Of a stretch of DNA of 24,137 nt, positions 1-24,137 are shown piece by piece; within the stretch, counting starts at the first letter, position 1, and the number at the start of each line of letters is the position of its first letter. The stretch comes from a virus. Its lineage: Duplodnaviria; Heunggongvirae; Uroviricota; Caudoviricetes. Location of the stretch: IMG/VR virus record IMGVR_UViG_2602041549_000015, positions 1-24,137 of that record. The stretch is one strand, 5' to 3'. The notes under the pieces are model-generated. The model was not told the DNA's origin. It was given only the letters and a program-made list of their open reading frames with translations, and did no database searches. The position numbers and the translations under genes are program-made.

Positions 1-933
1 ATGGACAACGACAAAATTGATCAACACAGCGACGAAATTGAAGTTGAGAGCGAAGAAAAAGAGCGCGGCAAAAAAATAGAAATAGATGAAGACCGACTCC
101 CCTCCCGGGCGATGGCAATTCATGAGCATATCCGCCAGGATGGTGAAAAAGAGCTGGAACGCGACGCAATGGCGCTACTGTGGTCAGCCATTGCGGCGGG
201 TCTGTCGATGGGCGCTTCGTTACTGGCAAAAGGGATATTTCATGTCGAACTGGAAGGTGTGCCGGGCAGCTTCTTACTGGAGAATCTCGGTTATACCTTT
301 GGTTTTATTATCGTCATAATGGCCCGCCAGCAATTATTTACCGAAAACACCGTGACTGCGGTACTACCCGTCATGCAAAAACCGACAATGAGCAACGTCG
401 GCTTACTTATGCGATTATGGGGCGTCGTGCTGCTGGGTAATATTCTCGGGACAGGTATTGCTGCATGGGCATTTGAATATATGCCTATCTTCAATGAAGA
501 AACTCGCGATGCATTTGTCAAAATCGGCATGGATGTGATGAAGAACACCCCCAGCGAGATGTTTGCCAACGCGATCATTTCCGGCTGGCTGATCGCCACT
601 ATGGTTTGGATGTTTCCTGCTGCGGGTGCGGCAAAGATTGTGGTGATTATATTGATGACCTGGCTTATTGCACTGGGTGACACCACCCACATCGTTGTCG
701 GTTCTGTTGAAATCCTCTATCTGGTGTTTAACGGCACGCTGCACTGGAGCGATTTCATCTGGCCCTTCGCACTACCTACTTTAGCGGGGAACATCTGCGG
801 CGGCACCTTTATCTTCGCGTTAATGAGTCATGCACAGATTCGTAACGACATGAGCAACAAGCGTAAAGCAGAAGCACGCCAAAAAGCAGAACGTGCGGAA
901 AACATTAAGAAAAATGATAAAAACCCAGCATAA
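1..933 (+). CDS. yfdC: Formate/nitrite transporter (FNT) family inner membrane protein YfdC
   Basis: 310-aa ORF; translation matches my recollection of E. coli K-12 YfdC; several hydrophobic helices; yfdC is the known upstream neighbour of argW. Confidence 0.85.
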   Translation: MDNDKIDQHSDEIEVESEEKERGKKIEIDEDRLPSRAMAIHEHIRQDGEKELERDAMALLWSAIAAGLSMGASLLAKGIFHVELEGVPGSFLLENLGYTFGFIIVIMARQQLFTENTVTAVLPVMQKPTMSNVGLLMRLWGVVLLGNILGTGIAAWAFEYMPIFNEETRDAFVKIGMDVMKNTPSEMFANAIISGWLIATMVWMFPAAGAAKIVVIILMTWLIALGDTTHIVVGSVEILYLVFNGTLHWSDFIWPFALPTLAGNICGGTFIFALMSHAQIRNDMSNKRKAEARQKAERAENIKKNDKNPA

Positions 934-1008
934 ATGGCGAGGGTTTAAGCAATCGAGCGGCAGCGTACTTACCCCGCAGTCCATTAGCGGGTATACTCAT
1001 GCCGCATT

Positions 1009-1083
1009 GTCCTCTTAGTTAAATGGATATAACGAGCCCCTCCTAAGGGCTAATTGCAGGTTCGATTCCTGCAGGGGACACCA
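1009..1083 (+). tRNA. argW: tRNA-Arg (anticodon CCU)
   Basis: 75-nt sequence GTCCTCTTAGTTAAATGGATATAACGAGCCCCTCCTAAGGGCTAATTGCAGGTTCGATTCCTGCAGGGGACACCA with acceptor stem GTCCTCT/AGGGGAC, anticodon loop CUCCUAA and 3' CCA; located between yfdC and the integrase as in E. coli. Confidence 0.85.
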
Positions 1084-1178
1084 TTTATCAGTTCGCTCTC
1101 ATCCGTACCAGTCCGCAAAATCCCCTGAATATCAAGCCTTCCGTAGATTCACAGTTCGTCATGGTTCGCTTCAGATCG

Positions 1179-1207
1179 TTGACAGCCGCACTCCATGACG
1201 GGTAAAA
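1179..1207 (+). promoter_or_regulatory. Candidate sigma70 promoter for int (TTGACA, 17-nt spacer, GTAAAA)
   Basis: Perfect -35 hexamer TTGACA read by eye followed 17 nt later by a weak -10-like GTAAAA, about 40 nt upstream of the int ATG. Confidence 0.25.
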
Positions 1208-1244
1208 AGTGGATAAAATAATTTTACCCACCGGATTTTTACCC

Positions 1245-2402
1245 ATGCTCACCGTTAAGCAGATTGAAGCAGCAAAGCCGAAAGAAAAACCATACCGCCT
1301 ACTCGATGGTAATGGCCTGTACCTTTATGTCCCTGTATCAGGGAAAAAGGTATGGCAGCTTCGCTACAAGATTGACGGTAAGGAGAAAATCCTGACTGTC
1401 GGAAAATATCCGCTTATGACTTTGCAAGAGGCAAGGGATAAAGCATGGACTGCGAGGAAAGACATCTCGGTCGGCATCGATCCGGTAAAGGCGAAAAAGG
1501 CTTCGTCTAACAACAATTCCTTTAGTGCGATTTACAAGGAATGGTACGAGCACAAGAAGCAAGTCTGGTCAGTAGGCTATGCAAATGAACTTGCAAAAAT
1601 GTTTGATGACGACATTTTACCTATCATCGGCGGCCTTGAAATTCAGGATATTGAGCCGATGCAACTACTGGAAGTAATCCGCAGATTTGAAGATCGCGGG
1701 GCAATGGAGAGAGCCAACAAAGCACGCAGAAGATGCGGCGAGGTTTTCCGTTACGCTATTGTCACCGGAAGGGCTAAATATAACCCGGCACCTGACCTTG
1801 CAGACGCCATGAAAGGATACCGCAAGAAGAACTTCCCGTTTCTTCCAGCAGACCAGATCCCTGCATTCAACAAAGCACTGGCAACATTTTCAGGAAGCAT
1901 CGTATCGCTCATTGCGACAAAAGTTTTACGCTACACAGCACTAAGAACGAAAGAGCTTCGTTCCATGCAATGGAAGAACGTCGATTTTGAAAACAGGATT
2001 ATCACTATCGACGCCAGTGTGATGAAGGGCCGCAAAATTCATGTGGTTCCTATGTCAGGCCAGGTGGTTGAACTTCTCACTACGCTAAGCTCAATAACCA
2101 AACCAGTCTCAGAGTTTGTTTTTGCCGGGCGCAACGATAAGAAGAAGCCAATCTGCGAGAACGCGGTATTGCTTGTGATCAAACAAATAGGCTATGAGGG
2201 TCTGGAAAGCGGTCACGGATTCAGGCATGAATTCAGCACAATTATGAACGAGCACGAATGGCCCGCTGATGCTATTGAAGTGCAACTGGCACATGCCAAC
2301 GGCGGATCTGTGCGCGGGATTTACAACCATGCTCAGTATCTCGATAAGCGCAGAGAAATGATGCAATGGTGGGCGGACTGGCTTGATGAAAAGGTGGAGT
2401 GA
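1245..2402 (+). CDS. intS: Tyrosine site-specific integrase, P4/IntS-type
   Basis: Track ORF 1209..2402 begins at a GTG; the ATG at 1245 gives MLTVKQIEAAKP..., the typical N-terminus of P4-like integrases and the 385-aa length I recall for K-12 IntS; transcribed away from the tRNA. Confidence 0.9.
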   Translation: MLTVKQIEAAKPKEKPYRLLDGNGLYLYVPVSGKKVWQLRYKIDGKEKILTVGKYPLMTLQEARDKAWTARKDISVGIDPVKAKKASSNNNSFSAIYKEWYEHKKQVWSVGYANELAKMFDDDILPIIGGLEIQDIEPMQLLEVIRRFEDRGAMERANKARRRCGEVFRYAIVTGRAKYNPAPDLADAMKGYRKKNFPFLPADQIPAFNKALATFSGSIVSLIATKVLRYTALRTKELRSMQWKNVDFENRIITIDASVMKGRKIHVVPMSGQVVELLTTLSSITKPVSEFVFAGRNDKKKPICENAVLLVIKQIGYEGLESGHGFRHEFSTIMNEHEWPADAIEVQLAHANGGSVRGIYNHAQYLDKRREMMQWWADWLDEKVE

Positions 2403-2426
2403 TCCACCTTAACCACTATAGAAGAG

Positions 2427-2472
2427 CACAAAGCCTTGCAAGCCAATGCAAAGCTTTGTGTGTCCCGTTTTT
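2427..2472. terminator. Hairpin plus T-run between convergent int and tailspike genes; candidate terminator
   Basis: Inverted repeat CACAAAGCCTTGCA / TGCAAAGCTTTGTG (14-bp stem, one mismatch, 6-nt loop) followed on the plus strand by CCCGTTTTT; lies in the 91-bp gap between two converging stop codons. Confidence 0.5.
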
Positions 2473-2493
2473 GTCTCAATTTCCCTATGCAAA

Positions 2494-4677
2494 CTATATT
2501 ATGGAAGTAACAGTGCCATTTATAGTTGATTTTATTTGTGATGTTGGATTTGGCCTTACTTGCACTGTACCTCTATTACCAGATGCGCCAATAAAGACAT
2601 TATAGCCATTTATCTCATTAAAGTCTGAAAAAAGACTTACTGGAGCAGAATTTTGTGCAACTGGTGCAGCTGATGATGTCCCGTATCGCTTCAGTATGCC
2701 AGGCGTAACAGCTGCAGAAGCACCATCCCTCCTGCACGTAATATCCAGGTCAAACGTGTAACCATCAAACCCGAACTGTGTAGCATCCTGAAAAAATTTC
2801 ATAACTTCAGTGACTGAACCTCCAGCAGGTGCAACGTGATTGAAGCCAGAGAAAATCATCCGGTTAAATCTTTCATCCTGAGAAACAGAATCGAACGTCT
2901 TTTCAATACGAAGGCTGCTGAATCCATATACCCCATTCAAGATAATTGAATTTTGAGCACGAGTGTTCATTTTAATATCCAGCTTAGGCGCATTGTATAG
3001 GTCAATGCGTTCACCAACACTTCCAGAACGGTCTGTTATGTTTACCGAGATAGAAAACGTAGTGTCATTTCCTTCAATTTTTATAGATGAACGCCTGTCT
3101 ACTTCAATTGTAATAGCCGGTGAAGCCTCTGCTGTTGATGTTCCAATGACAGTCAAAGCTCTAACGTATTTTGTTATATACATCTTTGCCTCTTCGCTGT
3201 AGTTTCCTGCGATATAAGTTGCCTGACTGTCACCAATTCTTATCTCACCAGTTTCAATTGTACTTGAAATTACTGACGTCCCAATAATGGGAACTTCAAC
3301 CTTAGTCCCAGACTGGAACTCAGAAGTCATTGGTCTATCAAGTGTTATAACGTTTCCCGAGATTGCTGTGATACGACGTGTCTCTACACCTCCAGTTGAA
3401 TTGGTGAATGCAATTTCAAACAACGTATCAAAACCAGAAGCATCAGCAACAGTAACAGTGTTGTCATTTACATATGCTGTAGATGTCAGGGTTGTGCTCA
3501 TACCTTCAATAGACAAAGTACACTGATTGTTAGCGCTGCTCCCAATGTAACCCATTAATTTGATAGAGTTATTTCTAACGCGAACACCATACTTAGTTCT
3601 GGTGGAGCCATTTGTTGTTCCTTGCGAATGACCATGCCAATTAATAACCAGATGTAAAAGATCATAATTACTGATGCGGTGATCAATTGATTTATTTCTA
3701 ATAGTAGCATAAGGAGCTGTGTATACGGCTCTTGCTGATGCACTAGCGCCATTATTAGAAATGTTTCCATTTACGGTGAAACCTTCAACTGTTTGGTGCC
3801 AGTGGAGACGATCTCTGCTCCTGTCGCGAGGATCAATTCCCACATGGTGCATCGATATGTTAGATGACGTTGACATGATTATTGTTGCGTCATTTCCAGC
3901 TCCTGAAAAAATAAAACCACGGCGATCAACATCTAAATCAAACTTATCAGAAAAGTAAACTCCTGACGGGAATGTGAGTTTGCTCATAATCTGATTTGCG
4001 CGAGCAACTCTACAAGCCTCGGCAATCGCTGCGGAATTTTTTTCCGGGTCTGAACTTCCAAAGCCAAACTCTGAATAGTCCATCTCAGATGTAAGGATTA
4101 AATTAGCAAAATAACCATTTGGAAGATTGAGTGAATAAGTATTATCTATCTTCTCTAATCCAACATACCATTCAGACTTCACTTTTATTCCGTGCTGGTT
4201 CATGTATGTGAAAACTGTTATTTTTTCAATACCAGTAAAGTCTTTCTGCAGCAACTGAGAAACGCTTTGAATAATGTAAGGTTTTGTCTGATTAAAATCC
4301 TGTGCTGTTTCATCTAGTATAAGCAATTGGTTCTTAAATTGGTCTGGATCATACTTCAGCACATTCGGAAAATAGAACTGCTTCGCCCCATATGCATCGT
4401 ACACAGCCATAGAATGGCCTTGCACAGTTACGAATTTGGCAATCTGCCCGTTATATACAGGGTAACCAGCGGCGTTAATGATGATTGGTTGCGAAACGGG
4501 AACATGAGAGCCGTCTTCGTTCTCTACATAAACCTGAATCTGGTTTTCTGGATTTACCGGGTCAGTGTCAATTTTACCGATATAAATTTTGCCATTGGCT
4601 ACGGCTTTAAAAGAACGAGCCATAGTGAAGAGTTGCGAAGGCATCGATACAATCACATTGGCTGTAATATCTGTCAT
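2494..4677 (-). CDS. Tailspike protein: P22-type head-binding N-terminal domain with a different receptor-binding domain
   Basis: 727 aa; first ~115 aa ([46 protein letters not shown]...VLKYDPDQF) match the conserved head-binding domain of P22/Sf6/HK620 tailspikes as I recall them; the remainder is Ser/Thr/Asn/Gly-rich like a beta-helix but matches no tailspike I can recall. Confidence 0.85.
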
Positions 4678-4733
4678 TTAATTTGCTCCAGATGCAAGGA
4701 ATCGCCGCAGCGTGGCTACGGTGAATTTTGGGC

Positions 4734-4760
4734 ATAAAAAAACCCAGCCGAAGCTGGGTC
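4734..4760 (-). terminator. Rho-independent terminator after the arc operon, upstream of the tailspike gene
   Basis: On the minus strand ACCCAGC-UUCG-GCUGGGU followed by a run of seven U; lies between the KilA-N ORF stop (4778) and the tailspike start (4677). Confidence 0.6.
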
Positions 4761-4777
4761 GTTGCGTTGGTTATCTG

Positions 4778-5734
4778 TCAGTAGTTATGTACTGAAGGAG
4801 GTAATTCTTTATTCTTAAGTCTCATCCATGCGGAAAGATTCGTTGGTCCGTCTGGCTCATTAATATCAACATCTCGTGTGTGGTTTATTAAAACGTCTCT
4901 CGCCATTCCGATAACATACGAGAACTCATGACCGTAGTCGTAGCATCTGCCGGAATAGTTCGATTGAATTTGTTTTAATGCCGGATACAGTTCGCGGAAT
5001 AATGCCTGTGAGCGGTTGGCATAATCCCATAACCATACAAGGCTGTTTGCTTCTTTTGCAGAAAGCTCGTTTGCTTTCTTCTCTTGTTTGCCGATTAACT
5101 CGCCTTCAAGCACTACCCTGTGGATGTACTCTACGGCCAGCGGGATTTGTTCAATTGAAAGTTCATCAATGCTGTCAATACCAAAACGCTGATGAACCAT
5201 ATTGTATGCATCGTCATAGCGAAGTCCTTTCTTTCCTACCAGCATGTTTACTGCATCGCGTAGCGGTGTGCGTTCAGCTACTGAAGTTTTACCTCCAATA
5301 GCCTTCCTCTCTTGTGTGGCAGTAACCATTGCGTCATATGCACGGATAACCTTCAGCGCAAAGGCTGCGCTAATCCACATAGCGTAGGAGTAAACAAGCT
5401 CCTTGCACACGTAGGTTCCACCATATCGACCTTTCTTAGAAAGGACGGGATTCTTATTCTGCATATCCGCAGAATTAAAAATTTCATTAATCAATTCAAT
5501 AGTTTCATTTCTACGCATGAAGAAAGCTGGCTGATGTTTTTCCTCCTTCCCAGACGCTACATGAAGGTCATTAAGCGAGTAACGCCCCTCTGAATCCATA
5601 TGAATCTTGACGTCAGAAATGATGATGCTATTAGTGCAATTTACAGTTGACTTTGCTAAGCTTGACATATCAATAATACCTCGTAAGTTTTGTTGATACC
5701 GAAGCCCTGACTGTTCCAGCAGTTGGGGCTTCAA
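4778..5734 (-). CDS. KilA-N domain protein; candidate antirepressor occupying the ant position
   Basis: 318-aa ORF; N-terminal segment [14 protein letters not shown]...[25 protein letters not shown] fits the KilA-N/APSES-like pattern as I recall it; start overlaps the upstream stop (ATGA); internal starts at 5668 or 5599 are possible. Confidence 0.6.
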
Positions 5735-6000
5735 CGTTTTTCCACTTCATTTTGAATTTGCTTAAGTAGCATATTTGTCTCGTCAAGCCTCTTGTTAATA
5801 CGGTCAAGGCTTTCTACTAAATCGTTATGTGCATGTGATACTTCGTAATTTGAGACTGATTTTTTTTCCTCTATCGTCTTTGTCAATCGTTCCCCTGATT
5901 GATACATATTGATTAACGATGTAAAAATCACGAGCAAGCAAACTACAATGATTGCGCCAGACAAAAATTGTAAAGAACGATCAAGCAATGACACCTTCAT
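5731..6000 (-). CDS. Small single-pass membrane protein with C-terminal coiled coil (89 aa)
   Basis: Track ORF; one hydrophobic segment ([15 protein letters not shown]) followed by a charged helical tail; start overlaps the arc stop by an ATGA. Confidence 0.5.
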
Positions 6001-6155
6001 ACCGTAATCCCCTCTCTCTTCAGGCTGTCCATCACTCGCTTGTAAATCTCAGAGTTAACAGATCGCCCGTTCTCTTCAGCTACCTTGCGTACCAAATCCA
6101 ATACTTCTTTAGGCCACCGCAAATTGAACTGCGGCATTTTGCTCATTCCTTTCAT
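5997..6155 (-). CDS. arc: Arc repressor (ribbon-helix-helix)
   Basis: Below the track size cut-off, read by eye: MKGMSKMPQFNL...[40 protein letters not shown], close to P22 Arc as I recall it; GAGGTG ribosome-binding site upstream; intactness is supported by the overlapping plus-strand track ORF 5952..6173 reading through this region. Confidence 0.75.
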   Translation of the reverse strand: MKGMSKMPQFNLRWPKEVLDLVRKVAEENGRSVNSEIYKRVMDSLKREGITV

Positions 6156-6171
6156 GTTCACCTCACATTAT

Positions 6172-6218
6172 AGGTCCACCGTGGACCTATTGAGAATATA
6201 GTAGAGTGCTTCTATCAT
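6172..6218. promoter_or_regulatory. immI control region: Mnt operator (palindrome AGGTCCACGGTGGACCT) and Arc operator (ATAGTAGAGTGCTTCTATCAT) between divergent arc and mnt
   Basis: Both sequences match the P22 Omnt and Oarc operators as I recall them; order (Omnt nearer arc) matches P22; divergent promoters are expected here. Confidence 0.7.
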
Positions 6219-6245
6219 GTCAATACACTAACTTGGAGTGATGGC

Positions 6246-6503
6246 ATGGCTAGAGATGATCCGCACTTTAACTTCCGTATGCCTTTGGAAGTAAGAGAAA
6301 AATTGAAATTAAGAGCCGAGGCTAACGGAAGGTCAATGAACTCTGAGTTATTACAAATCGTTCAGGATGCTCTCTCAAAGCCATCACCGATTGCAGGCTA
6401 TCGCAACGAAGCTGAACGCTTGGCTGATGAACATTCGGATATCGTAAAAAATATGGTATTCGAAACTTTAAAAAAACTTTATGGAAAAGAAAAGAATGAG
6501 TAA
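6246..6503 (+). CDS. mnt: Mnt repressor (ribbon-helix-helix)
   Basis: 85-aa track ORF MARDDPHFNFRMPLEVREKLKLRAEANGRSMNSELLQIVQDALSKP... closely matches P22 Mnt as I recall it. Confidence 0.9.
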   Translation: MARDDPHFNFRMPLEVREKLKLRAEANGRSMNSELLQIVQDALSKPSPIAGYRNEAERLADEHSDIVKNMVFETLKKLYGKEKNE

Positions 6504-6765
6504 TAAAGAGCTTGTTAAAAAATCAAATAACTGTGTCGATGCATATGCTGACTCATTTGGATACTCTTCGTTTGGTGACGGTTCCCAGCGATTAGGTTCA
6601 ATTTCTTTTTTTCATAATGTAACTGAATGGCCTGTTGATGAAAGCGGTGATGTTGAAAACATAAAGTACAATATTGCCACCATTAGAATGCCTGAAGAAT
6701 TGATGCTTAAATTGGCGGACTTCATTCGCGACCAACATTATAAGGCTAAAACAAACGAGTCGTAA
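6481..6765 (+). CDS. Hypothetical small protein (94 aa; 89 aa if started at the ATG at 6496), first gene after mnt
   Basis: Track ORF overlapping the mnt 3' end; no recognisable family; C-terminus YNIATIRMPEELMLKLADFIRDQ looks like a beta-strand followed by a helix. Confidence 0.5.
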   Translation: MEKKRMSNKELVKKSNNCVDAYADSFGYSSFGDGSQRLGSISFFHNVTEWPVDESGDVENIKYNIATIRMPEELMLKLADFIRDQHYKAKTNES

Positions 6766-6768
6766 TCA

Positions 6769-7218
6769 ATGATGAAACACGATTATTACGAAGCTCCAAA
6801 TCTAACTGAAAAGCTTGAACAAGCGGAAAAATCATCATCTTTGTACACAAATCCAATTTCTCAGTCATCAGGAATGTCTGGCATGAATATGGGCATGCTA
6901 CAATCAAGTGGTGGTGGAGCTGGGAGTAACAACATGCTTGAGGCTAGGGTTGCACGGTTAGAGGCAGATGTTGAAAACATTAAGACCAATCTATCTGAGG
7001 CAAGGTCTGACATCTCTCGTTTGCGTGATATCTCAGCTGATACATCCAGAGATGTTGCGGTGGTCCTGCAAAAAATAGTAGATGTAGACGAAAAATTATC
7101 AAAAAAACCGAGTAAGAGCGAAGTCCAGACATTGATATCTTCTGCAGTAAACAAGCAAATACTATGGACCATAGGGACTGGATTTGCTCTTTTAGGGATA
7201 GCTAAATATATATTTTAG
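6769..7218 (+). CDS. Hypothetical tail-anchored membrane protein with coiled coil (149 aa)
   Basis: Track ORF; Gly/Ser/Met-rich N-terminal segment, central heptad-like region, single C-terminal hydrophobic helix ILWTIGTGFALLGIAKYIF; starts 3 nt after the preceding stop. Confidence 0.55.
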   Translation: MMKHDYYEAPNLTEKLEQAEKSSSLYTNPISQSSGMSGMNMGMLQSSGGGAGSNNMLEARVARLEADVENIKTNLSEARSDISRLRDISADTSRDVAVVLQKIVDVDEKLSKKPSKSEVQTLISSAVNKQILWTIGTGFALLGIAKYIF

Positions 7219-7287
7219 CTCACCTCATCAGCTATCTTCTTGTTCCATTCACTCAGTGCCACTGCAAGGAAAACTAAGGAGGTTAGT

Positions 7288-7677
7288 GTGAAGCGATTTC
7301 TTGCTGGTATGTTTTTATTCATATCTTTTGGGGCTACAGCAGAATGCTGGGTTGTTGGAGATATGCGCGGAATAAGCTATTCAGAACGAAATAATTTCCA
7401 ACCGGAAGAAGATGGTTTTAGTGGAACATTTATCATTAAGACAAGCGGTGAAGATGCCAGCATCACATATTCTGGGACGGATGCTGGCGGCATGGCTTAC
7501 AAAGCATTGTCTAAAAACTCCATCATAGGAATCGGCGCGAATGGCGAAACTCAACGAGTTATCGACTCATGGGTAATACATCCTAATGGAACAGTTTTAA
7601 TGTCGAAAACCATTTCTGGTTATGGAAACATGGATTCAACCAAAGCTTTTGTTGGAAAAGTAAAAAGAAAATGTTAA
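7288..7677 (+). CDS. Hypothetical secreted (periplasmic) protein with Sec signal peptide
   Basis: GTG start at 7288 preceded by a strong AAGGAGG ribosome-binding site; N-terminus KRFLAGMFLFISFGATA then ECW fits a signal peptidase I site; mature part ~110 aa with Cys near both ends; the track's upstream ATG (7240) has no ribosome-binding site. Confidence 0.55.
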   Translation: MKRFLAGMFLFISFGATAECWVVGDMRGISYSERNNFQPEEDGFSGTFIIKTSGEDASITYSGTDAGGMAYKALSKNSIIGIGANGETQRVIDSWVIHPNGTVLMSKTISGYGNMDSTKAFVGKVKRKC

Positions 7678-7701
7678 CGATTGAATCCAATTTCCCATAC
7701 G

Positions 7702-9543
7702 TTACTGCTGTGTTGCCTCAGTGGCAAGCAGCGGTCTGATGGCATTTGCAGCGTTACTTAATGCTCTTTCATAGGCTGGCGTTCCAGCTTTAGTGTTTGC
7801 CAGACGTAAGAGAGCATTCCTTGCTGCTTTGGACTCATACAAGCGCATCATTGCACCGAAACCAGCCTCAAGCCCCATTGATACGCCAAGAGTCGCAGTT
7901 GCGCCAATCGTCCTTATCCTATTGGCTTGCGATTGCCCCGTCTGAGTTACTACATTTGCGGTGTCTGACCTTGCTGTTTGCTGTAGAACTTCATGAAGAG
8001 CATCAAGCTCTTTCATGTGCTTTCCAGAAAAAATAGTGTTGTAAATTTCACCGCCTGACTGAGATTTCAGCTTATTAACTTCAGTGATGAACTTGGCTGG
8101 AGAGTCACCGGCCTTTTCCGCTATTTTGCTGACGTAAGCTGCACGCATAGCATCTTTCCCTTTATCATCCAATGCGCTCCAGATTCGTTTCACGTCAGAT
8201 GGTTTTCTGCTTAATACAACGGTATTTATAAGTTCAGGACTGGCTTCACTGCTTGCCTTGTTGAGCTTGTTAGCAATGTTTTTATTAAGCACCTTATTAT
8301 AAACGTTTGCATAATCGGAATTTGCTTTAAGGTATTTTGCTGCGTCTGATGCACCGAGGTTTTTTGCAACTGCGTTACGAAGATCTTTTGACATTGCATT
8401 CTCTACCATATTGGTAGCTGCTTTTGCCTGGTTGGGGAAGACCATAGCATCTCCCTGAACATTAGATCTAAATGCTGTTCTGTGCTGACGCAAGAGATCA
8501 AACGTAACATCCAAATCAGTTGCAGGGTTTGCTAATTCTTCACGTAGGTTACGCAAGGATGTAAGCAGGCTTTGATTGGCAGACGTCCCAAGCCGTTCCT
8601 GTCTTGCGATCGCTGTATTCAGAGCATTCATGGTATTTGTGGTATCAACTGCGGCATTACCCATTTTATTGGTGACGTCATTGATAACAGCGCCAGCGGC
8701 ATCCTTCCGCCCCCTTAACGTGGTGGTCAGAGATTTCACCACATCATCAGGGTTGTACTCACCAAAACGGTCAAAATAATTGCTTACCAGCTTACTACGC
8801 GTTGCATATTGCTCCGCACGCTTTGAACCTGTCCCTAGCAAAGCCCCCTCAGCATCCTGAGTAAGGCCACGAGTGAAAGCATTTTTCGGCGTGATTACAT
8901 CAGATGTCATAGGTGTCACGCCCATCGATTCTGATGTGGCAATTTTTTTCGCTACTTCTGGCGCAATATCGCCTTTTATAGCCGTTATTCCACGACCTAT
9001 TCCCTTTGCTGCTGCGGAAAGAACACCCTGAGCAGCAAGGTTAACTCCGGCATTTTTAGCTGCATTTTGTGCGAAATCGCCTTTCTGATTTGCGGCCTCT
9101 GCCAGTGATCCAATAGCCATGCTTCCTGCCGTTCCAACTCCTGGAACTAAATACCCGCCAATTGTTTCTCCAGCTTGCGCATAAGGGTCTGTTGGTCGAT
9201 CTACTGGACGATAGACATCGTCCAAAACCTTGGGGCCACCAAGCCCCTGGCTGATTGCATTAATCAGACTTGCGCCACCCTGCAATACGTCAAATGGTAT
9301 GTTTACCAGACCACGACCAGCCTGCTCTGCAATTTGCCCTGCACTTTGACCACCTGTGAGCCAATCGCCAGCTTGTTGCATCAATGATGGTTCTTCACGT
9401 GCTGGTTCATTATTGGCCTGATTAACTGTTTGTTGCTGAACAGCCTGACCAGCAAAATACTCATCAATGGCGGTGCCAATATCTTCCGTGCTCGTACCAT
9501 CAGGGAAGGTAAATGTCTTACCGTTTGCAGTTACTTTCATCAT
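7702..9543 (-). CDS. Ejection (internal virion) protein gp16
   Basis: 613 aa; matches P22 gp16 in sequence as recalled, in size and in position; start overlaps the gp20 stop (ATGA). Confidence 0.9.
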
Positions 9544-10955
9544 TCCACCGTAAATTGAATGCCTGATTTTGAGGTATATGATCCAACCTGATTCCGTGGT
9601 TCTCCTGAAGGTGTCGAATCTTGTGCTGGCGCTGCGTCAGTATTCATTGACATATACCGCTTAACGGCACTCCCCAATGATTCACCTTTTTTAACATCCA
9701 ACCCCAATATCTGACCGCCATTACGCGATTGTCCAGGGTTGCCATTCGCGCTCATCCACTCGGCTTTAAACTCATTAAACTGCGCGTTTCGTCGCTCAAG
9801 GTTTGCCATAGCATCAAGCCATCTTGCGACCGTCTCAGGGTTATCCATGTCAGTTGGCGCACCCTGTCGAACGATCTCAACGTCTTTATCCGTTGCTGGG
9901 CCGGGAGGTAGGAATTTAAGAACCTGACTGTTAACAAGGGCATTTTGGCGAATGCGCAAATCACGCAATGTCGTATCGCTTCCGGTAAGTTTTGCGAACA
10001 TGTTCTGTGCGTTACCGAACAAACCTGTCGTTGGTTTTTCTGCTCTGAACTGTTGAGCAAGCGCACTCATGGAATTGGCTGAGTTTGATGATGCTGTGGC
10101 ATTGTTTACAGCCGTCTCGATGCCTTTTTCCATGTTTACTGACAGCTTAGGTGCTTCGCTAATCAACTGCTGAGCCTTTTCCTGCGCTTGCTGCATCTTA
10201 AACCCGAACTCTTGCTGATCCAGAGCCAAGCGTTGTGCTGCGATATTGTGCCCAGTCATTGCTGACTGATAGGAAAGGTTTTGCCCTCTCGCCTGAAGTG
10301 CTTCACCAGCCTGATTGCTGCGGATTGTCTCTGCCAGCCTGCCTCGGTCAATTTCACGACCAGCCATCTTATCCTGAACAGCAAACGCCTTTTCTGGTCC
10401 AAGCGCACCGAGAGACATAGTAGTCAGCATGTGTGATAGCTGCTCTGGATTCTGGATACCTGTCTGAATCATCCAGTCAGCATTAGCACCAACGCGATTT
10501 AACCTGTCCTTGTTGTCAGTAATGAATTTACTGTAGGCTTCCGGTCCCTGAGAAAGAGCGACGTTAGCCCTCATGGCTAAATCGCCCATATCGTTGCGTT
10601 GCTGCTCATTAAGACCGGAAAACGCCTGTTGTGCCTGTGCAACAAACGCTGGATTTTCCTGGGCAAACTTAAATAGTCCCGATGGATCACCAGAAGCCCA
10701 TGCATCAGCGTGAACCTTATTGAACGCACTAATAGCTTTCTGTTGCTGTTCCTGATTGTAAATATCAGCAACTCCAGCCAGACCACGTAACGCGGTCAGG
10801 CCAACGTTATTTGCACCTGAGCGAGCCAACTCATTGTTTTCGCGGATCAGACCAAGCGTTGCGTTAATGTCGCTTGCCTTTGGCGCATTCTCATTTTGCG
10901 TACCGATACCAGCCAGAAAACCACCAGAATTAATACCCTGTTGCCACGTAGCCAT
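9540..10955 (-). CDS. Ejection protein gp20
   Basis: 471 aa, same length as P22 gp20; sequence and position match. Confidence 0.9.
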
Positions 10956-10965
10956 TGATTACCCC

Positions 10966-11661
10966 TTAAAACAACGAGCCAAGCAGACCAAGACCGCCGC
11001 CAACAGCGGCACCAATACCTGTACCAATACCAGGAACAATGCTGCCAAGTTGTGCTCCAGCAATTGCTCCAGAGGCAGCCCCGCCTATTGCAGATTGAAG
11101 GCCGGAAGGTCTGTTGGCATTTGCCGCTGCAAGAGCCGCACTTTGCTGCGAAATCTGACTCATGTTGTTGGCATATGTCTGCCCTGCGTTTGCCTGACCT
11201 TGCAGAGCACCAAGCCCAACGTTTGCCAGATTCTGGTAGTTGTTCATCTGACCAGACAGCCACTGCTGACCAAGCGTTGGTGCGATTGCTGCTAACTGAT
11301 TACCGGTTGCAGTGGAACCCAATCCACCTGTTGCTTCCGCTGCCGCCAGACTCTGATAGCGAGCCTGACCAGCAAGATCTTTATACTGCTGAGAGTTGTA
11401 ATACTGGTTAAGTGCCTGACCTTGCCCTTCCAGAGACGATAAGTTCTCGAGGCTGCCGACATACTTCTCAGCCAGAGGAGTAAACGGCTTCAGGTTGTTC
11501 ATGATGGTGTTGAACTGCTGATCTTGCTTGTCTGCGGCATACTTCTGAGCTTCTGCGGCATACTTTGCGCTTTTATCAGAACTGCCACCTTTCCCGCCTT
11601 TTTCAGGGCAATAAGGTTCCTCGCCGCGCAGTTTTCTGCCCAGCTTAAATGCATATAACAT
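10966..11661 (-). CDS. Ejection protein gp7
   Basis: 231 aa; MLYAFKLGRKLRGEEP... with Gln/Asn-rich middle and Gly-rich hydrophobic C-terminus, matching P22 gp7 as recalled. Confidence 0.9.
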   Translation of the reverse strand: MLYAFKLGRKLRGEEPYCPEKGGKGGSSDKSAKYAAEAQKYAADKQDQQFNTIMNNLKPFTPLAEKYVGSLENLSSLEGQGQALNQYYNSQQYKDLAGQARYQSLAAAEATGGLGSTATGNQLAAIAPTLGQQWLSGQMNNYQNLANVGLGALQGQANAGQTYANNMSQISQQSAALAAANANRPSGLQSAIGGAASGAIAGAQLGSIVPGIGTGIGAAVGGGLGLLGSLF

Positions 11662-11663
11662 GG

Positions 11664-12119
11664 CTATCTCCCGTGATTCAGGAAGTCGATTAGTTCTTCG
11701 CGTGTGGCGCTGTAAAAAGTCACGTCATCCACGCCTTTGAAGTATTTCTTGATGGTTCCTACACGCTTAAGGCCAATCATTGCGCAGTACATCTGACCGT
11801 GGCGGAATTTGCGTGCAGCAAATGATGTGACGCACTGAACGGTGGTGTTGGTCAAAATGTATCGCCAGAACGCCATCCCTATTTCCTTGCTGAATCCGCG
11901 AATCTCTGGCAGGTACATGGCGTGGCAATCAAAGGTCAGCGGCTGAATCTCCTGATAATAAACAATTCCGCCGAACTGCCCGTGCACGCTCACCTCAAAG
12001 TAACGGCAATCATGTTTGTAGTCGTATCCATCACCGTTGTTGCTTCCGGCAATAATGTCAGGGTGATTTCCGACTGCTTCGATCAGGTCGATGTTTCGCG
12101 TTGGTTTGAACTGAATCAT
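11664..12119 (-). CDS. gp14-like virion assembly protein (called by position)
   Basis: 151-aa ORF between the tail needle and gp7 genes, the position of gene 14 in P22; I cannot confirm the sequence from memory. Confidence 0.6.
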   Translation of the reverse strand: MIQFKPTRNIDLIEAVGNHPDIIAGSNNGDGYDYKHDCRYFEVSVHGQFGGIVYYQEIQPLTFDCHAMYLPEIRGFSKEIGMAFWRYILTNTTVQCVTSFAARKFRHGQMYCAMIGLKRVGTIKKYFKGVDDVTFYSATREELIDFLNHGR

Positions 12120-12967
12120 TACTGCTCCGCGATTATCTTGATGGTTGTGGCAGTAAACGCCGCACCATTTGACTGAATGGTTAACGTACTGCCATTTGTG
12201 GCAAGAAAGCCGTCTTTATCCACGCTGAAGAACGTAGCTAACAGGATGTTGTCGGTTGTTGTCGCCGCATTACGACTGCTGACCAACGTGTCAGGAACAG
12301 AGCCGGAAAAGGTTAGCTGCATTGACCTGTTGGCGGTTCCGCTGGGCCACGTCCCGACGATCGACAGCTTGAAGAACAAGGTTTTGTTCTCGTTGAACAC
12401 AACCATCTTGTTGTTAACGGTGTCGAAGAATGGTGCCAACGTGCCGGATGACGGCGTGAGCGTTTTCAGCAGGCTAACAAGGTTGGTCGGCGCTGTCGGG
12501 ATGGTTACAGATACGCCAGAGTAAACAACCTCTGACTTCTTGCGAGTAGTGGCATACTCCAGAGCATCAATGCGCGTTTCATGGTCTGAAACCTGCAACT
12601 CCAGCGACTGAACTCTGGTATCAAGCGACGCAATATCGCTTTCATTCTGAGCGATTCGCGTTTCATGGTCCTGAAGAGTTGATTCTGCCTGGCTGATTCG
12701 CTCCTCATGATTAACAAGCGTTGCTTCCGCAGCAGAAATTCGCTGCTCATGGTCAGCGAGAATCACATCCTGCTCATCGTTCCTGACTTGTGCGTCATAA
12801 GCGCCCTGTCCGGCCTCGTTGGCCTTGTTCGCCACATTACCAACATCAGTACCCTGTGCGATAACGTAAAGCAGATACGACTGCGAGAAGATATTGCGTG
12901 GAAGTACTGATGTGTCGAGTCGTGTAGCCTGAATGATTACCGGCACATTGAGATTAGAATCCGCCAT
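12119..12967 (-). CDS. Tail needle protein gp26 with C-terminal knob domain
   Basis: 282 aa; N-terminus [43 protein letters not shown]... matches the gp26 N-terminal domain, followed by heptad repeats and a ~130-aa C-terminal domain absent from the 233-aa P22 gp26 (Sf6-type knob architecture). Confidence 0.85.
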
Positions 12968-14385
12968 TACTCAATCCTTATCTGAGCGCCAGACAGAGTG
13001 ACAGGTGACTTCGTGATAACGCGCAATTTGAAGCCGACATTTTTCCTGATGCGCCCGACTCGCTTCCACAAAACGCGTTTGTCGTAAACGAACGGTTCAT
13101 TCTGCTCAATCATCTGCTCACGCCCGTAATTTATGCCGTCAGTGGTTGCAGAGAGGAACAGGCGGTCGGCGTACTGCGCAACGCCAGTTGACGATTCAAC
13201 TTCAAGGTCGAAAACTCTGGCGTTATCCGCTTTGAACAACGGAGTAAACAGCAGGTGTTCCTGTTGCTTGTCGTACTGGCTGCTGATGTCGAATTGCAAT
13301 TTCCCGGTCACGGACTCCAGTTTATCGCCGCACGTTATCTGATTTCCTTCGTAAATGAAGTCGATAGCGCGGTACACATCGTCATACAGACCTGTTTTCA
13401 GCACACACCATTGCGGACCATTGGCGCTTGAAGATGCGTCGTACACGAGAACATGGCGTGCAAGATGGATAATCAGCAACTCATGCGCATCAAATCGCAG
13501 AGATTCCATCACGCCATCAGCCAGTTCATCAGCAGTGTAGGAGCGGAGTATTTTCTCAATGCTCGCGCTGGCGATTGGTGACACCTGACCAGAGCCGATG
13601 ATGTATACAGACGGCGCACCCGTTGCCGGATTGCTGATGAACGCATACGAATCAGCAAACTGCGTTTTGCAGTAGGTTCCGGCAATGCCTTTCTGCACCA
13701 TTAACGATGGCTGGGCGACATACAAAGCAGCACCAACGGTGGTTGCCCCAGTCAGGGAAAAATACTCAATCGTCGATGAACCAAAACAGACGATGAAGTC
13801 TCGCCATGTTCCGATGCCAATGATGCCGTCAGGCTGCGATTCTGCACGATATTGTGCGCTGTAGCGGTCAGGATGCGATTCGTCTTCAAGGTCAGTGATA
13901 AACCATGAATCAGTTCCGTCTTTTGACCACGCATAACGCCCACGTAAACGCGTAATGTCGCGAACCGAACCTAACTCATACTGAGTGAATCCGCTGTCTG
14001 TAGGCCAGTTTGAGACTGTTTTAACCGTGCCATCATAGCGATACTCGACCAGTTGACCATTAACACCTACCGCCTGTGATGTTCGACCATGCGCCATTGA
14101 TACGCGACCACTTCCGGCGACGTCACCGACTTCGCTTTCTCCTTTGTACAGTTTGCCACCACACACGCGATAAACAGCATTCTGCGCCATGTTGTACTCG
14201 ACGCCGCGAGATACACCGTTCACATCAGAGCGTTTGGCAATGCCAGGGAATGAGCGAAGATATCCGCTGCTGTTCAGGATTTCTTTGGGTGTAGCCAGCA
14301 TATTCACTGGCAGATAGTCGATATAGTCGGCGTTTCGAAAGTCTTTGCCGACACCTTTCATAAGCGGAAGTTGCTGAATCGGCAT
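12967..14385 (-). CDS. Tail accessory factor gp10
   Basis: 472 aa, same length as P22 gp10; sequence and position match. Confidence 0.9.
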
Positions 14386-14886
14386 TTATTCGCCCCCGTT
14401 ATCGCAAGGTTCCTTCCGGTGGAAGTAATTCCAACCATTCCACTTCGCCAACTGGTTACCGCTACCAACAGGCATACGGTTTGGATAACCGGACTTACAT
14501 TTAGCGGCTTTTGCTCTGTCCATTGCAGACAGTTTGACGAGTCGCTCTTTCCCGTATCTGGCAGTGGTTATAAGTTTTGCTGGCGCTTCCAGCGCATAAT
14601 CCGGAGCAATGCGGCAGGCAAGGTTGAAAATGACGGCATTGATGGCGTTATTTGATAAACCGTGCTCATCGCCCTGATCCGGAGCGACATCTGCATCAGC
14701 AAAAATGTAGCCAACGTTGATACCAGGTGACGCATCACCGCCAAGCCATTCAGCCATCATCATTTCAAGGTCGTTGACGCCGTCTTCCATAGACTGCGGT
14801 TCGACATCGGTTAACGTGGCATTTGATGCCACACCGAGCTTACGTAATGCCGCAAGAACTAAATCACCCTTCGTTGTCAGGTTCAT
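14386..14886 (-). CDS. Tail accessory factor (head completion protein) gp4
   Basis: Track ORF 14386..14967; starting at the internal Met ([33 protein letters not shown]...) gives 166 aa, the length of P22 gp4; the upstream QSQSQSQ extension comes from the hexanucleotide repeat read in another frame. Confidence 0.85.
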
Positions 14887-15106
14887 CTGCTGCCGCCTTA
14901 GGTTTTCGACCAGGCTTTTTACGCTGTTTTTCTTCTGGCTCTGGCTCTGGCTCTGGCTCTGCAACATCCTTCAGAAGATCATCAGGATGTGCAAACCAGC
15001 CAGCATCCAGATATTCCTGAAGCTCTTCGGCTTTCACGATTTCAAAGTCGTATCCAACGCCTTTCCATTTCTTCATGTCGCCATGACGAAAGATCATGTG
15101 TGTCAT
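14864..15106 (-). CDS. Hypothetical small protein between the coat and gp4 genes (80 aa) with an EPEPEPEP repeat and basic tail
   Basis: Internal ATG of track ORF 14864..15286 ([32 protein letters not shown]...), preceded by GGAGA; the longer track ORF would overlap the coat gene 3' end. Confidence 0.5.
14935..14961. repeat. Tandem hexanucleotide repeat (CTGGCT) x4.5
   Basis: Seen directly on the plus strand; encodes EPEPEPEP in the 80-aa ORF and QSQSQSQ in the overlapping frame. Confidence 0.8.
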
Positions 15107-15120
15107 GCTTGTCTCCAGAT

Positions 15121-15144
15121 AAAAAGGGAGCCGAAGCTCCCTCT
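15121..15144 (-). terminator. Terminator-like hairpin immediately after the coat gene (possible attenuator)
   Basis: On the minus strand GGGAGC-UUCG-GCUCCC followed by UUUUU, between the coat stop (15150) and the next start (15106). Confidence 0.5.
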
Positions 15145-15149
15145 GGTTA

Positions 15150-16445
15150 TCACGCGGTCTGATTAGGCAGACCAACACCAATTGCTTCTGGTCGTACAGC
15201 ACATGCTGAATACCACACAGCAATACGGCACTTACCAGACAGAGTGTTGATATCACCCTGCGTTGCGAAGATGCCGTTAACACCAATACCAGGAATGCTG
15301 AAGGAAGACGTTTTCATGCCAGCAAACAGTTCATGGGTTACCGGGATCGGCTGAGACAGAAGGCGGATTGAGTCATCAGCCCAGAACACGTTAGCGGTGG
15401 TTGTTGCCACGTTCAGAACGTTTACCGGAGTGGTATCAGCAAGAGAGGTGTTTACGTTAGCGTAAGCCTTCTCTTCTTTTGTCAGTGACGCGTCATCCAG
15501 TGCAATCGGTTTCGGCGTGATTTCGATGTGAGTACCATCGATCACACGGGTGATTGAGAAAGTAGCATCATCAGTTAGCACGTTCTTCGCCATCTGAGAC
15601 AGGAATTTCACACCAGTGAAACTGATTTTGTCGCCGCGCTTAAATCCGGTGGTGGAGGATACGGTCACCGTTGCAACACGGTTGTCGACGTTCTCTTTGT
15701 TACCATCGGTATCAAGGGTGTATGCCTGCGGCTTAAACTTCTGCGCACCAGAAACAGTTACACCAGTAGCGGTTGACTTGGTAACTGCCGGAAGTTTCGG
15801 TGAGCGAAGAATTTCATCAAAGCCAGCAATCTGACGCTGAATAGTACCGTTGCGATACGCTTCTTCAGGAACGCGACCGAAGATGTCACCATCTACCAGG
15901 TTGCGGCCTGCTTTGCGGTAATCATCAGGGTTCAGGAAGTAACTGATGCCCATATCGCGGTTTAGCTCACGGGAGAACATCAGGCGCTCTGCATCAGACA
16001 CAAAATCCCAGCCAGACAGGCCAGTAGATGGACCAATTGCGCGGGTATCGTGAACAACAAGTGAGCCCATTTCAGTTGCCTGTTTGGCAATCGCTGACTC
16101 AATGTTATTCGCCAGTTTTTTGGCGGATGCCTGGATGCGGCGACGGTAAGAACGCTCATCACGCAGGTCATCTGCACGAAGCTCGAAGAAATCGTTATCC
16201 GGATCACCCATGTTGCATTTCACGGAGAGCTCCAGAATCCCTGTTGCGTTGCCAGTTAAATCCCAGCCAGTCTGGGTTGGCGCTTCCTGCTCAACAGGCA
16301 TCCACACGGTGTTGCTTGAACGCTGCATGGATTCTGCCGGAGGGGTGTATTTTGTCACTTTGGACGCCATTGGCGTCAGGTTCTGGACGGTTTCGATGAT
16401 TTCATCCAGAGCATACGTGACCAGTTGACCTTCATTTAATGCCAT
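15150..16445 (-). CDS. Major coat protein gp5
   Basis: 431 aa; matches P22 coat protein gp5 as recalled. Confidence 0.95.
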
Positions 16446-17356
16446 TATCGAATTCCTTTATTCAGTTGCGCCTTAAGCTTGCGGTATGTCTCTACATCCC
16501 CTTTGTTTGCTGCCGCTTCCATCTGCTTTTCAATCGCAGATATATTTGCAGCAACAGCGTGTCCCTGAATGGGTTCATCAGGTAGCGGGGCTTCTGAAAC
16601 AGGTTTGGCTCGAGGCTTGAGAGTTAAACGTTCTGACAGTCGAGTGAGTTCAATCAGCGCGGATTGCCCGTCCATCGCCAGCAACTGGCGTGTTTTCTCA
16701 GGATTAGCACCAAGGTGATACATGAGAGCGGCGGATTTCTCCGGGAAGAGGCGCATGATGTCGGCACCGACTGCTTGCGGCACCAGTTGCATGAATGCAT
16801 CCTCTTTCTCCTGATAGTCAGGGATATTGAGCTTTTCCGCTGCGTCGTAGTGCTTACGGGCTGCCTCGACGTATTGCGCTGATTGCTGGGTGAACTCCTG
16901 AGTTTTGCGACCCTGCTCGGCGACAGCCTGGCTTCGCGCGTCCATAGCCTTGATCTGCCATTCACTGTTTGCCTGCTGGAAGGCAGCCAGTGCGCGGCTC
17001 TGGTCATAGTCGTACTTAGCCAGTGCGTCTTCGGAAAGATAATCGTTAGGGTCTGGTTGTTTTGGTAACTCAGGGTTCACCCGCAGGTGCTCCGGCAACT
17101 CTCCCCGCTTAACCGCTTCCATCTGTTGCTCAAGCTCACGCTGGCGTTTGCGTTCGATGCGGCGACGGGCAAATTCAGCATTAGTTGCCGGGTCTTGTTT
17201 TGGTTTCTCATCGTCTTTCAGGACAATCTCGAAGCCTTCTTCCTGACCTGCGTTGTCGTTGGCATTATCGACAACTAAGCCATCAGCAGATGCCGCTGCA
17301 TGATTGCCGGGCAGGGTTAATTCTTCAGAAGCCTGAATGTCGGTGGTTTGGTCCAT
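16445..17356 (-). CDS. Scaffolding protein gp8
   Basis: 303 aa, same length as P22 gp8; sequence matches as recalled. Confidence 0.95.
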
Positions 17357-17369
17357 GATTAACTCTCTC

Positions 17370-19535
17370 TTATTGAGGTGTCTCGGCTACTCCGCCGGAG
17401 GGGATTTGAACTTGACGCATAAGATTCGCGAAATCCATGCGTTGTGAATGAGTCTGGTCTGCATCTTTAAGAAGCAGCTCAGCGTTAGCACGAGCATCTT
17501 TGCTGCGCTGTTGCTGGAATTGACCTACGAGCTTGAGGTACTCACGCAGTTCTGCCTGCTTGTCGAGGTCCATATTGTTGAATATTTCTGCAATCTTCGC
17601 GGCGTTGAGTTGGTTTTGGGCTTCAACCTTGGCGGCCTCAACCTGAATCTGCGCCTGTTGGTTCTCTGCCTTGAGCAATTCAGCCTGACCTTGCAGAAGG
17701 ATACCCTGCGCCTGAATTTGCTCTGCTGATGGCTGCTGCGGCTGTTGTTGTGCCTGCTGTACCATCTCCATCTCTTCAGGTGTTTCTGGTTTCTTCAGCC
17801 CCATCATCACCAGTTGCTTGTTAGCGTACTCTCGCATCATCTCGACGCCTTTACCGTCAAGCAGCGTGAAGTATTGCAGCATCAGCATCTGGAACTCTGG
17901 AGTACCTTGCGGAACCTTGGTGAGCAACTCCTGAATCTCTGCGCGGTTCTGTTCCTTCATACTCTGGAAGGATGGTCCAACGTCCGTATAGCACTCATAG
18001 CGACCACGAATGTCGTTGAGTGTGACCACATTGCCGGACTGGTAATCGACAACTTGCGCATAGAGTTGAACGTCTTTCTCGCTTCCATCTTCAAGTGTCA
18101 GCGTTACATGACGAGGAACGTCATAAATATCGTTGACCATTGAGGCATAAATCTCGCCATCACGTCGCATTGCGGTAGCCAGGTTATCCTGAAACACGTA
18201 TGTCTCAAGGTCTGCCCGCATGTTCAGTTGATTGACAGTATCGAAAGCGACCTGGCCATTTGCCGCCTGCGCATCAACGCCAAGACTAGCCACCTCTTTC
18301 ACTGCGTTGGTGGCTGCCTCAAGCATGTAAGCGTTGGCTTGCGGCACTTCAGGGTTTTCCATGTAGGAGATTGGACCAATCGGCAGGTCGTTACCGTTTT
18401 CATCGGTCCTGTTCTGCAGATAGTACGGATAGTCATCATTTCCACCGTACATGTATTCGTAGCCTTCGATTTGCTCAGGGAAGAAGGTCGGTTTCTTCTT
18501 CGGTGAGCGAGCAACAATATCGGCGTTGAATGACATGATCATGTTACGAAGGCGTTGACCGTCTTTCGTCAGCCTTACCACGCCCTCGTAGCACTCCTTG
18601 TCACCAGCGAATGACCATTCGCCGTACACAGGAACGATTGGGATATGCTCTCCGGCTATCTTCTCGCGGTCTTTCAGTATCTGCGTGCAGGTGATGATCG
18701 ACTTATACACACGCCGACGCTTGACCTTACGCTCTGCTACCTTAATGAATCCACGATTAGCCAGGTCGTCGATGACGTCTTTGATATCCTGCTGGTAATA
18801 GCTGACCGGCTCACCTGTCAGCGGGTCGCGGTAGATGAAGACTTTCTCTTTCTTCTCTTCGACCTCGTAATACTCAGCGACGTAGACGACATCATTCGAT
18901 ACCCACGGAAACAGCCATGTATCGTTCGGATTCTGGAAAGATGGCAAGGTGTCAGGATCAATACCGTAATCCTCTGCGAACTCTTTCCAGCCATTGCGCG
19001 ACAAGGCGTTAATCACCGTGCAGTGCTTAGCGTCGCTCTTATCCATCTGCTTGCTGTTGGCGTCCCATATGACGTGTGAGCAGGCTTCATGGATTGGAAG
19101 GCGTCGGATTACCTGATTGTTGCTTGTTGGGTCGTTGTCTTCGTACTGGGTGACCAGACGCCATGCACCAACGCCGGACTCTATCTGCTCACGAACGCCA
19201 ACGTTAACGGCAATTTTTGCCGTGTTATGGCGCATATCAGTACGATACATCCCCATCAGCACATCGGCAGCATCAGGGTTAGCTCCGTCTTTTGGTCGGA
19301 AGAGAACGTCGATAGGATTCCGGCGCATCTCTGCGACCAGCTTCCTGACCACCGGGCGAACAACATCGAATTGTCCGCGATATTGCAGGGTCGTGTAGTT
19401 TGATAGCCAGTCATCCCATTGCGACACTCGGCTAAAATACAGGTCATTTGTCGCCTCGGTTCTGGCTTCATCGCTCGCCATCCAGTCCGCGTCAAACTTA
19501 CACAGAATGGAATTGAGTCTGTTTTCGTCGGCCAT
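17370..19535 (-). CDS. Portal protein gp1
   Basis: 721 aa; matches P22 portal gp1 as recalled, including the long C-terminal Gln-rich helical barrel region. Confidence 0.95.
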
Positions 19536-21035
19536 TTAAGTTCTCCGTGCGATGGGCCTGATTGGGGCTGGTATCTTTTTCTCTTTTGGTTTTTTGATGT
19601 CGCGCATCATTTTTGCGAAGCGGCGCATCATGTAGGCATAGCGAACGGCGGAGAGAACGTCATCGTTAAGCTTGACGATTTTCCCGTTTTCATCACGGTG
19701 ATAGAGGCGGAATTCCTCAAAGAATGGCTCACAGGTGTTGAATACTTTGAAGCGACCATCGAGCATCATGTCGCGCAATTCAGTGATGCCAGGCTCCACA
19801 GCATTACCGCCATCAGGCCATGTCGCATGCTCCTGCAACATCATAAAACCAGCGTCTGCATACTGCCCTTTGAGCTGCTCACCGCCGCCCTTCTCATGCT
19901 GGTTTCCGTCATGAGGCCATGCTGTTGGCACTTTATGCGCCCATGATTTAACCGCTCCCCATGCCTGAACGGCTGTTTTTTCTTTCGCCTTCCACACGCG
20001 TGAAACGTAGATTGTGTCTGCGTCCTTATCCCACCAAAGCTGAACCTGCGCCTGAGGGTGATCCCATCCGAAATCCATCCCGCCAATTACGTAGAAGTGA
20101 TCAGGACACTCGAACGGCTGACACTTAATCGTCTCTTCCGGTATCTGGAAGATTCGACCGCTACCCATCGTAGGAATACCGCGAGCACGCGCCTCTCTCT
20201 CATGCTCGGGATAGGATGCGATGATTTGCTCTTTCTGTTCGTCTGTGTAGTGCTCAGCGTCATAGATGGTCATGTTGACCACTTTCTGCGACTTGCTGGG
20301 ATTCTTCAGGAACTTGGTAACAACGTCAGACATCCCCATCAGCGGGGTAAACGTCAGAATTGAGAATTGCCCGTATTTGTTGGTACGGGTAAGACCTTCG
20401 CCATAAATGCTGTATGGTGGCTCTTCGTCAAACCACACGCCGTGGATTGTGTCACCCTGCCAGCGAGCACGGCCTTGCGAGTATGGCTTGAAGTAGCAGA
20501 TTGAAATGCCATCTTCAACGCCATCAGCCGTGTGATGCTTAACCAGAAGATGATCAACAAGGTTCGGATAGAAAGGAGACTTCTTCCAGCTAATGATGTC
20601 TTCTTTCGGTATGGAACCGTAGCCAGGCTCATCATTCTCTTCGATACGACCGCACAGGATGCGTTGAGTCGTTTTGGTTACAGTCTCGTTTGTCTCGCCG
20701 CCAATCCAGAAGACAACAGGCTCATAGAAACGCTTACCTTTCCACTCACCGCCATATTTACCATCAGCAGGATAGCCTTTTGTGCCAGGATAACGCCCGG
20801 TAAGGTGAAACGCGACTTCAGCAGCACCAGTAAATGACTTACCAAGCTGGTTACCAGCCATAAAACATCGCTCTGGATAGTCATGCCCGGCGTCGATGAA
20901 CTCACGCTGTTTGCTGTATGGCGTAAATTCATATAGCAGGTGTGTGTTACGGTAGTTCTCTTCTTCTTCGAGTAGCTCGAGCAATTCGATTTGCTCTTCG
21001 TCGCTCAAGTTATCAAGAATCGCGTCCAGTTCCAC
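19536..21035 (-). CDS. Terminase large subunit gp2
   Basis: 499 aa, same length as P22 gp2; directly upstream of the portal gene; 5' end overlaps the small subunit gene. Confidence 0.95.
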
Positions 21036-21501
21036 GGTTGAATAGCTCCTTGATACGAGAGCGCCGCTTATCGCGATCTCCCTTATCAGGTGTCACGTCT
21101 TCAACTTGCGACTGCTCTTTGAGGCCCAAATCACGGGCGATGATATTAGCGTTGAGAAGGTCAGCGGCTGCGCCAGAGAATTTCTGGTCGTAGATGACCT
21201 GTTCTGCTCGCGTAACGACTTCAGATAAATCTTCTCGCAGGCGATATGTGCGCCATGTTTCAAGCGTCACATCAATGAACAGAGTGAGGCCGGTAATGGT
21301 CATCGCTCGCATCTTGGCGATAGGCTCTTGTATCACTTCACCCTGATACGAGAATGCCTTCATCTCCCATAGCGGGTTAGCTTCCACCCACTCGAAGTAT
21401 TCACAACAAGCAGCCCACAGCGCCTCAGGCGATTCGAATTTAGGATTTCGCCCATGACTACTGCGGGCCTCCCAAAATCGGTTGCCCTTTGGTGCTGCCA
21501 T
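21013..21501 (-). CDS. Terminase small subunit gp3
   Basis: Track ORF 21013..21507; from the second Met ([38 protein letters not shown]...) it is 162 aa, the length and sequence I recall for P22 gp3. Confidence 0.9.
21213..21234 (-). other. pac-like packaging initiation site inside gene 3
   Basis: Minus-strand sequence GAAGATTTATCTGAAGTCGTTA (codons for EDLSEVV of gp3) matches the P22 pac site as I recall it. Confidence 0.45.
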
Positions 21502-21524
21502 ATTCATCTCACTTAGTTGTTATT

Positions 21525-21704
21525 TCAGGTTAAGGACTCTTTCGCGCCTTCAATCAGTGACTGCTTCAGCAATTCGAGTGTGCCAATCGCCTCGCATAAA
21601 CTGATTTCACCATCGTAATCATGAATGACGCTTTCCAGCCGCTCGTATAGTTCTTGAGTAATTGGGAATTTCTTCTCCTTACCAAGATCAACGACGCTTG
21701 TCAT
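21525..21704 (-). CDS. Hypothetical small protein (59 aa), immediately upstream of the terminase small subunit gene
   Basis: Below the track cut-off, translated by eye (MTSVVDLGKEKKFPITQELYERLESVIHDYDGEISLCEAIGTLELLKQSLIEGAKESLT); fills the gap between flanking genes; AGGA upstream. Confidence 0.35.
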   Translation of the reverse strand: MTSVVDLGKEKKFPITQELYERLESVIHDYDGEISLCEAIGTLELLKQSLIEGAKESLT

Positions 21705-21713
21705 AGAGGATTC

Positions 21714-22001
21714 CTATAATTTTGAATATCCAGACTCAAATACCTCAGCAGGAGAATATGATTCATATCCATCCTCATAGACAACGTAATAGCCTCCAGA
21801 CATTGGTCGGTGCTTACAGATATATTCCGCGCTAACATCAAATGCTGCGTATTTCTTATCATCCGGATGAATAATTGCCCCATAACTAGAAGAGCCAGTC
21901 TTACCAGACTGATCTGGGTTTGGCTTATGTTCTATAGAGCCAATCTTCAGGGCGCGAACTTTTTTGTGGCACTGGTATCTCGGCATTTCTTGTTCAGTCA
22001 T
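21714..22001 (-). CDS. Hypothetical protein (95 aa)
   Basis: Track ORF with GGAG ribosome-binding site; no family recognised. Confidence 0.5.
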   Translation of the reverse strand: MTEQEMPRYQCHKKVRALKIGSIEHKPNPDQSGKTGSSSYGAIIHPDDKKYAAFDVSAEYICKHRPMSGGYYVVYEDGYESYSPAEVFESGYSKL

Positions 22002-22004
22002 CTC

Positions 22005-22247
22005 TTACACTCCGGTGGTGAACAGGTCTAACGCTTCCTTCGATTTACGTACCGCTTCGATAGTGCGGGTCGTGATATCTGAATTAGCGCCGCCTGACTG
22101 GAAGTGAATTTTGAATAGCTCAAGCTTCAGCTCGTCAGTGCCAATGAACTGAAATGCTTCCTCTGCAGCTGCGTTCTGGTTCATGACCAGTTTGTAAATC
22201 TCTAACTGGAATTTCTGTTCTTCAGTCATGGGAATAATCTCTGCCAT
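22005..22247 (-). CDS. Hypothetical protein (80 aa from second ATG)
   Basis: Track ORF 22005..22259; the ATG at 22247 (MAEIIPMTEEQ...) has a GGAG ribosome-binding site whereas the first ATG has none. Confidence 0.5.
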   Translation of the reverse strand: MAEIIPMTEEQKFQLEIYKLVMNQNAAAEEAFQFIGTDELKLELFKIHFQSGGANSDITTRTIEAVRKSKEALDLFTTGV

Positions 22248-22354
22248 TGTTGGCTCCATTTATCCGTTAAAAGGGATATCAGTTAAGTTATCCCGTGTAG
22301 GGTATAAGCCATTATCAAAGCCACTCTGTAGGGAATGGCTTTTGTAATGGCAAT

Positions 22355-22376
22355 AAAAAAGGCCGCCTGAGCGACC
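22355..22376 (-). terminator. Candidate intrinsic terminator or attenuator inside the late operon
   Basis: On the minus strand GGUCGC-UCAG-GCGGCC (one G-U pair) followed by six U; just downstream of the ORF ending at 22387. Confidence 0.4.
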
Positions 22377-22386
22377 TGTTAGTTGT

Positions 22387-22557
22387 TCACAACTTCCATT
22401 GAAGGTCCAGCATGTCGAAAAATGATCCGCATTTAGGGGGGTTTTCCATTCTTGCCCTCTCTTCGGCCGCTTTGTAATAAGCCATTGGCCTTTTCACACC
22501 ATCAGCACCAGTGATGTATTCAACGCCTTCCTTCGGATCTTTGTTCACGGAAACCAT
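22387..22557 (-). CDS. Hypothetical small protein (56 aa from internal ATG)
   Basis: Track ORF 22387..22572 starts at a GTG; the ATG at 22557 has a GAAGAGG ribosome-binding site; no family recognised. Confidence 0.4.
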   Translation of the reverse strand: MVSVNKDPKEGVEYITGADGVKRPMAYYKAAEERARMENPPKCGSFFDMLDLQWKL

Positions 22558-22718
22558 CGCAACCTCTTCCACTTGTTCATCATCGATTCAGCGGATGTCT
22601 TTCCATCAGTCCGCCACCACAAAGAATCTTTTTTGCCATAAGGCTGGAGGTTCATCTTTCAGTGGCTGCCAGTGTTATTTCCCCACTTACTGGCTTGGGT
22701 TGTTTCGCTGTACTGCCG

Positions 22719-23261
22719 TTAATTGGTGAGTCCGGGGATTACGGTTTGCCCGTGCTGTTCAAGGCGTTCAATTCTCGCCAGTAGCTGAGGCTTCTTAATT
22801 TTTCCCCAGCGATTAAGCAGGCGGCCTGACATGCTGGCAACATCCTTCTCTTTCATGTACTCCAGCATTACGGCATTTCTCTCTTCTTCAAATTGACGAT
22901 GACCAACCTGAAGCATGGCGTACATCCAGTTGAATGCGTTGATGTAAGCAATTTTGATACGCATTGCTTCTTTTTTGGTGTAGGACATAACCAAAAGCAT
23001 CAACCCATCCTTGCGGAGACGGTAGAATTTTTGCGGCTTACCATTCTGTAACTCATTGTTTTTATAGCAAAGCTCAAAGTTGAGCTTTGTATCAAACTCA
23101 GGAGGGCAAGCTTCTATGGTTCGTTCAATGTCACGAACCACGTTCTTCGGCAGCTTTCCAAATGCTTTTGCCACCATAAAAGAATCTGTAACCGGATCGT
23201 TGTTTGCTACAAAAATTAGGTCTCTGAAATCTATATCGTTAACAACGGTTGGGTAGTTCAT
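22719..23261 (-). CDS. rha: Rha-family phage regulatory protein
   Basis: 180 aa; N-terminal segment (DSFMVAKAFGKLPKNVVRDIERTI) fits the Rha family pattern; P22 carries rha between the lysis genes and gene 3. Confidence 0.7.
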   Translation of the reverse strand: MNYPTVVNDIDFRDLIFVANNDPVTDSFMVAKAFGKLPKNVVRDIERTIEACPPEFDTKLNFELCYKNNELQNGKPQKFYRLRKDGLMLLVMSYTKKEAMRIKIAYINAFNWMYAMLQVGHRQFEEERNAVMLEYMKEKDVASMSGRLLNRWGKIKKPQLLARIERLEQHGQTVIPGLTN

Positions 23262-23409
23262 TGCGTCTTTACCTTTTAGAAAGATGAGCCTGTTCGCACA
23301 GAAAAGCCGTCCCCGAGATGGTCGCCACCATATACGGCAGTTCTCAGGCTCAGCTTTCTGAAAGACTCGGGATTGTTACGCGCTGCGATGCGCGGTTTAC
23401 TGCAGATGT

Positions 23410-23433
23410 AAAAAAGCCCCGCAAATGCGAGGC
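23410..23433 (-). terminator. Intrinsic terminator downstream of Rz/Rz1
   Basis: On the minus strand GCCUCGC-AUUU-GCGGGGC (one G-U pair) followed by six U, inside a ~345-bp gap between Rz and rha. Confidence 0.5.
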
Positions 23434-23607
23434 TAAATCCTGGTATTTGTAATGACTGGCTCTTATCTCAACGCAGCCCCTTACCGCGCGCCAGATGCTC
23501 AATATCAAGCATCAGCAATGAGATGTTTAATCTGGATTCACTACAGAAGTGATCACCACCCTGTCTACAGAGCCAGATGTGAAGGATGATGAGTAAAATT
23601 ATCGCTA

Positions 23608-24075
23608 TCATCGAAGGCATTGCGTCCTGATGTATTCCTGAAGCGTTCTCAGTGCTGTTTGGTCGCTGATGATTCCGTCCCGGATACCGAGAACGTTTCG
23701 TCCAGCAACTGGAGAGAGTTCGACGGTGGCATCATTGCCCATGCCGGAGGCGCTGGAGGTTTCGGCTGAGGATGGCATAGGGCATTTTCCTTTGACGAGC
23801 ACCCTGCCACCATTATCAAGCTTGCGACGAAGAGCATCATTTTCAGCTTTCGCATCAGCTAACTCCTTCGTGTATTTTGCATCGAGCGCAGCAACATCAC
23901 GTTGGCGCACCTGCATGTCAGTAATTGTCGAGTTCGCCAGCTTCAGTTCTCTGGCCTTGTTATCGCGCTGCTCTTTGTAGGCGATTGCGTTATCACGGTA
24001 ATGATTAACAGCCCATGACAGGCAGACGATGATGCAGATAACCAGAGCGGAAATAATCGCGGTGACTCTACTCAT
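23608..24075 (-). CDS. Rz: Rz i-spanin
   Basis: 155 aa; N-terminus [34 protein letters not shown]... matches lambda Rz as recalled; start overlaps the upstream stop (ATGA). Confidence 0.9.
23649..23855 (-). CDS. Rz1: Rz1 o-spanin lipoprotein, embedded in the +1 frame of Rz
   Basis: 68 aa; [19 protein letters not shown] lipobox signal followed by a Pro-rich segment ([11 protein letters not shown]), as in lambda Rz1; lies entirely inside Rz. Confidence 0.8.
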
Positions 24076-24137
24076 CCCTCAATCTCTCTGACCGTTCCGC
24101 CCGCTTCTTTGAATTTTGCAATCAGGCTGTCAGCCTT
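24073..24137 (-). CDS. Endolysin, 3' end only (truncated by window edge)
   Basis: Minus-strand reading frame running to the window edge ends ...[21 protein letters not shown], resembling the C-terminus of lambda-type endolysin R as recalled; stop overlaps the Rz start. Confidence 0.5.

Follow-up and report, generated by a model that had tools for sequence, protein, structure and literature searches.

The tailspike gene in the analysed window (the whole 24,137-nucleotide stretch of DNA) most probably encodes an O159-type tailspike, in which a receptor-binding module of the AV101 TSP4 family is carried by a P22/Sf6-like prophage of Escherichia coli CE516. The prophage resides at argW of this ETEC strain, and the C-terminal beta-helix module of the spike would function as an O159-family receptor-binding and depolymerase domain. 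This reading is based on the relationship of the module to an experimentally characterized tailspike, on the predicted fold, and on the O-antigen genotypes of the hosts in which the module is found.

The Tailspike Gene and Its Prophage

The tailspike gene is complete (Table 1), and its product is identical to WP_023486182.1 / ESS89206.1 of E. coli CE516, the exact protein being present on the scaffold KN711437.1 of the assembly GCA_000806275.1. Strain CE516 comes from a patient with diarrhoea in Beijing and is an ETEC of ST1490, LT-positive and with CS6/CS8 (PMC4415261).

The gene order of the element begins with yfdC, tRNA-Arg(CCT) and the integrase, followed by the tailspike, ant and arc/mnt, three small open reading frames, gp16, gp20, gp7, gp14, the needle with an Sf6-type knob (also recognized as phrog_1030, tail needle knob), gp10, gp4, coat, scaffold, portal, terminase and Rz/Rz1. 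The three small open reading frames near ant and arc/mnt are without assigned function. The integrase gene is convergent with that of the tailspike and lies 91 bp from the stop codon of the latter; the order yfdC / tRNA-Arg / intS / tailspike was repeated in two other genomes. The element is thus a prophage of the usual Sf6/P22-like (Lederbergvirus-type) kind, with argW as its integration site, and the gene under study encodes its tailspike, a protein of modular plan. As judged from sequence and model, all the tested features of P22-like tailspikes appear to be present, namely the head-binding domain, the P22-like genome context and the presumed C-terminal beta-helix. The likeness to Sf6 and P22 extends to the position of the spike gene at the end of the late operon beside int and att, and to the plan of the protein (head-binding domain, linker, beta-helix). 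No oac or gtr serotype-conversion gene was found between spike and int in the window prophage, which is a point of difference from Sf6 and P22.

Table 1. Location of the tailspike gene, its parts and the related prophage features in the window (aa, residues of the tailspike).
Feature	Position	Strand	Basis
tRNA-Arg(CCT), argW, prophage integration site	1009..1083	plus	ARAGORN; adjoins yfdC (1-933)
IntS-like prophage integrase	1245..2402	plus	Phage_integrase Pfam domains; phrog_1
Complete tailspike gene	2494..4677	minus	727 aa and stop, ATG start, uninterrupted open reading frame (ORF list)
Head-binding (particle-attachment) domain, aa 1-119	4321..4677	minus	C-terminal end set at the conserved LKYDPDQF motif
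Linker/junction, aa 120-149	4231..4320	minus	tblastn query starts, BLASTP alignment, sliding identity over 28 family members
Receptor-binding module common with AV101 TSP4, aa 150-727	2497..4230	minus	78% identity, 1 gap
Small N-terminal beta-rich domain, predicted, aa ~132-200	4078..4284	minus	AlphaFold2, pLDDT 78-94
Predicted helix aa 211-227, before the first beta-helix rungs	3997..4047	minus	AlphaFold2 secondary structure
Predicted right-handed parallel beta-helix, aa ~233-590	2908..3981	minus	Long run of short strands
Possible small beta insertion, aa ~398-465 (...KVEVP), boundaries approximate	3283..3486	minus	
Predicted C-terminal beta-sandwich-like domain, aa ~591-727	2497..2907	minus	Strands 600-616, 639-650, 660-668 and others
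Tail-hub partners	12119..14967	minus	Pfam P22_Tail-4, Phage_stabilise, Phage_tail_NK on called genes
Tail needle with Sf6-type knob	12119-12967	minus	
gp10-like	12967-14385	minus	
gp4-like	14386-14967	minus	

The Head-Binding Domain and the Module Junction

The Pfam family Head_binding (PF09008) matched residues 1-113 of the protein over positions 1-113 of its 113-position profile (E = 3e-66, 221 bits at a cutoff of 24). The best relative in the PDB was Sf6 gp14 (7sg7), aligned over residues 1-125 with E = 1e-65 and very few substitutions before the LKYDPDQF motif, and the N-domains of the P22 tailspike (2vky, 2xc1, 1lkt) followed with E values of 1e-44 to 1e-51; the PDB comparison of this domain comprises Sf6 and P22, the solved structures of HK620 being devoid of the N-domain. 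The identity of the head-binding domain is about 93% to Sf6 gp14 (7sg7, 2vbm) over residues 1-113 and about 75% to P22 gp9 (2xc1, 1lkt), but beyond residue ~125 neither protein has detectable sequence similarity to the window spike. The P22-type head-binding domain, which an earlier reading of the sequence alone had recognized, is thereby confirmed by both Pfam and PDB.

When the gene was compared by megablast with 5,426 complete genomes of E. coli, 1,113 of them gave matches, and in all but 3 the match was confined to query nucleotides ~1828-2184, i.e., to codons 1 to ~114-119. At residue ~115-119 the similarity to the other tailspikes of the P22 group ends in both protein and DNA, and this break after residue ~115 coincides with the boundary at which such spikes classically recombine. 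The module-exchange boundary which the sequence-only reading had placed after ~115 residues is well documented by the 1,110 genomes sharing codons 1 to ~119 only.

The two sides of this boundary also differ in composition. Ser, Thr and Asn together make up 27.3% of residues 120-727 vs. 16.8% of residues 1-119, in agreement with the Ser/Thr/Asn-rich stretch of ~600 residues described earlier; in most other genes of the window this share is 12-22%, and in the tail needle it reaches 27.7%. GC3 is 44.5% in the part encoding the head-binding domain, 30.9% in the C-terminal part, and 51-59% in the portal, coat, terminase and needle genes. The C-terminal module is thus of foreign composition, and recombination at the usual junction, immediately past LKYDPDQF, brought it into the spike gene. 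The start of homology varies with the non-P22 partner, falling at residue ~122 for PD205, ~129 for Ro121c4YLVW and P3322, and ~150 for AV101, LPST94 and ST31, and this spread over residues ~122 to ~150 indicates that at least two junctions have been used.

The Receptor-Binding Module in Curated Libraries

Searched on its own, the receptor part (residues 120-727) matched no PHROG family at E ≤ 0.01, no Pfam family and no NCBIfam family, and phmmer against all PDB sequences returned only a chance match to a ribosomal protein (E = 0.59). In the full-length PDB search, the matches to Sf6 and P22 stopped at residues ~115-125; the family-profile search of the PDB retrieved the PF18668-type N-terminal anchors of other family members and none to the receptor module, and the family-profile scan of species-representative genome contigs found no relative. 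By sequence comparison, the receptor part appears unrelated to the corresponding domains of P22, Sf6 and HK620 and to the endosialidase-type (CUS-3/K1F) domains, and its specificity is therefore expected to differ from that of those phages. In this respect the earlier expectation of a specificity unlike that of the characterized phages holds, as near-identity to the Sf6, HK620, CUS-3 or P22 spikes was looked for and was not found.

The top PHROG of the full-length protein was phrog_8280 (colanic acid degradation), with the match drawn over residues 1-563, which would point to a target of the spike other than O-antigen, namely colanic acid or a capsule. This label was rejected, as the score comes essentially from the head-binding domain and disappears once residues 120-727 are searched alone. 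Moreover, the activity of the homologous TSP4 tracked the O-serogroup, and we regard a colanic acid or capsular target as extremely unlikely.

The Module Family and Its Characterized Member

The sequence-only reading could match the receptor part to no known tailspike domain; this is true of PHROG, Pfam, NCBIfam and PDB, but not of the sequence databases, where phage homologs of 68-78% identity are available. In a tblastn search of 50,697 phage genomes, ten records covered at least 86% of the module. The closest were Salmonella Kuttervirus LPST94 (TSP, 78.0% identity) and Agtrevirus AV101 (77.9%), followed by the Phapecoctaviruses P3322 and Ro121c4YLVW (~73%, tail spike AVZ45320.1 in the latter) and Kayfunavirus ST31 (68.5%, tail fibre ARW56875.1), while three more distant phages displayed 36-42% identity. 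The AV101 match is the tailspike TSP4 (WJJ54146.1), residues 516-1092 of which align with residues 150-727 of the window protein (BLASTP, 450/578 identities, one gap). On this sequence evidence, the protein is assigned to the AV101 TSP4-type module family, and the claim that its receptor-binding domain is unrecognized does not stand, TSP4 having O159 as its target.

Purified TSP4 produced translucent zones on O159 E. coli only, and pre-treatment of an O159 host with it decreased the AV101 titre by about 5 logs, both effects being read by the authors as O-antigen degradation (Sorensen et al., 2023; PMC10791037). The relatives named there were LPST94, ST31 and Ro121c4YLVW, i.e., virulent phages only and none in prophages (PMC10791037).

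The N-terminal half of TSP4 is wholly different from that of the window spike: TSP4 is a protein of 1,092 residues with an anchor and XD and TD domains (branched Ackermannviridae complex), whereas the window spike has a P22 head-binding domain of 119 residues. The phages differ as well, AV101 being a virulent myovirus (Agtrevirus, Ackermannviridae) and the window phage a temperate P22-like podovirus. The anchors of ST31, Ro121c4YLVW and LPST94 are also unlike that of P22, comprising PF03906 (T7-type tail-fibre N-domain) together with PF18668, or PF18668 alone.

A search of 5.8 billion clustered proteins revealed 46 clusters of the family at 90% identity, and HMMER, run exhaustively over 1.84 billion cluster representatives, gave only 27 at E ≤ 1e-3; relatives were also found on seven IMG/VR contigs. 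The PF09008 anchor occurs in 5 of the 46 clusters, with modules 85-99% identical and all proteins 726-727 residues long. In the remaining clusters the anchor is PF18668, PF18668 with PF03906 (T7-type fibre N-terminus), PF03160, or none recognized, so that in unrelated phages the module is joined to at least four anchor types besides that of P22. One family member is an 843-residue protein of Citrobacter braakii. The 90% cluster of the window protein itself contains 113 members, and every named member among those listed is from E. coli. Among the 5,426 complete E. coli genomes, even at blastn sensitivity, the module was detected in only three.

When six P22-type alleles were aligned with TSP4, the differences fell in patchy blocks: the alleles of the window and of isolate 44 differ at residues ~490-570, those of the window and of strain EC17CM7 at ~600-727, and the alleles P0002, P0003 and P0005 are TSP4-like at ~300-470. 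This patchiness indicates repeated recombination within the module family.

Predicted Fold and Putative Active Site

The AlphaFold2 monomer model was built from an alignment of 28 sequences, and its domains were read from the secondary-structure string. Residues 132-727 were modelled with a pLDDT of about 90, while the head-binding domain was poorly modelled because few of the aligned sequences contain it. The model, a check that the sequence-only reading had proposed, confidently predicts a right-handed parallel beta-helix without a close solved relative. The predicted fold would place the module in the pectin-lyase-like beta-helix superfamily.

The model resembles solved beta-helix tailspikes and depolymerases, such as the K2-2 TSP of Klebsiella (8iq9), CBA120 TSP2 (5w6p, 6w4q), Det7 gp208 (6f7k) and WceF (6tgf), as well as beta-helix enzymes of the AlgE4/AlgE-type epimerase-lyases (2pyg, 8ja4) and GH28 polygalacturonases, the identity with the module being 8-16% in both groups. 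Comparison with the Sf6, HK620 and P22 helices by Foldseek gave only generic similarity (E values of 1e-4 to 1e-7, 8-15% identity). No single structure stands out, and hence neither the position of the active site nor its chemistry can be transferred from a solved relative.

Within the model, the helix preceding the first rungs contains the near-invariant residues E220, R223, V224, R226 and A227 and may act as a capping helix. The possible beta insertion is suggested by the long strands 431-440 and 443-446 and by high conservation, and it is in the C-terminal beta-sandwich-like domain that the alleles of CE516 and EC17CM7 diverge. Five acidic residues of the predicted beta-helix, D263, D339, E475, E495 and D559, are invariant across sequences diverged to 28% identity and are candidate catalytic or substrate-binding residues.

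This conservation bears on the supposition that the module binds polysaccharide without cleaving its backbone, being a pure adhesin or a modifier of side groups (e.g., a deacetylase). Five acidic residues kept invariant in so diverged a family argue against it, as do the translucent zones given on lawns by the 78%-identical TSP4 and the block of infection by pre-treatment with that protein. In addition, most of the studied beta-helix tailspikes are depolymerases. A non-cleaving module is hence considered very unlikely.

O-Antigen Genotypes of the Hosts

The three complete E. coli genomes with the module are those of NZ_CM194531.1, its sister isolate NZ_CM194529.1 and EC17CM7. In the first two, the tailspike genes are 94.8% identical to that of the window at the DNA level and occupy the same site, NZ_CM194531.1 displaying the yfdC / tRNA-Arg / intS / tailspike arrangement of the window. 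The O-antigen cluster of NZ_CM194531.1 contains wzx and wzy named "O159 family" by PGAP, together with gmd-fcl-gmm-manC-manB and an epimerase gene beside ugd, and the same O159 cluster is present in NZ_CM194529.1, i.e., in two of the three module carriers. The O159 wzx-wzy block was found in 17 of the 5,426 complete genomes; the module is carried by 2 of these 17 vs. 1 of the 5,409 others (Fisher p = 3e-5, or p = 0.006 with the two Hungarian isolates counted once). Another of the 17 is the genome of E. coli strain ST130, with O159 wzx and wzy. In the record of phage ST31 the host is given as E. coli ST130, the identity of this strain with the sequenced ST130 resting on the name; ST130 is an STEC strain that was obtained from China CDC (PMC6266442).

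The O159 wzy of isolate 44 is flagged as frameshifted, and a phage-resistance mutation was considered as the reason; this was rejected, as the phage-sensitive ST130 has the same flag, which is therefore probably a property of the annotation model.

In CE516 the O-antigen locus is about 365 kb from argW and thus lies off the 283-kb scaffold that holds the window. ETEC isolates of ST1490 from Shenzhen were typed as O159:H34 (PMC8581654), and from the sequence type we infer that CE516 is probably O159 as well. Exact look-up of the O159 Wzx and of a GT4 protein of the O159 cluster returned no CE516 accession among the matches listed. The accession of the GT4 protein of ST130, WP_023486666.1, is numerically close to WP_023486182.1 of CE516, which is only a hint.

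The third carrier, EC17CM7, is different. Its tailspike gene is 96.2% identical to that of the window and lies at the same site, but its O-antigen cluster is of the rfbBDAC type, with other wzx/wzy, and occurs in only two complete genomes; its wzzB has an IS26 insertion. Before residue ~600 the spike of EC17CM7 differs from that of the window by three substitutions (V10, H171, A213), the two being identical over residues ~212-600, and most of the differences are found in the C-terminal ~125 residues. Either EC17CM7 exchanged its O-locus once the prophage was in place, or a second glycan is accepted by the spike.

These data can also be read as the same architecture with an allele recognizing an O-antigen other than O159, the 22% divergence from TSP4 reflecting a switch of specificity and the O159 hosts being partly coincidental. 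Consistent with such a reading are EC17CM7, whose allele is identical across most of the beta-helix in spite of a non-O159 cluster, the relatives in phages grown on Salmonella and on E. coli of serogroup O121, and the protein of C. braakii, which has a 77%-identical module in a species whose Wzx is only 62% identical to that of O159. However, three independent links lead to O159 (the TSP4 experiments, the genotype of the named host of ST31, and the two prophage carriers with O159 clusters), and the connection of ST1490 with O159:H34 points the same way. Because several receptor-binding proteins are present in both Ro121c4YLVW and LPST94, the hosts used for their isolation are of little informative value for the module, and in E. 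coli the O-cluster is commonly replaced after lysogeny. A target other than O159 is thus considered rather unlikely, and the host genotypes mostly agree with the O159 target, the window allele probably having the same specificity as TSP4.

Proposed Mode of Action

For P22 and Sf6 virions, attachment of the head-binding domain to the gp4/gp10/needle hub is established. By analogy with these phages, six homotrimers of the window spike would be attached to the gp4/gp10 hub via residues 1-119. Considering the 78%-identical homolog and the host genotypes, the module most likely binds and cuts the O159 O-antigen of E. coli or a very close variant of it, and the clearing zones of TSP4 suggest that the O-antigen would be depolymerized by the module. 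Cleavage would let the virion work down the LPS layer to the outer membrane, which the knobbed tail needle, as judged from Sf6, might then engage.

The O159 O-antigen contains L-fucose, GlcNAc and uronic acid. The fucose-pathway genes and the ugd-adjacent epimerase gene of the O-antigen cluster are consistent with these sugars, and both a lyase and a hydrolase are therefore conceivable. There is some small chance that this rare family represents a mechanistically distinct O-antigen depolymerase, e.g., a lyase acting on the uronic-acid-containing O159 repeat or an enzyme with the active site around the putative insertion at residues ~398-465, or else that EC17CM7 reflects genuine dual specificity or a specificity set by the C-terminal domain.

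Implications of the Probable O159-Type Tailspike

A literature search, by accession and for O159 tailspikes of P22-like phages, gave nothing beyond the AV101 papers. The novelty is modest. It lies in the presence of the module in temperate P22-like prophages of E. coli, which is apparently absent from the AV101 work, and in the genome evidence linking the named host of ST31 and the lysogens to O159. The family is at present without a structure or a curated profile. O159 is a common ETEC serogroup, accounting for about a quarter of the ETEC isolates in one Chinese series (PMC8581654), and a compact single-spike protein of temperate-phage origin that recognizes O159 might find use as a reagent for typing or capture, or be swapped as a module into engineered phages. 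Conceptually, the spike conforms to textbook tailspike modularity and adds a further case in which receptor-binding modules have passed between temperate podoviruses, T7-like phages and large myoviruses, the P22-like prophages of O159 strains being a plausible reservoir for such module exchange.

Composition and mosaicism of the tailspike gene

The receptor-binding module of the tailspike gene (window 2497-4320) exhibited a GC3 of 30.9%, as compared with 44.5% in the head-binding part (4321-4677) and 51-59% in the needle, gp10, coat, portal and terminase genes (window 12119-21035), which suggests that the module was acquired from a donor of lower GC content. When the window tailspike (2494-4677) was compared with the other prophage spike alleles (sequences P0051, L006, P0002, P0003 and P0005), the alleles were found to differ in discrete blocks, at aa ~300-470, ~490-570 and ~600-727. 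Since some of these blocks are closer to TSP4, the O159-specific tail spike of phage AV101, than to one another, the pattern points to recombination within the module as well, beyond the head-binding junction.

Tailspikes and O-antigen clusters of the hosts

The tailspike of E. coli EC17CM7 (NZ_CP190027.1) is identical to that of the window over aa ~212-600, while the O-antigen cluster of the same strain is of another type (see the table). Among 5,426 complete genomes, only two possess this cluster. In EC17CM7, wzzB is moreover disrupted by IS26. Replacement of the O-locus after lysogeny is a possible explanation of this mismatch, as is a broader specificity of the spike.

In Citrobacter braakii, the C-terminal module of an 843-aa protein displayed 77% identity to the window module, and Wzx of this species was 62% identical to O159 Wzx. 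Taken together, these two values hint at an O159-like O-antigen in Citrobacter, with phages to match.

The annotation of wzy as frameshifted is common to two unrelated O159 genomes, one of them that of the phage-propagation strain ST130. The flag therefore probably does not mark a strain-specific resistance mutation; it probably either stems from the reference model or reflects a genuine frameshift that is conserved.

Other genes of the prophage

Neither gtrABC nor oac was found between the integrase and the tailspike, at the position which in P22 and Sf6 is occupied by an O-antigen-modifying module; therefore, the prophage may not shield its lysogen by serotype conversion. Three small ORFs are located between mnt and gp16, the interval that harbors sieA in P22. 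Judging by their sequences, namely a hydrophobic C-terminal stretch in one and a signal-peptide-like N-terminus in one, these ORFs may function in superinfection exclusion or represent morons. The tail needle belongs to the same long type with a C-terminal knob as that of Sf6, whereas the P22 needle is of a shorter type. At the window edge, two overlapping ORFs look by eye like an Rz/Rz1 spanin pair.

Coordinates of the features discussed (L005, EC17CM7 locus; L008 and L018, O159 loci)
Feature	Location	Strand	Remarks
EC17CM7 O-antigen cluster	L005:9962-24775		non-O159, rfbBDAC-type
O159 wzy, NZ_CM194531.1	L008:1169-2183		PGAP: 'frameshifted'
O159 wzy, NZ_CP043478.1 (ST130)	L018:501-1515		PGAP: 'frameshifted'
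Integrase stop/tailspike stop gap	window 2403-2493		convergent genes; 91 bp
Small ORF	window 6481-6765	+	phrog_4231, unknown function
Small ORF	window 6769-7218	+	phrog_3556, unknown function
Small ORF	window 7240-7677	+	phrog_2651, unknown function
Tail needle, 282 aa	window 12119-12967	-	phrog_1030 'tail needle knob', E=2e-135
Rz-like ORF	window 23608-24075	-	by eye
ORF inside Rz-like ORF	window 23649-23855	-	other frame, lipoprotein-like start; by eye

Follow-up and report, generated by a model that had tools for sequence, protein, structure and literature searches.

Between the tailspike gene and mnt, the window (the whole stretch of 24,137 nt that was analysed) carries the genes and signals of phage P22's immI (secondary immunity) region, with an additional 89-codon ORF, named here orf89, interposed between arc and sar so that ant does not directly follow arc (Table 1). 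The P22 immI region described by Sauer et al. 1983 and by Liao, Wu, Susskind and McClure 1987 (GenBank BK000583) was used as reference. Gene order (mnt, Pant/Pmnt, Oarc/Omnt, arc, sar, ant, terminator, gene 9), orientation, promoters and operators are shared by both regions, as are arc, mnt, the terminator hairpin of sar, the spacing of the ant Shine-Dalgarno sequence and the ant terminator. The P22 region differs in the absence of an ORF between arc and sar, in the C-terminus of Arc (GRIGA in P22, GITV here) and in the N-terminal domain of Ant, which is P22_AR_N in P22 and KilA-N here.

Table 1. Coordinates of the features in and around the immI region of the window
Feature	Position	Strand	Evidence
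Tailspike gene, 727 aa, P22-type head-binding N-terminus	2494..4677	-	'phage tailspike protein' in matching E. coli loci
Intrinsic terminator 3' of ant	4741..4760	-	8-bp stem, 5 G-C pairs, T-run
ant, 296 aa, three-module mosaic antirepressor (most likely start)	4778..5668	-	Pfam, BLASTP, AlphaFold2
P22-Ant-homologous middle and C-terminal part of ant	4781-5290	-	85% identity to P22 Ant residues 131-300
P22_AR_C of ant	4865-5083	-	Pfam E=3.9e-29
KilA-N domain of ant	5327-5614	-	Pfam E=4.5e-19
Psar (candidate), within first ant codons	5634..5662	+	Alignment across ant alleles; P22 Psar position
sar antisense RNA, two stem-loops and T-run	5669..5740	+	Rfam RF00262 match
orf89, 89-aa bitopic membrane protein, cargo (moron) cassette	5731..6000	-	phrog_27312; TM segment; ATGA overlap
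arc, 52 aa	5997..6155	-	Pfam Arc E=1.9e-27; aligns with P22, eps34 and Emek arc
Divergent promoter/operator block	6172..6223	both	Near-identity to annotated P22 elements
Omnt palindrome AGGTCCACCGTGGACCT	6172-6188		Coordinates carried over from BK000583 by alignment
Pmnt	6190-6218	+	Promoter scan and P22 alignment
Pant	-35 TTGACA from 6223, -10 TATATT to 6195	-	Promoter scan and P22 alignment
Oarc	6198-6218		Coordinates carried over from BK000583 by alignment
mnt, 85 aa, maintenance repressor of Pant	6246..6503	+	Pfam Arc E=1.4e-27, Repressor_Mnt E=3e-16; aligns with P22 mnt

Promoters, operators and terminator

Alignment of the region with P22 and eps34 revealed a near base-for-base match over Pant, Oarc, Omnt, arc and mnt, and both Oarc (ATGATAGAAGCACTCTACTAT) and the Omnt palindrome are identical to those annotated in P22. 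This bears out the proposal, made in a sequence-only reading of this DNA, that these genes occupy the position held in P22 by ant under the control of Pant, Mnt and Arc. For Pant and Pmnt, a simple promoter scan gave 11/12 and 10/12 matches. The arc gene starts with the ATG at 6155 and ends with the stop codon at 5999-5997, encoding a variant C-terminus (...REGITV); a 159-nt arc is also called by PGAP in identical E. coli loci. The intrinsic terminator noted upstream of the tailspike gene was confirmed on the minus strand; it lies past the ant stop (4778) and ahead of the tailspike start (4677), and it has annotated counterparts in P22, eps34 and Emek. No minus-strand terminator was found by the terminator scan from gene 16 to Pant. 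Both Pant and Plate have been described as promoters that transcribe arc and ant (PMC12111858).

A P22-like regulation of this immI region is expected, since the promoter Pant, the operators Oarc and Omnt, the mnt gene and the terminator all correspond to those of P22. In a lysogen, Mnt bound at Omnt would repress Pant, and after infection Arc bound at Oarc would shut Pant off. The Pant transcript would carry arc, orf89 and ant, in this order, and would end at the terminator. Read-through of the late operon from the gene-16 side would also traverse the region toward the tailspike gene. The sar RNA would be made in the opposite direction from Psar and, by pairing with the ribosome-binding region of ant, would block the translation of Ant.

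The sar RNA and the mosaic Ant protein

The orf89 and ant genes are separated by 62 nt, and sar is encoded on the opposite strand of this gap. It was detected by the Rfam model RF00262 at positions 5670-5736 with 62.5 bits (gathering score 43, E=6.3e-11, model positions 1-68 of 68), and the single-sequence fold had a minimum free energy of -29.2 kcal/mol (z=-6.5), with a terminator-like hairpin at 5701-5732(+). Judging from the geometry of P22, the 5' end of the RNA would lie at 5669. The RNA is complementary to the ribosome-binding region of ant and to the last codons of orf89, and sar was present in 7/7 related loci tested, each time directly upstream of ant. When nine sar variants were analysed with RNAalifold, only the invariant terminator stem was recovered, because the 5' stem is displaced by one base between allele classes and this offset is hidden by the gapless alignment. 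The 5' stem rests on the Rfam covariance model together with the single-sequence fold. Both the 5' stem-loop and the Psar sequence differ from those of P22 as a result of the exchange of the Ant N-domain.

The candidate Psar comprises a -35 element (GTGCAA, 5634-5639), a 17-nt spacer and an extended -10 (TGC-TAAGCT, with the hexamer at 5657-5662), and it coincides in position with the annotated Psar of P22. Although the compared ant alleles differ in their 5' coding sequences, being of the KilA-N, Bro-N and P22_AR_N types, none of them departs from TTGCTA...T in the -10 region or from the TG in the -35. These coincidences point to this segment as the putative Psar of the present allele; its -10 is weak (TAAGCT), and it was not reported by the simple promoter scan. 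The possibility that orf89 is a type I toxin controlled by sar was considered and rejected, as sar covers only its last ~10 nt, as it does with the end of arc in P22. Neither sar nor the P22 Ant C-terminal 57% had been noticed in the sequence-only reading.

In that reading, arc, orf89 and a 318-aa protein were joined by ATGA overlaps. The overlap holds for arc and orf89. At the second junction the plus strand reads tcaa (5731-5734), that is, TTGA, and even this arises only because the ant frame stays open upstream of its real start. The open frame does extend for 318 codons (4778-5734, minus strand); the start of ant is most likely the ATG at 5668, which gives a protein of 296 aa. PHROG profile 2812 begins at residue 23 of the 318-codon frame, the 296-aa form was annotated both by PGAP and by the authors of Emek, and a GAGG Shine-Dalgarno sequence is located 10 nt upstream of this ATG, with the same spacing as in P22 ant. 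The proposed translational coupling of orf89 to the KilA-N ORF does not exist, the two being separated by the 62-nt intercistronic region, with sar and the candidate Psar lying between them and within ant.

The KilA-N-like N-terminus proposed for Ant was upheld by profile search (PF04383, 68.7 bits, gathering score 23.8), the match covering positions 7-104 of the 107 in the profile. No match to P22_AR_N (PF10547) was found with Pfam at E<=0.1, and no similarity of the N-terminus to P22 Ant was detected by BLASTP. Over residues 127-296, the last 170 aa or C-terminal 57%, identity to P22 Ant is 85%, and P22_AR_C is found in this part (PF10548, 101 bits against a cut-off of 22.4). Similarity to P22 Ant is confined to this part and only the N-terminal ~125 aa have been exchanged, so that the protein, suggested earlier as a functional replacement of Ant, is not a non-homologous substitute for it. 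Neither of the sequence findings that would have spoken against the earlier reading, a full-length similarity to P22 Ant or an N-terminus without a KilA-N profile match, was obtained. The AlphaFold2 model (mean pLDDT 70.5, pTM 0.34; usable for domain boundaries only) contains three domains, the N-terminal one with an alpha/beta fold, and its low-confidence linkers (118-126 and 190-199) fall at the mosaic joints. Nothing meaningful was found among PDB chains by sequence search (best match E=0.37), and Foldseek gave no match of the model to the PDB at E<=0.001. Searches of NCBIfam and PADLOC returned nothing beyond a KilA-N-level match to the PADLOC candidate PDC-S22, which was discounted as a domain-level, uninformative hit.

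Database homologues of Ant amounted to 4557, many of them with the same architecture and the name 'phage antirepressor Ant'; a single cluster comprises 429 members. Ant is 99% identical to the annotated ant product of Salmonella phage vB_SemP_Emek (JQ806763 / NC_018275), also of 296 aa and described as 'antirepressor' / 'KilA-N domain-containing protein'; the depositors added the label '(Defective?)' to that gene. The KilA-N-headed Ant is, then, an abundant and already named allele of a well-studied antirepressor. Iyer, Koonin and Aravind reportedly described, in 2002, a Bro-N/KilA-N/P22_AR network of domain-swapping phage proteins. In this network KilA-N, Bro-N and P22_AR_N heads are swapped on a common P22_AR_C tail, as here, and Ant is a member of it with no difference in kind. 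Domain swapping within this Pfam set is documented (PMC10111431).

From its sequence, Ant is most likely still an antirepressor that would bind and inactivate C2-type prophage repressors. This activity is assumed for the KilA-N-headed form; the immC repressor of the prophage itself is encoded beyond the window. The conserved activity probably resides in the invariant C-terminal modules, and the swapped N-domain probably provides a variable specificity of DNA-binding type.

orf89 and the arc-to-sar slot

The single-pass membrane ORF that had been described after arc was confirmed. Its ATG overlaps the arc stop as ATGA (tcat at 5997-6000 of the plus strand), its Shine-Dalgarno sequence (GAGAGGGG) sits in the final arc codons, and the TGA with which it ends lies at the foot of the hairpin that terminates sar. 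One hydrophobic segment (residues 12-30, mean Kyte-Doolittle 2.79) is present, with no second peak, and AlphaFold2 predicted a single long helix (residues 5-88, pLDDT 83) in which the TM segment is helical. The flanking charges would favour an N-in/C-out topology. The protein belongs to phrog_27312 (E=6.5e-61) and is deposited as a 'hypothetical protein' (RefSeq WP_001555392.1). The Pfam families DUF948 and DUF1664, which comprise membrane-anchored coiled-coil proteins, gave 15.9 and 16.5 bits, below their cut-offs of 37.2 and 34.6. Neither an informative PHROG match nor homology to a characterised superinfection-exclusion or anti-defence family was found, and orf89, the cargo of Emek (orf73) and an 83-aa homologue had no match in NCBIfam or PADLOC. 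An internal promoter of orf89 was also considered, but the promoter scan showed nothing promoter-like in the part of arc that precedes it.

Word-indexed and full HMMER searches of 1.84 billion representatives yielded eight close relatives of orf89 and one distant homologue (48% identical). The latter occupies the same arc-X-sar-ant position and is conserved in length, in its TM segment and in the motif Y-x-SGERLT-x-TIE. It likewise starts on an ATGA and has its TGA stop at the same place; it is 61% identical to orf89 in the TM/juxtamembrane half and about 23% in the C-terminal half. The dN/dS values of orf89 were 0.29 and 0.52 in two comparisons. Intact forms make up clusters of 49 and 8 members and frameshifted forms clusters of 1-2. 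The frameshifted copies, of 60 aa, are broken at an A8 tract located at 5860-5867 in the window and indicate that selection may be weak; one deletion derivative is fused to gp3.

The distribution of both genes was analysed in 5426 complete E. coli genomes, 14 of which contain orf89 and 19 the KilA-N 5' part of ant, with both present in eight. In the sampled loci orf89 was found beside Ants of 292, 296, 300, 307, 311 and 277 aa, which span all three N-terminal types (Bro-N, KilA-N and P22_AR_N), and the KilA-N Ant, for which five cargo states were counted, was accompanied by one of four other cargo types or by no cargo at all. In UPEC_U013, for instance, arc is followed directly by a KilA-N ant. 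The view of the membrane protein as a co-expressed partner of the KilA-N protein thus stands as regards co-transcription, and fails as regards a dedicated partnership. The immI region is here an assembly of exchangeable modules, and the KilA-N Ant and orf89 are separate catalogued modules rather than a new two-protein system.

Some cargo ORF was present in about one third of the sar-bearing immI loci sampled (119 loci among the matches listed). The ORFs in the arc-to-sar slot, 60-89 aa long, fall into at least seven families unrelated to each other, namely orf89, four Cys-rich zinc-ribbon proteins, of which one is a genuine ClpX-type zinc finger, and two further small families with weak FlbD-like profile matches. 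Cargo remnants and an often-frameshifted cassette, Zn67, were also found there. All intact slot ORFs sampled start on the arc stop (ATGA) and share their end, which is the TGA in the foot of the sar hairpin, a rule that leaves out frameshifted or truncated copies. Because these ORFs abut the arc stop and the hairpin TGA, translation is free of gaps from arc to the region of sar/ant pairing.

As an independent cargo cassette, orf89 would have been inserted at the 3' end of arc, and its translation would be coupled to that of arc by the ATGA overlap and the Shine-Dalgarno sequence inside arc. Being coupled to arc and ending exactly at the foot of the sar hairpin, it would be made with Arc and not with Ant, and would escape sar. 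Its expression would occur in the early burst and again during late read-through. We favour orf89 as an envelope-acting accessory (moron) protein, possibly a small inner-membrane coiled-coil, and this is the weakest step of the proposal; it might exclude superinfecting DNA or interfere with a membrane-associated host function, and it stands outside the mechanism of antirepression.

Evaluation of the alternatives and comparison with other phages

In one alternative, Ant would have been replaced by a two-protein module, co-evolved and coupled in translation, with the KilA-N protein as anti-immunity factor and orf89 as its partner. The two genes are adjacent in the same orientation behind Pant, and the pair recurs in the eight complete E. 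coli genomes mentioned above. However, neither an ATGA nor any other form of coupling exists at the second junction, whose spacer encodes sar, and the last 170 aa of the protein are P22 Ant, so Ant has not been replaced. Moreover, orf89 accompanies Bro-N and P22_AR_N Ants as well, and KilA-N Ants are found elsewhere with a different cargo or none. The distribution data largely refute this explanation, to which we give very little credence. A reading of orf89 as a non-functional remnant or chance ORF, a filler between conserved flanks that is being lost, would agree with its very narrow distribution, with its 60-aa frameshifted variants and the gp3-fused derivative, with the remnants and the frameshifted Zn67 cassettes in the same slot and with the lack of any database annotation. 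Nevertheless, dN/dS is below 1 in both comparisons, the distant homologue keeps length, TM segment, motif, start and stop, a good Shine-Dalgarno sequence is present inside arc and intact copies predominate; such a reading is, in our opinion, improbable.

It is also rather unlikely that the KilA-N-headed ant is defective or neofunctionalised and no longer encodes an antirepressor, acting for example as a KilA-like host-killing protein or a DNA-binding regulator. The label in the Emek annotation would fit this, as would the fact that the nearest phage relatives of the N-domain outside Emek are KilA-N proteins of less than 60% identity (among them P1 KilA, 38.7%). Against it, the ORF is intact and proteins with 55-98% identity and the same architecture occur across E. 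coli, Salmonella, Enterobacter and Klebsiella. The regulatory apparatus that serves only to restrain Ant has been kept whole, the 5' half of sar is co-adapted to the ribosome-binding site of this allele, the candidate Psar has been kept inside the KilA-N coding sequence, and Emek is a viable phage from sewage. We consider it probable that the interval is the complete P22-type immI region of a P22-like prophage of E. coli type, with a mosaic Ant and orf89 as independent cargo.

As first framed, the locus carries little weight, the Ant allele being known and the regulation being that of the textbook P22 immI. The Ant proteins constitute a natural domain-swap series with three types of N-domain, which include sub-variants, with two middle modules and, at the C-terminus, a dominant module and an alternative one; this series could serve to map the module that binds C2-type repressors. 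The only fresh point of the locus is the cassette slot. In the literature searched, no description was found of an ORF between arc and ant, of a precise arc-to-sar slot or of orf89. The slot provides a compact and testable set of small proteins, among them orf89 and the ClpX zinc-finger look-alike, under a very well-understood pulse promoter. The arc-to-sar junction may tentatively be regarded as a dedicated cassette slot with precise bounds whose Pant/Arc-pulsed cargo would act as early anti-defence, host-takeover or exclusion factors, orf89 being the membrane-targeted member. A cargo placed under the strong, self-extinguishing Pant/Arc circuit is formally similar to an anti-CRISPR with its Aca autorepressor. 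Were the cargo indeed made up of anti-defence or exclusion factors, the slot would be useful for finding more of them.

Small phage exclusion proteins with a single membrane pass include HK97 gp15 as well as Imm and Sp of T4, and T4 imm and sp are expressed early after infection. orf89 resembles them in size and in the N-terminal TM anchor, the analogy being functional only, and no sequence similarity to them was detected with PHROGs and Pfam. Unlike these proteins, orf89 lacks a promoter of its own, and in a lysogen Mnt would repress it. Mnt-repressed expression from Pant in lysogens is a poor fit to a classical prophage-expressed exclusion gene.

The window adds one more type to the 'ant moron' that P22-like phages carry (Villafane et al. 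2008, PMC2629481); no description of the arc-to-sar slot or of orf89 was found in that work. The GITV-ATGA junction of arc, sar and the terminator are the same in Emek as in the window, whereas the cargo of Emek, orf73, is unrelated to orf89 (BLASTP E=0.65). In Escherichia phage EC.P3 (PQ657771) orf89 is present, but it lies beside an Ant of the Bro-N type.

Ant, a probable antirepressor with an exchanged head

Pfam searches of the long frame behind orf89 (the 89-aa ORF that follows arc) detected a KilA-N domain at residues 41-136 of the 318 codons (68.7 bits), as predicted by the sequence-only reading, and P22_AR_C at residues 218-290 (101 bits). In BLASTP comparisons, residues 127-296 of the 296-aa Ant protein were identical to P22 Ant 131-300 at 144 of 170 positions (85%), and no similarity to P22 Ant was found in the N-terminal part. 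Hence the KilA-N protein is an allele of ant with a swapped head rather than a non-homologous substitute, and it probably remains an antirepressor. The Ant of Salmonella phage vB_SemP_Emek is identical to it at 292 of 296 positions; its depositors remarked 'similar to C-terminus of P22 Ant (Defective?)', and RefSeq names it 'KilA-N domain-containing protein'. A large protein search returned 4557 Ant homologues. The KilA-N plus P22_AR_C architecture recurs in dozens of clusters, one of them with 429 members, whose sources are E. coli, Salmonella, Enterobacter and Klebsiella and whose names include 'phage antirepressor Ant'.

Comparison of the Ant proteins of 60-odd related loci revealed a three-module mosaic, with a KilA-N (296 or 309 aa in total), Bro-N (292 aa) or P22_AR_N (300, 307 or 311 aa) N-domain, one of two middle modules and a nearly invariant P22_AR_C tail. 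The low-confidence linkers of the AlphaFold2 model (118-126 and 190-199) are exactly the mosaic joints. Homologues P0048-P0055 and one 292-aa form in viral loci combine a KilA-N or Bro-N head and the usual middle module with another C-terminal module that lacks P22_AR_C; hence even the 'invariant' tail is occasionally exchanged.

The start of ant and the sar antisense RNA

The arc/orf89 junction is the ATGA overlap described before. The same had been claimed for the second junction, where the plus strand reads tcaa at 5731-5734, that is, TTGA. The 318-codon frame is indeed open; the protein made from it is most likely 296 aa long. The PHROG 2812 profile begins at residue 23 of the frame, a length of 296 aa is given both by PGAP and in the Emek annotation, and ATG 5668 is preceded at 10 nt by a GAGG, spaced as is the GGAG of P22 ant. 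Several lines thus point to ATG 5668 as the start, so that orf89 and ant are separated by a 62-nt regulatory spacer encoding sar instead of being translationally coupled.

This sar, absent from the earlier description, was identified with Rfam (RF00262) at 5670-5736(+), scoring 62.5 bits (gathering score 43), between the orf89 stop and ATG 5668, the first ATG of the long frame. Its fold comprises two stem-loops (-29.2 kcal/mol, z=-6.5), the second of which is a terminator-like hairpin (5701-5732, plus strand). The geometry is that of the P22 annotation, in which sar starts at the base adjoining the ant ATG, with Psar inside the initial 35 nt of ant. At the position of P22 Psar, an alignment of nine loci spanning KilA-N, Bro-N and P22_AR_N-type ant 5' ends, which differ in coding sequence, showed an invariant extended -10 (TTGCTA...T) and an invariant TG of the -35. 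Each of seven further loci tested also has sar immediately upstream of ant.

Features of the immunity region and its surroundings
Feature	Position	Strand	Remarks
tRNA-Arg(CCU), argU-type	1009-1083		adjoins 397-aa ORF
397-aa ORF, probable integrase gene	1209-2402		adjoins tRNA-Arg(CCU)
tailspike gene	2494-4677	-	start 4677; 727 aa
intrinsic terminator	4760-4741	-	between ant and tailspike gene
long frame holding ant	4778-5734	-	318 codons, open from TTG overlapping orf89 stop
putative Psar -35	5634-5639	+	GTGCAA; P22 Psar position, nine-locus alignment
putative Psar -10 hexamer	5657-5662	+	TGC-TAAGCT; nine-locus alignment
predicted sar start	5669	+	from P22 geometry
orf89	5731-6000	-	89 codons; ATG overlaps arc stop (plus strand 5997-6000 tcat = ATGA)
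arc	ATG 6155, stop 5997-5999	-	52 aa; ATG also used by P22, eps34 and PGAP; GTG two codons earlier in ORF listing
mnt	6246-6503	+	upstream of arc
94-aa ORF	within 6481-7677	+	phrog_4231; overlaps mnt end
149-aa ORF	within 6481-7677	+	phrog_3556; coiled coil, C-terminal hydrophobic tail
145-aa frame	within 6481-7677	+	phrog_2651 from residue 30; signal-like N-terminus

The orf89 protein and the arc-to-sar slot

The orf89 product is single-pass, as had been stated, with one hydrophobic segment (residues 12-30, mean Kyte-Doolittle 2.79), and its model consists of one long helix (pLDDT 83). Together with the following features, this makes orf89 look like a genuine gene: its Shine-Dalgarno, GAGAGGGG, sits in the last arc codons, the protein matches phrog_27312 over its full length, and it is RefSeq WP_001555392.1, a 'hypothetical protein'. 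The family is very narrow, with eight close relatives in a word-indexed search and one 83-aa homologue (48% identity) added by HMMER over 1.84 billion representatives. The gene of this homologue occupies the same position, with an ATGA on arc and a 62-nt spacer with sar before a P22_AR_N-type Ant. The gene is under purifying selection, with a dN/dS of 0.29 in the comparison with a copy of 91% identity and of 0.52 in that with the 48% homologue. Conservation centres on the N-terminus, the transmembrane segment and the juxtamembrane motif Y-x-SGERLT-x-TIE; identity to the 48% homologue is 61% in the transmembrane/juxtamembrane half and about 23% in the C-terminal helix. No functional clue was obtained from Pfam (matches below cut-off only), NCBIfam or PADLOC. 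An A8 homopolymer lies on the coding strand (window 5860-5867), and 60-aa frameshift forms at this tract in public databases (P0005, P0007, P0008) keep only the transmembrane and juxtamembrane part; the tract could be slippage-prone, or the gene simply decaying. One Logan contig (ERR1622661, 3535-4285) carries a deletion derivative, apparently of a degraded prophage: a 94-aa ORF (P0004) fuses the small-terminase gene region with the C-terminal half of orf89, and behind it come sar and a Bro-N Ant.

The orf89 protein had been suggested to be a co-expressed partner of the KilA-N protein. Among 5426 complete E. coli genomes, orf89 was found in 14, the full-length 5' part of KilA-N ant in 19 and both in eight. 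The KilA-N ant of UPEC_U013 lies directly behind a P22-type arc, and orf89 precedes Bro-N-type Ants in WL164, 503829, E4 and phage EC.P3 and P22_AR_N-type Ants in two further loci (L005, L015). Over all sampled loci, the Ants beside orf89 measure 292, 296, 300, 307, 311 and 277 aa, and KilA-N Ants are preceded by orf89, Zn67, orf73, a truncated Zn60 or nothing. In the loci sampled each occurs without the other, and the two are not partners.

IMG/VR was scanned with a variant arc 3' end, GAGGGGATWACGGTATGA (56 loci), and with the sar terminator hairpin (at least 119 loci, 26 of those listed being shared with earlier finds). Between arc and sar, at the equivalent of window position 5731-6000, at least seven unrelated families of small ORFs were found (loci L016-L164, e.g. 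L117, L095, L138): orf89 with its 83-aa relative, Zn67 (often frameshifted), Emek-type orf73, Zn74, orf80, Zn63 and Zn60. Four encode Cys-rich, zinc-ribbon-like proteins (CxxC...CxxC), and the 60-aa Zn60 of L117 is a true zinc finger of the ClpX C4 type, scoring 43 bits with PF06689 against a Pfam cut-off of 27. Of the 111 usable loci among the hairpin matches listed, about 37 (one third) contain a cargo ORF of this kind, roughly half show the P22 arrangement, and the remainder have alternative arc alleles or short remnants. All intact sampled cargo ORFs begin on the arc stop with ATGA, a start partly imposed by the search pattern in the first scan, and all stop at one TGA, made up of the T ahead of the sar hairpin plus the two bases with which the hairpin opens (T-GAAGCCCC). 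The P22 arc stop lies in the frame of this TGA, two codons upstream (TAA AGT TGA), and two alternative arc alleles stop on the hairpin TGA itself. This suggests that the cassettes were inserted in frame into the arc 3' end, with unbroken translation to the hairpin foot preserved. That this 'ant moron' is variable in general is well documented (Villafane et al. 2008, PMC2629481); no description of the slot as such was found in a literature search.

The sequence-only reading was thus partly confirmed in its observations and partly supported in its interpretation. The locus combines known modules of a thoroughly studied system in a new way. Both proteins are already in public databases, one named Ant and the other hypothetical, and the one mildly new point is the precisely bounded slot with its cargo repertoire.

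Proposed working and prophage setting

In P22, Pant is active immediately after infection and is then turned off by Arc, and in lysogens it is held off by Mnt; arc-ant is also crossed by late-operon transcription, and translation of Ant is blocked by sar. The Pant/Pmnt/Oarc/Omnt block upstream of arc aligned almost base for base with P22, in agreement with the control by Mnt and Arc proposed previously. Such control, a sar antisense to the ant ribosome-binding site and the terminator ahead of the tailspike gene, also noticed before, are shown in so far as identity with characterised P22 elements can show them. No minus-strand terminator was found in the window between the gene-16 homologue and Pant. 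The orf89 protein would be made stoichiometrically with Arc, both early and late, would escape sar control and may act at the inner membrane, its flanking charges suggesting an N-in/C-out orientation. Given that other phages have unrelated small proteins in the slot, orf89 is taken to be a probable accessory (moron) gene, serving for instance exclusion or counter-defence, and not a component of the immunity switch. Of all the steps proposed, this one is the least secure.

The entire window represents the late half of a P22-like prophage, and the closest complete genome is that of E. coli APEC O2-211 (99.4% over 4600-6300). The tRNA-Arg(CCU) and the probable integrase gene mark the prophage end on the tailspike side; in Emek, int likewise follows the tailspike. 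The tailspike has a conserved P22-type head-binding N-terminus. In megablast, only the first ~80 nt of its gene, the portion inside the query, resemble P22, Emek and most of the E. coli matches, and the tailspikes of matching loci vary in length; the receptor-binding part presumably differs. Downstream of mnt, three ORFs (6481-7677, plus strand) occupy the place of P22 orf59a/sieA/hkcC and are candidates for lysogen-expressed envelope proteins.

Follow-up and report, generated by a model that had tools for sequence, protein, structure and literature searches.

The window analysed here is a stretch of 24,137 nucleotides (IMG/VR record IMGVR_UViG_2602041549_000015) from a P22-like prophage of E. 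coli, in which the repressor gene mnt is followed by three plus-strand genes, here called ORF1, ORF2 and ORF3. The mnt gene (6246-6503, plus strand) encodes an Arc/Mnt ribbon-helix-helix maintenance repressor, which matches the Pfam families Arc (1.4e-27) and Repressor_Mnt (3e-16), and it is the first gene of the plus-strand unit. Between arc and mnt lies a divergent pair of promoter-like sequences (6190-6223), Pmnt on the plus strand (6190-6218, TTGAGA-17-TATCAT) and Pant on the minus strand (6223-6195, TTGACA-17-TATATT), whose placement agrees with that in P22 immI. The three open reading frames were found where a preliminary description of this DNA had placed them, at 6481-6765 (94 aa), 6769-7218 (149 aa) and 7240-7677. 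ORF3 converges, across a gap of 24 nt, on a minus-strand gene outside the cassette (7702-9543), a homologue of the ejection protein gene 16 that carries the PGAP label 'P22-gp16 family phage DNA ejection protein' in relatives. The stretch had been described as AT-rich, and its GC fraction is indeed 0.393 (39%, 6481-7677), compared with 0.467 in gene 16 and 0.506 (51%) in the late operon (9540-21035).

The three genes sit between the homologues of gene 16 and gene 9, as SieA genes do, and their earlier assignment to the slot of sieA was correct: this is the known hypervariable 'ant moron' or immI region of P22-like phages, in which P22 has sieA (PMC2629481, PMC10883804). The sieA gene of P22 likewise lies in the interval from gene 16 to mnt, shares its strand with mnt and is expressed from the prophage (PMC10883804). 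However, SieA is a polytopic inner-membrane protein, whereas the products of ORF1, ORF2 and ORF3 have at most one hydrophobic segment each and resemble none of the SieA types A, B and C. No sieA gene was found in the slot of this prophage.

Although the positions of the frames held, two of the start codons did not. ORF1 starts at ATG 6496, where both the family alignment and phrog_4231 begin, and not at the alternative in-frame ATG at 6481; its 94-aa frame matches phrog_4231 (2.9e-52) from residue 6. The corrected gene (6496-6765, plus strand) encodes 89 aa and overlaps the mnt stop (6503) by 8 nt. The true start of ORF3 is GTG 7288, five bases past a perfect TAAGGAGGT at 7275-7283, and this start block shows no variation across five loci. 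On their substitution patterns and PHROG matches, all three are genuine genes and not chance reading frames. Their dN/dS values range from 0.05 to 0.16 (ORF1, 0.05 against E. coli SE11; ORF2, 0.11 against Klebsiella; ORF3, 0.12-0.16 against Emek and FORC_031), which indicates purifying selection, and each matches a PHROG family at E values of 1e-52 to 1e-61, all of unknown function.

Scans of ORF1, ORF2 and ORF3 against Pfam, NCBIfam and PADLOC returned nothing significant, the best match in PADLOC-DB 2.0 having an E value of 0.042. The same scans of other members of the ORF1-ORF2 family and their partners (see below) were likewise without significant result; PADLOC-DB 2.0 matches to these proteins were at 9e-5 or weaker, in coiled-coil stretches of LmuB, PbeC and JetC. 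When PDB sequences were searched with family profiles, there was no match for ORF1 or ORF3, and for ORF2 there were only matches of the coiled-coil type (Lpp, GCN4), which we judged to be noise. In the literature, nothing relevant came up for ECs2991/ECs2992, for HK544 gp40/41 or for any named system that occupies this slot. The preliminary description had recognised none of the three proteins. This still applies to ORF1 and ORF2, which match no library of known families, but not to ORF3, which sequence and profile comparison connected to Hex.

The arrangement from which cotranscription with mnt had been proposed was borne out: the genes are on the mnt strand, no terminator-like site occurs from mnt to 7677, and the 69-nt gap between ORF2 and ORF3 holds neither a promoter-like nor a terminator-like site. 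Furthermore, relatives of ORF2 and ORF3 are found directly after prophage repressor genes elsewhere, and this position argues for expression in the lysogen. In most of the E. coli prophages that carry it, the ORF3-type gene is next to a divergently oriented gene and is preceded by an upstream region of its own. That region is lost in the window, so that expression of ORF3 would here depend on read-through from Pmnt. We infer that, in the lysogen, Pmnt most likely drives transcription of ORF1-ORF2 and ORF3 along with mnt.

The stretch 6481-7677 comprises two independently mobile accessory units, ORF1-ORF2 and ORF3. UPF_BP1 has mnt-ORF1-ORF2 without ORF3, while Emek and ST-35 have ORF3 without ORF1-ORF2, and of the 5,426 complete E. 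coli genomes only one has all three genes. A total of 147 genomes carry ORF3, which, at the loci examined, adjoins gene 16 and retains its own upstream region. Homology between the window and these loci starts just 18 nt 5′ of the GTG, at a mosaic junction that coincides with the ribosome-binding site (7270-7287, plus strand, AAAACTAAGGAGGTTAGT) and from which the window resembles the hex-like genes of other prophages. The three proteins had previously been proposed to form one envelope-located module for exclusion or abortive infection, and the adjacency of the genes on one strand, the absence of a terminator-like site between them, and the prediction that one product is membrane-anchored and another exported would all suit such a module. 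The rarity of the three-gene set already disfavours it, however, as do the mosaic junction and the usual occurrence of ORF3 alone beside gene 16. When the slot is compared across P22-like prophages, the other mnt-ORF1-ORF2 loci have an unrelated third gene (of 101, 33, 75 or 62 aa). We therefore regard a single module as highly improbable. The envelope location also applies in part: export is predicted for ORF3 alone, whereas the predictions place ORF1 and nearly the whole of ORF2 in the cytoplasm.

ORF1, the partner gene of the pair, encodes an acidic protein (pI 5.0) without a hydrophobic segment, in agreement with the small soluble product described before. Its family is sparse, with only 8 representatives among 1.84 billion proteins. 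An AF2 model (pLDDT 78) has three strands and a C-terminal helix. The C-terminus (TIRMPEELMLKLADFI) resembles the start of the strand-helix unit of Arc/Mnt proteins, but BLASTP of ORF1 against Mnt gave no match.

ORF2 (6769-7218, plus strand) had been described as tail-anchored, with a low-complexity stretch, a coiled coil and one membrane helix, and its sequence agrees with this. Residues 1-30 (6769-6858), beginning MKHDYYEAPNL, form an N-terminal segment that co-occurs with ORF1-type partners. Residues 31-55 (6859-6933) are a low-complexity hinge rich in Gly, Ser and Met, which ends in GGGGxDDMLE in the family. Residues 56-149 (6934-7218) are the conserved effector module, a coiled coil followed by a hydrophobic helix and the stop codon. 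The helix (residues 131-149, 7159-7215) is the only hydrophobic segment and lies at the very C-terminus, with a top KD19 hydropathy of 1.57. ORF2 lacks a signal peptide, and its first 130 residues are highly charged and predicted to lie in the cytoplasm. XhlA-type 'hemolysin' (phrog_937) and tail-anchored ElaB/YqjD-type proteins also combine a short coiled coil with a membrane helix at the C-terminus, but ORF2 gives only a weak PHROG match to the former (E 0.0019) and no match to Pfam XhlA or DUF883 at E≤1.

The ORF1-ORF2 pair is a mobile member of a widespread, uncharacterised two-gene family that is found after prophage repressors in many enterobacterial prophages. In 77 of 78 IMG/VR loci, the ORF2-type gene has an upstream partner frame on the same strand, and across these 78 viral contigs the partner usually lies 3′ of a CI-type or Mnt repressor gene, also on the same strand. 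The next-upstream genes encode 47 distinct proteins, of which 34 have an HTH_3 domain, 24 a Peptidase_S24 domain and 1 an Arc/Mnt domain. The order mnt-ORF1-ORF2 is conserved in P22-like prophages of Serratia, Leclercia and Klebsiella. Most family members, however, reside in lambdoid prophages and not in P22-like ones, and the position after a repressor recurs in HK544, VT1-Sakai, Klebsiella, Pectobacterium and Enterobacter. In 151 E. coli genomes there is a match of 85% identity that runs through ORF1 and 58 codons into ORF2; at the one of these loci that we inspected (SE11), ORF1 (95% amino acid identity) and a variant of ORF2 follow an XRE/CI repressor, in the rex slot. The location differs in Salmonella phage 29485, where a relative of ORF2 is part of an insertion that immediately precedes the tape-measure gene.

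The two halves of the family behave differently. The C-terminal modules of the effectors from 77 IMG/VR loci form a single homology cluster; that of ORF2 is 59% identical to the module in Salmonella phage 29485 and 32-35% identical to HK544_040 and VT1-Sakai H0053. The partners, on the other hand, fall into at least seven mutually unrelated clusters, and no relatedness of ORF1 to the partner proteins of HK544, of Klebsiella or of the zinc-ribbon type was detectable. The N-terminus of the effector varies along with the partner. Effectors of SE11, Klebsiella and Leclercia that share the N-terminal motif of ORF2 each adjoin an ORF1-type partner (the motif is also present in a Brenneria protein, P0054), while effectors with other partners have different N-termini. 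The hinge of ORF2 is the boundary at which domains are swapped in the family, and tblastn matches to other phages start at residues 52-56.

The arrangement of these pairs recalls lambda RexA/RexB, which also occupy the slot right after the repressor on the repressor strand and combine a soluble with an inner-membrane product. There is, however, no sequence similarity, the Pfam, NCBIfam and PADLOC scans giving only coiled-coil noise. RexB is polytopic, with four helices, and RexA has about 279 aa, whereas the pairs described here have a single C-terminal helix and a soluble partner of 87-154 aa from one of several unrelated families. Both rexAB and bstA are found in the interval from cI to N, a recognised hotspot. 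BstA of BTP1 and other prophages is comparable in being a defence gene tightly linked to a repressor gene, presumably with a common promoter, but it is a single large protein without homology to the pair and is described as mechanistically different from RexAB. Gene position and modularity suggest that ORF1-ORF2 may have an anti-phage role. In such a role, the product of the ORF2-type gene would present its coiled coil to the cytoplasm from a single membrane helix, with the glycine-rich hinge leading to the variable N-terminal peptide. The ORF1-type partner would dock on this peptide and act as a sensor or brake, in a manner like that of lambda RexAB, and a phage cue could then cause ORF2 to form oligomers that damage the inner membrane, so that the infection aborts.

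A small acidic protein paired with a membrane protein would fit a toxin-antitoxin or lysogen-physiology role equally well. Such a pair could serve addiction, with the membrane protein as toxin and the small acidic protein as antidote, or could tune the physiology or induction of the lysogen, as has been proposed for tail-anchored ElaB/YqjD-type proteins and for the effect of RexB on proteolysis, instead of acting on phages. The gene order (small acidic gene first, membrane gene second, with abutting or overlapping frames), the tail-anchored coiled-coil architecture and the lack of a match in the PADLOC defence library agree with this possibility. The combination of at least seven unrelated partners with matching N-terminal peptides on one effector is nevertheless more typical of diversifying recognition modules than of a fixed antidote, and the slots in question otherwise hold the known exclusion genes rexAB, bstA, hex and sieA (PMC10883804 for sieA). 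We consider a role other than phage defence doubtful for the pair, though deserving of serious weight.

We also considered that ORF2, with help from ORF1, blocks DNA injection at the inner membrane, as P22 SieA, HK97 gp15 and T4 Imm do. ORF2 is predicted to be membrane-anchored and occupies the sieA slot beside genes for ejection proteins, and its relative in Salmonella phage 29485 is just upstream of the tape-measure gene; HK97 gp15 occupies a similar moron position. But the helix ends at the last residue, which would leave next to nothing exposed in the periplasm, where the gp20/gp16 conduit assembles. The predicted cytoplasmic location of the charged N-terminal part and the preference of the family for lambdoid prophages also stand against a block to injection, which we regard as quite unlikely.

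ORF3 (7288-7677 from the corrected start) encodes a precursor of 129 aa. The preliminary description had foreseen a secreted protein of about 110 aa with a ribosome-binding site and a signal peptide, and our analysis gives a predicted signal peptide (7288-7341, plus strand, MKRFLAGMFLFISFGATA) that ends in an A-x-A cleavage motif before E-C-W, followed by a mature protein of 111 aa (7342-7677, plus strand) with cysteines at mature residue 2 and at the C-terminus, directly before the stop. The signal peptide is the only membrane-type hydrophobic segment of the precursor. From its sequence, ORF3 looks to be exported to the periplasm. In a structure model, the whole mature chain is one small, soluble beta-barrel; this fold matches many unrelated families and so suggests no specific ligand. 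Two other envelope locations were rejected on the sequence. An outer-membrane beta-barrel would expose hydrophobic strand faces to the lipid and end in an aromatic beta-signal, and ORF3 has neither feature. A lipoprotein of the Cor/Llp type was dismissed because the residues up to the cysteine are T-A-E-C, without a lipobox ([LVI][ASTVI][GAS]C), and a Glu at position -1 is incompatible with one. One homologue of Hex is labelled 'PagP' in the record of phage Huey.

By alignment, ORF3 belongs to the Hex/Sf6 gp38 family and is a distant full-length relative of Hex of phage 434. A tblastn search with ORF3 retrieved 434 Hex and Sf6 gp38 at E values between 1e-6 and 9e-6 with 100% of the query aligned, and the end-to-end identity to them is 28-29%; BLASTP gave 48.9 bits over 137 columns, and hhalign a probability of 98.4% and an E value of 6.1e-15 over 128 columns. 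The reverse tblastn from Hex (E≤1e-3) did not retrieve Emek, ST-35 or ORF3-type genes, so the connection depends on the search in the forward direction together with the pairwise alignment and the comparison of profiles. ORF3, 434 Hex and Sf6 gp38 have in common the signal peptide, the E-C-W start of the mature protein, a C-terminus of the form STK[AS]FVGxV...C and a similar length. The junctions at the mature ends are GATA/ECW...KRKC in ORF3, ANS/ECW...GTCNQ in 434, AYA/KCW...GTCNE in Enterobacter and VNA/DCW...GTCTN in Citrobacter; four lineages thus retain the signal peptide, x-C-W at the start of the mature protein and a cysteine that is the last residue or close to it. A scan of genome contigs for Hex relatives, with a single peptide pattern, added two further loci. 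The ORF3 gene, 434 hex and Sf6 gene 38 lie on the strand of a lysogeny repressor gene and 3′ of it, but 434 hex directly follows the 434-type cI with an ATGA overlap, whereas the diverged ORF3 is in the immI/ant moron region beside gene 16, two genes after its repressor gene.

Lysogens of 434 transcribe hex and cI together from PRM (PMC3564112). Hex is the "heterologous exclusion" gene, which is reported to block P22, a phenotype known for 434 hex only, and P22 exclusion is lost in hex-minus lambda imm434 (PMC3564112, citing Susskind and Botstein 1980). Phage exclusion, the function previously proposed for all three genes, thus gains support for ORF3 from its reported excluding relative, while for ORF1-ORF2 the evidence consists of position and modularity. 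We consider an exclusion or defence role for ORF3 likely. From the periplasm, it could counter infecting P22-like phages no later than the step of DNA delivery, and so have a function analogous to that of SieA.

Hex is, however, annotated as a 'repressor protection protein', with a published cytoplasmic role in which it blocks RecA-stimulated repressor cleavage (PMC3564112). If ORF3 acted in the same way, it would prevent autocleavage of C2/CI-type repressors, and exclusion would be secondary. In favour of this, hex-minus lambda imm434 lysogens release 30-fold more phage in a recA-dependent manner, and, in vitro, a Hex fragment keeps the repressors of 434 and P22 from being cleaved (PMC3564112). 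This stable fragment extends from E43 to N103 of a 158-aa frame and was refolded from guanidine (PMC3564112). E43 is exactly the first residue past the predicted signal-peptidase site, so that the fragment is about half of the mature protein, whereas the homologous mature chain of ORF3 models in its entirety as one barrel. In addition, the signal peptide, the A-x-A/S site and the cysteines at both mature ends are family-wide features, and a periplasmic protein would have RecA and the repressor out of its reach. The conserved signal peptide goes unmentioned in the only biochemical study of Hex (PMC3564112). The signal peptide and the barrel of ORF3 and Hex fit poorly with the cytoplasmic RecA model, and we regard repressor protection as a rather unlikely function of ORF3.

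On balance, we think it somewhat probable that the immI slot of this prophage holds two accessory units, likely transcribed from Pmnt, of which the ORF1-ORF2 pair would be Rex-like and ORF3 would mediate exclusion from the periplasm. More tentatively, it is possible that the pairs represent an undescribed class of modular, repressor-linked anti-phage systems, with swappable sensors and one tail-anchored effector, and that periplasmic Hex barrels stop the delivery of podovirus DNA. Time and again, genes just after prophage repressors have turned out to act in exclusion or abortive infection (rexAB, bstA, hex, sieA), and the ORF1-ORF2 family is a clearly delimited candidate of this class, with one membrane effector and at least seven swappable partners. 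About 3% of complete E. coli genomes, with O26, O103 and O111 strains among them, contain the match of 85% identity to ORF1 and the beginning of ORF2, and an HK544_040-type variant of ORF2 is present in the Stx1 prophage VT1-Sakai of O157 Sakai. If the more tentative proposal is true, the pair family occupies the rex slot in many lambdoid prophages of enterobacteria, among them those of these O groups and the Stx1 prophage of O157 Sakai. As a relative of Hex, ORF3 reveals a second genomic home of the Hex family, in the sieA slot of P22-like prophages. The conserved signal peptide brought out here makes the site of action of Hex, a question since 1980, directly testable, and periplasmic Hex-family barrels, if confirmed, would overturn the published model in which Hex acts on RecA-dependent cleavage in the cytoplasm.

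The window is a piece of a P22-like prophage, and its segment 5700-7750 matches the E. coli APEC O2-211 chromosome at 100% identity. An integrase gene (1209-2402, plus strand) is followed on the minus strand by the tailspike gene (2494-4677), ant (4778-5734), an 89-aa membrane/coiled-coil ORF (5731-6000) and arc (5997-6161). On the plus strand come mnt (6246-6503) and three further genes, ORF1, ORF2 and ORF3 (6481-7677), and then, on the minus strand, gene 16 (7702-9543) and the remaining late operon. Two divergent promoter-like sites at 6190-6223 occupy the position that Pmnt and Pant have in P22. The interval between the gene 9 and gene 16 homologues is the known hypervariable 'ant moron' or immI region of P22-like phages, in which P22 has sieA (for superinfection exclusion), orf59a and mnt on the mnt strand (PMC2629481; PMC10883804). 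Since sieA is present in only 22 of 66 P22-like phage genomes sequenced (PMC10883804), other cargo is expected in this slot. Elsewhere in the window, the tailspike gene is AT-rich like the moron region (GC 0.40) and has different neighbours in prophages that are alike in other respects, suggesting recent exchange of a receptor-binding module. The 89-aa ORF between arc and ant, with an N-terminal transmembrane helix (19 residues) and a coiled coil, matches phrog_27312 (annotated 'unknown function'); E. coli 503440 and WL164 encode an identical protein (WP_001555392.1) at this position, which in phage Emek is taken by orf73. As this ORF lies within the Pant operon, it would be produced when Mnt/Arc repression is lifted.

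The three ORFs that the preliminary description placed after mnt are present, with two start codons corrected. ORF1 starts with the ATG at 6496, as do its relatives and phrog_4231, and shares 8 nt with the end of mnt. The start codon of ORF3 is the GTG at 7288, which lies five bases 3′ of TAAGGAGGT, a block that is invariant in five loci whose sequences upstream of it are unrelated. The stretch is indeed AT-rich (GC 0.393, versus 0.506 in the late operon), and dN/dS against relatives, at 0.05 to 0.16, establishes ORF1, ORF2 and ORF3 as real coding genes. The products have the properties described: ORF1 is an acidic, soluble protein of 89 aa, ORF2 combines a low-complexity stretch and a coiled coil with a hydrophobic helix at the extreme C-terminus, and ORF3 has a classical signal peptide and a mature form of 111 aa. 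No terminator-like site was found between the genes from mnt to ORF3, and neither a promoter-like site nor notable structure was seen in the 69-nt gap 5′ of ORF3. No intrinsic terminator was found at 7678-7760, which spans the gap between the stops of ORF3 (7677) and the convergent gene 16 (7702), so a Pmnt transcript reading past ORF3 would run antisense to the gene 16 3′ end. BTP1, another P22-like prophage, has the antisense RNA STnc6030 over the same gene 16 end, and this RNA excludes BTP1.

The proposal that the three genes form one module does not hold, as all three occur together only once in E. coli genomes (n=5,426). Phage UPF_BP1 has mnt-ORF1-ORF2 without ORF3, and the same order is kept in P22-like prophages of Serratia, Leclercia, Klebsiella and E. 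coli 503440, in each of which a different, unrelated gene comes third. The full ORF1-ORF2 sequence is present in only 4 of the 5,426 genomes; another 151 have an 85%-identical match over ORF1 and the first 58 codons of ORF2. In the one such locus that we inspected, in a lambdoid prophage of strain SE11, a 95%-identical ORF1 and an ORF2 variant directly follow an XRE/CI-type repressor gene, in the slot that rexAB (the abortive-infection pair) occupies in lambda. ORF3 is found in 147 E. coli genomes, and the loci examined adjoin gene 16, with a divergent neighbour and their own upstream region. ORF1-ORF2 is thus a two-gene cassette separate from ORF3, and the arrangement in the window is a recombinant juxtaposition with its junction 18 nt before the ORF3 start.

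ORF3, previously listed as unrecognised, is a relative of Hex, the 'heterologous exclusion' protein of phage 434. In tblastn searches of phage genomes, close copies were found in Salmonella phages Emek and ST-35, and full-length matches of 28-29% identity to one gene of 434 (where it is hex), lambda imm434, HK446, HK633 and Sf6 (gene 38), which lies directly 3′ of a 434-type repressor gene. The pairwise alignment with the 434-type protein spans both end to end, and a profile-profile comparison with Hex gave 98.4% probability (E 6e-15, 128 columns). The genes of two more relatives, from Enterobacter quasihormaechei and Citrobacter sp., likewise adjoin a repressor gene, here of S24 type, whose stop codon they overlap. 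Every branch of the family has kept a signal peptide whose cleavage motif is small-x-small, x-C-W as the first mature residues, and a Cys at or near the C-terminus. ORF3 is therefore a new, diverged Hex-family member in a new genomic position. A further homologue, in Escherichia phage Huey (PQ850609.1, 25922-26323), carries the name 'antimicrobial peptide resistance and lipid A acylation protein PagP', which was probably given wrongly to a small beta-barrel on the basis of its fold. Salmonella lysogens of lambda imm434 exclude P22 unless the prophage is hex-minus, and RT-PCR places hex on the PRM transcript (PMC3564112), so that ORF3, by homology, is in a family for which exclusion has been reported. 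Of the original exclusion or defence reading, it stands that these are prophage accessory genes, probably anti-phage, but they form two units, one with a named relative.

The published Hex work used a 158-aa ORF starting 24 codons upstream of the conserved start (PMC3564112), as we confirmed by translating the 434 sequence (hex, 2429-2905). The stable fragment recovered begins at 'glutamic acid 43' (PMC3564112), which is E19 of the 134-aa protein and the first residue past the predicted signal-peptidase site ANS|ECW; neither a signal peptide nor the periplasm is mentioned in that paper (PMC3564112). Given this coincidence and the leader kept throughout the family, we think that mature Hex and ORF3 act outside the cytoplasm, which is difficult to square with the proposal that Hex inhibits RecA-stimulated repressor cleavage. 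In the ORF3 model, charges on both faces of the last strand, together with the ...KVKRKC C-terminus and negative GRAVY, speak against an outer-membrane protein and argue for a soluble periplasmic barrel; the sequence T-A-E-C excludes a lipobox, and hence a lipoprotein. We favour a mechanism in which ORF3 would block infecting P22-like phages from the periplasm, at or before DNA delivery, by analogy with SieA, whose escape mutations map to gp16 and gp20 (PMC10883804).

The conserved part of ORF2, residues 56-149, comprises the coiled coil and terminal helix, and shares 59% identity with a Salmonella phage 29485 protein and 32-35% with HK544_040 and VT1-Sakai H0053, both encoded after a CI-type repressor gene. 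In Klebsiella, Pectobacterium and Enterobacter prophages, the ORF2-type gene is second of a pair immediately after an HTH_3/Peptidase_S24 repressor gene. We searched IMG/VR with the ORF2 family alignment and analysed 78 loci, in 77 of which a same-strand ORF, encoding the small 'partner', ends at or near the start of the ORF2-type 'effector'. The next genes upstream encode 47 distinct proteins: a Cro/CI-type HTH is present in 34 (in 24 of them with Peptidase_S24), and eight match Phage_CI_repr, two KilA-N and one Arc/Mnt. The main exception to repressor linkage is phage 29485 (1408-2797; also S107, S135 and S137), where an effector with a zinc-ribbon partner follows a KilA-N-domain protein among the tail genes, just 5′ of the tape-measure gene; this locus resembles a moron insertion.

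The effector C-terminal modules form a single homology cluster, whereas the partners fall into at least seven clusters without detectable mutual similarity (the four large ones with 20, 20, 18 and 15 loci). The effector N-terminus ahead of a glycine-rich hinge (GGGGxDDMLE) varies with partner type, and ORF2 of the window shares its N-terminal segment with the SE11 effector while its C-terminal module is nearer to effectors with other partners. The hinge thus marks where modules recombine, and partner and N-terminal peptide move together; this suggests, without proving, that the partner binds the peptide. ORF1 belongs to a very small family, with 8 representatives in a set of 1.84 billion proteins, and its model of three strands and a helix weakly resembles COMM or PC4-like folds. 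Residues 59-75 of ORF1 (window 6670-6720), TIRMPEELMLKLADFI, resemble the strand-helix start of the neighbouring Mnt, FRMPLEVREKLKLRAE; BLASTP does not support a kinship.

With no signal peptide, a highly charged N-terminal part of 130 residues and a sole hydrophobic segment that runs to the last residue, ORF2 should be a tail-anchored protein, almost all of whose chain lies in the cytoplasm. As ORF1 is predicted to be cytoplasmic too, the envelope location earlier proposed for the three-protein module is borne out only in part. A direct block of injection by ORF1-ORF2 is less likely, since nothing of the pair would be exposed to the periplasm. Because the pair joins a soluble and a membrane protein behind the most active lysogenic promoter, and combines a variable recognition-like module with a conserved membrane module, we favour the possibility that it is a Rex-like abortive or exclusion system, with a toxin-antitoxin or lysogen-physiology pair as a serious rival. 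The pair resembles RexAB in position and soluble-plus-membrane design, but is not homologous to it. No Pfam, NCBIfam or PADLOC model matched the ORF1-ORF2 family, the PHROG families that it matches are all annotated 'unknown function', and we found no description of it in the literature. Both units are concrete and cheap to test, and the ORF2 family is widespread; the signal peptide of Hex, for its part, reopens the question of where Hex acts.
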